In this document: in pieces, positions 1 to 64,000 of the stretch | Numbering within the stretch: position 1 is the stretch's first letter | Layout: every line of letters begins with the position of its first letter | Source of the DNA: Haplodiscus bocki | Taxonomy: Eukaryota | Length of the DNA: 64,000 bases | Assembly (NCBI GenBank): GCA_965655095.1 | Contig: OZ296649.1 | Location: 93,000,001-93,064,000, forward strand | Reading direction: 5' to 3' | Program-made: the position numbers and the translations under genes | Notes under the pieces: generated by a model | What the model saw: only the letters and a program-made list of their open reading frames with translations | Told to the model about the DNA's origin: nothing | Database searches by the model: none

Positions 1-2118
1 ATGTTTACAACAAAAACTTATTTTGTTAATAATAGGGGAACGAACGACATATTGATTCGAATAGTGGCGTGGCTGATCGGTGGATGCGGATCGTCTAGGA
101 AGTCTTCTAGGGTGAGGGTGGTCTTTGGATATTCGAGGCTTGGTCGTATCAAAAGAGATTGAAGTTTGAAGAAAAAGAGCAGAGACTGATTACTTTATTT
201 TCAATGATAGATTTCAAAGACGTCTAACGTCGAATTTCAAATTTTTCTAGTCAAACGGCTGTTGCGTTTTTAATTTTCAAAAATGGGTGTCTAAAAGCAG
301 AGTTTGGCGATGCTGTCTTTTATACTCTGCTCAACAAGCTCAGCTTTATTTTGCTGGTCATTGTCTGGTGCATGATCTGGCTGTCATGCTCCAGAATCAA
401 CTATTTTTGGGATAGTTGTCAGGGAGTCGTCCCGAAAGTTACTATTCTTATTTCAAAGGCTGTAAGTTTGAGACTCGGACGAATTTTTGTGGTTGGCGTT
501 TCGAAATAACAAATTTTGATGTACAGACAGCTGATAGTTACTAATTCTGTAAGTGACTAAAATTTGATAGCTGCTAAATTTAACCAACTGGTGCAATTTT
601 GCTGACGTTCGTTGATTTGAATTGTGGCGGTCATCTCCAAAACAGAAGTTGTTTTTGTCAGCAGGATATGTTTAATAGTCGTCTGAAGTGGCTGGCGAGA
701 TGAAATGTTGCCATCAATAGCGACGTGAGCGCATATTTTATATAAAGCACCGGAGAAGTGAGTTCTTTAATTATAAAAAGCACCGGTTAAGTAGTTATAA
801 TATGCACATATAAAATTCAAGTTGTGTCATGTTTAAGTTTTACGTTGTTCAATAATTCTGCATTCTTTCATATTTTTCATATTTGGCATTGTCATAAACG
901 CTTAGGAGTCAAGCTAAACCGTTTTGAAACAAGTAAACCCATGGAAAAGTACATAATTGTAGCAATTTTTTTCTCATTATAACACTGAAAAATGCACTTG
1001 AAGCGTCAGAAGCACCATTGCATGCTTACAGTCAGGTTTTTCCGGCCCTCTTGTGTAAGAACGAAATTCTCTGAAAATTGAGTTTACATGTATTACGGTA
1101 GTCAAGACAGCAAAGCCAAATATCTCTTTTGAAAAAGCAATTTGTGAATATTTTCAACACTTCGAGGAAAACTAGCGGAGCACCACGGCCACCAGATACA
1201 AGTTTGAAAGATTTCGTTTTGCATTGCACTGCCATCCGCTGTATAATCAAAGCATGCCGTTTTGAAAACAGAAAACACGTGATTCCAGGCCGTCCACAAA
1301 TCGGCATACTCACGCACAGGTTTTTACGTCTTATCAGAATTCATTGAAAACTGAGGTTACATGATTTACGGTTGCTAGCACAGCAAAACAGAACTAGTCT
1401 CAAGAATGCAGTTTTTTCAGACATCTTTCTGAAGAGAACTTCTAATGAAAGCTAGAGGAGGACTTCACTGGAAGCCGATAAAATTTCGGAAGTCAGAACA
1501 ACTCACCTTTTTGACCACAGACAGTAGTAATTTTATGAGTAGTAGAGGGGATGTACACGAAGACAATGTAGCAGTACACAAAAGGAAACACTCAGTGTGG
1601 TTAGAGAAGTTAGAGAAGTCCGAGACAGTAAAATGACTTATATTGCGAATAAGTATAAAAATTATATTAGAGCTTCTATACGTTGCAATTGATTTTCATT
1701 ATTAATTGAATTGATTCTGCCAATAGAAATCAAAAAATTTAGCGAATGTAGAGTCAAAACTGAAAACTTCATTCAAAAACTACGTAATTATTACAACTCA
1801 ATGAATGACGAAATTCCAAGAGCTGTTGAGTCACAGCAACTCATACATCGAGATATATTGCTCTGAGAACAACAAACCAAAGTGAAAAACTTATCGAATT
1901 GTTTTGAAGAGACAAGGAAGGAAACACTTTGGAAGTCAGTTAAACCCCTCAAGGCTTGAAATTAAGCCTTTGCCTTTCATCCAGCAACAACCAAAAGAGT
2001 TAAAGACCGCTTTGTAGTTAAAAACCTGCGTTTAAAACGCAAAGTAAACAAGACAAGAACGGCCAGATGCAGCGCTACCAATGAGGCTTAAAATGCTCAT
2101 AAAACGGAGTTGATTTTT

Positions 2119-2810
2119 GACCCAATAGGTAGGACAAAAGAGTTCCGAAACCACAGGTTGCGGGTTCGAACTTCAGTATAGACTATATATTTTTACATTT
2201 TATATCGGAAACTATAGAAAAATCTACCGGATTTCGAAAAAAATTACACCTTCGAACCAAAACTTTTTCGTGATCCCCCCTCATAAACTCTACCGAATCG
2301 ACAACTAGCGGACTCAAATCCCAGCCTAAGCTTTGTATTTTATATTTCATTCCGAAAAGTATAACAAAAAGCAATTTTTTTTGCAAACATCAAAATCAAC
2401 TTCATCATATGAGTATTTTGAGCCACACGGGCGACACCGACTTTGGCCATCCTCGGATTGTCTTTTATTAAACATAAGAAAAAAAACTAATGCTCGGATT
2501 CGAGTCCACTAGTTGTCGATTTGGTAGATTTTATGAGGGGGCATCACGAAAAAGTTTTGGTTCGAAGGTGTAATTTTTTTCGAATATAGGTAGATTTTTG
2601 TATAGTTTCCGATATAAAACGTGAAAATATATAGCCTATACCGAGGATCAAACCTGCAACCTGTGGCTTTGGATTCCTTTTGTCCTACTCACTGGGCCAT
2701 TAAAAATGTAAAAAAGTATGCACCCTATAACGAAGTTCAAACCCGCAACCTGTGGTTTCGGAACCCTTTTGCCCTACCCATTTGGCATTATAAAATTTAA
2801 AAAAACATAG
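2119..2810. mobile_element. Fold-back / MITE-like element with ~205-bp inverted arms
   Basis: ~2119-2326 is the reverse complement of ~2491-2699 (high but imperfect identity) with a ~165-bp spacer; an extra tandem copy of the arm terminus lies at ~2720-2790. No TSD identified. Confidence 0.7.
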
Positions 2811-4907
2811 CCCTTCACGAACTTTTTTGATTTCTGGACATTTTGGAAGCAATGGTACAATCCGTATCGTCAAGACCGTCAATTTGACCAACTCTGTTAA
2901 AATTGGATGAGTTTGATGTGAGTTCTGTTATCTTACGAAAAAAAAGTCACTACAATAGTCGGCTCCTTCATTAAAAGTGAAGCGCCGACTCAAAATAAGT
3001 AAGAGGACTGTTTCAAGGCCCCATTCCCATGCGACATGTTTTCCGTAAGAAAAGCGCTCCGGAAACAACCGCAAAAATTTTCAAACGCAAGAGGAAATGA
3101 GCAAAAAAGGGCCAATTTGAAAAAAATCTTTGTTGAACCTAATTTGAAATTTCTGTGCCTACCTTTTTTGGAAACTACAAAATATTTTGTCAGAAGGCGT
3201 TTTTTGGGGTTAAACTACATTGCTGAAGAAGTGTCTGATTTCGTACAAAAAGTGAAAGACGTGCGATTTCGAAGTTGCGTTCGGCTGATTTTGCCCGATT
3301 AGCTCAACCGGGAAAAAATAGGTCTGTTCAGCTCTAACTTCACCCCTTGGAGGGGAGTTTTTGCCAGAATGATTTAAAACTAGGTAATGATGGATTAAAT
3401 CAGGGAAAATTGTTTGGTTGTGACTGAAGGAATCATTTGCTCACGTTAGCCAATAGAAACAAAAATGCAACACATAATCGCTGGTTCTGTTGGCTAAATC
3501 GAAAAAATGTCTTTTCTTACCTCAAACGGAAAAGTGGGAATTCGAGTTCCGGTTATGCAAATCAATGGGAAGAAGTTGAAGGGAAGAAGCCAATGTGAGT
3601 TTCCGGTGATATGTTGAGCATGTTCTTCACTATACGGTAGCCACCTCTGGTGGCCTGTACGATTCACCGATGACCGATTATTTTTCTTTTCCTTTAGAAA
3701 TACACTATTTCTAACGAAATTGATATGAAAATAAGAACATAGGCGTCAATGATGTTTGACAGAAAGCGCTAAGAACGTACCATAAAAGTTGGACCGGGAG
3801 CGAAATTAACAAAAATTGACAGCTATTTTGAAAAAGCTGATAGTAAGATGCGAATTAAATTGAATAATTGAAATTGAATTAATCACTACATGCAGTATTA
3901 CATTCTTCGAAATTTTACAACTTTTAAAACCGTTTAACTATTGAAAGATTGATTTTTTTTACCGTTCTGGCTAAACCGTTTTGAGGATGTCAATATTTTA
4001 CACATTTGGAAAGCGAACTTGAATTTGCCAACGAAATGCTTAAAAAACCTGAATGGATGGACGAAACTTCCAATGGTGTGTAAAAATTCACACCGAGACA
4101 TCTTTACGTGACCGAAACAAGTATTTGAAACTTCGTGAACTGCTATCATTTTGGGTTAACTACTTCACAGATTGCCAATCAGACAGCAGCTCTCTGCTGA
4201 AAATTGAGTGGTTGAAAACTGATTGATTTCATCTGGATGGTTTTTACCGAATTGTTGTTAAAAGCGCTTAACCACTGGACATTTTAACAGAATGGTAACA
4301 CAAGTGGATAAACCAGTTGTTAAATTATGTAGCACTGATTGCATGTACCTGAAAACGGAGAGCGAATAGTGATGTAAATAGCGATGTGAATCGAAAAATT
4401 TCTTCCTACTAATTTTATTTCGTTGATTTCTGTTCACTTCGAAGCGAAGAAAGTACTTCTTGGAAACCGAAAAGTAAATAAGTATAAAACTCAGATTAGT
4501 AAATAAGTAGAAATTGTCGCTTCACTTCATCGCTTAGCCGGCCAGTCACGAATTGATATGCGAAAACGAGCAAATATGCACAGAAAAAATTGAAATCTAT
4601 AGTCATTGAAATTATCAGCTCAATGCTCAAGAAACAGCTCTAAATATCGATTCCCCAAGTAAAAGGGAGTAATTGTGGCCCAACTCTTTCTGTTTTAAAA
4701 GTTTATTTGACGCTCAAAATTGCAACTAAATTTTAAGTAATTGCAAATTAAATTTCAATTCTGTTAATAAAAGAATTACCGCAGTTTAAATATCAAAGAG
4801 TACAATTTTTTTGCTTACATAGCGTAATACCCAAAGTCGGCGGCAGGACAAAATACCCAAGCCCAAAATATTCAATGTCCTAAAATACCCAAGGCCAAGA
4901 ACATAAA

Positions 4908-5107
4908 NNNNNNNNNNNNNNNNNNNNNNNNNNNNNNNNNNNNNNNNNNNNNNNNNNNNNNNNNNNNNNNNNNNNNNNNNNNNNNNNNNNNNNNNNNNNN
5001 NNNNNNNNNNNNNNNNNNNNNNNNNNNNNNNNNNNNNNNNNNNNNNNNNNNNNNNNNNNNNNNNNNNNNNNNNNNNNNNNNNNNNNNNNNNNNNNNNNNN
5101 NNNNNNN
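4908..5107. other. Assembly gap (200 N)
   Basis: Run of N, preceded by short AAAATACCCAAG repeats (4825-4900). Confidence 0.99.
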
Positions 5108-6977
5108 GGCAGCAATAGCAGTGATACCACCCATGGCAGCGCAAAAAACTGACGAGGAAAACCCCTAATCGCTGGTACCTTTCGCAACATCATCAATGTC
5201 AATGCCGCCGATGACAATCAGTACTGTCGACATTTGGGCGACATCTTCCGACGTGGGCATTTTCTAATCAGATCAGCCCGATGTAACTCTCTGACATCAA
5301 GCCCCTCAACCCCACCGTTCCCCAGAAAGCAGAAAAGGAATATAAGCCTAGGGTGTCCTTTCTCAAAAGAGGGGGAGTGTCGCAGCATAGCTGTGAAGCC
5401 TGCGGGCAAGTGCTACCAGAAGTAAAGATTATCCCCGGAACGTAAAGGGATTGACTGAAAATGAATGAGCACTGAACTTTATGTGTTATCTTTTAACTAA
5501 GTGTATTTATGTAACTGTTACGTGTTGTATACGTATCACTCCCGTGTACTGATCCAGCTTGAGACGGAACCGTTACGGGACAAACAGATATTCACCTATT
5601 GATAATAGTTCACATTTATCCCAAACAGTGCTATATATGCAAATAATTTATGTAGTTATTAATGTGAATCTACCTTTTCAGGAGCTATGTGCAGTACTTA
5701 AAATGAAACTGAGGCTGTCAGTAATTTTACTCAGTATGCACTTGTAATATATACAAACTGACTTCAAAAGTGAATATTTGCTCCGTCCGTGTTCCGTCAC
5801 TACCAACCTGGTGAGGTCACTCAACAATCCAATCAAATTTGCTCTGCTACTATGCTGTGTTTTAGCTAACTACGGAACAGTTCCGCGTTCAATCATTACC
5901 TTCATTTCAGCAGCACAGCTACAAGCAATGCTAAAACCGAGTACGGAACCAATCTGAAACGCACTGTTCAAGATGAGGAACCAAATAAGAGAAATGAACA
6001 ACGGACAATAAACAAGCCTATTTCAGGTCCAAATATCATCCAAATGAAGCGCAGTAAGATCACATGAACTTCTTGGGCATAACATCATGAACCCTCAAAC
6101 TAAGATTTTATCTGTTCTGATGAATTCAATTACTATTCTCCAATTATGGAAACCCTTAATCTTTTGATTTTTGTTTACATTAATATTTATTTTGCCCGCG
6201 CGGGAATAAGCAGTTTGATGTCCATTTCTGACGGATTAGGCCCGTACGTTTTTTGTCGAAAGATGAAAAGAACCCGGCCTATGAGGGAAGAAGGGGCTGG
6301 AAAAGTGTTTATTTGTCGCCAGGTTCGGCATTTTCTCTGATAGTTAATATCATTGAAATATTTCTCCTTATTTCTACCTCGAACTGGCTTGAAAACAGTT
6401 TTGTTTCCCGCCAAGGAAAAGGTAAAAACAGGGGAAACGAGAATACTTTTATTTGAAATTATTTTCTTAGTTCCGGCTATCAGTTGACGTTACAGGTTGT
6501 GACTAGTTATTTATAAAAAATCACGATTTCCTTTTTTCTTCGGAGTTGATTCAAAAATACAAAAAAATCAGTCTCCACTACTGTTGAACTTTTTTCTATT
6601 CAGAAAAATAGCTACATCGAGAAACAAGGGAAAGTTGGCAGCCGTTTCCAGAGAAACACATGAGGAACACGTCCGTTTCCAGAATCAGCGATAAGTATAT
6701 CACACAAGTTTCTGAAGAAATCGAAGGCAGAGTCACAAAGAAAATGTCCCAGGAATTCAGCAGGACAGAGTCCCGCATTTTGGATGCTCTGTTGAAATTA
6801 GACGATGTTTTCTTGAATCCACAGATACGGACACTCACTGGAACATCCCGGAACAATGAGGTAGACAACCAGTAACAAACTGGGGATCGCTCCCAGAATG
6901 ACCCCCTTCCGAAGTGGAGTTCTCTGCATGTCGGTCCGGCATTTCAATTGAACAAGACCCGGAACAGACTTACCACA
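5108..6977 (+). mobile_element. Decayed 3' end of a related LTR retrotransposon: accessory-ORF remnant, PPT (5365-5377) and LTR (5378-6977); 5' side lost in the assembly gap
   Basis: Colinear homology to 58330-56247 (inverted). Starts TGTCGC after the PPT and ends TACCACA. Contains a Gag-like remnant YITQVSEEIEGRVTKKMSQEFSRTESRILDAL with stops/frameshifts nearby. Confidence 0.85.
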
Positions 6978-7520
6978 AAGTGCGAATGGTAGAAACGTGA
7001 ACGAACTCTGATTCCATTTCTCGAATGAGGATTTTGATTTGAGTTACTTTGTGAAATCTTCACTAACTATCCAAGTGTATGAAACAACTTGAAAAAAAAA
7101 CTTTAGCCAAGTTTTAACTATGCATTTTAGTCAAATACTTCAAAGAATTGGTTCCAAGCAACGCTAATTAGCCCAAGTCTGAACGACGTTAACGCTAAAA
7201 ATAAATTCAAGAAACAGCTTTTGTTTTAAGAGTATTTGAGCTATCCAGAAACTAGTTATTGGCAAAAGAAGGGTAAATTTTGGACAAAATTTTAACTCAC
7301 GGTGCTAAAAGATTCCCATTAGGACAAAGGGTACATCGTGTACTGCATGAGAAACTCCTAGGAATGAAATGTATTGATATCACTTTTTTGGTTACAGCGA
7401 AAAAATTAGTAGAGCTGCTAATTTAGATTAGTTCTGAAATTGATAAATAAAGGACATGCTTGGAACATGTTGCATTGTTCGAACAATAATTTGAAAGAAT
7501 TTCGAAAAATTTTATTTGGC

Positions 7521-8315
7521 TGTACCAGGTCAGCGTGTAAATTCACGGACTGAGGGGCCGTGTTGGTCGAAGTACCCACATCAGAACGGAGATCATTTTG
7601 GGAATGATCTTCATTATACTCCTGGTTTTCCTTCTCATAATTCCCAGAAGTTATCCGTAAGATTCATGATTGCAACCGAACTTGCGAGTTCACAAGAAAC
7701 ACTTTTAGTTCTGACAGTGAGCCTATAATTTGACTCTCAGTTCTGCTAACCCCTGAGACAATTTTCTAGTCATTCTGTTTTCTATTGTTCCCGAAACTTG
7801 TTTAGTGTTGTCCTCAATCACTCTGGGGACAATTGTGCCCATCAAAAGTTTTCCTTAGGTTGCTCCTACTGTCTAACTTTATTGACTGCTACTATTTTCC
7901 TCTTTTTTCTCAACGTTGCCATTTTTGAAGGAAAAAATTGAATAGCTGTCAAAATTGAATTGACGTTTTACTCTAAATTTCAACTTTGGAGTATTAAAGC
8001 ACTCGATAAATATCGTCAATATAAGAAATTTAAGGTAGTCAATAGCATCAGTACACCTATTATTTTCATTTGTTCTTCCATTTCTCCTAATTTTACTTTT
8101 TTGCCGGGAAACATAGTTGTTCACACGCCAAGTTAGCGTACAAATTAGGGAAAAGTACTTTCAATATGCTGTTTTAAAGCAAAAATGGTCATCTCACATT
8201 TTCATCCATTTCTTTCTTCATACACCGTGTTCCTTCCATATTTCGGTAGCAAACGGACAGACCTACTCAGTCGGAAACGGACATCAAAGTGCTTATTCCC
8301 GCGCGTCCTTTGATT
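7521..8315 (-). mobile_element. Third, more decayed LTR fragment of the same family (U5/gag-start portion)
   Basis: 8100-8170 matches 56840-56910 and 8200-8304 matches 56955-57060. Minus-strand ATG at 7922 gives MATLRKKRKIVAVNK.., then frameshifted ..ENRMTRKLSQG..SRTESQIIGSL. Right boundary is uncertain. Confidence 0.75.
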
Positions 8316-11300
8316 AGTCCATTTTGAGTTGTTCAGTTTTGTATGATTTATAGCACGGCAACGTCCCCAATGTTCAATAGTTTTTCCAAGTAATCAAAGT
8401 TCCTTGTTCCGCTGAAACACCAGAGGAATAGGTCCTTCAATATTCGCTGCGCCGCAATTCCAATGCTGCTCCCGACAAAGGTCGAGGTTGGGAGAAGTTG
8501 GTTCAAACCTTGAAGCATTGAGTTTTGCTGGTTGTTGAATCTGCGAAACGCACACTTGCAACAAGTTCATTCAATTATCGTGTACTGTCATTGCATGTTG
8601 AAACACCGATGAAGGATGCATGTGGGCAAGGACATCAAAGATGCCACCCCAGAAATCCCCAATCATTTCGCATTCGGTCATGCAATTTCAAATGTCTCAT
8701 CTGTAGTGTTTGAGGATCATCGCATTCCTAAATGAATAGCTCTTTTTGACCCAACACCTCCAATAATTTTCCTTCAGCTTGAAGTCTGGACGTAATGGGG
8801 GATACGATGACGAACCATTGAAGAATTGACATCCGGTGGACCTAATGGAGAAAAACACAACTGAAAAAGTCTGGCCACATAGAACAATGGAGGCGGCTCC
8901 CATTGCACCTGACGTTATCACTATGTTGTGTGGTATTGAAGAAACGTCGTGCAGTCTAACGACGCCCGTTGACAGATTAGCCTACGTTTCCCGTAAGTCT
9001 AATCTTAACTCCGCGAGGGAGTGTGTTCCTTATCATTGACCCAAACTGTGAAAGATCATACACTTTGACTACTGAGTTCTTCTACCTTCTTAACACTTTG
9101 GTGCCGAAAGGAATTGGAACAATTGGGAAATTAGAGATGGAGGGTAAACATGATCAACAAATGTTTCAAATCGAGGATGCAAAATTATTTTTTTAATGAA
9201 CCCATTGCATATCAATAAATAATTTGATAATCAAAAAATCGGATTTTTCCAGAACTTGAGAACGATTTTTAGTTTTCAATGAGCAAATCATATCTTCACG
9301 CATCAATCAGTCAAAGGTTGTAATTGGAGACTTCCAAAAGCAATTTTGTTCGATAGTTTTGAAAAACCAATTTCTTCTCTGCGTGTAAAAATTGTTAAAA
9401 GACTTTCTACAGGTATCACTATAGTAAAGCAGCTGGCGAGGTTTCTATTTCAAGTTATATAGATTGCAGAATTTTTTCTAGAAAACAAAAGACACAACTA
9501 AAAAAACTGATTGGTAAAAAGAAAGAACTGTGACAATTTTTGGGCTGCAATATTATTTCTGTATTTATTTCCGTTTTTTTTGTTCATTTTCAAAATTTTC
9601 TGAAGTTGCTCAATTTCTGAAGCTACTGGCTTAAATTCATCCAACACGGTCTCAATCGACAATTTTGTATTTTTCAAAATTATGTGAATTTTTCCAATAC
9701 TTCAGAAATCTTTTGTACGTTCGATCAATCAATTTTGTGCCACTTTGGTGAAAAATAATGCTTTGCGACCGCGCCTCTTGTTGATAATCATATTTAGTTG
9801 GAGTACTGCAATGAACCCATTGTCAAAAAAATCCGACCTGTGAAAACGACCGAAGACGACAGTAGGCTGTTTTATTGGAGTGCATCAACTAAGCAATTGC
9901 TTGACATTCATAGTTTTTCGTAAGGGATTGTATCTGGATTTCATACTACTCTTTCAGGAACAAAATCTCTGTCTTTAGAACAGATTGTCAAATTTTATCA
10001 CAAACTTCCGGAAGTGACATGACATTCAATTGATGGATACATATCCTTTATCTGTTTTTGTTTATCGGTTGTTTATTTCGGTTAATTGGACCGAATAAAG
10101 GTCACGATGCAGACAGATCTGGCCAATTTCGTTTGACTCGGTTCATTTTGTTCATGCGTATCTCTATAGATGCAACAACAAACTACAAAGACAATCAAAT
10201 CGTTAAACTGTCGAAATTCATAACCAGAGGCATTAGACGTGAAATGGATGCAATAATTTAGTTGTTTCTCAAATGCAAGCCATGACATGATCTGCTACTG
10301 AAGTGTGCAATGTAAATTTTCTGTCTTCAACAGCCCGTACCATACCAAACCGCATCCTGCTCTTGAATTTTCTAATTTTTCCATAAACAGTCAATGGAGC
10401 ATGGCGACTTTGTCCAATCAGAAATCACCAATTCAAGGCTGGTGGCATTTTTTTTACCTGTATAAGATGCATTTTCAGAGACCAAGCAAGACTCAATACA
10501 AAAAGCAGTAGTGTCTGCTAAAAATCCAGACCAGACAAGCAGAATTCAGCTTACAAGGTTACCAAAGGAAATGAAAGCTGTTCCAGATCCTGACAAATGC
10601 AGTTTGTTAGCTTTTCACTTTTATTAAAAAGGAAAAAACTGCGTTTCTATTTTCGTGCGGATATTAAGGGGTTTTTCTGCCGTCCTCCCTTCATTGCATG
10701 ATAAAATTGTCCAATAATGAATCTTCTCTTCTGAAAAACTTGGACTCTAACAGAGTTTTTTACGTTATTTCGTACCGCAAGCCCCAAAAGGTAAGTGCAG
10801 TTATTTATCAAAACTATTAATTATAATACGTGTCTTTAGAATGCATCAAAATGCCTTTGTCATTATGGCATCAACTTCTAAAGAAAGAAAATTCAGTCTG
10901 CATTGTTATATATATAAAAAAACTTAATTACCAAAAAACAAGTTCAAACGTATGGAAAATCTCTTTTGGCCCTGAAACCCTTGAAGTCTTTTGACCTCGT
11001 TCAAAGAAAATTACAACTCAATCTATGTAGAAATCAGAAGAACAAACAGGAATTGCTGGATGAACAAAAATTCAATGATCGCAACTTTTATGTCAAGAAA
11101 TATTAAAAACAACGCCGTACTACTTTATTAGCCCCACTGGTGTCCATGGAAAGAACTAGGAAGTCAGCAATGGCATAGAATGCTCATTTTTCCACTGTAC
11201 AAGATTATTGAAGCCTGAAAATGAAATTGTTAACGTAGGTATTCTTTTCAAGCGGTGCGTTTGGCATTATTACTTGATGCAAAGCGGTTACAGGCTCATT

Positions 11301-12529
11301 TGGATATCACCTGATGTGAAAATTTGGACCAAATACCAAATCTGGACCAGAGACAAATTCTGACCGGAAGCAAATTCGGTCCAAAATTTTAATTACCTGT
11401 AATGAGTGGCAGTTAGCAGCGTTTATAAAACCCTTGACAATTGTAGACCACCATAGTAATTACCGCCAATTAGAATTGTGAAGGAATACGATCTAAAACC
11501 TTACACCGGCGCTTTGATTTTGTAACTTTCAAAATTTTGGCATTTCCCAATGCCCTGAAATATACCCTAATATTTTCCGTTTTCCAGTTTTTTCAAAACT
11601 CATTAACGACAAAGACTTCGTTAGAAGTGTATTTTAGAGAAAAATGGATTACGCAGAAATTTTTTACTTCCTACATAAAAAAAGATTGAACAAAAATCAA
11701 CAAAATTTCCCAGGATCGTAGAGTTGGCAAGTTTACTTAAAAGTAAGCACGTGGTGAGTGAATTTTTTTTCTTCTATGTCGAATTATGGGCGTAAAAAAG
11801 TTATTCTCAGAGAAACTTTATATAACCCAAAAAACCGGCAGGAATGTTCTGAGACTTCCGAGTTGGACTAATTTGGCCGTTCTCAGCTTGCTGCTTCGAA
11901 GAATTTTAGTTTTTGAGATTTCTATTTGGATATCTAGCGCCTCACAAAAACAAATATATTGCCACCTGCTTGAATTTTACCAGAACTGGTTGAAAAATCG
12001 GTATATTTTCAGACAATAAATTGAATTAGGCATGTATGCTTATTAAATAATTAGGTTGATTAGCGAAATAGTTTGGACCGAAAATCAAAAAAAAATGGTC
12101 CCAAATTGTTTTTAGTCCCAACTGTCGTAGAGCCCGAGGAGGAATCCAACTTGAAAAAAAGAAGATTTTTGAATCGGTTCGTTCCACTTTGTCGGAGAAC
12201 TCATATCGAATTTCCCCTCAAGTTGCAAATGAAATTTTTCCACCACAATCAAATTGTCCATTGTTAACTTAACTTAGATAGTTGAATATTTAATTAGATT
12301 GAATGACGAAATACACAGCGTAGACAGGGAAAACAATCTAGATGAGAAAAAAAGGATCAAAGTTTTAAAAGAAAACATTCTGTTCTCCAGCAAATTTTCT
12401 GGATTTCCGCGAGCATTCTCTCAAAGTAAAAAACCACACTACAAACAATTCTACAGTCAGAGCGAAAAACATAGATCTCTTTGACCAAAAAATGACAGTT
12501 ATGAATGTTCGGGGAATACATTCACTAAA

Positions 12530-15500
12530 GTGAGTACTTCAGTTTTCCACCTAAAAAAAATCTTTTGAAACTCTCACCGAAACAAATAATTCTGTTCTCG
12601 TCTCGATTAGATCAAATTCTTCACTAATGTACCTGGAATACAATTTAAAAAGTTCTCTTGCAGTAATTTCTTTGAGTTTTGACTCCATCAATTGCTTTCG
12701 TGTTTTGTTCTAAACAAATTTCTGTTACATTATCAAATAGTAACCTCCAGCAGCATTGATTCGATCAAATCTTTTAGCATTGCACGCTAAAAAAATTTGA
12801 ATGACATTACTAATAGAAAGTTCCTTTAGTATTGAATTGACCAAACTCTTACGTATTGTTCCCTATTTTCCTTCGATCTCATGAGCTTCCTAAGCTTACG
12901 GTACAAAAACTCATTTTCGATTTGATCGAAATATTTGAGATTGTACTTTGAAAACAGTGTATTATACTCCCTGTAGGTAATTTTAACGCCCTTTGATCAA
13001 ATGTTTTGCTACTGTACATTAAAGTAAATTGTATTACACTACACTATTGTAAGTTCCAATAGTATTGTGTTGAATAAACACCTGATTGTCGTACATTAAA
13101 GTAAAATATAATCATTACCTCAACTTGATTACAAAAGATTTGGTTTAGTCAAATCAATTGGTATTGTATTCCAAAAAATTTTGTAGTACAAAACCCTATA
13201 AAAAAATCACCTGGCATTGTATTGATCAAATAACTTGGAATCGTACCCTAAAAACTTTTAATATCACCATTAAATGAAATCCCCGGAACCTGATTAGATC
13301 AAACCCCTCAGTTTTTTTACCACAAAACCCTTTCTCTTAAATTCAACCACAGTGAAGACTTTGAGAAGTGATTTAACCAAGTCGTATAGTTTTGCGCCTT
13401 ATAGTAATTATAGTAATTTGTTATACATTACCCTGATAAACTTTTTTGTCTGACCAAGCCTTTCGGGTTTGACCTTGAAATCACTTATGGAACGTTCGTT
13501 AGAGAAACATTTCAATATTCATTTGATCCAATCCTTTGGCATTGTACCCTGATTTACTTTGTATCAACTTAAGCCGTGGTCGAAACTTTTGGTGTTGATT
13601 TGGTCATTTTTTTCAGTTTTGTAGCACAAAAGACTTAAGGGCCTTGTAATACAGTACCGTTTTGTTATTTCTATGAAAACAGTGTTGTTCAAACAGTTTA
13701 TTTTTCGACCCTTACAAAATTTTCTGAAACTATAGCCTAAAGTAAAAAACGTTAGCTTGGAATTGATCAAGTCTTTTATATTTGTACCCTAAAACAGTAA
13801 ATTTAGTTAACTATAGTAAGATTTCTTACTTTTATTCTGATCAAACCATTCACTATTGTATCTCAAAAAAACACAATACCTCTACGTATAACCTTCTAGT
13901 ATTGATTAGATCAAGTGCATCGCTGTTGGCCGCTTCATAACTTTCTAATACCTCACCTTGTAGTTTATTCTCTTGGTTTGGACTCGATCAATTACTTTTG
14001 TGTTTTCTCCTTTATTAATTCTATCACTTTAATCTGCGGTAAATTCCTTCAGCAGCTATGTGATGAATTTTGTTGGTAATGTGCCCGAAAACATTTTCTA
14101 TTAGGTGACCTCAATAAAGATTCACTTCTTTTTGGTTTAACAGAATCCTTTGGAATTGTACCTTGAAATCACCTGTAGGATTATCAATGTACAAATGCCC
14201 TTTCAATACAAGTGTTCCCTGGTGTTGTACTATCTTGCACCATTTTGAAAACCTTTGATGTTGATTTGAGCAAAGTTTCGGTATTGTAACAAAAAAGACT
14301 GGAAGACCTTGTAAAGCAGTACCCTGTTGCAATTTCCATGAGTACAGTGTTGCTCGAAGTTTCTAGTCGTAGACCCTTATTGAACTTTGAATTATATTAA
14401 TTCGAAAAACCTTTGGCTTTGAATTGATGAAGTCTTTTGATTTTGTACCCTGAAACATTTTGTAGTTCAGAAAACAAAAGTAAAAGCTTTTTGTTGTGTT
14501 ATGGTCAAATCCTGAAGCATTGTACCGCCAAAAAAACTAAAAAACAATAAGATAACGTTTAGTCTTTGAACATTGAAGAAATCAATTGCATCACTATTGT
14601 GCTTTTAAAAACTTTGTAACACAAAACTTAAAAGTGTTTTCTTTTCGTTTTGAATTGTTCAGTTACTATGGCGGTTTTTCTCACAAAACATTACGTCATC
14701 TTACCGTGTAGTGAAATCCTTTAGCAGTGGTTTAAAAAACTTATGTGTTATAGTTTAAAACACTTTGTATTAATCTGACCAGAAAAAAACCTTTTTTTCA
14801 TTTTCATCAAACTTTTTGGTATTGTACTTTGAAATCAACCGTGTTGCAATCTCTGTAAAAAATTTAGTTTTGATTTTATCAAATTTCTTGTTTTTTTACC
14901 CTAGTTACTTTGTTTTAAAATAACCTCTAACGAAAACGTTCACTATTGGTTAATCAAGTCATTCAATTTTGTACCCAACTTTCTGAATTACTTGTTTTAC
15001 GGCTTCCTATTGTTTCTTTCAATAGTACTGTGTTAATCACGTCCTTTACTCTTGGACCTTGAAAAAAAAGCTCTGTTTTCTGTTACCCTCAAGTAGTTAC
15101 TTTCATTTTCGAAGGAATCAATTCTTTTTTTGTTGAATTACACTTTGAATTACAGTAGCCTTTAATAATTTCCTTCAACTTTCTTTTGATCAAATCCTTC
15201 AGTATTGTATCGTAAGTACTTTGACTCACATTACCTTGAATAAGAATCTTATAATACTGATCCGATTAACTCCATCGCTAATCAATACAAGTAAACATTG
15301 TCATACATTACCATATATTAAATTCCCTAAGCATTGACTTTAGTATTTATTTTGGTGTTTCTTCACACAAACCTCTGTGTTAAATTAGAGTTTTTAAACT
15401 CTATTAGCACTGCCTTGATCAAACGCTTTGGTGAAGTACCATAATTTAGTTTGTATCACCCTACCGTAGAGTATGTCACCTAAGTTATGATTTGATCAAA

Positions 15501-18500
15501 TACTTTAGTTTTCAAAAGTAAAACAATTTGACTTTCAATAATTAAAGTCAAAACTTCCAATATTTTTTTGATGTACTACTCTAATACACATTCCTTTACC
15601 ATTGATTCATTCATGTCATTTTGTTTTGTACCTTAGGATACAACTTTTCTCTTTACCCTACATTAAAATACTTTAGTACTGATCAGATGTACTTCACCGC
15701 AAATGTACCTTACAAAAAAATGTAAAACAATACCTTGTATTAGTTTCTCTCAGGTCTTATTTTACCAATTACTATAGTGTTTTATCCTTTTGAGCTTTGT
15801 GTTATAACACTTTGTAGTACTTTCTCTCAACACTGATTCGATAAAAATCTTTTTGTATTGCAACCTACAACAATTAGTGTTACAATAATGCATAAAACAT
15901 TCGCTTGTTCTTGATTTGACTGAACCCTTTAAAATTGTGTTTTGAAATCGTTTGTGAAATTTACAACGTAAAAAAATCTTTCAGTTTTGAATTGATCGAT
16001 CTTATGGTTTTGTACCGTTTTCTACTTCGTCTTATTTTACCCCATAGTGTAAACTTTTGGTGTTCAGTAGAACAAAAAACTCAGTACTGTAACGCAAAAA
16101 AACTAGAAAACTTTGTGTTACGAGATTCACTTTTAAGTTCAACTCACACCGTATTGATCAATTCTACTACTCTTAAGCCTAAACTAGAATTCTATTACCT
16201 TAATTTATTTTATTTTTCTTTGATTACGAGTGAATCGATTTCTTTCTTGTTGAACCCTTTAACACTTTCAAAAACTATATCCTAGAGTAAACTCCTTTAA
16301 TTTTAATTCGATCAAATCTTTCATTTTTGTAACCTGAAAAATTTGATTTACATTACCCTGAAACAAAATCTTTTACTATTGATTAGTTCAAACCCATCAC
16401 TTTTGTAAACGGAGTTTTTTAAAAAAATTGACCTGAAAGCTTTTCCCATGACTTTGACCTGATCACCTACTATGCTGTTTCTTTACGTAACATTGTGTTA
16501 CATTACCCTCCAGTTATTTAGTCTAGTAATGTTTCAATAAAACACTTTGGTAATGCACCAAAAGCTTTCGATAATTTTACTGTAGAGTAAAATCCTCCGA
16601 GATTGATTAGAAGAAAGTCATCGTGATTGTACCCGAAACTACTTTGGAATAAGTTAAATGATGAAATATTCGTTTAGTTTTGGCATGATCAAAAACATTG
16701 ATGTTTCGCGCATAAAACGGAGAGTAACTTTACCAAGTAGGAGTTTCCTTTAGCAATGGTTTGATCAAACTACTTTGGTATTGTACGCTAAAATACTTTG
16801 TTCTACATTATTGTTATTCGAATTCAAATATTTCTGTTTCAACAGATATCCTCAGTTTCCTGTCGTAAAAATTTTTTGTGTTACAATCAAAAAAAATATT
16901 TGACTTTTAGTGCTCAATATGATCAGATCTTTCACTTTTGTACCCTAAAATTTTTAGTGTTGGGTTGACCTAAAATAACTCTTTTTACTATTGATTCGAT
17001 CAAATCCTTTAGTGATATACCCTAAGAAAGCTTGAATCACTTTATCTTAAAGTAAACTTCTTCTTGTTTGATAAGCTGAGAGCCATCGTGATTGTACCTT
17101 AAAATGCTTTGCAATAAATTATTTCCAACATATTCTTTCAGTTTGGACATGATCAAAATTTTTAGTTTTTTGTCTTACAATATTATGAGATACCTGAACA
17201 AGTAGTAGCTTCCTTTCGCATTAGTTTTATCAAACACTTCAATATTGTATCCTAATAAAAGTGCGTTTTACAAAACCGTATGATAAAATATTTTCTTTGT
17301 GATTTGATCAAATCGCTTCTCCTTCCACCACAATGAACTTTATTTTACATTGACTAAAGTAAACACTTGTTGTATAGATTCGATCAAACCTTTTGTTGTT
17401 CAACACTGGAACAATTCCGTATAACAGTACCCTCACCCAAAAACATTGTTTGTTTTTCATCTCAGGGAAATCTTTTGTTTCTGTACGTCATAAGACTCTG
17501 TAAATTTTTCCCTGCAAAAATATGAAATTTTATTGAGTTCATGAAATCCTTCGGTAATGTACAATGAAAAATTTTGTATTAAAAAACCAACAGCGTATCC
17601 CTTCACTAAAACGTTGATCAAATCAAAAAAACATTGAAATACATTCCCACATTGATTTTTGTCAGAATTGATTGGATCAATTACTTTAGCGTTTTGACCT
17701 AAAACACTTTGTGAATCAAAAAACGATAGCTAAAACTTTTATTATTGATTTGATGCCTTTTTTTGGTTTTTCTGACTGAAAATTTGTAAGACGTCACCGT
17801 ACAGTTGATTCCGTTCTTTATTATTTGAGCGACACCTTTGCGAAAGTACCATTAAAGTTTTTGTTTAACATACCCTCCAGCATTTTCTTATCATTATGAT
17901 TCGACTGAATAATTTGGTGTTGCACCTGAAAACGGTCCTTGTTACCCTAAATGTTGGTAGATTTTTGAGTTTTCATTCTATAATTTTTCTGCTATTTCAA
18001 CTGAAACCTTTGGTGTTACCTTACCGTACAGGCATATCCGTCAGTATTGGTTGGATGATACCCTTAACTAATTTAACCTACAACATTTTGTAGTACAGTA
18101 CCATATAGTTGTTTCCTCACTACAAGTTTTATCAACTTTTCCGGTTTTTGACCTTGAAATACATCAAAAAGAAACATCGTGTACTATATTTTTTGGTATG
18201 GACTCGCTCGAATAATTTTGTCTTGCACCCTAAAAAATACAATTCGTTAACTGATAGTAAGTACATTCCTTGGGTAATCATCAAAAATTTCAGTTAGGTA
18301 CCCTAAAAAGCATCGTTTTACCTTCTCTACGAAGTTTTTCAAATGTTTTGATCTAATCTTTCAGTTTTCCGCCTTAAGATACATTCGAAACCATTTCTTG
18401 ATGTAAATTGCTTTCAAATTTGAGTTGATAAAGCCATTTACTTTTGTGTTCTATGAAATTGACTTTTGCCTAACCCTATGGTAAACGCCATGTGTTTTTT

Positions 18501-21500
18501 TGTGAAAAGCTTTGAACACTGTACGCAAAACACTTTATAATACAATACCTTATGTCAAATGGTTTTATTATTGACTTCGTCACAAACTTCTGTATTGTGT
18601 ATTGTTTTCTAGAACACTTTCTAATAAATTGGCTCATGGTAAAGGAAGTGTAACTTTGAACTGAGAACATGCCCTTCTATTGTTCCCCAGTAATCTTTGT
18701 TGTAGACTAACCATTGAATAACGCTTCTGTGAACATCCGCTCAAATCTTTTTGTTCTATACCCCAAAATGCTTTTACTATAATACCCTAAAATAGGTTCA
18801 TTTCTGATGGATTCATCAAATCATTCGGGTATGTTCCTTTAGCTAAATGGTTTTACAGTACCTTATAGCAAAGTCCTTAGGCATTGATTTGATCATAGTT
18901 TTAGTTCTGCAACTTCAATATCTCCTAATTGCAAAAACTTGAAACAAAACCAAGTAGGATTGATTCAATCCAATGCTTTCACATTTTACCCAACAAACTT
19001 TGTATTAGTGTGCCCTGTAGAAAGAGTTCATCAAACTCTTTAGTGTTTTCAACTTTAACAAAATGTATTAAAGTGCCGGCTTTCAATTCCGTTTTTTCGA
19101 CTTGACCGGCGTTTTAGTATTTTTTACTTGAAAAAAATCTTGCCATTTTACCCTGAAATGAACTCCGCCATTACTGACTTCATCGAACCCTTTACTCTTG
19201 TGGCCCAGAACACTTTGTATGACTTAGCTCCATTTTATATGTCCTCTTCTACACATGAAAACTACTAGACTTGTACTTTAAAATACCATGAACTACCCTA
19301 CACTTTTGAACGCTCTTTTAGTAGTCAAGCGATTGAATCCATAAATTTTGTCCTGTTAGAAAAATCTACATTAAAGTTTTAAAGTTTTTGAAACTTTTAT
19401 TGATCAAATAATTATGTTTTCTATTCTGGCTGATTGTTCATTACAGTACAGTATAGAGAAAACAATTTTTTCTAATTTGGTTATAAGCTCTAGTTGTGTA
19501 CCCTAAAGAAGTGCGTATGTCAATACTGTTTGCAAATTCTTTTATTAGTGACTTGATCAAAACCTCTTGTACTGGAAAATAAAGCACTACGTATCACAAA
19601 AATCGTCAGTAAGATCCCTTAAGAAATTATTCGATCAAATCACTTATTTCTGTCCACTAGAACACTTTGAAATACATTAGCCATTGGTTTTTTCTTCAAT
19701 ATTGATTCGGTCATTTCTTCAAAAATGTACTTTTAAACACTTTCCGTTAAAATACCGCATAGTAAGAACCGTACTGATTCGATAAAAAAAGTTCTATATT
19801 GTGCCCTAAAAAACATTGTAATACAGAATCATAGATTAGGTTACCTTAGTTTTGTTTTGAGCAACATCTCCAGTATTATACCTCAAGAAACGAAGTATCG
19901 TAGTAAACACTAGTTGATTTTTTTTCATCTTTCATCTAAAAATTCATCTAAAAGATACTTCTGTCTTTCAGTATTGATTTGATCAAATCCTTTGGTATTG
20001 TACCTAAATGTACAGCGTATTACATTACCCGATAATAATTTGGTTTTCTACTATTTTATCGAATACCTTTACTGTAAAAAACTTTTTCTTACATTCCCCA
20101 ATAAAAGGACTCTTGAGGTTTGATGGGATCAAAACATCAGTTAGTTGGAACCTAAAAAACAAATTATCGCAGTACCCTCAAATACTTTTTTTCGAGATGG
20201 TTTGATCAAAAATTTTAGTATAATATCTTCAAATACTTTGCTTTACAATACTTCTTTCCCACAAATTTTTCTACTCATTCGACGAAATATTTTGTAACGA
20301 ACAGTACAAGATTTTTGTTTGTATTACCTCATCGTAGAACATTGTAGTGCAGATTTGAATGATACCATGGGTGTTTTACATTGAAAGGGTAACACTAAAA
20401 ACCTACAGTAGTTTGTTTTAATTTCGCTCGGTTATTTCTCCGCTTACAAAACTCTCTAGTAGAATACAACAGTGTTGCTTAGCTCATAGCATCTATTGTT
20501 GTAGCCTGAACAGTCACGTCGCACAAAACATTTCTTAAAATAAAAAACCTTGGAAGTCATATGATGAAACTTTCAGCTACCGTACCCTGAAACACTTTGA
20601 AAAACGAAACATTATAGTAAAGTCCTTCAGTATTGAGTTAATACAATCCGTTGGTCTTGTACACTAGAATGCTTAGAACACAAAAGCCAACAGTAGTTTG
20701 TTTTTGTACTGACTTGGTCACTTTTTCAAGTATCGTATTTCTAAATTTATCAATATAAAGTATCGGTTACACACTTTCCCCAGTTTTACAATGATCAAAT
20801 CATTTGGTATTGTGCTCTAAAACACATTGTTTTCTATCATTCTTTTTTATATTCTGCCTTGTCTTCTTCAGAATTCTCAGTATTGGATCCAGAAGAATCT
20901 TGAAATATTGTACGTTATAGTGAAGACATTCCTTATTGATTTTGCCAAATCCTTTGTTCTGTGACCTAAAACTTTCTGTACTACAAACAATTAGTAAACT
21001 CCCTTAGTGCTGATTTGATCAAATATTTTAATACTGTAAAATGAAACGTTTTGATATATATCACACTTCAGTAAACTCCTTTAGTACTGATTCGATCAAA
21101 TACTCAGGTTTCGTACCTTTTAAAAACTTGTTTTAGATTACCGATTGGAAAAATTCCATTGAAATCCTTTGATCAAACATTTTGGAATTGTGCTCTGAGA
21201 AACATTTTTGTAAGACGCTTTCGAGAAAACTTTTTTGTTTCCCTCAAATCCTTAACTAGTATTCCAACCCGAAGATCGTTGGAATACCAGACAAAATGGT
21301 AATGTCCTTCAGTTTTGATTTGATCGCATTCTTTTCTTCTGCAACCCAAGCCTAACTGAAGGACACTACAGTACATAAACTTTTATCAGTCCTCATTGGT
21401 TTGTAACTTCTCATATTGTCTACCCTAAAAGAACTACTATCACGACAACCTTTTTTTCTTTTAGTATTGACTTGATCAATTTGTTTATTTCATTACCAAA

Positions 21501-24500
21501 ATTTGCATTTTAATTCACTATCTTTTTTTGAAAATTTCTCAAAAATGATTTGCCCAATCCACTTTGTTTGGGACCCTAGAAAACCTTGTTTTATTTTACA
21601 ACATGGCAAATTTTTTTGGTTTTCATTTGGGAAAATGCTTAAAATTGTAACTCAGAAAATTCTGTGGAACAATACAAAAAAGTGAATTCCTTCAAGTTTT
21701 TTTCCCAACAAAGCCTCCATTATTATACCCTGAGACACATTGAAAATGAAAACATCATTCTAAATTCCTTCAGTATTGATTTGATCAAGTCCCCTACAGT
21801 CGTACCGTAAAAAATTTTATGATACATTATTTTCTTAGAAATTTGATTTGTTTTGCTTAGATCCGAAAAGTAATTTCTGTACTCCAAATAATTTCTATTA
21901 CAATACACCAAGAAAAGTCCCTGAGGGTTTGATTTGATCATAACGTTTGTTAATGTATGCTGAAAAACCTAAAATCGCAGTATTTGTAACTAACTTCTTT
22001 GGAAATGGTTCGATCAAATCATTTATTACTGTACCTTAAAGTACTTTGCGTTACAAAATTTCGTTCGAATACCTTTTAGTTTTTGTTTAAATAATTTCTT
22101 GTAATGAACCGTTCAAATCCTTTGATTGTTTTGCCCTAACGTAAGAACTTCTAATGCAGATTTGAATAAAATTATGGGTGTTGTTCACTAAAACGATAAT
22201 AACCCATTAAGCTAAACTAATTTGCTTCAAAAATGGTCCGATCAAATACTAAAACGTTGTGCTCTAATATATTTCCGATCACAATACCCTCTAGTAAGAC
22301 AATATAGTGTTGCTTTGCTTATAGTGTCTGAAGTTGTACCCTGAACCAATACGTGGTACAATTTTTTTTAGGAAAGTAAAAATCATTGGAAATGATCTGA
22401 TAAAATTTTCAGCTACCGCATCCTGAAACACTTTGAAGGACCATACTTTGCTGTAAAGTTCGTCAGTATTGATGTGGTCCCATTCTTTAACAGAGTACCC
22501 TAAAATTTGCGGATCACAATAGCCCATAGTATTTAATTTTGTACTGATTTGGTCAAGTATTGTAAATCTAGATACATCCTTTTAGATTAACGGTCACCGA
22601 CTTTCCATAGCTCTACATTGATCAATCCATTTGGTATTGGGCTGTCAAACACATTATTTTGTATCATTCTATTTTATATTCTTGTTTGCTTTCTTCAAAC
22701 TTTTCAATGTTAGAACCAGAAGGATCTTGTAAAACTAAACAATATAGCGAAGACGTTCAGTTTTCTTTTCCGCAGAATCTTTCGTTCTGTGACCTAAAAC
22801 ATTTTGTACTCCTGTAGAAATAATAAATTCCTTCAGTACTGACTTGATCAAATATTCAGTGCTGTATAGTTAAGCATTATGTAATGAAAAAACCCATAGT
22901 TAAATCCCTAAAAACTGAAAAGTTCAAACACTCAAGTTTCAAACCCTTTTAACAAATGTTTTAGATTACCGATTGGAAAATTTGCCTAAAAATCAATCGA
23001 TCAAACCTCTTGGTATATTGTGCTCTAAAACACTTAAAGTTCTATCATCTCTTACGGAACACCTTTCTTCGTTTCTTTCAAATCCTGCAATAGTATTGCA
23101 ATCTGAAGGACTTTGAAAAATCATACGACATTGTCGTTTCCTTCAGTTTTGATGTAATCATATTTCCTTGTTCTGTAACCTAAAACAAAATCAAAGACAC
23201 CAAAATACAGTAAACTCAATTAGTGCCAAGTTGTTTGAAACCTTTGACACTGTATACAAAAACAATTTGTATCACCCCACTCTTTAAATTTTTCCTTTCT
23301 TATTAATTTCACCTCTTTCTTTAGTTCATTACCAAAAAATGCATTTTAGTTCGATAACTTACTTTATTCTTTTTCGAAAATGATTTGCCTAATCCGTTCT
23401 GTCTGGTACCCTAAAAAAACATTGTTTCAATTTACACGATGATAATTCCTTTGATTTTGGTTTGATCAAATCCTTCAAACCGTAACCCAGTTATTCTGTG
23501 AATCAATAAAAGGGATTGACTTCCATAAGCATTGATTCAATCAAATACTTCAATTTTGTACCCTTAGACACATTGAAATTGAAAAACCTCATCCCAACCT
23601 CATTCAGTATTCCTTTGATCAAGTCACTTGCTATTGTCCCGTAACAAATTTCATGATACGTTACTCTCTAGTATCATCGTTTTGTTTCAATTTGCTCTAA
23701 TAACTAAATTCTCTACCTCCAACTACTTTATGTTAAATTACACTGTAGTAACACTCTTGGGTTTTGAATTGATCGTAAAATCTGTTATAGGACGATCAAA
23801 AACGACATATCGCATCACCCTTAACAATTTTCCTTGGAACTTGTTTGATCAAACTTGTTAGTACTGTACCTTAAAATAATTTGCGCTATAGTTCCTCGTT
23901 CCAAAAACGTTTGGTATTCATTTGATGAAGTATTTTGTAATCATCATTACAAGGCTTTTGATTGTATTGCACTATCGTAAAATCTTCCGGTGCAGATTTG
24001 AAGGAAACTGTAGTTGTTGTACGGTCAAAGAAACAGTGACACATCAACCTATAAAACTTTGCTTTAATAAAATTGCGATCAAATACCAAATTCTTGTGCT
24101 TGAATATATTTTCGATCACAATACGCTCCAGTATGGAACTATAATGTTACTTTGCTCATAGCATCTAAGATTGTACTCTGAACCACTACATGGTACAAAA
24201 CATTTTAGTATAGAAAAACTCAAAGGAATAAATCTGGTCAAGTTCTCAGCCAGCGTACCGTAAAACAATTTGGAAAAAGATTTTCCCAGCAACGTTTTTC
24301 AGTATTGATTTGATCTAATCCTTTAGCAGTTTACCCTAAAATGTTTTGAACACAGAGGCCTATAGTGAAAAATTTTAGCAATGATTTGATCAAGTTTCCA
24401 AATATCAGTCATCTGAATATATCATTTCAGGTTACCGATTACAGACTTTCCCTAGTTTTACTTTGATGGAACCGTTTGTTTTGTGCTCTAAACAACATTG

Positions 24501-27500
24501 TTTTGTATCAGTTTTTTTAAATTCTGCCTTGCTTCCTTCAAAATTCTCAGTATTAGAACCAAAGGAATCTTGCAATACTGTAAATTAAATGGAAGACATT
24601 CGAAATTGATTTTAGCATTTTTTTCTGTTCTTTGACCTAAAACGATTTGTACTAGAGTAGAGCTAGTAACATATTCCAGTAGTGAATCGATCCATTATTT
24701 AGTACTGTTCATTAGAACATTTGCTAATAGAATAACCAATCGCAAACTCCCCTGGTACTGAATTGATCAAAAAATCAGGTTTCGTGGCTTTTCAAAAAGT
24801 GTTTCAGATTACTGATTGGGTAATCTCTTCAGAAATCAATCGATCAAACCTATTGGTATTGTGCTTCGAGAAACAATAAGTTTTGTCATCCTTTTGGAAA
24901 CACTTTTGTGTTTCCTTCAAACCCTGCAGTAGTAGTGTAACCTAAAGGACATTGGAATACCATACAAAATGGTTATGTCCTTCAATTATCATTTGATCAC
25001 ATTCTATCGTTCGGTAACCCAAGCCTTAATGATAGACACATCAATACAGTAACTTCTATTAGCCCTATTTGTTTATAACCTCTGATAATTGACACCAAAA
25101 CATTCTGTATCAAAGCACTCTTTATTTCTCTCTTTCAGTAGTGATTTAACCATTATATTTATATTGTTACCAGAAACTGCCTTTCATTCCAAAAACTCAG
25201 CTCTGTTTTTTTCAAAAGCGGTTTATTCAATCCGTTTACTTTGGTACCCTAAAACACCTTCTTTCAGTTTACAACATGTTAATACCCTTTAGTTTTGAAT
25301 TGTTAAAAACATTCAATATTGTAACCCAGGATATTTTGTGAAATAATACAATAGAGTAAATTCCATAGACATTGATTCGATCAAATCCTTCATTTCTGTA
25401 CACTGAGACACGTTGAAATTGAAAATCTTATTCTTGTTTCCATCAGTATTGGTTTGATCAAGTCCCTTACTTTCGTACCATAGGAAATTTTATGATAAGT
25501 TACCTTTTAGTAATTTTGTTTTCTTCTCTTTTGCCCCAATACCTAACTTCTGTACTCCAAAAGACTTTATGTTACAATACAAAAAATAGGACCCCTGAGT
25601 TTTGATTTGATCATAACATCTGTGTTTGTGAGCTAAAAATCTAATTTTTGCAGTAGTTTTAACTGAATTCTTTAGAAAAGGTTTGATCAAATCTTTTAGT
25701 ACTGTACCCTATAATAATTTGCGCTGTAATACCTCGTTCGAGAAACTTTTAGTACTTATTTGACGAAAGATTTGGTAATCAACCCTACAAATGATTTGAT
25801 TGTATTGACCTATTGTAATAATTTCTGTTGCAGATTTGAAGGAAATCGTGGGTGTTGTTCACTAAAAAGGTTGTAACACAAAAACCTGTAGTTATTTGCT
25901 TTAACATTGTTCCCATCAAAAACCAAAACTTGTGCTCTAATTTAATTTCGATTACAAGACCTTCTAGTAAGATACTAAATTGTTGCTTTGCTCAAAGCAT
26001 TTAATGTTGTACCCTGAACTATTGCCTGGTACATAACGTTTAAGTATAGTTAAAATCATTGGAAGTGATTCGATGAAATTTGAACTTACCGTACCCTGAA
26101 ACACTTTGACTTTCAATACTTTGTAGAAACGTTTTTCAGTATTGATTTACTCCAGTGTTTTAGCAGTGTATCGTACAAAGCTCAGAATAGAGAAGCCTCG
26201 AGAAAATTGTTTTAGTATTGATTTGATAATACTTTCAAGTATCGTACTATTGAATTTATCATTTTAGATTACCGATTACAGACTTTCTCTAGTTTTATGA
26301 CTTTCTCAAATTTTTGATTGTATTGCGTTTTTGTGAAACCTTCCAGTGCAAATTTGAAAGAAATAGTTGTTGTTGTAAAATGAAAGGATTGTAATCTTTT
26401 AACCTATAGTGATCTGCTTTAAAACTGTTACGAACATCTACCGATTTTTCGTATTTTGAAAACATTTCGATTACAACACCTTCTATTAAGATACTATAGT
26501 GTTGATTTGCCCATAGCATCTAATACTTTACCTTGAACTACTACGTGGCACACAACATTTTAGTAATGTAAAAGTACTTGGAAAAGATCTAATGACGTTT
26601 TCCCCCACCGCACCTCAAACACTTGGGAAAACAATTTTTATAGTAAATTCCAGTAGTTATTTGATTCAATCCTCTAGCAGTGTACCATAAATTGTTTAGA
26701 ACACAAAAACCTCTCGTAGTTTGTTTTTGTACTGAATTCATCAAATACTCAAGTATCGTGAATTTATTTGTATGAGCGTAGAATACCGTTTACAGACTTT
26801 CCTTAATTTTACGTTAATCAAACCATTATGTTTCGCGCTCTAAAACGCATCGTCTTGTATCACACCTTTTAATATATTTTTGTTTTTTTTTCAAAAGTCT
26901 CACTTTTGGAAAAATTAAAAAACTCTATAGTATATTGAAGAAGTGAAGACATTCAGTATTGATTTTATTACCATCTTTTGTTCGGTCACCAGGAACATTT
27001 TGTACTCTTGTAATATTATTAAATTTCTTCATTACTGGTCTGATCAAACTTTTTGGTACTGTAAAATGAAAGAATTTCTAAAACAATGACTTATAGCAAA
27101 ACACCCATAGTACTGAATTGATCAAATACGTACCTTTCGTATCTTGTTAAACCTTGTTTTACATTACTGATTGGACAGGTTCTCTATAAAAAATATGTTC
27201 ACAAATTTTGGGTTTGTGCTCTGAAAAATTCTACATTTTATCACCTTTTCTCAATTGGTTTCTTGTTTCTTTCAAACCCTTCAGCGCTCTTGCAACCTGA
27301 AGGACTTTGGAAAACAAGAAAACATGGTAATGTCTTTCAGTTTTAATTTAATCTCAATCTCAAGTTCTGTAACCAGAAGCAATTTGAAAGACACTAGAAA
27401 ACAGTCATTTCTGTTAGTACCAAATTGAACAGAACCTCTAATATAATATTGCACCCGGTTTTACTTTGTATGACAATACCAGCATTTTTTCCCTTTAGTA

Positions 27501-27890
27501 TTAACTTCATGAATTTCTTTAGTTTTTTACCATAAATTTTTTTTTTCGAAACCTTACTTTGAAATTTTTTCAAATATGATTTGTTCAATCCTTTCTCTTT
27601 GGCATCCCATAACACTTCGTTCTAATTTACGCCATTGTAAAATCCTTTCGTTTTCATGTGGTAAATTATTTCAGTATTGTAACAAGATGACTTTGTAGAA
27701 CAAAGCAAGGGAATGATTACCTTCAACATTGATTTCATCAAAAACTTCATTTTTGTACCCTGAGACACATTGGATGTTAGGACACCATAGCGATCCCCTT
27801 CAGTATTTATTTAATCAAGTCTCTTGCTATTTTACCGTAATAATCATTATAATACTTTAACCTCTTGCTTTTTTCGTTTTGTAAAGTTTT
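12530..27890 (+). repeat. Degenerate ~76-bp satellite; ~1.83-1.84-kb higher-order repeat from ~20150
   Basis: By-eye consensus CCTTTAGTATTGATTTGATCAAATCCTTTGGTATTGTACCCTAAAACACTTTGTATTACAATACCCTATAGTAAATT. GATCAAA spacing is 77 at 21017/21094/21171. HOR marker variants at ~20763, 22590, 24433, 26270 (plus a partial duplication at 26785). Confidence 0.88.
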
Positions 27891-27899
27891 GCTCGTACG

Positions 27900-29860
27900 A
27901 GTTTAGTATGATGTTCTTTATTTCAATGTGTTTCGGTGTACTTTAATGAAATCAAAGTTGAAGGAATTCTTTTGTAATGTTCTGTTCTACAAATAATTCT
28001 CAGTTCAAATTTTCAAAAACATTACCAAATCAAGAAGAAAGGTATTTACCATAGTGCAAATTACAACGAGTCGTTTTTGGGTCTCAAACAAAATGGATTG
28101 AGCAAACTATTTTTGAATAAAATCAAGGCACGGTTTCGAAACAAGAAAAATTATATGGTAGTCAACTAAAAAAATCAAGTCAAAAATAAGGGAAAACAAA
28201 ATAAGTTTTGTGATACAAAGTATAATAGGTTTCCGTTTTAGAAATTCTAATCAATGTAGTAAAAACAGAATTTACTGTGTTGTAGTGTTTTTCAAAGTGC
28301 TTTAGGCTATATAACAAGAGAATGTGAGTAAATCAAAACCGAAGGACATTACCCTGTGGCATGGTTTTCCAACGTCCCCCAGGTTGCAATAATACTAACG
28401 TGTTTGAAGGAAACAAAAAAGTATTTTGAAAAGGGTGTTAGAATAAAAAGTCCCAAAGAGTACAATTCTAAAAGGTTTTATCAAATGATGTCTAGGGAAA
28501 AACTTCAATCGGTAATCTGAAACAAAATTCAGAAGGGATTGAAACTTGAGTATTTGTTAAATTCAGTACAAAGGGAGTTACTTATAGGTTTTTTTAATAA
28601 TTATTGTTTCATTATATTGTACTGAATAGTTGATCAAATCGATACTGAGGGACTTTTTTACATGTATGTATATCAAAGTGTTTCATGGTACCTTGGCAGA
28701 TAATTTCATCCAATCACTTCTAAAGGTAAATACTTACCGGGAGTGTATTTTGCTGCAACGCAATTCCGTGTAATGCTATATAATTTAGAGTACAAGTTTT
28801 ATACCTTTGATCAGAACATCAGGAAAAAAGAGTTTACCACAGGGTACCGTATTACAATATTTAAATTTTGAAACACCCACGACTTTGGTCAAAACTGCCC
28901 TAAACGGATTTACAAATGGGCAATGTAACACACGGTCTTTTAGGGTACAAAAAGATTTCACCAAACCAAAAAGAAAACATTTAAAAAAGAGGTAATGTGA
29001 CTCGTTCTTTTTGTTCTTTTCCTAGCTAAAGAACTAAATAGTTTGATCAAGCTAATTTGAAAAAAACCTAATTAATGTTGGTGTGATTCGTAGTTTTTCA
29101 AGCTACACTAATACGTGTTATGATCAAATCAGCACTAAAGTATCCTAATAAAGGTTAGTCGATGACTAATCAATTGAAAGTACGAACTTCAGATAATCAA
29201 CCAAAGCAAAACCAAAGGAATTCATTGTAGGGATACGTCACACAAAGTTTATTTGGATAAAATACCAAGCAACTTGACCAAATGAAGGCTGAAAAAGTTT
29301 AAATTGTAATTTTGTATTCCAATGTCTTTCTGGGTTAAAAACGAAAGCATTTGAAAAAATTAAAGTTGAAGCCTCTCACTATATTGTTTTGTTCTACAAC
29401 ATGAGCTGAGATAAGGTATAAATGCAGCGGATGAGTTCAAAGCTAAAGGAAAATACCGTGGTGTAATGTAAAACAAGGTGTTTTGCGAGAAAAAAACAAA
29501 ACGGAATGATCAAATCTTTTCTGAAAGAATTGAATTCAAGATAAATAACTGCCAACGCAATTTACAGTAATAAAATAAAAAAATTGATCTAGCCAGTACT
29601 AGAGGATAAAGTTAAACACAATGGTGATTAAAAAAATATTAGGTTGAATTGTTGGAGGTTTTGATCAAATTAGTACTATCTGAACTTTTTGTCCTGTTGT
29701 GTATATCAAAAAGCTTTCAGTTATAAAACAATAGAGTTTCCTTACAGTAGTACTAAAGGATATGATCATGTTGTATTGTACTAAAACGTTCTTTAAATGA
29801 GAAAACTGAAGAGTTTGAGGGAAACAAAAAAGTGTTTAAAATGAGTGTTACATTATAAGT
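27900..29860 (-). repeat. Same ~76-bp satellite in reverse orientation
   Basis: Reverse complement of 27901-28120 aligns to 27570-27790; base skew flips from T-rich to A-rich. Confidence 0.85.
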
Positions 29861-32800
29861 TGTTATTGTGTGAGTTGGTAAGACGGGGGCGGGTGGAAGG
29901 CCCTATGTATTCAGACGAGCTATGGCGAGCTGAGAGGAGCCGAGAACCGAGAAGGGTATTCCACATTAACCGAGAGCTTTCGCGTGATTTTGGATGACGG
30001 AAAACTCGATTCTGATTGAGTGACGAAATTTATAGGTTTTTCGCTTTCGATTCTGAATGGCTGCCGACAACTTTTCGGTTTTGGACAAAGACAGAGCGTT
30101 ATCAATTATGTATGAACATAACGAACATCAATCGGCTTAGTATAAGTATAGCGGAGACCGTGTTTGAAATATAAAACAATAAGGAGTGTGTTGAATGACC
30201 CGTTTTGGCTCTCTGAAACTTTTTCGGGAAACCATTATTAAATGATTATTTCTGGAGTTCCCACGTATGATTATTACGGCTCAGACTAATTATGACGCCT
30301 GACGACATTGTTGTGACTTCATGGTATGTGAAAAAACACTTCGGTAATGTATTAACTAATGGTATGTTCCGTAATGTATTATGCTAGGGTATAGTTCAGG
30401 AATGTATCAAGACAGTGTATATCTCATTGAATATTAGTTCAAAAAAATGAACTGAAAGAACTGAAAAAACTTGAAGACTGTAGTGACTTGACTGTAGCAA
30501 AGCACAGGAAATATTGGCGCAAAAACCTAGGAAGTGTTAGATATTACAATATACCATAAAAGGAAAGGCCATAAGTGGAAGAACAGCCACAAGCCGGAAA
30601 ACCAGCCACAGAAGCAGCTGTCAATCACTTTCCTTCACCCATGCAGATACTCAATTTTTAAGTTAATACATGTCTGCAGGGTAAAAAAATCAAATTTTGG
30701 CCAAATTTTTGGCTTTGAGTGTTGTGTTTTAGTTCGGCCAGTCTATTAAGGTATTACAGAGGTATTGTGAAAGCAAGGTCTTTTGATAAAGTAAAAGCAA
30801 GGACTTTTAGCTCAATCAACGTATAAAACCGTAGTCTTTTGGCTAAGTTCGTGTACTGCAACAGTTTACTTTGGAAAAAATGGATTTTTGGGAGTAGAAA
30901 TCAAAATAATCACCGTACTATCTCACAATATAGCAATCAGCATCGTCTGTCCCAATCCTTATAATCCCAACGAACACTCCAAAACGTCACATGCTACATG
31001 TTACAGAATTCAACCATACAGTGTAACGAGTGTTACAGATTTCAAGCAAACAGTCAGAGATATAAGCAAAGTAGTTCACAACTTTTACGAAACTGCCTAA
31101 TAAATTTCATAGCTATTGTTTTTAAAAATGTCAGATCAAGTATCTTTGGGAAACCCTCTTTCTTAGTTGTGTCTGATAAAGTAACTACAAGAACATAGTT
31201 ATTCGATAGAGCATGACAATTAAGCAGTACTTTTGCGACAAGGATTCACCAATTTTACAAAAAAAACTGATTTTAAATGCACAACATTCAACAACCGAGT
31301 CTGCAATACTGTACCATACCACTACAGCCTGTGGAAATTGACAAAAAGTAGCTTTTCAGGATACCTTTGGTGCTGTCAACCCAAATCATAGAAACTGAGG
31401 CCAGCCAGGCGTGCAAAATGTTTCTTTATGCGGGTTTGGGTTTGAAATTCAAAGAGCATGAAGGCCTAAAAGTCAACTCTTTAGATTAGGAGATTTATTG
31501 TCACTGATCTAAATGATGAACCCGTGTGTCTAAAGTCTGCTCTTTGTTGGAACCGCAAATAGTGTCCACGATACATGTGAGAAATCAGGAGAAAAATTGA
31601 TGCGGAGAGCCATAAAACTGAACAGACCGGTCTTTTCCTTCCGTACTGCTTGGTGCTTTGAAAATTAATAATATGCAAGTTCCCACCGGCGTCGCATCCA
31701 AGGCAATTTAGAAAACGGTTGCAAATAGGCAGATAGAGGCTGATAGTGACAACCAACAATGTGTTGACTGATATTTTGGAAAGAGAATAAAAACACGATA
31801 TCAGTTAAGGCCCTACCCAATAACTGTTAAGACTCAATTGTGGGATTTTGGCTTTTAATGTAGCTAACTTGATATTTTGATTCCTTTTCATACAAAATCT
31901 TCGTCAAAGTTACCAAACCGCAAAAGAGACTATCAATTGATTCCAAGAAATCAGTCGGATTCTTTCTTTTATTGATGATTGCATTGCCTAGTGGCAACTC
32001 TGTAGCCTTTGCCTTCTCAGGGATTGTCTACTTTTAAGTCGACGGTAGGTTTGTTTTTGAATGTTTTGTCAAAGGTACATATAGAAACACTTGGAAGTCG
32101 TTCAGTTCTTTTGAAGTGTTAGTTGATTTACCAGCTGCCTCCAGGGGACACAAAACTGTTCCTTTTTTTGCACATACGCTCCCATTGAAACCGAACTTTA
32201 ACACATTGCAGAAATAATCAACAAAATGGAACCTGACTGAACGTTACTCAGCATGTCAAACAACTCTTTTCCACCTTTTTGCAATGAATATTACATGGTA
32301 GAAAAGGCCAGATAGGGACCATAAGTTTGGAGTGTGGCCTGCAACGCAGTTTTGGTAGGATGTTAGATACCGTTCAAATTGATCCGCAGGAGTGAACAAA
32401 AAGTTTTTGCTTGTAACTGGAATAGAAGCTAAGCAATGCTTGTAAAAAATAACAGCAGCCATCCTCACAGTGAAACTGTGTGATCAATTGAATCTGAATC
32501 AAAAAATGACTTGTTGGAATTACAAACAGACAATATGATACCTACATGTGCTTGCATGGGCACAAATTTCAAAACAAGACCATACAGTATACAGTGAAAC
32601 TCTGTGAAACAATCATCAAGCAAACGTCTCGAGGATCAAATTTACGGATATCAAATGTAAAAAACAGTTCCGTAAGTGGTTGGAAAGGCGAAACGATCCA
32701 CAAACGAAGAGAAATGCGTAGTGACCAAATCGTCGAATGTTGTTTGAAAAAAATACACTTTACTCGCGAAAAAGAACTGCTTCATCGTATGAATTTCACT

Positions 32801-34111
32801 CCCACGAATTTGCACACCGCATATCTTGGAAGTAGTGCATTATGTGTTCTTACAGGTAGAAGTAGCTGAATCCGGATACTCAGAAGAAACAACAGAGACT
32901 ACTGGGTAACTTACTAGGGTGAAAATTGCTTGAAGGTTACTTTGCATTTTGTTAAATGCAAAAAAAGAAGTTCCTGCATTCAGGGAAGCCTTGTTGTTCA
33001 ATGGCTAGCACCTGAATGTCGTCAACCAAAAAAAACCGTCAAAGTTTTTTGGTCATTTGAAGAAACTAAAGAATTAAAAAGAGTTGAAACCGGGAAATCG
33101 TTGAGAAGTTAGGACACTGATTATAAAGAAGTGTCTCAGTTCAACATCTCTTCGTGTGCCGTCCAAAATTGCTTTTCCTAGTTTGTGTTCCAAGTTTGTC
33201 ACAAGTAACTTTTTCGTTCCGATTGAGACCGGCCATTTCACTAATGATTGATTCAAAAGATAATTTGAGATGAAAGAAATGAGTTGAAAAGTAACCAACT
33301 GAGCTGCAACAATGCAAGACGAATATTTTCTGTTGTATAGTAGTGAAAGAGTTTTATTATGCTACTACTATACATGAAAAAAAAACAAAAAACAGAAACT
33401 TTTTCGAGCATAACCATAAAAAGAGTTATTACGTACTAACACCATGAAATGATGGACTGGTTCTCATAAAATCAAACAAAACGGTTATTATTAATCAATC
33501 CACTCATCTTTGATAACCACGACAACAAACAAAAGAGAGATTTGGGTCAAACTAATATTCCTGTGATGGCAATTGTCTGTCTAGCAAAATCAGCCAAGTG
33601 GATACATGACCCGCCAACGAAGCGTCACACTGTCTGCGAAAATCAATCAAAAGGAACAAATTTCCGTAAAGACGAGACACGTTGTCTGGAAATTTGTTCA
33701 ATTGGAAAAAAACCACCTGATAAAGAGGCAGCTCGTCTGAGAAAACAAATTTGTTCGTCAAGTTTGTTATCGTTTCAACTGCCAACCAAAAAACCTCAAT
33801 AAAAGCGCTGAAATTTGTATACAAAACTGAATATTCAGTCTAGATGCTGAAAACTTAAGATGACAGACTCCTTGAATTATCGACGTAAATTCTTACCATA
33901 CAACTACAAAACTAACCTACTGAAAACAGTAAATGTTTAACTACTAAACCGCTGTGTTGTAATGTATACAAATTTAAAAACTAAGCAATTTGCTAATTCA
34001 AAATGTGATCGTCGAAAAGTACTTATATTTTAAAATCTGACACGTTGTAGAGTTTTCAAATATATTCTGGCGTTCTAAAACCGTTGATGGTTTTGGATTG
34101 TCAGTGAGAAT

Positions 34112-35380
34112 CAAAACTTCATCAACAACCACTATATAGGGTAACACTACCATAAGCAGCCGAAGCGACACCTTATCTCAGTACAGTGCAGAAAGTCGCT
34201 TTACCGTAATACATGGGTGGAAACCCTCCTCAGCCTCGACTTTCTATAATCTACATCAACACATGAACAGGTCGACCACCTGCCTCATCTTAATACATGA
34301 CGCCATAATTAATGAGTCAATATAACCAGGCTACTTATCCCTGTACATTGAAAACCCTATAGTCTCCAGTAGACCATTGTTGAATATCATTCCCTATCAA
34401 AGTTTACTGATGATTACACTCAGATCGGGTTGGTTGTTTCATTATGTCTTGTTACGTTGGTCACAGTAGGGAGACACAAAGTCTGTCCTAACAAAATAAC
34501 TTGACCTACCGAACCCACCATGTACCTTGAAACATTACCGAAACGTGCCCTGTTTTGACAAACGCAAGAAAACTTGGCAAGCTGGGAAGAACTTAGACTC
34601 AAAATCTGGCACGTGGTAAATTAATCAATTCAGATATCACACGTGTTTGAAAAAAGATCTAGAAATTGCAATTTAAAAAAGTTTTCAGGGCAATTTCTGA
34701 CACAATGTAAAAGTTTTCTTTCAAAATCTGACACGTTGGAAATTAAAAATTTCAAAATATGACAGGTTAAAATATTTTTTTAAAAAACTGACACGTTGTA
34801 AACATTTTGTTTCAAAATCATGTTTTTTTTGAAAAAGCACAAAAAGTGCAAAGTTTGCCAATGTTATGGAGTAAACTGAGTGGAAACTTCTTTTTTGAAT
34901 GCCTTTCCCTCTTCAAAATCCGGCACGTTGAAAAGTTTTCAATTCAAAACCTCAAACTTGAAAACTTTTAATTTCAAAATCTGACACTTCGAAAAAATTT
35001 TGAATCAAACTCCGAAACTTTGTAAAAATTTTTAGTTCAAAATCTGACACAGTGAAGAAGTTTCAATTCAAAAACTGACACCTTGAAATGTTTTTAATTC
35101 AAAATAAAGCTTTTTTTTTGAGAAACCACAAAAATGCAAAAAGTTGCCGATTTGAAGGAGTAAAATGAGTCAAAACTTGATTTTTTGAATGGGAATTTTT
35201 TCCTTCGAAACCTGACACGTTGTAAAAACATTGATTGAAATTCTGGTGCTTTGTAACAAATTTGATTCAAAATTTAACGCATTTTAAATAAAATTTTCAG
35301 TTCGAAATGTGACACGTTGAAAAAATTTTTCTACAAAATCCGAATAATACCTTGTTTTTCTGGTTCAGACTGAATTATCG
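34112..35380. repeat. High-identity left arm of the palindrome
   Basis: 34112-34860 is the reverse complement of ~38536-39286 with only one homopolymer indel seen; scattered mismatches from 34861 inward. Confidence 0.93.
34590..35340 (+). repeat. Degenerate ~31-bp minisatellite (TCAAAATCTGACACGTTG core); mirrored at ~38040-38800
   Basis: Core recurs at e.g. 34722, 34783, 34975, 35038 and 35208. Confidence 0.85.
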
Positions 35381-36109
35381 ATTCAACTGTTACCGTAAAC
35401 ACGGAAATAGTGTAAAGAAGAGTATTCAAAGATAATGTCTCCTATAGATTTATTTCCGAGGCATACAACTGGAATCTGAAACATTTCATTTCTTCTCTCA
35501 GTTCGTGAGGAATAACATTTTGGCAAGACACTTTTTCACAAAGGCTATGGACAAAACTCAGTGGAGCGTAAATCTAGCAGATCAACTGTTTTTCTCAAAA
35601 TTCACCACTGTGAAAACAATAAAAAGCACTTTACTTAAAGTTCCATATCTTTTCTTCAATCATTCTGTGTGAGCGACGAAAAATGAGCGATAGAAAAAAT
35701 TTGACTTCTACACAGAATCTACCCCATATTAGGTGCTTGATGTTACATACTAGAGTCTTGCCACTTATCAAAAGCGACGTTGCTTGATCGAAAATTGCTT
35801 TTCTAGACATATTTGGCTCAGAACATACATTAGGTAACCCATAAAATCCCAAAATCAAAACTCACCTTCGAATTTTGCAGAATTACTGCACACTTCAAGG
35901 AAAAAGTGTACAACCTTCTCATCTCCAAGGCCATTTCACCGTTTTTTAATGTCTACACGGACCGGCTCCACACGCTATCATAAAACATCGTCAATCAAAT
36001 TCGGCTCAGATCCCAATTCCTAATACAGTGAATGTCTTATGTAATGGGTTTCTCCCGGAAACCTAACCTTATCTCAAGTCATTGGGGCACCCAAATACAT
36101 ACCAGGCAT

Positions 36110-37260
36110 AATTACATTGCCGAAGTATAGCCTGTCCTATTACGTAGATGCGGAGTGTACGCTATCTTAGAATCTTTCTGAGGTACACCCAACCTCAGAA
36201 CATTGCTGAGCCTGGCCCAATCCTAGGGAATTGCTGAGGTATACCTACCTTATGACACTGCTGGGCATTTTTCATTTTTGAAATATTGCTGAGCAGTTCT
36301 CAATCTTATATCATAGCGGAGTTAAAACTTCTCCCACAGCAACAATAACCTATTCCCAACCTTAAAACAAGGCTGACGTTAACCCTGTCCCATTATATTG
36401 CTGAGCTGTTCCTAAACTTAAACCATTGCTGAAATATATCTTCTCCTATTACAATGCAAAGCTGTTCCCAATAACAAAACATCGCTGACGTATACCTTGA
36501 CTTTTTATAATGCTGAGTTGTTCCCAATCCTAAAACAATGCTATTGTCAACCCTGTTGTAATACATTGCTAAACTTTTCCCAAATCTACAACATTGCTTA
36601 GATATATCTTGACGTTTTACAATCCTAAGCTTCTCAGAATCTTGAAACATTGCTGACGTATAGTCGAATCCTTTCAACTTATCTTAGAAAATAGGAACTT
36701 TCAACCTAGCAGACAGCTCTCGGCGGCTTTTGGGTGACGTAATACTCTATTGTGGTTGACTGCCGACAACGTTTCGCGAAAACCGACAGCACTGTAATAA
36801 GAAAGGTCATAGTTCAACAAAGTATCAAAATTGGGTACAGCTCACCAATGTGAAAAGACAAGATACACCTTTGCAAAGTTTTAGGATTGGGTACAACTCA
36901 GCAAAAATTTAAGTCAAGGTGTACAACACTAACATTTCAAGATTGGGAACAGCTCAGCAATGAGGTTAGGACAGGGTATACTTCAGCATTGCTCTAAGAT
37001 TGGGAATAGTTTAGCATTGTAGTAGGACAAGTTTTAACTCAGGAAGGTTATAATGTTGGAAACAGCTCAGCAATATTAAAAAACGGTAAATGCTCAGCAG
37101 TGTAATAAGGTAGGGTATACCTTAGCAAATTTTTCAGGATTGGCTCAAGCCCAGCAAAGATCTGAGGTAGGTTTTACCTCTAAAATGTTCTAATAAAGCC
37201 AACATACCCCACCAATCTATAAAGAGAGCGTAGACTTCGGCAATGTAATATTGTCAGATA
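36110..37260. repeat. Degenerate ~28-bp minisatellite (AACATTGCTGAGCTGTTCCCAATCTT-like) in opposite orientations either side of the palindrome centre
   Basis: (A)CATTGCTGA repeats on + at 36110-36680 and TCAGCAATG repeats at 36830-37260; spacer ~36680-36830. Confidence 0.85.
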
Positions 37261-37989
37261 TTGATTTGCGTGCCTGAATCACTTGAGATAAGGTTAGGTT
37301 TCCGAGAAAGACCAATTTCATAAGACCTTCAATGTCTTAGGGTGTGCGATCCGAGCCAACTTTGCTCGAAGGTGTCTTATGATAGCAGGTGGAGCCGGTA
37401 GGTGCACACATTGAGAAAACGGTGAAATAGCTTTGAAGATGAGAAGGTTGTACACTAACGAAGTGATGTGTGCATTAATTCTGCAAATATTGAAAAAGTG
37501 TTTTGGATTTGGGATTAATTGGTGTACCCAATCTATGTTCTGAGTCCAATTTGCCTTGATATTCAATTTTCGATCAAGCATCGTCAATTTTGATAAGTGG
37601 CAAAACTCTAGTAGGTAATAAACCACACCCAATATGACGTAGATTCTGTGTAGTTGTCAGCTTCTTTCCATCGCTCTTTTCTCCTGACTGCTGACACAAA
37701 AAAATTGAAGAAATGATATGGACCTCTAACTAAAGTGATTTTTTTTGTTTTCACACTGGTGAATTTTGAGAAACACTGTTGATCTGCTAGAGCTTAGGAT
37801 CCACCGAGTTTTGTCCATAGCCTTTGTGAAGAAGTGTGTTGCCATAATGTTATTCCTCACGAACTGAGAGAGAGAGAAGAAGTGACGTGTTTCAGCTTTC
37901 AGTTGTACGCCTCGCAACTAAATCCATAGGAGACACAGTCTTCGCGTACTCTTCGTTGCAATATTTTGGTATTAATGGTGACAGTTGAA

Positions 37990-39286
37990 ATGATAATTCA
38001 GTCTGAACCAGAAAAACAAGGTAATTTTCAGGTTTTGTAGAAAAATCTCTTCAACATGTCACATTTCGAACTGAAATTTTTATTTACAATGCGTTATATT
38101 TTGAATCAAATTCGTTACAAAGCGCCAGAATTTCAATCAATGTTTTTACAAGGTGTCAGGTTTCGAGGGAAAAAATTCAAACGTCTCGGGTTTCGAAAAA
38201 TATTCCCATTCAAAAAATCAAATTTTGACTCATTTTACTCCTTCAAATCGGCAACTTTTTGCATTTTTGTGGTTTTTCAAAAAAGAGCATTATTTTGAAT
38301 TAAAAACATTTCAAGGTGTCAGTTTTTGAATTGAAACTTCTTCACTGTGTCAGATTTTGAACTAAAAATTTTTCCAAAGCTTCGGAGTTTGATTCAAAAT
38401 TTTTTCGAAGTGTCAGATTTTGAATTTAAACGTATTCAAATTTGAGATTTTGAATTGAAAACTTTTCAACGTGTCAGATTTTGAAGAGGGAAAGGCATTC
38501 AAAAAAGAAGTTTCCACTCAGTTTACTCCATAACAATGGCAAACTTTGCACTTTTTGTGCTTTTTCAAAAAAAACATGATTTTGAAACAAAATGTTTACA
38601 ACGTGTCAGTTTTTTAAAAAAATATTTTAACCTGTCATATTTTGAAATTTTTAATTTCCAACGTGTCAGATTTTGAAAGAAAACTTTTACATTGTGTCAG
38701 AAATTGCCCTGAAAACTTTTTTAAATTGCAATTTCTAGATCTTTTTTTCAAACACGTGTGATATCTGAATTGATTAATTTACCACGTGCCAGATTTTGAG
38801 TCTAAGTTCTTCCCAGCTTGCCAAGTTTTCTTGCGTTTGTCAAAACAGGGCACGTTTCGGTAATGTTTCAAGGTACATGGTGGGTTCGGTAGGTCAAGTT
38901 ATTTTGTTAGGACAGACTTTGTGTCTCCCTACTGTGACCAACGTAACAAGACATAATGAAACAACCAACCCGATCTGAGTGTAATCATCAGTAAACTTTG
39001 ATAGGGAATGATATTCAACAATGGTCTACTGGAGACTATAGGGTTTTCAATGTACAGGGATAAGTAGCCTGGTTATATTGACTCATTAATTATGGCGTCA
39101 TGTATTAAGATGAGGCAGGTGGTCGACCTGTTCATGTGTTGATGTAGATTATAGAAAGTCGAGGCTGAGGAGGGTTTCCACCCATGTATTACGGTAAAGC
39201 GACTTTCTGCACTGTACTGAGATAAGGTGTCGCTTCGGCTGCTTATGGTAGTGTTACCCTATATAGTGGTTGTTGATGAAGTTTTG
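37990..39286. repeat. High-identity right arm of the palindrome
   Basis: Reverse complement of 34112-35380. Confidence 0.93.
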
Positions 39287-42200
39287 CTTCTCGCTGACAT
39301 CCCAAAACCATCAACAACCATGAAAGAAAAGTAACAGAAAATTTAAAAATTGAAAAAACAACAAACATTGCGCCAGCAAACAATTGAAATCAAACAACTC
39401 AATAAAATAGCTACAGTTAAATAGAAAAATATTTCATCACAAACGATGGATCTCCATCCATTGTTCCGGGCTTCCAAAGATCACTCAACTCTTTCCCGTA
39501 GCATTTTTCTCGTTCACTCGTCCGTTTGTTAAATAATGTTTATGAAAAAACGCAAAGCTAACGTGCAATCCATTCCTATTAGTGTCCAACGGTTGCATTG
39601 AAGAAAACACCGGATATATATCTGTTTCATGTTGGCGAGTTCTTGTTTGAGGGTACTGATTGGACATAGAGTCCCTATCATTAGCGTGTTTGAGTGACAT
39701 AGGAGCTATTGGATTCTTGTTTCAAAATTTATACGGGTTCAAAAAGATATTAGAGGTATGCTGTTCATCAATAGAAAAGTTACGTTGATCGCTTTTTGGA
39801 ATGCACTCGGGTTTTTCGCAGGACCTCGAAAGGCTTTTCCGTTATTGGTTGATCTGTCCAACTTTTATCGGAGCTTCTATGTGGAAAGAAAAAACCACAG
39901 TCAAAACTGAATTAGGTCGCGCTGTTCTGCTCATCAGTGAAGTGCAAAATGTCATGGAAAAAACAATGGTTTTGAAATTATGACCACAATCTGTTTTGGG
40001 ATCAACTTCCGGGTGCAAAATTTTTTGAATTGCAGTTTTCGTAGGATCATAAGGAGAGTTTTGAGCTCTATTGTAGTTGTACATCACTTCATGCAACGGG
40101 AAAAGTTATTCATTTTCGACAAAGATTGAGCACTGAATTATCAACAAAGACAGGTAGTGGTGGGAATTTTTACCAATAGTTACGTACGTTGGTAGCTGGA
40201 AGAAGCAAGTGGCTGTTGCTGCAAACGATTATCAAAGAATAATTTTCGAGTGTAGCAGATACCAGATTGCTGCTTTTATATGTTTCTAACCGATCCATAC
40301 TTACTTTTTGTGTAGGCAACCGTTCCTCTTTTGGTCAAAGACACATATAATTGCTTATTCGTAAGGTGTTCCTTCTTTTCAGGCTTATTACAAGATTTAT
40401 TACTTTTTTGTTTTTCAAATTCATTTGTTCAGAAAATGCATTAAACAACCAGACGTTTGATAATATGTTGCAAGCGTTTCCCAACCGTTACCCGAAAATC
40501 AACTAAAGATTCTCTCTATTTCTTTTGTGTGCAAAATTGTTTTGAATGTTATGAACAGAAGTTATGATTCCGTGAGAAGCCAAAAAACAGTTTGAAAATC
40601 AGTTTTCAAATCGAATTTTTGAAAACACGTCAGAACTTATTTGAAACTTCTACAAGGTGTCACATGTTGAAATGTATGTACATTTTGAAGATCACAATTT
40701 TCGATTTAGAATTGACCTGGTTTTTAAAGTGCTATATAGTACAAAGCAGCGGTTTAGTAGTTGAAGACTCTGTTGGGTTTAGTAGGTTCGTTATGTTAGT
40801 GTATGTTAACAATTAACGTCGACAATCCATAGCGTTTTTACCTGTAATCTTCCAGCTTCTTGACTGAAAAATCAAATTCAAACGCAAACTTCAGTCTTTT
40901 TACGGAGAATTTTCTGCATGACCTTTCAAAAAAAACCTGATGAACAAAGACTTCTCTCAGACAGTTTGCTTCCTCATCAGGTGGTTTTTTTCTGATTGAG
41001 TGTTTTTCCGTACAACGTGTCTCCTCACTAGGAGAATTTGTTTCACCTGATTGATTTTCGCAGACAGTCTATCACTTCATTAGCGGATCATGTTTCCACA
41101 TGGCTGATTTTTTAAAACAGACTATCGACAACACAGAAATAACAGTCTGACTTAAATGATTTTCTTTGGTTTTTGTCGTCGGAATCAAAGATGAAACCAA
41201 AGATTGATATTAACCGTTCTGTTTGACATTATGAGAACCAGCGTTTTGTTTGTGGTATCATTAATAGCAATTCCTTTTAGGGCTTTGATCATGAAAAAAT
41301 GCTTTTGGTGTAGTTCCAAGTACAGTATTAGCATAATAACTGTCTTTCACAACTATAAAACCGTCGATACGACTATTCCATTTTTGCAGTTCATTTGGAC
41401 ACCTTACAACTCATTTCATTCATCTCAGATTATCTTGTCAATCAATCTTTAGTTGAATGGCCGGTCTCAATCGCAACGAAAAGGTTACTTGTGACAAACT
41501 TGGATCACAAACTAGGAAAAGCAATTTTGGACGGCACACGAAGAGATGTTCAACTGAGACAATTCTTCATAATCAGTGTCCCAACATCTCAACGATTTCC
41601 CAGACTCATCTCTTTTTACTTCTTTAGTTTTTTCAAACTTTGACGGTTTTTTTGTTGACAACAATCAGGTGCTATCCTTTGAACAACAAGGCCCCCTTGA
41701 ATGCTGGAACTTCTTTTTTTGCCAGTAGCAAAATACAAAGTACCTTTCAAGCACTTTTCACCCTAGTAAGTTACCCACTAATCTCTGTTGCTTCCTTTGA
41801 TATCCGCATTCAGCTACTTCTACCTGTAAGAACACATATTGCACTACTTTCAAGATATGTGGTGTGCAAATTGGTGGGGTAAAATTCATACGATGAATTC
41901 TTCCTTTTTCACGAGTAAATTGTATTTTCTTCGAACAACATTCGACGATTTGGTCACTCCACGCTTTTCTTGCTGTATGTTGATCGTTTCGCGCTTCCAA
42001 CCACTTACGGAACTATTTGAGACATTTGATGGTCGTGAATTTGGTCACCAGAACGTTTCCTCGATGATTGGTCCACATAATTTCACTGTATGGTAATGTT
42101 TTGAAATTTGTGCCCATGCAAGCACATTTAGGTATTTGTTTGTTTGTAACTCCTTCAAGTAGAACTTTGTTTCAGAATCAATTGCGCAGACAGTTTCACA

Positions 42201-44889
42201 GTGAGGACGGCTGTTTTCATGTTACAAGCCTTGTTCAGCTTCTATTCAAGTTACAAACAAAAAAAACTTTCAATCACTCCTGCAGATCAATGTGAACGAT
42301 AACTAAATTCCTACCAAAATTGCGTTGCAAGCGACACTCCAAACTTGTGTTGCCTATATGGCCTTTCTACCTTTTATTATTCATTGGTTAAAAGGGGTGT
42401 GAAAGAGTTGTTTGACAAGCTGAATGACGTTCAGTTCAGGTATCATTTTGTTGATTAATTCTGCAATGTGTTAAACTTCGGTTTCAATGGGAGCGTATGT
42501 GCCAAAAAAGGAACAGTTTTGTATCTCCTGCAGGCAGCTAGTAAATCAACTAACACTTCAAAAGAATTGAACGATTTCCAATTGTTTCTATATGTACCTT
42601 TGACAAAACATTCAAAAACAGAGCTACCGTCGACTTAAAAGTAGACAATACCTGAGAAGGCAACGGCTACAGAGTTGCCACTAAGCAATGCAATCATCAA
42701 TAAAAGAAAGAATCAGACTGATTTTTTACAATCAATTGATAGTCTCTTTTGCGGTTTGGTAACTCTGAAGAAGATTTTGTATCAAAAGCAATCAAAATAG
42801 CCAGTTGGTTACATTTAAAGCTAAATTCCCACAAGTGAGTCCTAACCGTTAATGGATAAGGCTTCTTCTGCTATCCAGTTTTTATTCTTTTTCCCAAAAA
42901 GTCAGTCAACATATGGATGGTTTTCAGTATCAGTCTCTGTCTGTGCCTACTTCCAACAGTTTTTTAAATTGCCTTGGATGCGGCGCAGGCAAAAACTTGC
43001 ATATTATAATACTTCAAAGCACCAAGCAGTACGGAAACAAAAAATTGGTCTGTTCATTTTTGTGGTTCTCCGCATCAATTTTTCTCTTGATTTCCTGCAT
43101 GTATCGGCGGCACTAATTGCGGTTCCAATTAGACCAGACATTAGACACACGATTCCACCATTTAGATCAGAGACAAAAAATCTCCTAAACTAAAGAGATG
43201 GATTTTAGGCCTTCATGTTCTTTGAATTTCAAACCCAAACTCGCATAAAGGAAAATGTTGCACGCCTGCCTGGTCTCACTTTCCATGATTTGGTTAGACA
43301 GCACCACAAGTAGCCTGAAAACATACTTTATATGTCAATTTCTACAGAAATGTAATGGTATCTTACAGTATTGCAGAATGGGTCGTTGAATGTAGTACAC
43401 TGGAAGCAACTTTTTTGGAACATTGGTGAGTCCTCACCGCAAAAATACTGCTGAATTGATACGCTGTAACTCAGAGCCATGCATTCTTGTTGTTTCATCA
43501 GACACAACTAAAAACATTTCCAAAAGTGAATGATCAGACATATTTAAAAGACAATAACTATAAAAATCACTGTGCAAATGTGAAAAAAACTGTGAACTAC
43601 GTGGCATATATGTCAGATTATATAGTTGAAATCTAACATTCATTCAACCAGTTTTGCCTATCGAAGACTTTTTTTGAATTAAAAGACATTTACATTACAT
43701 TTACCATGTGAAGTCTTCGAATGATTCATGCGAAAATAAAGAATAAGAATGATGATACTGTTTATTGGATTATAAGTTAAGACGGCGAAAGTTTCAAATT
43801 TTACTTCATAAAATCCAATTTTCTGCCGAAGTAAACTGTTGCAATACACGAAGTTAGCCATAACACTCCACCTTTATACGTTAATTGAACTAAAAGTCCA
43901 TGCTTTCACTCTGTCGAGCAACCTCGTTTTTCGGAATACTTTTCTGAAGCCTGGATAGAATGGCCAAACCAAAATACAACACCCAAAAACTGATACTTAT
44001 ACTATTCACACATGTATTAAGCTTTGAAGTGAGTATCTGCAGGAAGGCAAGTGATTAACAACTGCTTCTACGTCTAGTTTTTCCTTTTGTGACTATTCTC
44101 TTCTTCTAGGGTCTTTCCTTTTATAGTATATTGTAACATTGACTCTTGCTACACATTTCCGGCATCGTTTCTTTTGCATTACTGCGGTCACGTTGCTACA
44201 ATCTTTAGGTTTCCTTAGATTCTTCTGTTCACTGTTATTGCGCTATTAATCAATAAGATATACACTGTCTTAATACAATCCCAAACTATACCCTATCTGA
44301 TACATTACCAAACTATACCCTCAGTTACAAGAATACAGAAATGCACCCTATCTTAATGCACTACCCCATTATACCGTATCTTAATATATTGCCGAACTAC
44401 ACTATTTGAAACTTAAAAAATTACCGAAGTATCTTTTGACACAGCATCGAGTCACAAGAGTATCCGCAGGGTCAAATTTAGTCCGCACCGTAACAATTAA
44501 ACGCGGTGGCCTCGGGAAGAAAGTTCGAAAATGTTTTCAGGAAAAAATCTCACAGTGCCACAAGGAGTCAGTCAGCCCACTCACTATCTTCTTACCTTGC
44601 AAAAACCCCGTATACGTTGCCGATTATCCTTCTTCACATTAAAAAGGAACCCAAAACGCTCGGTTTTTGTCCAAATCCAAAAAGTTGTCAACAGCCAGTC
44701 ACAAACGTGCACGATAAACCTCAAACTTTCAAACTTTGTCAGTCAACCAGAATCGAGTATTAAGTCACCCAAAATCATCCGAGTGTTCTCGGATAACGTG
44801 GACTACCCTTCTCAGCTCTCGGTTTCTCTGAGCTCCTCATAGTTTATCTTAATACATAGGGTCAAACATTCCCCGTCTGAACAGGTCAC

Positions 44890-47800
44890 ACAAAATCTAC
44901 CCATATTGAATCACTCTCTCTGACACTTTTTTTGGCTCCCTCAAGCATTTTAGTTTTCCTACCTAAAGAACGTTGTAATACAATACAACATGGTCTTGTC
45001 TTTTTGTATTACATTGATGAAATTCCTTCATTTTGTAACCAAAAGCTTCTTGACATACACTACGGGACAAAAAGTTCAGATAGTAATAATTTGATCAAAA
45101 ATTCCAATACTGCACCCTAATACGTTTTTTATCACAACAATTTTCAATTCCTACCTCTAGTATTGGTTGGGTTTTTTTGATTTATTAGCGTATGTTGCGT
45201 TTTGAGTTAATTTCTTTTTCTTGAATTCTTTCAGAAAAAGTTTTATCCTTCCGTCCTCGTTTGTTCTCGGAAAACATCTTGTTTTACAGTATACCTTGGT
45301 AATTTCCTTTAGTTTTGAAGTGATTAAAGTCCCTTAATACCTTCTCTGAGGATACTTTGTAATACAAAAAAATATAGTGAAATGCTTCAAATTTAATTTT
45401 TTCGAAGGCTTTCATTTTTTACCCAGAAACAAATCGCAAGACAAAACTTCAAAATAAACTTTTTCAGTACTGATTCGGTCGAGTACCTTGGTATTGTACC
45501 CAAAAAAAATCATATGACGTTCCCGTGCAGTAATCTCGCTTTGTTTTGTCTTGTTTTGATGCAATACCTATACTTTGTACTCAAAGTCTACTAATCATAC
45601 AATCCCCTATAGATGTTTTAGTGCTGATTTGATCATAACATCTACTGGTGGTCCTTGAGCAACTACGTATCACACTAAACACAATTCATTTTTTTTAATA
45701 AGGCTTGATCAAACTATTTGGTACTGTACCCTAGAAAAAAAGGCAATACAAAAACCTCGTTTTTCTACCTTTTAGTACTGTTTTGATCAAAAACTTTTGT
45801 ACCCTACAAGACCTCGTATTAAATAGCTCTGTTGTACAAGCTTTTAGTGCTGTTTTGACCAAAACCGTGGGTGGTGTACTCTGAGAAAATTGTAGTAAAC
45901 TACACTTTAGTAGTCTCCTTCCTTGTTTCTCTGACCATTTACTTGAAATTTTTATTCTGAAATAAATAGCATTACATTACCCTATTGTGAGAAACTATAT
46001 TGTTCATTTACTCACAGTATCTAATGCCATCCTCCGAAGTACTACGTAGAAAAAAGACTTCAGTGAACTAAAACCCTTTACAAGTGTTCTAATGAAACTT
46101 TTTGCCACCATAACCTGAAACACGTTGGATTACAATACTTTCCAGTAAAATTTTTCAGTTTTGAATTCATCCCATCATTCAGCATTGTACACGAAAACGT
46201 TTGAAACACAAAAGTCTATAAAAAATTTTCTGTAGTTGTTCGGTCAAATACTCAAGTACTGTACCTCTAGAAAATTCATTTCAGATTACCGGTGAAAACT
46301 TTTCCCTATTATACGTCTGGCCCAACCATTTTGTACTGTTCTGCAAAGATTTTCGCGTTGCATAACCCTTTCTGAATTCTCTCTTTTGTTCTTTTTAAAT
46401 CTTTTTGTATTAAAATCCAAGAAACTCTATTGTCTCATACAAAAGGGTGAAGACCTTTAGTTCTAATTCGATCAAATTCTTTTGTTTTGTAAACTAAATC
46501 ATTCGGTAATATACTAGAATAAAGTAAACTCCCTTACAGGTTTGATAAAGTCAGGTTCCATCAAATACTAATGTTTTGTACCCCTAAAAAGTAATATAAA
46601 TTGTCGATTGGATAGAGTACCTAGTGTTGATTTGATAAATTGTTTCTTATTGTGAGCTGTAACATTTTATCTTGTATCACTCCTTCTTAAACACTTTTTC
46701 TCTTCCTCCGATAACTTTAGTATTGCAACCTAGAAAATGTTGTAACACCATACAACATGGAAATTCCTCTTTTTAGTACTGATTTTATCAAATTATTTTG
46801 TTTTGTAACATAAATTTTCTGAAATACACTAAAAGGCAAACAATTCAGCTAGTACCAATTTGATCATAATCTAACAAACTGTACCCTAAAAAACATTGTA
46901 TTAAAACATCCAAAAAAGTTTTCCTTTAGTTTTCATTGATCAATTTAATTAGGTTTTTACCAAGAACTGCAATTTAATTCATTGCTTTGTTTCGAAATTT
47001 TTTTTTAAAAACGATAAGATCAACCCGGTGTGCATTGTACCCTAGAACATCTTGTTTTACAATAAACTATGTTCAAGTCCTTTTTTTGATTTGATCAAAT
47101 CCTTTGTTACTTTGAATATGCACATTTTTAAAACAAGACAAAATTATGGAGCACTATCTGGCCCTCTCTACCGTTCCTTACTCAATGCAAAAAATTGTGT
47201 GAATGAGTTGTTTGATGAGGTGAATGACGCTCAGTTGAAGTGTCAGGTTGTGTAATGTTTCTGCAGAAGTTTCAAGTTGTGCAACGGATTTTGATCGAAT
47301 ACCTGAATTCTGTACTCTAAAATTTTTATCAGACAATACCTTAAGATAGCATGTTTTAGTGTCGGTTTGATCATAACGCCTATTGTTGTATCTTGAAAAT
47401 CTACGTCTCACAGTAACCTTACCTAAGTTTTTTTAAAAATGGCTTGATTAAAATAATAAGTATTGTAACTTAGAATAAAATGCGTTACAATGTCTCATTT
47501 TGATATCCTTTACTACTGGTTTGATGAAATTGTTTTGTACCCTAAAAGGTTTTGTATTACTTTGCCCTGCTGTAATTTTTTTATACTGTTTCAACCAGAG
47601 CCCTGGCTGTTGTACACTGGAAAACTTATAGTACACTAGACTATTGTAAACTCTTTTCTTGTTGCTTTGCTCATATACTTAAAGCTTTTACTCTAAAATA
47701 TAAAGCATTACATTTCCGTATTGTGAGATACTATAGTGTGGACTTGCTCATAGTATCTAAAGTTATCCCCTAAAATATTACATAACGCAATTGACTTTAG

Positions 47801-50800
47801 TGAAAAAAAAACATTTAAAATTGATGCGATGAAACCTTCTGCCATCGTACCTTGAATACTTTGAATTACAATATTTTCTACTAAAGTCTTTCAGTATTGA
47901 TTTAATCCAATCCTCCAGCTTTGTGCCCAAAATTGTTTAATATCCAGAAAATTGTACTTTTTGTTTTGTTTCGATCGAACACACAAGTATTGTACCTTTA
48001 GAAACTTCATTTCGGATTACCGAATAAAAACTTTCTCCAGTATTGATTTGGCAAAGCCGTCTTGTATTGTTATGTAAAATATTTCGTGTTGTTTAACCCT
48101 TTCTGAATTCTCTCTTTTGTCAACTTTTTTTCTATTGAAAGCCAGGAAACTCTGTTGTCCCATACAAAGAGGTGCAAACATCTAGTTCTAATTTGATCGA
48201 AATTTTTTGTTTTGGAACATAAATCCTTTTGTAGTACACTACAATATAGCAAATTCCTTCAGTACAGGTTTGATAAAATAATCATGTACTTTAACCCTAA
48301 AATTTATTTTACATTTTTGATTGGATAGATTACTTGGTTTTGATTTGATCAAACCATTTGATTTTGGGCGCTGCAACAATCTGTCTTGTAGCACTCGTTT
48401 TTATACACTTTTTATGTTTCCTTCAAATACCTCACTATTGCAACCTTGAGAAAGTCGTACTAACATACAACATGGTAAGGTCTTTTTTTATCGATTTCAT
48501 CAAATTCTTTTGTTCTATAACCCACACTTTCTGAAATACAAGACAAATAAATCATCTAGTACTATATTTATCATGACCTCTAAAGTCGACCATTAAAGTA
48601 CATTGCTTCACAATTCCCATAGTATTTTTCCGTTAGTTTTGACTTCGTCAATTTCTTTAGATTTTTCATAAACTGCACATTTTTCCATTACCCTTTTTCG
48701 AAACCGTCTGAAAGCGATTTGATCAACCCATTTCGTTATCTGCCCTGGAACCTCTTGTTTCACATTACACCATAAATTTTTCCTTTAGTTTTGCTTTGAT
48801 CAAATCTTTTATTAATTTATTTTGGTACTTTTTCTAAAACAAGACAAAAAAGTGGATTACTCCAACCTCGGCTTCATCGAAGTTTTTAGCTCTGTGCTCT
48901 CATTAAAACTGAAAAAAAACCTCATAATTTTACAATTACGCTCAGTATTGATTTGATCAAGTCCTTTGGTATTGTACCCCGATATACTTTTCATTGCCTT
49001 ACGCTCAAGTGAATCTGTTTCTTTCTGATCGAAAACCTAAAGTTTGTACAATAAGTTAGTTGATGTTAAAAGACCCTATAGTAAAACCCTTAGGTTATGG
49101 TTTGATCTACTGATTCACTAAAGTACCTTTATAAAGTACGTATCGCAAAACAGCTTAATAAAACAGTTTTGCGTTTGGTTTTTTATCAACATTTACTTTC
49201 GTACCTTGAAAACCGTACTGTTTTGATGAAATCCTCGTATTTTGTTCGTTACAAGACCTTGTATTGCACTCCCTATAGTAAGTTTTTTAGTGCTGATTCG
49301 AACGAAGCCGTGGCTTTTGTACAAATAAAGGTTTACAAAACACTACCTTATAGTATAGTTCATATTTATTGCTCCCGTCTATTAAACAACATTTTACTAT
49401 AGTAATTTTTGCATTGCATCACCCTATACTGAGAAAAGTTCGTGTTGATTTGCTCGGAGCATCCAATGTTATAACCTAAAATACTACGCAGCACAATACA
49501 ATTCAGTGAAACCAGACCTTTTAGAAGTGATCCGATGAATTTTTCTGCCACCGTACCCTGAAACACTTTGAATTACAATACTTTCTATTGAAGAACTCAA
49601 GAATTGGTTTAATCCAATTCTCTAGCATTGCAGCCGAAAACGTTTAGCGTACAAGAGTTTATCGAAAATCTTTCTGCACTGACTTTGTCAAATACTCAGG
49701 TATTGTACCTTTGGCAATTTCAATACATATTACCGTTTAAAGACTTTCCCTAGTATTGATTTGGCCAAATCATTTCGCATTGTGTTCTGCACTTCTTTAT
49801 GTTGTATCACCCTCTTGGAATACTCTCTGTTGTTCCTTTCAAATACTTTGATATTTGAACCTGCAAAATCTCGTATTACCACACAATAAAGAGAAGACGT
49901 TTAGTCCTGATTTGATCTTTTTTTTGCAACCTAAAACATTGTGTACTACACTTTTAATTTGTAAGTGCCTCAGTACTGACTTGGCCAATTCCATTACTAT
50001 TAATCTCTTGCTTCCTGAAATAAAATTTTTAACAATAACCTTGGAAAAATGCCTTTAGTATTCAATTGATCAAAACGAGTATCGTACCCTTAAAAAACTG
50101 TTTTACATTATCGTTCGAAACAGTTGCCTATTATTGATTTGTGCAAACTTTCTGGTGTTTTGCTCTTAAGCACTTTGTATTGTAGCACTCTGTTTTATCT
50201 TCGTTTTTGTTTTTTCAACTCGTTTGTTATTGCAACATAGGAAGATTTTAATAGCACAGCACATGAGAATGTTCCTTAGAGATGATTTGATTAAACTCTT
50301 TTGTTGTAAACCCCGGAGCATTTCCAAGTACACAAAAAATATTTCTAATTGAGAAATTGCAGTTCTAATTGCACTAAAGTGATCATGACCTCTCTTAGTG
50401 TAACTTAAAATACATTTTGTCACGATACTCTTTATTTTGTTCGTTTATTATTGACTTGATCATTTTCTTCGGTTTTTTTACCTTAAATTGCGTTTTAATT
50501 CACTGCCCTAATTCGATTCTTTCAAAAAAGATTTGAATATTTCGTTTTGTTAAGTACCCTCAGAACCCTTTTTTAATTTACTACATGGTCAATTGCTTTG
50601 GTTCTGATTTGGTCACATCCTGAAAAACTGCAAGCCAGATTTTTTTAGGCATTTTCACAAGAACATGCAAGCAAAATCCCCCTATCAACTAGGTTCTTTT
50701 TACCCAATGTTTGGAATTGAGCTCGCGTAACGAGGCAACATCGGCGAAAAATTATTTTATCAATTTGTAGCAGTTTTGCCGCAGAATACGACTGAAATAG

Positions 50801-51775
50801 TAAAAGTTCTCAAAACTTTCAAACTTTTGGCTGTATTTGAAAAAAAAATGGGTTTTTCGAAAAAAAAATGAAGTTTGCAAAAAACGCCGGAGCTAGTAAA
50901 AGCTATTGCTGTTAAAAGGGTCTGAAAAGACTTCAGAATTTTGTGTAGTTCTTTTAAAAAAGATATGAGTTTTTCGAAAAAAGTTTCAAATTGTTTCAAA
51001 ACCGATGAAGGTTTTAATTTTGTTTCTGGAAGTTTATTGAGTGGTGTTATTTAAAAAACCCTTTGCGCCCTAATTATGTATTTTTTCTGACAAAGAACTT
51101 GGAAAAACTTGAAAGTTGGAAAAGTTAGGAAAAATCATGCAGAAAGAGTGTTTTTTCAAGGAAAAACAGTCTCATCTTCTAAAATTGGATCCTTAGAAAA
51201 TTTGGAAGGCGCAAGGCATTTTATGCTGCTGTTAGCTGGCCTTCTTGTTTGTAATACACTACACGAGAGTGACTTCTTTCAAAATGGATTTCATCAAGTT
51301 TTTAGTATGTTACGCAGGAATGTCTGCATTACATTAGCCAGTAGTAAAGTGCTTTAGAAAAAATCTTTTCAAACACTTGTGTTTTGAACTTTCGAACACA
51401 GTCTGTTACATTAGCTCATAATGAATTATGTGGTATTGATTTGACCATGACAGCTAAAGTTGTAAGCTAAGTTACAATACCTTTTTTTAAACTCCAATTT
51501 TAGTCATTTGATGATTCTTTTTGTGTTGTACCCTGAAACATTTTATATTACACTAATATGTAGTCTATTCTTTTAGTACTGATTTGATCAATACCTCTAA
51601 TATTGAATCTTAAAAGACATGGTATCACAATAGCTATTCTTATGCCCCTTATAAATTGATTTTATCCAATCCTTGAGTTTGTTACCATAAAACGTTTTTC
51701 ATTCCGTTACACTATGGTAAAGTCCTTCTGAAAAGCTTTTGATCAATTCGTTTACTTTTGTACCCCTATATACAT
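44890..51775 (+). repeat. Same ~76-bp satellite, ~1.72-kb higher-order repeat, interrupted at 50657-51248
   Basis: HOR marker (GATTACCG...ACTTT) at ~46283, 48013 and 49728; GATTTGATCAAATC at 47088. Confidence 0.85.
50657..51248. mobile_element. Putative short non-autonomous insertion in the satellite
   Basis: Satellite periodicity stops at ~50640 and resumes at ~51250. The insert is bounded by ACAAGAA...TTCTTGT (7-bp inverted termini) and has internal TTTTCGAAAAAA repeats. Confidence 0.5.
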
Positions 51776-52740
51776 CTAATTGGCTGAAGAGCCTTCTTTT
51801 TGACTGACTTTTTGTGCTAGTCGAAGCCATGCATGTTTTAACAAATCAATTGTACTTGAAACAATGAAATCAATGGCGAATCAACAAAGCAACAGAACTT
51901 CAAAAATAGAACAATTGTTGAATAAATTATCGGTTCCGAACAAGGACTGACAACTCAAGATGAAAAGTTTGAAAAAAACTTTGTTTGATTGTTTGAGATT
52001 TCAGTCATACGCAAATGTTTTGTTTGTATATTTTGTACAACCGGATCACAAGAAAAATTTATTTGAGTGAAATTTTATTTAAGTTATGAAAGTTTTTGTT
52101 CAACTGATTTTTGCTTCCGGTCAGGAATGGTCTTTGGTCACTTCTTTTGACTTCGTCTTCGCTGACCAATTGGTTGGGCAAATATCTTGACGTCATAAGT
52201 GTAACTTTAATCGGGTTAGAACATCAAAGGACACTTTCCGTATTGCACATTGCAGCATTATGATATCATTATAAAAACAGCATCATAACGAAACACCAAA
52301 GGGGGCAAATACCGAAAATTAAGAATAGCAAAATACAAATATGGAAATATGAATGAACATTAGAGAATGTTGAAATCATGATTACTTGTGTAACTCATGA
52401 TATAATAGTTCCACGTTAAGGAGTTCAATACTCTCTGTGGGATGTAATTGAAACCTGAGGTGTTCATGGCTATTCATGAAGGGGGATATCCGATTCTATG
52501 ATAGATATCTATGATAGATTTGACACAATTGAAACTCATGTAATTGGTTGGTTTGGATTGAGATTTAATGTTAAAAAAAGTGGTCACTATGCACTATGAC
52601 CGTTTTTTGAAAAAGTACTAATTTCATCAGAAAAACACCAACGTTAGACACTGGATTGCTTAGGGATAGTGTAGTAAAAAGTGGGATAGTGTAGTAATAT
52701 ATATATATATATATAATTGAATATGTGTAAATATGTGTTT

Positions 52741-52940
52741 NNNNNNNNNNNNNNNNNNNNNNNNNNNNNNNNNNNNNNNNNNNNNNNNNNNNNNNNNNNN
52801 NNNNNNNNNNNNNNNNNNNNNNNNNNNNNNNNNNNNNNNNNNNNNNNNNNNNNNNNNNNNNNNNNNNNNNNNNNNNNNNNNNNNNNNNNNNNNNNNNNNN
52901 NNNNNNNNNNNNNNNNNNNNNNNNNNNNNNNNNNNNNNNN
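52741..52940. other. Assembly gap (200 N)
   Basis: Run of N, preceded by an (AT)n microsatellite at ~52697-52715. Confidence 0.99.
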
Positions 52941-55900
52941 GATGTTCAGTTTTCTGTATTGTAAATCGTATACTTTCAAAGGTTTTATAGTCGAGCAGTT
53001 CTGAGTGTGCCCTTTTGTACCTGTCAAATAAATCTTTATCAACAAACCCTTTTGCTGTAGTTTTAATAGTTTTTTCTAGTGAGTACTCTTGTTTTCATTG
53101 TAAGTTGGTCCACCATAAATCAAGTGTTTTTAAAGCAAAGCTGACATTATCGGAATTTACCTCTCGAAAAGGCAATCCTTCAATCTGTTTTCTGATCAAC
53201 TGTATAAATATGTGAATCTATCCTCTTCCAGTGTAATTTTAAATCTTCCACTTTTACGTGACATTTTGTTTTTTTCCGAAGTGTTAGTCTGAAAGTCTTT
53301 TTACATTGACTTTAAGTTCTAAATTGTTTAAACAAATTCCAAGTTTTCCTCAAATACTACATCTTCAATTTCCATTGCAGGCGAGGTTTTTTTCTGTTTT
53401 CTTCTTTTTCATGATCAAACTTTCTGTTTGTGTAAAATAAGGATCTAGTAGTTCTTTGCTTGCAGTTTACCAGCTGTTTCTTCAAAAACGTTTCGAAATT
53501 CAAAACTACAAAAATTATCAACACTCAATGCTGCTGTTTTATGAAAAAGAGTAGATACAACTTTATACAAACATCCAAACACCAACAATGAGATTTTAAT
53601 TAGCAAAATAAACAATGTTTTGGTCATGCCGTGTTTTCTTTTTCAGTTTCAGTAATTAGTTTCAAATGTTGGTTTTATTGATTCATCTGGTATTCTCATT
53701 ACTCATTTTTCTTTGTGATAAACTTTTATATTACAAAGAATTTTAAGTTATCCAATTGTTTTACATAATCAGAATTAACTACAGAGAAAGATTTTGTTGG
53801 TTTAACTTCAACTGTTTTACCCACTTCATCAAAGATTTCTCCCATTTTTTCTAAAACTTCGTTGAGTATTTTGTTTCAGACCTTGCATTTTGTCCTTGTG
53901 ATTGTGTTTTGCATGAATTATTATTTCGTTTATCAACAGTTTTTTATTTCATTTTGATTTAATGGGGGGTTTTTGATGGTAACTATAGATTTCGTTTATT
54001 TTCTGAAAGCAAGCGTTTTCAATTTTTTCTTTTTCCAATACCAATTTAGTTTTTTCAATTTTTCACCAGTTGTGATTGTACAGAAGGTTTATGGAACTTT
54101 TTCTCTGTTGGGGTTTTTACGCAAAGCGCAAAGAATTGATTTTTGGTCCTTCAAAGAGATTTTCAAACCTCAGGTGATTTTCTAAGGGTTTTGTGTGTAA
54201 TGAAAGTTCCCAAGTGTTTTTAGCTTGAAAAAGCATATTTTTGCATGACATTTTCCAACTGTGTCTTTTTTGATGCCGATTACTTTTTCATGAAACAAGA
54301 GACAAGCGTGGCTTTTGAGTTTCAGTAAGTAGTTTGGAAACGGTTTTTGAATGGTTTTTAAACGTTTGGTGATTTTTCTGTGCGGGAGTTTTTGGGCCAA
54401 ACAAAAAAATTGTTAGCATTTCTTACCAATCTAATCCGTTATATAACCTAAACCTACACTGCAAGACTGGTTGTGTCCTTTTCTGCACGCCAAATCAGGT
54501 CACGCAAATGTATATTTTGCCTTCGACCAGTCTTTTGATGTGGGTAACATCACAATAGAGACGTAACCTTTTTTTTCTCATTTTTCTTTAGTTTACGAAG
54601 TTTGAAGGAAAAAAGTTTTTAGATGAAGCATGGGAGCAAATTCATCCTCAGTAAAATTGAGCAAAACCAAAAAAATCACATGGTTCGAAAAGTTTAGGGA
54701 TTTTTCAGCGAAATGATTAGCTGAAACAAAATTTTTTCCACCGGTTTTCACCATTTAAATTTAGTTTTAATTTTTAAATTTGAAATACCGAGAAAATAGC
54801 TCGTTTTATCACTCCGTCATTCTTTCTGGAGGTTTAGGGAAGCATAAACTCTTTTTGAAGATGGCTTATGAGTTAGTGTGGCAAGTTGGTTCTCGGTGTC
54901 ATGAGAAAAAGTACAACAATTTCATTTTTTGAAATCACCACATGTTCATTTCTATGTACCCGTCTAGATCCTGAATGTAACGAACTTTTCCTCTTTTTTC
55001 GAAACAATTTAACAATTTGACCTTGCTGTGTCTTTAAACTCTGGCAGTGCTCAATCGGGAGCTCGGTTAGGGGTATCACAAATACTTGTTTCTCGGATAA
55101 CTTCAGTTGGCCTTGGCATTTTCATCACGTAACGTGATTAACAACCACTTGTCATCTCCTGCACTTTTTTATAAGGTGAATTAGCCGTGGAAAACTTGAT
55201 GAAACTTTTCAAAATGACAAAAAGTTAAATTTTGTATGTTTTTTTCTACACTGGAGGCAAGTGCCAAAACAAAAGTTTCCGCAGTTACAGTTAAAGAGGC
55301 TATCTTTAAATTATGTAATTTTGTCAAACGTGGCGTCTAGGTCTAATCATTGCATGAAAATGAAGTGACCCGAGCCTGACAGTAATTTCTGGGCGCAGAT
55401 GCTGTAAACAATTAAACTAAATTCCTCAACGTCTATTTTTTGATTTCTTCCTGTCCTTGATTTGTGACAGCCCTCAGCTCTTCTTAACTTTGAAACGTCA
55501 CATCTCCCTGAGCATCGGTTGGAAACGAACTAGTTTAATAAAGCTTTGTACGGCAAGGTAGCTTTTGACCTGGTCCAAAAAGTCGGCATCAAAAAGTTTT
55601 TCACCCCGAAACTACTACCAAAAGGAATTTGAAAAAGCCATCAATTTTACAGGCAAACTCTCAATTTTTTTAGAAGGAGAATCAAATGCTCAATATGGGT
55701 AACTCTTTATTTATGGGGTTGGTTCAGAAACGTTTTTGTTCTCATTGTCTACTACTTGGAAAGCCTCTTCGATTTTTTTTCGGCGGAGTTAAGGCAAAAA
55801 AGTTAGCAAAAACAACGAAAAAGGAATCTCTTCGTCTCATTTTCTGACTTCGGTTAACACTTTTCGTGGCCTATTACTTTCTACCCGTAGTTCAATTGGA

Positions 55901-56220
55901 GCTGTTCTTCGTTAGCGCTGGCTGAAAAAAGTATTGATGATGACGGTTATAATTTTTGGCTGTAGAATGTTTTTGCCGCCAAAAAACAGCGGGAACGGAA
56001 TGAAAATCGCCGAATTTGCAGAAGGCAATTTTTATTTTATAGCAATTTTCGGGGATCGTTCGTCTGGTATTGTGTTCCTATATTATCTGATCACCGAACC
56101 AACAACAATCAAATTTTATGATACTTTTACGAAAAAAACTCAACTCTTTTGGTGAAGTTTGGCGGAGACTTTCGAGAGAAAAATTGAGAGAAGAAACTTC
56201 ACTGGCAATTTCATCAACGT

Positions 56221-56646
56221 TCAACATCTGCAGATACCTTCACTGATGTCGCGATCTTCTTCTGGGCCAGCGTTTCGAGTTGATTGGCCGTGGAAGAGAC
56301 CCGCTTCAGGATGAGGATCATTCTGGGAGTCGTCCTCATTCGTTCCCTGGTTATTTCTTAAAGCGCTCCGGGCGGGCTCTGGAGTGGCTCCGGAGTACCC
56401 CGGTAGCAATGGGTTCATCAGAAAGTCATCAAGTCGCGCCAGCGCGCCTAGAATGCGATTTTCCGTTCTACTAAACTCTTTTGACAGTCTTTTTGTAACC
56501 CTTCCCTCAATTTCCTCAGAAACTTGAGTTATGTAATCTTCTTGCGATCTAGGAGCGCTTAAGTTTTGTGCCAAGTTGCTCCTAGGGTGTTCTTCACAAT
56601 TTTCTTTGTTCAACGCTGCTAACTTCCTCTTATTCCGAGTTGTCAT
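56221..56646 (-). CDS. Probable Gag N-terminus encoded inside the LTR, truncated at the LTR end (last ~8 codons are flanking DNA)
   Basis: ORF MTTRNKRKLAA...YITQVSEEIEGRVTKRLSKEFSRTENRILGAL is open for 400 nt up to the LTR end at 56247. Homologous peptides at 6660-6875 (+) and ~7680-7922 (-). Gag identity is inferred from position. Confidence 0.65.
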   Translation of the reverse strand: MTTRNKRKLAALNKENCEEHPRSNLAQNLSAPRSQEDYITQVSEEIEGRVTKRLSKEFSRTENRILGALARLDDFLMNPLLPGYSGATPEPARSALRNNQGTNEDDSQNDPHPEAGLFHGQSTRNAGPEEDRDISEGICRC

Positions 56647-58110
56647 TTTTGAGGGGAAAAGTATTTATCAGTCAGTAATACTTTATTATTTGAGTCAAAG
56701 AGAATGAGAAATCAACTTGCTTCTAGCAGTAACAGAGAATGTTCAGAAAGAAATTTTAAGAGTACTGGGTTAATATCATCAGTAGCATACAAATATCAAT
56801 TGTGTCTTGTATTTTCATTTCTCCTATTTATACTTTTTCCTGGCGGGAAACATAATTGTTTACCCGCCAAGTCAAAGTACAAATAGGGAAAAATACTTCT
56901 GACTACAGCACATCAAAGTTAAAAAATGCCGACTCAGGCGGGAAATAAACAACTTTTCCATCCATCTCTTTCATCATAGGACGCGCCTTTCCCGTCTTCC
57001 GACAGAAAATTGACGGTCCTAATCCGTCGGAGATGGACATCAAAGTGTTTATTCCCGCGCCGACAAGTTGTTTGTTGTATACTCCATAGATGGAAAGTTC
57101 AGAGAATTTCCTTGTTTAGGAGAGTAAAAAATAAAATTACGAAAATGAAGAAAGTAAATTAAAATACAAAATGCATGACTTCATCACATTTAATCATCAC
57201 CTTCATGTTCATATCACCATCATCTAATTAAGCTTTCAGTATTTTGGAAATGAGGAGAAACTAGTATAATTACCAATTCACTCCTCGTTCCGCCTAGTAG
57301 CTACTAGTGGTCTCCGGAGCAGCTCCGTAGCCACTAGTAGTGCAAGTTAATATTTCAGTCTGCTACTAGTGGCCTCCGGAGGCGCTCCGTAGCCACTAGT
57401 AGTACGAGTTAATATTTCAGTCTGCTACTAGTGGCCTCCGGAGGCGCTCCGTAGCCACTAGTAGTACGAGTTAATATTTCAGTCTGCTACTAGTGGCCTC
57501 CGGAGGCGCTCCGTAGCCACTAGTAGTACGACTCAATTTAGTCGGCCGTGAACGAATTAGGAGTGAATACGGAGTCACTCCGTAATCACCATAGCACTGT
57601 AGCACGGCATAGTTAAAATAATATTAATGACGTCACCAAACTAGTGACGACGGAACACGTACGGAACAAATATTCACTCCGAGAGTCAATTTGTTACGAG
57701 TAAGCCGCTTTGATACGAGCACTTCTAAAAGTCAATCACTGCATTTATTACTACTAATTACTGCAATTGTACCGAAAAGGTGGATCTATATTTTATCTAA
57801 ATAAATAGATAATTAAGTAAATTAATATAAAAATAGCACCTTTAAGGAAACAATTGCTCTGTGAATACTTATATTGCTCCGTAACGGTTCCGTCCTAGTT
57901 TGGATCAGTTGATATTTTCTGTGCATTTGTTATGGATACGTACTTCATACGTATCCGTATATATGCACATTGATTAAGGAATGGTCTAAAAATGAATAAT
58001 TATGAGTCTGATTAATATTAGAGTTTCGGGTTTTAAGTTTCTGGTTGATTGTTGGGATGTCTTTATCTATGGAAGAGGTTGTCCGCATGCCTCGCAGGTG
58101 TGCTGCGACA
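56247..58110 (-). repeat. 3' LTR, 1864 bp
   Basis: Termini TGTCGC/GCGACA. Homology to 5378-6977 starts and stops at the same boundaries; shared blocks include 57865-57907 vs 5548-5595, 57630-57690 vs 5757-5820 and 56925-57060 vs 6198-6335. Confidence 0.88.
57300..57531. repeat. 62-bp tandem hairpin array inside the LTR (~3.7 copies)
   Basis: Unit GCTACTAGTGGCCTCCGGAGGCGCTCCGTAGCCACTAGTAGTACGAGTTAATATTTCAGTCT starts at 57300 (variant), 57362, 57424 and 57486; each unit has an 11-bp stem CTACTAGTGGC/GCCACTAGTAG. Confidence 0.95.
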
Positions 58111-58744
58111 CTCCCCCCTTTTTGGGAAAAGACATTCCCATACTCAGCCTTCTCTTTCTTCGTGGAGGAGGCGGCGGTGTGGATGGAGGGCTTGGACTGG
58201 GATATACTCTTCGGGGTTCACCTGACTCAAAAGTCTCGTTAAGGGAAGCATCCCAGTATACCCGTCTTGGATCGTTATCAGACGAATGAAAGGTATTGTC
58301 ATCCGTTGTAGTGTGCGGCGTCTCCAATCCACTTTTTGTACTAATGTTCATCGGCGGAGTTGAAATTGGTGACGGATCAGACGGCTCGGGTGATTGGGGG
58401 CTGTCTTCCTGATCATGCTGTACAACGGCCATAGATGCTAGTATGTTAAAGGGATTGGCCGGCAAATTAAGATCATTTAAACTTGGCGGCACTATCGGGT
58501 ATTGGGCTCCGAAGGCATATGGGAGAGTCGGCTCATTAGAGTCAGAGTCAATGGTGACTATTTGTGGCTCCGGAGAGGCGACGGAGGAAATCGTGATCGT
58601 CTCCGGGTCTATAGCTCCCGATAGCTGCGTCGAGTTCAAGATAACCGGAGTATTGTGTCTGATGGGGCTCCTTTCTGGCGAAGATTGCTCCACATAGAAA
58701 ACATCAGAGTCTGTTGACGAATTAAGTGGAATATTCCGATACAT
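58067..58744 (-). CDS. Sense-strand Ser/Pro-rich accessory ORF (225 aa) overlapping the PPT and the first 44 bp of the 3' LTR; C-terminal basic patch and HxCxxC
   Basis: Intact ATG-to-stop ORF. A homologous decayed frame at 5109-5435 (AAIAVI..DEENP*S..SMPPMTIST..SPSTPPFPRKQKR..RGGVSQHSCEACGQVLP) shows amino-acid-level conservation. Confidence 0.7.
   Translation of the reverse strand: MYRNIPLNSSTDSDVFYVEQSSPERSPIRHNTPVILNSTQLSGAIDPETITISSVASPEPQIVTIDSDSNEPTLPYAFGAQYPIVPPSLNDLNLPANPFNILASMAVVQHDQEDSPQSPEPSDPSPISTPPMNISTKSGLETPHTTTDDNTFHSSDNDPRRVYWDASLNETFESGEPRRVYPSPSPPSTPPPPPRRKRRLSMGMSFPKKGGVSQHTCEACGQPLP
58111..58123 (-). promoter_or_regulatory. Polypurine tract (plus-strand primer)
   Basis: AAAAAGGGGGGAG abuts the LTR TG. 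The homologous AAAAGAGGGGGAG lies at 5365-5377 (+). Confidence 0.85.
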
Positions 58745-59113
58745 CGTAATAAAGTTTGAATTATTTTAGGGCTGCTGCTTATTGACAAAGTGACTTGAAA
58801 AGTGATGATATTACTGAAACGTAAGTCGGCACATGCCGTTAGGCGGGAGACGCTTTGAAGTTCCCGCGGTTTCAGTAAAAGTATTAGAGTCGCTGAATTG
58901 GCGGTGTAACTGAAGTTGATGATTGGTAAACAAAATGAAGATGAGATTTTAGGAATGAGGAAATTTTGAGTTCCACTCCTCAATGTATCCTTGAAATAAT
59001 TGCTGACGTCATTGCTGGCAGACAAATCGGTCAAATTAAATAATCATGATAATTAATGAATAAAATTATAAATCCACCGTGTAATAGTTGAAAAGTAAGC
59101 CACGCCGTTCATC
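58745..59113. promoter_or_regulatory. Candidate internal (possibly bidirectional) promoter between divergent accessory genes
   Basis: 369-bp AT-rich gap between head-to-head ATGs (58744 - and 59114 +). CRE-type palindrome TGACGTCA at 59004-59011 and TATAAAT at 59067-59073. Confidence 0.45.
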
Positions 59114-62100
59114 ATGTCTGATGAGAGACAGCAAAAGAAGAAGAAGAGTCGAGTGGTCGTGAGAGACGAAAGTTGTTGTCAGTTGGAGAGTTCCGGAGCA
59201 GCTCCGGATGTCATTGTGTCCCCTTTTGGTCAGTTCCCCCCTGATCTCCCCATTGTGCATGAGGCTGTTGTGAGTGAAGAGGCGAGGAGAAGAGTGGATG
59301 ACGAGGGCACGGAGGCTGATGATGAGTCAGAAATCATCTCTGTGGGTGGACCTCTGTCAATTGTCTGCGAGTCTGAGGGAGTCACGTTCGAGGAGGCAGT
59401 CGGGAGGGCTGGCCTCATTTCAGGAACGGACAATGCTGTTGATACTGCTGGGCTACCGATTTGTTAGTTTTCAAGCTTCTCGGAAAATCCATTAACTTTT
59501 TTTGGGATGTCACACTGGCCAGTTGTTCGATCCGTTAAGTTAGTTGTCATGCGCGCATAATCAGGAGAAGTTGACTTTACCAACGGGTTGTATTTTAGTG
59601 TATGATTCTGCTGGTGAGCCTGCCAAGCATTCCGTTCGTGGCAGTGGAGAGTGTTCTGCTTCAGGCAGCGAATTTGGAGTTGGAGGAGCAACTTCAGGAG
59701 AAGACTTTCCCCGGAGAGCTTCCCGGAGAGCTCCGTTGGCAGCTGTTGCTGAGAGTTGGTATTGCTCTCGCATAATTATCATGGTAGTGTTTCCAGGGTA
59801 TTTTCATGATTGCATTCTGTATTTCAGGCACTGAAGAAGCGATAGGTGGAGATGGAGCCGAAGAGGTGTCCACTGGCTTGGAGAGCGAGGGTGTGGTGCG
59901 CAGGAGACGGGCAGTTGTTACTAGGCAGCTAGTACCGCTCGCTGGGGGGCCCCAGCATTGTCTTCCTGTGGCCAACTCAAGCCAAGATCGGAGTCGTCAA
60001 CTGCTGGAGAAGGCGTTTGATGAGGGTATACCTTTGTTTTAAATGAGTAGCCTTCTAGTATGACTCCTCGTTGGCTCCATGTTTGTGATCCACATTTGTC
60101 TGTTTTAGATCAGTACTCTGGAGATCCTTCATCATCTGTGATTCGAGCGACAGGGCATCAGTTGGTGTCTCTCTGCCGTTCAGTAGTTGAGGAGGAGAAG
60201 AATCAGCTCCTGGGTCCATTGATGACCAGTTAGTCCTCCGGAACTGTTCCGTATGACTCCGTAATTCTGTGGTTTCATGATTTGTTTTTCGTTTGCAGAG
60301 CTTGATGAGGTGTTGGGCAAACTCGGTCAGGGGCCGTCCATACCACAGCAGCAGCAACATCGTGTGAGTGACACGACAGATACCAGTGGGGAGGACACTG
60401 ATGTGGAACAACCTCGTCGGCGGGTGCGCTCCAGACGCACCTTCAAAATGAAGAAGGGTTACGCTGTTGGGGAATTGGCTCAGTTTTTCGTCACCGGGCC
60501 CACTGATGCTGCAAATAAACTGAGCGAGTTTTACTGCAGAGTATGCAGGAAGGACGTGTCGGTTCGTACACACGGGGAGTACGAGATCATCCGGCACTTC
60601 CAAGGACACCGCCATTTTTCTCGCGATCAGCGACTTCGGCTCGAGACACCTGGTTGGCGGGTGTTGGACTTTGACGGCAACCCACTCCCTGAAGACGAGC
60701 TTGAGAGACAGCGGGAGAGAATTATGCTTGCTCCATTAGTCGTTCGGGACCGAGAATATCCTTTTCGGGAGGATTTGATTCCGGATGCCTCCGGAAGTGT
60801 GGACGCTCAGCTTCCGTTGTTGGCCAAAGTCTCTTGCCTGATTGATAATCTGCAGTTGGGTGGGAGCTACGAGCTGGTGGAAAAGCTGTGGGAGCGCTTT
60901 GTGTTGACGGCCAGTCAAATCAATGTGACCGTTGCTTGGTCCCGCGATGAGGTTTTGGTTAGTTCCGTAGTACCTCCGGATCCATATGGACTAATTGGTT
61001 TCAATTCGAGTAACATTTTTGTTTCTGTTTTAGTCCATTTTGCTGAACGGAATGCTGCCGAGGATCTTGACACGTGTTGTTGAGTGGGTGAGGGCACATC
61101 GGCAGTTCGGTGTGGAGTTTGTAACTCACGGCTCTGCAACTTGGGTGTTCGTGAGGACGTGGAAGGCTGGGGAGTTTGTTCGGGTAGCGGTAGCCATCAT
61201 TGACCGCTATTATGGCGATGCAAGCAGTGAGCTGGCGATTCTGGGAAAGATCCTGAGCGCGGTGGGCAGCGGGGCATCACTGGTTTCTCTCTCTGGCGGC
61301 TCCCACACATTAGTAGAGTGCTACAAGGAGTACCTCGGCAGTGGGTACACGAAGACCTTTGTAGATTACCCGGTTTTCGATGCAAGGTTGCTGAAGCGAT
61401 GCCTGCAAAAGACTGCATCACTTGTGTTCGGGACATTGGACCCCTTTTCAATGACAGAGTTAATTGTGGTGAGGCTGAAGGGGGCGGAGCATCGAGACTG
61501 GATGCAGTCAAGGCAGTCTCTTCGTCGGGCCATTGAGACGGGCGATCTTTCTCTTCCCGGTCTTCTTGATGTTGTGAGCAACATCATTGGTGTGTGGCCG
61601 CTGATCGTCTCGTATCTCAAAGAGACTGGAAAGAAAGACAGCGGAGATAGCCTTGTGGTATGGTTCTTCCTTTTGCGCTTCTTTGCCATCTAGCGCCCAT
61701 AGTCATCTCTGTTTTCTTGTTTAGAAAAAAGGGGTAGATGGATACTTTTATGTCGACCAACTGGGCAGAATGAGGTTCCGTCTGTTCCATCTTATCCTCG
61801 AAATGTGTTAGTATTTCCACCAACATGTCACCATGGTGTAGTAGCTGCCATTCTCTTGCGATTTTGGGCTATGGGAATTCTAGGAGTCAACTTGGAGTGC
61901 TCCTAGTGGCCTCCTCATTTTCACATTTTCGGGATTTCTAGGAGTCAACTTGGAGTGCTCCTAGTGGCCTCCTCATTTCAGGCTGGTGAGAGAATTCTAG
62001 GAGCCAACTTGGAGTGCTCCTAGTGGCCTCCTCATTTCAGGCTGGTACTCAGTGGCATTCTTCTGTTTCAGACAACAACAACTTCAGCGCAGAACAGACT

Positions 62101-63489
62101 CCTGGCAGTGGGTACGGGTATCGGGCGTATGGCGAGCTGTCCCACTTTGTGTATTGCATCCTGCAAAAGATCAAGAAGAGTGAGTCGCTTCCCTTGGTGG
62201 AGAAATGGGAAGATTACATGCTGCCGAACCACTCTTCATTCGCTGCCATTGCTGATGAGCATTTTCTCGTGGGGACCCGCATCCATGCAGCTTTAGAGAA
62301 GATGTCGAGCCCGTACTTGCGGAAAGAGTTCCGGACTGGTGCCCGTCATTTCCTTGACGAATTTTGCAGCACCATTTTGTCAACCGTGGCTGCCAGATCA
62401 AAACTGGGACAGGGAGTCAGCTGTTTCTGCCCTGAAATCATTCTCGGAGGCGATGACTATTCCGCCTTTTTCTTGTTTGGACAGCTTCTGGATGGACTTG
62501 TGGAGTGTGGTTGGGAGAAGGGATCCCACATTGAGGCTTGCAAAGCCGAATTTCAATCGTTTGTCCGGGAGCAGCGCCAGTTGGAACGTCATTCCACGAG
62601 GAAGCGTCCTGATGTAGGGAACATCCTGGCCTACTTCGCTCATCAATCCGGATTTCAGAGTCGCAAGCACCTGTTCCGCGTAAGTAGTCGCACCAGTTCC
62701 ACGGTAGCCTTCATTGTAAGCACTAATTGTAAGTCTTTGTTGCAGGTGTACCAATTGACGACCTTGTTTCTTCGGGAATCTGTTGAGGACTTGCCCGCAT
62801 TCACTGTCAAGTTGACTGGAATTGCTTTGAGTCGCCGGCTTGTGGAGAAGTCAATTGCGTGCATTCAGGATTTTGTGCGGTCGCCTCGGTTTACCCAGCG
62901 CGATTTCTTTAGCGACAATGGGGTGAACTTGCTCGTTTCTGCCGTGAATGCTGCTGGTTCGATGCGCGACCAATCCACTTGCGAGCCTTGGGCGAATGTT
63001 CTTCCTGATGGTTATGAGGCTACTTTTGCTGATCTCAGGAAGGCGTATGATGTTGTGGTGGTTAGGCGGAAGGAGGCACGCGATACATCAGAGAGATGGT
63101 TCGGGGTGCGCAGTGTCGAGTCCTCTGAAGTTGGGGAGTCATCTGGTCGGGCTGGAGTGAGAATCTCCAATGTTGTTGAAGTTGGACAGGTCGAATACTT
63201 GTCTGGGTCGGTACCTGCTCGGGATCAGCCTTGCAGCAGCACTACAGTGTCTCCTCGAAGCCCTGGGAAAGGAAAGCGAAAGAGAAGCGTGACACCTACT
63301 CCTGCTGTTGGACCCAAACGACTGTTTGAGTTTAATGACGAGTCGATTGTTCTGCCACAGGGGAGGGGGGTATATTTCGAAGATCCAAATTTTGAATGCG
63401 CGTTGAGGAGTCAAGAAAAAACTGCTGCATCTCGCCGGAGTGGTCGCAGTCGCCGTGCTGCACCAGTCTTCCAGTCTAGTCCCCGATAA
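59114..63489 (+). CDS. Antisense 9-exon accessory gene inside the retrotransposon; 1179-aa protein with BED-like C2H2 zinc finger and hAT-transposase-like body
   Basis: Exons: 59114-59462, 59599-59754, 59828-60025, 60109-60228, 60299-60957, 61034-61657, 61725-61806, 62072-62679, 62746-63489. Total 3540 nt = 1180 codons with no internal stop. All 8 introns are GT-AG with pyrimidine-rich acceptors (66-265 bp) and matching phases (1,1,1,1,0,0,1,0). The model joins the listed ORFs at 59114, 59544, 59806, 60277, 61040 and 62014. Zinc-finger motif FYCRVCRKDVSVRTHGEYEIIRHFQGHRH; basic NLS-like patches KKKKSR and KGKRKR. Confidence 0.85.
61875..62046. repeat. ~58-59-bp tandem repeat (3 copies) in intron 7 of the antisense gene
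   Basis: TTCTAGGAG(T/C)CAACTTGGAGTGCTCCTAGTGGCCTCCTCATTT occurs in units starting at ~61875, ~61933 and ~61992. Confidence 0.93.
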
Positions 63490-63840
63490 CTTAACATATC
63501 ATTTGCATTTTAAATTATATTTAGTATTTAGAGTATGTAGTTAACTGTCTATAGCCCGCTGTCACTTTACAGAGTTGAGTAGTAGTTGAGTATGTCGCCA
63601 GGGTGTATCCTCAAAATGTTAGGAGTAGCTTGTATGTACTCCGTATTGTGTCCGTCGCCATTATTTTTGGGAAATTTCAGGAGATTTGCGGGATGTCTCC
63701 GGAGGCACTCCGGAGACATACTGATTCTGAGTTCTGTCGGGGAACGTGTATGGGCTCCGGATGCGCTCCGTATCACATTCCCAAAATCCACATTTGGTAT
63801 CCGTAGTTGTTCCGGATACATGCCAAGGCAGACTAACGAT

Positions 63841-63999
63841 TTAATATCTGTAATCGTCATTGCAATTTGGCCTTGGATTGTGGCGTAGGTTATATTTTGA
63901 GCTGCGGGGGTTGGTGGGCGTAGGGTCAATTCGCTCTACGCTGTTGTCCGCATCAAGCTGCATGTAGTGATCCGTATCGGCTCCGTCGTCTATTTCATC
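63841..63999 (-). CDS. Probable C-terminal tail of Pol/integrase (partial, open at window edge)
   Basis: Frame DEIDDGADTDHYMQLDADNSVERIDPTPTNPRSSKYNLRHNPRPNCNDDYRY* is open from the edge, on the same strand as the LTR/PPT. The basic 'YNLR' tail resembles gypsy-type integrase C-termini. Only 52 aa are visible. Confidence 0.55.
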   Translation of the reverse strand, partial: DEIDDGADTDHYMQLDADNSVERIDPTPTNPRSSKYNLRHNPRPNCNDDYRY

Positions 64000-64000
64000 T

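Follow-up and report, generated by a model that had tools for sequence, protein, structure and literature searches.

A Ty3/gypsy-type LTR retrotransposon with an antisense, intron-bearing gene

We analysed a 64,000-nucleotide window of Haplodiscus bocki contig OZ296649.1 (assembly GCA_965655095.1, positions 93,000,001 to 93,064,000), the last part of which contains the 3' half of an LTR retrotransposon on the minus strand and a long gene on the plus strand. The only ORFs above 143 aa in the whole 64 kb lie in this region. An Rfam search of the whole window gave no hit. The features identified are as follows.

56242-56246 (no strand): flank next to the outer LTR end (ACTGA), the candidate 5-bp target-site duplication (TSD)
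56247-58110 (minus): 3' LTR of 1,864 bp with TG..CA ends
56221-56646 (minus): ORF that starts inside the LTR about 400 nt before its end (141 aa here); in the 5' LTR of relatives it reads on over the PBS towards gag
57300-57531 (no strand): 62-bp tandem repeat (3.7 copies) of palindromic units inside the LTR
58111-58123 (minus): polypurine tract, AAAAAGGGGGGAG on the minus strand
58067-58744 (minus): sense-strand ORF3 (225 aa, Ser/Pro-rich), running over the polypurine tract into the LTR
58745-59113 (plus): promoter-like spacer between the divergent ORF3 and the antisense gene, with the CRE palindrome TGACGTCA at 59004-59011 and TATAAA at 59067-59072
59114-63489 (plus): antisense gene, stop-free in the window copy, with predicted exons 59114-59462, 59599-59754, 59828-60025, 60109-60228, 60299-60957, 61034-61657, 62041-62679 and 62746-63489 (1,162 aa)
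60299-60957 (plus): exon 5, with a basic cluster, an FVTG motif and an invariant CxxC-x16-H-x5-H zinc finger
61034-61657 (plus): exon 6, with a predicted RNase H-like core (three strands, helix, strand, helix) followed by helices and no conserved catalytic Asp
61873-62046 (no strand): 58/59-bp tandem repeat (about 2.9 copies) inside intron 6; the copy number differs between element copies
63490-63840 (no strand): spacer between the convergent stops of the antisense gene and pol, with CTCCGGAG-type palindromes
63841-64000 (minus): last 52 codons and the stop of pol (integrase C-terminus), cut by the window edge

We first confirmed the retrotransposon features. The LTR starts with TGTCGC and ends with GCGACA on the plus strand and aligns end to end, at 92-94% identity, with both LTRs of full-length relatives, including those at 4218-5965 and 17991-19736 of L002, one of ten related loci (designated with L numbers) found in public assemblies. 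The polypurine tract lies directly upstream of the LTR and is identical in L001 and L002. The minus-strand frame is open from the window edge to a stop at 63841-63843 and matches the last residues of the 1,047-aa RT-RNaseH-integrase ORF of L002 and of the L003 integrase ORF. The ORF inside the LTR is 58% identical to the L003 5'-LTR ORF that abuts a DUF1759 gag ORF, and its dN/dS is 0.26 against L002. ORF3 is 61% identical to its L003 counterpart, with a dN/dS of 0.18 against L002, and has no Pfam match.

The plus-strand gene can be spliced into a stop-free ORF from the ATG at 59114 to the stop at 63489. The best-supported model contains seven introns (59463-59598, 59755-59827, 60026-60108, 60229-60298, 60958-61033, 61658-62040 and 62680-62745), all GT..AG and with phases 1,1,1,1,0,0,0, and gives a protein of 1,162 aa. 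Simple splice-path searches either over-split the gene into 16 introns or used weak sites, and only the model supported by relatives was retained. The 9 exons and 1,179 aa proposed in the first-pass annotation were not reproduced exactly. Several other stop-free paths exist in the 5' third of the gene, where the model is ambiguous, and inside intron 6, where the 58-bp tandem repeat has acceptor-like ends; the number of introns is seven, perhaps eight. The 3' two-thirds of the model is robust.

The window stops inside pol and lacks RT, gag, the PBS and the 5' LTR, and the architecture of the complete element is inferred from relatives that extend past this edge. These come from metagenome-type assemblies of unidentified eukaryotes and not demonstrably from the genome of the window. 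L002, which is 92-94% identical to the window and collinear with it from 56247 to 64000, has LTRs that are 99.5% identical, the TSD GACGT and the PBS TGGTGACAGGAGT, and carries CCHC gag, protease (gag-asp_proteas), RVT_1, RT_RNaseH, Integrase_H2C2 and rve on the minus strand. Four more full-length elements in two diverged lineages (L003, L005, L007 and L008) have 5-bp TSDs and the same PBS. The five full-length elements are about 15.5-16.7 kb long, with LTRs 98.6-99.9% identical and gag-PR-RT-RNaseH-INT on the strand opposite the gene. The pol, gag, PBS, matching 5' LTR and TSDs anticipated by the first-pass annotation, which had read the region as an LTR retrotransposon carrying an antisense gene between pol and the 3' LTR, were borne out in these relatives.

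The gene is not single-copy; exon 6 alone has more than 1,000 clusters at 90% identity. It lies between pol and the 3' LTR, on the opposite strand, in 10 of 10 loci with enough flank, which come from two samples, and gene fragments occur in a third sample. The gene co-diverges with pol: where pol is 75% and 64% identical, the gene is about 60% and 25-35% identical, respectively.

The introns are supported by comparison alone, without transcript data, and splicing, the start site and the polyadenylation site are accordingly inferred. Exons 4-8 align end to end in L003 and L004, while the gaps between them keep GT..AG but change in length and sequence. Introns 3-7 sit at the same codon positions in a subfamily whose pol is 75% identical. 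Introns 5 and 6 are also kept in a lineage with 64% pol identity, in which intron 7 is precisely absent. Between copies that are 92-94% identical, nearly all indels lie in introns or non-coding DNA. The gene also appears to be under purifying selection, with a dN/dS of 0.10 over 887 codons against L002 and 0.09 against L001; a pol baseline between L001 and L002 was uninformative because the two are nearly identical (dS 0.016). L001 and L002 each carry one single-base indel in the gene although the LTRs of L002 are 99.5% identical, so an intact gene in cis is not needed for every insertion. One CRE lies upstream of the gene in the six loci examined (the window, L001, L002, L003, L005 and L008), and a TATA-like box is present in the window family. 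The suggestion of the first-pass annotation that this is a host-style gene with its own promoter is therefore partly supported.

The predicted protein matches no Pfam family. Pfam searches of every exon and ORF of the window and of 94 family members gave nothing above noise, and PDB sequence and profile searches gave only ZMAT2 at an E-value of 0.01, which is not significant but in which the zinc ligands are aligned. The four ligands (C79, C82, H99 and H105) are invariant. In an AlphaFold model, residues 240-330 of the sequence P0423 have pLDDT of 63-77 and an RNase H-like order of strands and helices, although both structure models obtained have low overall confidence, with mean pLDDT of 50.7 and 42.0. 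The top Foldseek hits in PDB are Hermes, Mos1, HIV integrase, MMLV RNase H, an Argonaute and UvrC, which are all RNase H-like folds, but all E-values are above 0.001. A Foldseek search of the C-terminal model against PDB gave nothing (E above 1), and a search of the exon 5-6 model against a viral library gave nothing significant. No invariant Asp sits at the ends of strands 1 and 4 in the family alignment. The possibility that the gene is an inverted duplicate of the element's own integrase was rejected at profile level, as hhalign against the integrase alignment gave a probability of 0.25%.

Taken together, we consider it likely that 56247-64000 is the 3' half of a Ty3/gypsy-type (Metaviridae-like) LTR retrotransposon in which the plus-strand gene is a fixed, selected component of the element lineage; the architecture, the integral status of the gene and the reality of the introns are each highly likely. 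The gene appears to be transcribed from its own internal promoter-like region. The genomic RNA of the element is the complement of this gene, so the introns would read CT..AC on that RNA, escape recognition by the spliceosome and be copied into every new insertion. This shielding of the introns by antisense orientation, which the first-pass annotation had proposed, is an inference from established knowledge that the data fit but do not test directly. The product of about 1,160 aa has an acidic, poorly conserved N-terminal third, basic NLS-like clusters, one invariant CCHH zinc finger of matrin/U1-like or BED-like spacing, a predicted degenerate RNase H-like core without DDE residues, and a long helical region. 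Our tentative guess is that it is a nuclear, nucleic-acid-binding accessory factor acting in trans for the element, in transcription control, RNA handling, silencing evasion or targeting, and it may derive from a transposase-like protein captured in antisense orientation.

Other explanations were considered. That the gene is an independent DNA transposon, for example hAT-like, nested by chance in this copy is very unlikely. The weak fold matches to Hermes and the order of zinc finger and RNase H-like core recall hAT transposases, and could still describe the ancient origin of the gene, but its position and orientation are constant in 10 of 10 loci, including lineages with only 27-60% protein identity, no inverted repeat brackets 58745-63840, no Asp is conserved at the expected catalytic positions, no hAT Pfam domain was found, and the gene co-diverges with pol. 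An assembly chimera, or a host gene next to a solo LTR, is least likely of all: the window does end before the rest of the element and contains two N gaps elsewhere (4908-5107 and 52741-52940), yet independent long contigs from other assemblies show the same order inside LTR pairs with TSDs.

It is also unlikely that the gene is a passenger, a cellular gene transduced once and carried along without use to the element. LTR retrotransposons are known to capture ORFs downstream of pol (PMC6431247), and the single-base indels in L001 and L002 would be compatible with this view. However, dN/dS is about 0.10 between element copies, the gene is retained through pol divergence down to 64% identity and in young insertions of three lineages, the upstream CRE is conserved, and captured passengers are treated as present in one or a few copies in a review of plant elements (PMC7264820). 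Antisense transcripts with regulatory roles are discussed for several retroelements (PMC7264820), and the convergent layout with pol would produce complementary RNAs, but a role as RNA alone, with the long ORF incidental, is very unlikely given the strong excess of synonymous over non-synonymous change, the invariant zinc ligands, the avoidance of exons by indels and the stop-free exon cores in diverged young copies.

A more speculative and rather doubtful reading is that an old and widespread lineage of Ty3/gypsy elements in AT-rich (probably invertebrate) genomes has kept this intron-bearing antisense gene as a third obligatory gene, encoding a catalytically dead, transposase-like zinc-finger protein that could, for example, handle the double-stranded RNA created by the convergent layout, blunt host silencing or steer integration. 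Introns would then be inherited through an RNA intermediate and even gained or lost along the way, as with intron 7.

Retroelements are expected to shed introns because they copy through spliced RNA. Here a gene with seven or eight inferred introns is kept across element lineages whose pol proteins have diverged to 64% identity and in copies young enough to have 99.5-99.9% identical LTRs, which indicates that a retroelement can carry an intron-rich gene through many rounds of copying via RNA. Such genes would be annotated as host genes or as scattered short ORFs, as happened in the public collections, and gene counts and transposon libraries for these genomes may therefore be wrong. No description of an intron-rich antisense gene in an LTR retrotransposon was found in the literature searched.

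The closest known cases are the antisense ORFs of plant Ty3/gypsy elements (maize Grande gene23, rice RIRE2, Silene Retand and PvRetro13), which also lie between pol and the 3' LTR on the strand opposite gag-pol and are present in most copies of the family; that of Grande has its own promoter and a nuclear product, tandem repeats occur in the same region, and the function is unknown (PMC7264820, PMC11963269). The plant ORFs are described as continuous and neither review mentions introns, in agreement with the remark of the first-pass annotation that known antisense ORFs are typically short and intron-poor. Retand ORFs carry the Transposase_28 domain (PF04195), which was not found here; the present gene is much longer, has 7-8 introns and resides in an AT-rich, non-plant-looking eukaryote in an element whose gag has DUF1759. 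Antisense accessory genes in LTR retrotransposons are thus probably not only a plant phenomenon.

Additional genes downstream of pol, some expressed from internal promoters, occur in other retroelements such as bdelloid Vesta/Juno (ORF3) and Oikopleura Tor (env), and retroelements that keep introns, such as Penelope-like elements, are known (PMC5408684, PMC4402516, PMC6431247); in the passages and abstracts searched, those ORFs are described in the sense orientation and without multi-intron structure. Hermes-type hAT transposases share the succession of an N-terminal CCHH finger, an RNase H-like core and a long helical region, but the Hermes hits have E-values of only 0.007-0.08 and TM-scores of about 0.15, and neither a DDE triad, the hAT dimerisation domain (PF05699), the BED finger (PF02892; no such Pfam hits even at E up to 5-10) nor TIRs were found. 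The antisense genes of deltaretroviruses (HBZ type; the topic is mentioned in PMC7264820) are likewise protein-coding, expressed separately from the genomic RNA and, in the spliced form, apparently contain one intron; they encode short bZIP proteins transcribed from the 3' LTR, whereas here the promoter-like region is internal, the protein is unrelated and there are 7-8 introns. The same logic seems to underlie engineered retrotransposition indicator cassettes, in which an intron placed antisense to the element's RNA is not removed from that RNA and so is kept or scored after reverse transcription. Those are artificial single-intron reporters, to which the gene described here offers a natural, conserved, multi-intron counterpart.

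The window is AT-rich (31-38% G+C) except for its last 6-8 kb, which reach 47-50%. Every ORF longer than 143 aa lies in 56.2-64 kb, and the rest of the window (1-56000) gave no Rfam hit and, for the ten ORFs tried, no Pfam hit; two 200-nt N runs (4908-5107 and 52741-52940) are also found there. Diverged relatives of the LTR, 70-77% identical, are present at 5353-6850 and 8070-8304 and are remnants of a related element family; the first is inverted relative to 56380-58135 and lies next to the N run 4908-5107. The main features of the last 8 kb are as follows.

56247-58110, minus strand, LTR, beginning TGTCGC and ending GCGACA when read on the plus strand and followed at once by CTCCCCCCTTTTT, which on the minus strand is a polypurine tract (PPT) abutting the start of the LTR
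56221-56646, minus strand, conserved ORF that starts inside the LTR about 400 nt before its end
57300-57531, tandem array of 62-bp palindromic units inside the LTR (3.7 copies)
58067-58744, minus strand, sense-strand ORF3 (225 aa, Ser/Pro-rich, C-terminal CxxC), divergent from the antisense gene and running over the PPT into the LTR
59004-59011, palindrome TGACGTCA (CRE/ATF-type)
59114-63489, plus strand, antisense gene under the model supported by relatives
61873-62046, tandem array of 58-bp units inside intron 6 (2.9 copies)
63841-63843, minus strand, stop of a frame that is open for 52 codons at the window edge

Between the LTR and the 52-codon frame, the plus strand holds a chain of long open segments in changing frames. 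A path search that rewards splice sites over-split the gene, whereas searches that minimise introns found several stop-free paths, which differ only in the first third and inside intron 6. The model that relatives support runs from ATG 59114 to stop 63489 and gives a predicted protein of 1,162 aa with seven introns.

59463-59598, intron 1, donor GTTAGT, acceptor TTTTAG, phase 1
59755-59827, intron 2, donor GTTGGT, acceptor TTTCAG, phase 1
60026-60108, intron 3, donor GTATAC, acceptor TTTTAG, phase 1
60229-60298, intron 4, donor GTTAGT, acceptor TTGCAG, phase 1
60958-61033, intron 5, donor GTTAGT, acceptor TTTTAG, phase 0
61658-62040, intron 6, donor GTATGG, acceptor TTTCAG, phase 0
62680-62745, intron 7, donor GTAAGT, acceptor TTGCAG, phase 0

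The first-pass annotation had described 9 exons and 1,179 aa, probably by placing a small extra exon in intron 6, where the 58-bp repeat units resemble the units of the LTR array and end in acceptor-like TTTCAG. This detail could not be reproduced, but the observation of an antisense, intron-bearing gene between pol and the 3' LTR stands as a whole. The copy number of the arrays differs between element copies (124-nt and 64-nt indels).

We next examined relatives that reach beyond the window edge. The last ORF (61990-63486) has more than 150 relatives among called proteins of public assemblies, all of which are unnamed fragments called exon by exon. An exhaustive HMMER search found 888 representative clusters, 550 of them at E <= 1e-10, and exon 6 alone has 1,047 clusters at 90% identity. 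Looking up the encoding contigs gave eleven loci, of which L001-L004, L009 and L010 come from sample ERZ26859043, L005-L008 from sample ERZ25074608, and L011, a short contig, from a third sample, ERZ1742291. In all ten loci with enough flank, the gene is followed on the opposite strand by ORFs with rve, Integrase_H2C2, RT_RNaseH, RVT_1 and aspartic-protease domains; in the better-preserved loci, a gag ORF (DUF1759, or Retrotrans_gag with a CCHC knuckle) comes after those.

The locus L002 is 92-94% identical to the window over 56247-64000 and is a complete element of 15.5 kb. Its LTRs, 4218-5965 and 17991-19736, are 99.5% identical, and it has TG..CA ends, the 5-bp duplication GACGT on both sides, the PBS TGGTGACAGGAGT next to the 5' LTR, and the same PPT as the window. 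L003, L005, L007 and L008, representing two more diverged lineages, are also complete, with LTRs 98.6-99.9% identical, 5-bp duplications and the same PBS. The C-terminus of the L002 and L003 pol ORFs matches the window's 52-codon minus-strand frame. The window therefore holds the 3' half of such an element, cut inside pol. The ORF at 56221-56646 (-) has counterparts at L003 18104-18496 (-) and L002 17866-18390 (-). In the 5' LTR it reads across the PBS and, in L003, abuts the DUF1759 gag ORF with a 4-nt overlap; it is 58% identical between subfamilies with a dN/dS of 0.26, so part of the leader or gag region seems to be LTR-encoded. ORF3 is 61% identical in L003 and has a dN/dS of 0.18 against L002; no clear counterpart was detected in the distant L005 lineage, and there is no Pfam hit.

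The copies vary in their state of preservation. In the window copy, the antisense gene has no break under the model, and pol is cut only by the window edge. L001 and L002 each have one single-base indel in the antisense gene; the pol of L001 is split into two ORFs and its gag region into several. L004 has at least one frameshift in the gene and a split pol, and L009 and L010 are heavily decayed.

In the absence of RNA data, the case for the introns rests on comparison. Window exons 4-8, taken one at a time, align end to end with L003 and L004 (54-63% identity for exons 4-7 and about 40% for exon 8), while the gaps between them keep GT and AG but differ in length and sequence. Frame-preserving GT..AG introns with good consensus exist at the same codon positions in L003, L007 and L008, and the exon cores there have no stops. 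In the most distant lineage (pol 64% identical, gene 25-35%), introns 5 and 6 are kept, but intron 7 is absent to the codon, the two exons being fused exactly at the junction (L005, L007 and L008, about 10618-10625); this is an intron gain or loss within a gene carried by a retroelement. Between the window and L001 or L002, indels are common in the LTR, spacers and introns but almost absent from exons. In one L003-type copy, intron 5 happens to be stop-free and in frame, so that the gene caller produced a 440-aa read-through protein (P0423), showing what the unspliced reading looks like.

Over exons 5-8, dN/dS is 0.10 against L002 (887 codons, dS 0.21) and 0.09 against L001, indicating purifying selection. 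Pol is 75% identical between the window family and L003 and 64% identical between the window family and L005, and the antisense protein is about 60% and 25-35% identical over the same pairs; the gene therefore evolves faster than pol but in step with it. Together with the fixed position, the lack of flanking inverted repeats and the youth of several insertions, this rules out a nested independent transposon, a chance neighbour or an assembly artefact, and also argues against a useless passenger. ORFs with DDE_1 and hAT dimerisation domains lie just outside the 3' LTR of the element in L005 (644-3816, minus strand), but they belong to unrelated DNA-transposon remains in the flank and not to the element.

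The 370-bp spacer between the gene and the divergent ORF3 contains the palindrome TGACGTCA at 59004, and also TATAAA at 59067, 47 nt before the ATG. Exactly one such palindrome lies upstream of the gene in the window, L001, L002, L003, L005 and L008. As a sequence observation only, this fits an internal promoter, and the spacer may be a bidirectional one. A second motif, CTCCGKA, often within CTCCGGAG palindromes, occurs 32 times in the element (56388-63772) against about 1.5 expected, and only twice in the other 56 kb. It lies in the LTR repeats, introns 4 and 5, exons and the gene-pol spacer, and is equally enriched in L002 (51 against 2.2 expected) but not in L003 (3); it may be a family-specific binding site.

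No exon and none of 94 relatives matches a Pfam family. Alignment of exon 5 across lineages shows an invariant FVTG motif and invariant C, C, H and H residues in the spacing CxxC-x16-H-x5-H, preceded by a basic cluster. A profile of this exon hits only ZMAT2, a matrin/U1-type finger, at E 0.01 with the four ligands aligned; the spacing would also suit a BED finger. Structural analyses were performed on single exons and natural read-through ORFs. The AlphaFold model of the exon 5-6 read-through protein has low overall confidence (mean pLDDT 42), but residues 240-330 reach 63-77 and form helix, three strands, helix, strand, helix, the order of an RNase H-like core. Foldseek against PDB ranks Hermes hAT transposase chains first (E 0.007-0.08), followed by Mos1, HIV integrase, MMLV RNase H, an Argonaute and UvrC, all of which are RNase H-like folds. 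None reaches E 0.001 and TM-scores are about 0.15, so this is a lead and not a result. No Asp is conserved where the catalytic residues would sit. The C-terminal half is predicted to be helical, with pLDDT 65-85 over the exon 7 part; the rest is undefined, and there is no fold match. A profile comparison with the element's own integrase is negative. We therefore describe the product as an orphan, probably nuclear, zinc-finger protein with a predicted degenerate RNase H-like core, possibly transposase-derived. What the protein does is speculative; an accessory nucleic-acid-binding factor used by the element is our best guess and not a finding.

From established knowledge, we infer that the genomic RNA is transcribed from the 5' LTR on the minus strand; on that RNA the introns are reverse complements, so they are not spliced out and are copied faithfully by reverse transcription. 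The gene's own mRNA would be made from integrated DNA on the other strand and spliced normally.

We found no description of a long, multi-intron antisense gene conserved in an LTR retrotransposon lineage, although the literature surveyed was incomplete and did not extend to transposon databases. Antisense ORFs between pol and the 3' LTR are themselves established in the plant Ty3/gypsy families Grande, RIRE2, Retand and PvRetro13. Their function is unknown, those of Retand carry a Transposase_28 domain, and introns are not mentioned in two reviews (PMC7264820, PMC11963269). The element described here differs in the length and multi-intron structure of its antisense gene. Captured sense ORFs and internal promoters are known in animal elements (PMC5408684, PMC4402516, PMC6431247).

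Follow-up and report, generated by a model that had tools for sequence, protein, structure and literature searches.

An antisense, predicted multi-exon gene of probable hAT transposase origin carried by a Ty3/gypsy-type LTR retrotransposon of Haplodiscus bocki

Antisense additional open reading frames (ORFs) located between pol and the 3' LTR are known from the Ty3/gypsy elements Grande (gene23), RIRE2, Retand (TRP28/PF04195) and Boty (PMC7264820, PMC11963269). Insertion of another transposable element is listed as a possible origin of such ORFs, but the lack of similarity is said not to support it (PMC7264820). The gene described here, which we call the cargo gene, is conserved, antisense, placed between pol and the 3' LTR and found in most copies retrieved via the cargo, as is characteristic of this class (aORF-3R). 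As far as the cited articles portray the plant and fungal ORFs, it shares with them position, orientation, family-wide presence, conservation, a presumed nuclear role and nearby tandem repeats; an own upstream promoter has been shown for Grande and is a candidate here. The cargo gene differs by residing in an animal-type genome, by its length of 1179 residues, by eight predicted introns, by the lack of a TRP28 match and by a source that is likely traceable. In invertebrates, LTR elements of bdelloids likewise carry modular, exchangeable extra genes (ORF3), which code for env, a GDSL esterase or a DEDDy exonuclease; the abstract of that study names no transposase-derived cargo (PMC5408684).

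Two further groups of proteins are relevant. Proteins of the VANC type attach to short motifs densely spread over non-coding sequence of the element that encodes them (PMC5735166), and transposases have been described to activate cognate copies, regulators arising via loss of catalysis (bioRxiv 10.64898/2026.08.24.746577; the word "retrotransposon" is absent from its main text). According to these sources, VANC and the TnpA/AtMu1 transposases resemble the present case in that an element-encoded protein occurs together with dense, family-specific, partly tandemly repeated non-coding motifs. They act, however, inside plant DNA transposons, whereas for the cargo the motif and the protein do not covary and binding is a candidate function only. 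Among host genes, DREF/ZBED1 has kept a hAT-type finger, as the cargo probably has, and binds a CG-centred palindrome, the element motifs being CG-centred too (PMC7471704). In contrast to DREF/ZBED1 and FAM200/ZBED5/GTF2IRD2, which are host genes in the accounts consulted, the cargo consists of mobile copies that serve, if anyone, the retrotransposon.

The window analysed comprises 64,000 nt of H. bocki contig OZ296649.1 (93,000,001-93,064,000, forward strand); all coordinates are window positions (Table 1). Judged by its paired LTRs, TG..CA ends, 5-bp duplication and domain order, the host element is of Ty3/gypsy type; its pol, gag and 5' LTR are located beyond the window edge, up to window-equivalent 71816. 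With 99.46% identity in the LTR alignment, the element is young. Its gag, which matches DUF1759, is followed by pol in the order PR-RT-RH-IN: RVT_1, RT_RNaseH, RT_RNaseH_2, Integrase_H2C2 and rve exceed the Pfam cut-off and the protease falls slightly below. The RT of the present copy contains one in-frame stop; the same site is open in 5/5 other copies. A 225-aa Pro/Ser-rich ORF is kept in all 12 elements compared, and no Pfam match was found for it. In 15 sister regions the cargo occupies the equivalent place throughout, with paired LTRs in 14 and an adjoining pol in 13; as copies were retrieved via the cargo, these counts cover cargo-bearing elements. Clear 5-bp duplications were seen at 6 of the 10 sister regions examined. 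The carrier lineage is very abundant in the 1.5-Gb genome, with hundreds to thousands of mobile copies.

Table 1. Positions of element, cargo gene and non-coding features in the window
Feature	Position	Strand	Basis or remark
Ty3/gypsy-type LTR retrotransposon, 15.57 kb	56247..64000, on to window-equivalent 71816	-	LTR pair, TG..CA ends, Pfam order
Target-site duplication, 5 bp	56242..56246	.	second copy immediately after other LTR
3' LTR, 1864 bp	56247..58110	-	start of gag also encoded in its first ~400 bp
62-bp tandem repeat within LTR	57300..57537	.	paired CTCCG[GT]A motifs, 11 bp apart
Small Pro/Ser-rich ORF, 225 aa	58067..58744	-	head-to-head with cargo gene
Polypurine tract adjoining 3' LTR	58111..58123	-	sequence
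Conserved spacer with candidate promoter (internal, possibly two-way)	58745..59113	.	promoter role putative
Cargo exon 1	59114..59462	+	start codon; acidic/Ser-rich tail, basic patch
Cargo exon 2	59599..59754	+	
Cargo exon 3	59828..60025	+	
Cargo exon 4	60109..60228	+	
Cargo exon 5, aa 275-494	60299..60957	+	zinc finger plus segment after it
Zinc finger C354-x2-C357-x16-H374-x5-H380	60535..60615	+	in exon 5; fits published BED signature (PMC7471704)
Cargo exon 6, aa 495-702	61034..61657	+	
Predicted RNase H-like core, aa 502-592	61055..61327	+	exon-6 model, Foldseek, alignment to Hermes
Putative first-Asp site V524	61121	+	Glu/Ser/Ala/Val across homologous rows
Putative second-Asp site G582	61295	+	Gly in 247/264 rows, Asp in 2
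Cargo exon 7, 82 nt	61725..61806	+	
Cargo exon 8, aa 730-932	62072..62679	+	predicted all-helical
Cargo exon 9, aa 933-1179	62746..63489	+	basic low-complexity tail
Putative third-carboxylate site E966	62845	+	Glu in only 23/81 homologous rows
Non-coding spacer, cargo end to pol end	63490..64000	.	second dense cluster of CpG-centred motif

An earlier note, made from the letters of the window alone, had claimed a gene at 60299..62900 inside a class I element. The class I context proved right; the span, however, begins with exon 5 and ends early in exon 9. The gene on the strand opposite to the element is genuine and larger: it is predicted at 59114-63489 (+), antisense between pol and the 3' LTR, with nine exons coding for 1179 residues. 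These include the 82-nt exon 7, added because the reading frame requires it. Removal of eight GT-AG introns gives a single stop-free frame of 1179 residues; all eight splice pairs are present in 5/5 other copies, in three of which the frame is open, and across 18 elements 66 of the 72 junctions of introns 5-8 show GT..AG. (No contig joint at a predicted intron occurred among 15 listed of 195 contigs, which says nothing for or against splicing.) Across seven within-type pairs, dN/dS of the cargo is 0.107-0.202, the values for other reading frames ranging from 0.19 to 8.6 in six of them; the gene is under purifying selection. Because one frame runs over eight GT-AG introns, the splice pairs are kept and dN/dS is 0.11-0.20, the gene is not a product of chance. 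The Ser/Glu/Arg-rich tails with NLS-like patches described beforehand are present, the basic patches being located at aa 8, 193 and 1109.

Seven cargo types with a common layout and common intron positions exist in the genome. Silent sites of the cargo have reached saturation in types B, C, D and E_C1 (pS 0.74-0.80), whereas those of their RT (pS 0.18-0.27) and integrase (pS 0.16-0.34) have not, and the cargo tree disagrees with the gag, RT and integrase trees. Sequence comparison indicates that the cargo has been swapped between LTR/gag/pol backbones, and the occurrence of old cargo types on a young backbone points to selection for cargo diversity. A metagenome search gave 10 loci of 56-94% identity and none more distant, viral contigs contained none, and of 674 matches in a representative search the 150 listed resembled copies and decayed relics of the cargo's own lineage. 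In the homologue searches, the matches listed were only close relatives from assemblies.

The zinc finger named in the earlier note exists, and its four ligands are conserved: C354 is found in 159/168 aligned homologous rows, C357 in 160/170, H374 in 164/176 and H380 in 165/176; the rows include redundant and decayed copies. Its spacing agrees with the BED signature CX2CXnHX3-5H (PMC7471704). A zf-BED Pfam match was not found for the finger, the best Pfam match being a DHX34-type C2H2 finger (E 0.009, 9/20 rows). In the Atlas search all four named rows were zf-C2H2_12, FAM200-ZBED5 or zf-BED clusters; with scores of 0.83-0.85 these are leads below the 0.9 threshold. Between cargo types the finger is 60-82% identical, compared with 31-60% for exon 9, and its place among the best-conserved parts suggests nucleic-acid binding.

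The beta-rich stretch noted earlier belongs to exon 6, where three successive strands are predicted for it. The exon-6 model has the order helix, three strands, helix, strand, helix, with block pLDDT values of 65-89 over the first 90 residues; it covers the N-terminal half of an RNase H-like fold, the closing helix being outside the model. An RNase H-like core is thus predicted for exon 6. A Foldseek search of 350,542 chains placed Hermes at ranks 1-4, 7, 9 and 10, ranks 1-4 having E-values of 0.0045-0.016; for the best match, rmsd was 13 and TM 0.30. Residues 8-98 of the model align to Hermes 159-261, the stretch into which D180 and D248 of Hermes fall (PMC6027215). A BFVD search had a viral hAT-domain protein at rank 5. 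In a wide structure search Hermes was absent from the top 50, and exon 6 alone gave no usable Atlas match. The segments of exons 8-9 in which a hAT-like C-terminal region had been seen are helical in a low-confidence model (pLDDT 41.5), but neither a fold nor a Pfam match, PF05699 included, was found for this region, and the resemblance to hAT is unconfirmed.

Searches at the sequence level were negative. Pfam applied to cargo exons and alignments gave no hAT, BED or TRP28 match, so that neither zf-BED nor Dimer_Tnp_hAT was recovered; a PDB sequence search with three profiles gave nothing below E 0.08; phmmer found no match to the hAT frames of 40 host loci; and hhalign against four shallow host hAT alignments gave E 0.02-0.9, comparable to reversed controls. 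With an HMM of 13 host hAT frames the core reached 4.6 bits, a score which came entirely from the finger and was equalled by 2 of 300 block-shuffles. None of the hAT homology tests (Foldseek E 0.0045, Atlas below 0.9, Pfam none, hhalign E 0.02-0.9) passed its significance threshold. The lack of a significant hAT match in sequence is one argument for another source, which could be a DDE transposase with an insertion domain (P-element, Mutator or similar) or an unrelated host protein with an RNase H-like fold. VIA-align gives additional ones: P-element transposase is level with Hermes (Z 4.8, 89 aligned), and hexokinase/actin-type and ribosomal folds score above it (Z up to 6.6). We nevertheless regard such a source as rather unlikely. 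Although P-element transposase appears in Foldseek at ranks 18-19, the E-value of Hermes is better by more than a factor of ten; the C2H2 finger matches the BED pattern (PMC7471704) and the Atlas leads are BED/ZBED-type clusters; and the finger, the three-strand core, the second strand and the long helical region are arranged in hAT order. The cargo protein probably stems from a hAT-superfamily transposase. In the parts of the literature consulted, Hermes and other hAT transposases (4D1Q, 2BW3, 8SJD; PMC6027215) share with it an N-terminal C2H2 finger that agrees with the BED signature, the predicted core and, going by a low-confidence model of the cargo, a long helical region after it. The cargo differs by its long tails, by travelling with a retrotransposon, by lacking terminal inverted repeats (TIRs), an 8-bp duplication and a Pfam hAT match, and by the apparent loss of the D, D, CxxH, RW and E sites.

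For the latter comparison, the register was derived from structural alignment to Hermes and by-eye placement. The catalytic set of Hermes consists of D180, D248, R318, W319 and E572 (PMC6027215). The earlier note had found neither the first Asp nor an S-x-x-ER-x-FS motif. The former statement agrees with V524 at the putative site, although a conserved Glu (E522, 206/228 rows) two residues ahead of it counts against the loss of this carboxylate; the latter has to be refined, since aa 961-968 of the present copy read as a degenerate Ser-x4-Glu-Lys-Ser. Inspection of the DDE positions, as suggested there, gave Gly for the putative second Asp and a variable Glu for the third carboxylate; the CxxH site (aa 606-609) reads Tyr-x2-Phe, and RW was not found near aa 663-671. 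Given a hAT origin, the protein is almost certainly catalytically dead. Around the cargo there are no TIRs, inverted matches between the flanks reaching 9 bp at most, and no 8-bp target duplication (best 5/8 among the ten longest of 17 candidates). Two outcomes had been named beforehand as contradicting a dead hAT transposase: no structural similarity to a hAT transposase of RNase H fold, or an intact DDE triad with hAT TIRs and an 8-bp duplication. Neither was found: an RNase H-like core with Hermes as best Foldseek match is predicted, and the catalytic set at the putative positions, TIRs and 8-bp duplication are missing. The claim stands in these respects, but the homology tests remain below significance.

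The same data bear on whether the locus is simply a nested or hitchhiking hAT insertion of no use to the retrotransposon, or one with a still active transposase. Nested insertions are common, and antisense position and introns together imply insertion at the DNA level. This reading is nonetheless extremely improbable: dN/dS is low, the position is equal in seven types with saturated silent sites, neither hAT ends nor a duplication remain, and the putative catalytic residues are missing. Selection, shared position and these losses thus largely rule out an active or nested hAT element. A retrocopied mRNA as the source is ruled out by the introns and the antisense orientation.

The non-coding parts of the element offer candidate binding sites. 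The motif CTCCG[GT]A, chosen after the repeats had been inspected, has 34 matches in the window versus 4.8 expected; 32 of them lie within the element, at a density of 9-13 per kb in LTR and spacer as compared with less than 0.1 in the left flank. The spacer ahead of the cargo gene contains TGACGTCA at 59004, which recurs in the corresponding spacer of 16/18 elements, and a TATA-like word at 59067. Motif type tracks the LTR/gag/pol backbone rather than the cargo: E_C1 and E_C4 have cargos of 72-82% identity, yet their motifs differ, and types B, C and D have one motif class in common, which amounts to few independent events. No clear covariation of finger residues with motif type was found, and a strict lock-and-key relation is out, as protein type and motif fail to change together. 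One motif class, CACGTG, could be a host E-box.

We propose that the gene arrived by insertion at the DNA level, reversed and placed between pol and the 3' LTR, either as a hAT element or as a hAT gene domesticated beforehand; its ends and catalytic residues were lost afterwards. The introns would survive reverse transcription because they have the wrong orientation in the genomic RNA. Transcribed from the conserved adjoining spacer, the gene would yield a protein that enters the nucleus, where its finger may bind the clustered CpG-centred motifs of LTR and spacer; the bound protein would keep element copies transcribed. A role in self-activation or anti-silencing has, in our estimate, about an even chance, and the whole proposal, a hAT-derived, likely catalysis-dead antisense gene whose product binds DNA in the nucleus and activates, or protects from silencing, the element that carries it, a slightly lower one.

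The independence of motif type from cargo type speaks against this role. It would fit a hAT-derived protein that acts irrespective of the motifs, either luring away or inhibiting a host silencing factor, with arms-race turnover and cassette exchange. The saturated silent sites of cargo types B, C, D and E_C1, compared with those of RT and integrase, and the discordant trees agree with such a scenario, and domesticated ZBED1/DREF is reported to SUMOylate Mi2-alpha, releasing it from genes (PMC7471704). We consider a decoy unlikely, as the high conservation of the finger relative to exon 9 suggests nucleic-acid binding and an excess of amino-acid change was not seen in the seven within-type pairs. 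Alternatively, the protein could serve as an integration cofactor: bound to LTR ends or to target DNA, it would tether, import or protect the pre-integration complex. Finger and basic patches are retained, and nuclear import or retrotransposition has been proposed as a role of plant antisense ORFs (PMC7264820); however, the motifs cluster in mid-LTR and internal spacer rather than at the LTR tips, which makes this function quite unlikely.

More broadly, and only tentatively, a retrotransposon lineage may have domesticated a dead hAT transposase, whose several ancient, swappable types ride on a younger gag-pol shared by them, as an intron-bearing antisense gene and an animal counterpart of the anti-silencing factors VANC/TnpA. 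The cargo gene would then be a case of an antisense ORF arising by insertion of a transposable element. Among the openly accessible articles listed by a literature search, none describes an LTR element with an accessory gene derived from a hAT transposase. Transposase domestication is known from hosts and from DNA transposons, the latter making use of an enzyme of their own; in the present case the user of a class II enzyme appears to be a class I element. An antisense extra ORF of a gypsy element, the source and role of which reviews call unknown, would thereby be traced to its origin for the first time. The protein is also a possible transposon-encoded activator or anti-silencing factor that can be tested in an animal-type genome, candidate binding sites included.

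The cargo gene lies between pol and the 3' LTR (see the table), and its joined exons give a single frame of 1179 amino acids without internal stop. Splicing is predicted. All eight splice pairs are retained in the five other type-A copies, three of which keep the frame open. Among 18 elements of seven cargo types (A to G), GT..AG occurs at 66 of 72 junctions of introns 5-8, with four acceptor positions permitted for intron 7, and intron 8, if read through, appears as an unconserved gap flanked by conserved blocks. Intron 7 holds a 58-59-bp tandem repeat with extra AG/GT signals; its copy number differs among type-A copies, and the intron measures 265-388 nt. Over exons 5-6, dN/dS was 0.107-0.202 in seven within-type pairs; other reading frames gave 0.19-8.6 in six of these pairs, the lowest value belonging to the antisense frame with shared third positions. 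The cargo occupies the same place and orientation in 15/15 fetched sister regions, with paired LTRs in 14 and pol adjoining in 13; the regions were retrieved via the cargo, and cargo-less relatives would escape. The gene and the purifying-type selection acting on it are solid.

Coordinates of features in the window and, for the second LTR, its adjoining stretch
Feature	Position	Strand	Description
Tandem duplication	45554-49952		~1.7 kb, degenerate, 67-71% identity, unrelated to element
LTR, left	56247-58110		1.86 kb
Start of gag within LTR	56247-56650		first ~120-160 codons
Repeat scaffold	57300-57580, 63630-63780		equivalent places in sisters
Small ORF	58067-58744	-	225 aa, Pro/Ser-rich, conserved, points away from spacer, extends into 3' LTR
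Spacer	58745-59113		conserved
Cargo gene	59114-63489	+	9 predicted exons, 8 GT-AG introns, antisense to gag-pol
Intron 7 repeat	61875-62046		58-59-bp units
LTR, right	69953-71816 (window-equivalent)		1.86 kb

An earlier note had taken the protein encoded at 60299-62900 for a catalytically dead hAT transposase recruited by a class I element. The sequence features it described were confirmed. Of the rows aligned, 93-95% retain the finger C354-x2-C357-x16-H374-x5-H380, and the protein also bears basic patches along with tails of low complexity. Language-model features of an exon 5-6 homologue pointed, as leads only, to the zf-C2H2_12, FAM200-ZBED5 and zf-BED clusters (scores 0.83-0.85), which we take to be hAT-derived families. 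No significant hAT homology emerged from Pfam (zf-BED and Dimer_Tnp_hAT included), a search of PDB sequences, phmmer or hhalign, and the cargo score against an HMM built from 13 host hAT frames was equalled by 2 of 300 shuffles, the match being confined to the finger. The BED signature stated in PMC7471704 accommodates this finger.

The exon-6 model (mean pLDDT 57.9; 65-89 per block across residues 1-90) has the predicted order helix, three strands, helix, strand, helix. In Foldseek, Hermes occupied ranks 1-4 of 350,542 chains, but with E-values of only 0.0045-0.016, and no hit was as good as 0.001. The all-helical exon 8-9 model was too poor for use. In BFVD, a viral hAT-domain protein ranked fifth (E 0.028). 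VIA-align placed model residues 8-98 onto Hermes 159-261 (Z 4.8, rmsd 3.9, 88 residues), a stretch including the catalytic D180 and D248 according to PMC6027215. Hexokinase and actin-type proteins fit the fold better than Hermes, and P-element transposase equals it. The host genome contains a young, intact-looking hAT family with a 624-aa frame (region L089 and ~20 near-identical places) and several other hAT frames; no close relationship of any of them to the cargo was detected. On balance, we consider a hAT origin likely.

For the catalytic residues, the register was inferred from the VIA-align placement and by-eye comparison with host hAT motifs, and all counts take in redundant and decayed copies. 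Position 524, taken as the first Asp site, carries Glu in 112, Ser in 43, Ala in 30 and Val in 15 of 227 rows, and Asp is not among the six commonest residues there; the second Asp site (582) is Gly in 247 and Asp in 2 of 264. The CxxH site carries Tyr606 (239/263) and Phe609 (238/262), an Arg-Trp pair was absent at 663-671, and the Glu site (966) has Glu 23, Arg 23, Gln 19 and Asp 10 of 81. Glu522, conserved in 206/228 rows and close to the first site, may be a leftover acidic residue; the DDE triad is nonetheless absent. The absence of a catalytic set at these inferred sites is solid. Inverted matches around the gene do not exceed 9 bp, and no 8-bp duplication occurs among the ten longest of 17 candidates. 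An active hAT transposase was rejected, given the missing inferred catalytic set and the lack of such a duplication among these candidates. The dead-hAT reading is partly supported, by the selection and the catalytic residues; no hAT match is significant.

The carrier is a young, 15.57-kb element of the Ty3/gypsy type. Self-comparison of the window, located at G000:C2:93000001-93064000, plus adjoining stretch gave LTRs that are 99.46% identical, have TG..CA ends and show the same 5 bases at both outer flanks; a polypurine tract adjoins the left repeat, and the minus strand between them encodes gag and pol (protease, RT, RNase H, integrase). The RT of the window copy has one in-frame stop, where 5/5 other copies are open. 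In all types examined, gag begins within the LTR and its start is thus doubled. In the 1.5-Gb genome, a 661-bp cargo piece found 1481 first-look candidates, the 40 scored being 93-100% identical; protein queries gave 5,100-8,700 candidates, which are not copy numbers. A 7.2-kb derivative (L047-L048, G000:C9:16.29 Mb; LTRs 99.5% identical, partial cargo gene, no pol) and element G_C2 (L160-L161; most of gag gone, yet LTRs 99.7% identical) both appear to be non-autonomous forms that were mobilised recently.

With its introns, its reverse orientation and a spacer of its own upstream, the cargo would have entered as a DNA-level insertion, not as copied mRNA. Antisense introns stay unspliced in genomic RNA and therefore persist. 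As the fetched host hAT frames are mostly long single frames, the eight introns may stem from a donor gene that had been domesticated before, or may have been acquired later. No cargo copy outside LTR elements was seen in genome searches, which were saturated by element copies. Among types B, C, D and element E_C1, silent sites of the cargo are saturated (pS 0.74-0.80; pN 0.20-0.28), whereas those of RT (0.18-0.27) and integrase (0.16-0.34) are not, and the cargo tree conflicts with the backbone trees. Old cargo types thus sit on a younger common backbone, most simply by recombination, which shows the cargo to be a maintained, exchangeable module. E_C1 (L153-L155) unites an E-type cargo with LTR, gag and pol of the B/C/D type, suggesting cassette exchange via recombination; the observation of saturated cargo on non-saturated gag-pol covers E_C1, E_C4 (L150-L152), L059-L060, L053-L054 and L057-L058.

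By position and conservation, the cargo belongs among the additional antisense ORFs that gypsy elements carry, whose origin is called unknown in PMC7264820 and PMC11963269; the former names TE insertion as a possible, unsupported route. The LTR cargo of bdelloids, going by the abstract of PMC5408684, is of other kinds. Passages of PMC6431247 and PMC13317346 mention no accessory gene of hAT origin carried by an LTR element, and searches of literature outside subscription journals listed no report of one.

The non-coding parts of the element contain dense CG-centred motifs. The window holds 34 copies of CTCCG[GT]A, a motif selected after the repeats had been seen, where 4.8 would be expected (0/100 shuffles had as many); 32 of these copies lie within the element, and the density in LTR and spacer is 9-13 per kb. 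Separately, the conserved spacer at 58745-59113 contains TGACGTCA in 16/18 elements. In other types [CT]ACGT[AG] occupies the same places. On the common repeat scaffold, with motif pairs 10-11 bp apart, TCCG[GT]A is found in A, G, E_C4 and F, and [CT]ACGT[AG] in B, C, D and E_C1. Motif type tracks LTR, gag, pol and small ORF, not cargo: E_C1 and E_C4 differ in motifs with cargos 72-82% identical, and types B, C and D have one motif class in common. The motifs may be host factor sites. The 225-aa ORF (47-93% identity among 12 elements; C-terminal basic patch and C-x2-C) has a tree separating the two motif groups (support 0.999) and is another candidate partner; it simply travels with the LTR, however. 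CpG observed/expected is 0.80 in the flank and 0.86 in the element; with so little depletion, methylation-based silencing of the element is not demonstrated.

As a hypothesis for its function, the protein would most likely act as a self-activator or anti-silencing factor of its own element. This is suggested by analogy: the motif targets of VANC resemble the dense motifs here (PMC5735166), and a recent preprint describes a transposase that activates its own copies, as well as regulators derived from transposases (10.64898/2026.08.24.746577). The chief result against self-activation is that motif type follows the backbone. Alternatively, the protein could be a decoy, which old, exchangeable cargo types on a younger backbone also fit. 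If self-activation or anti-silencing holds, the cargo would work like DREF/ZBED1, TnpA or VANC.
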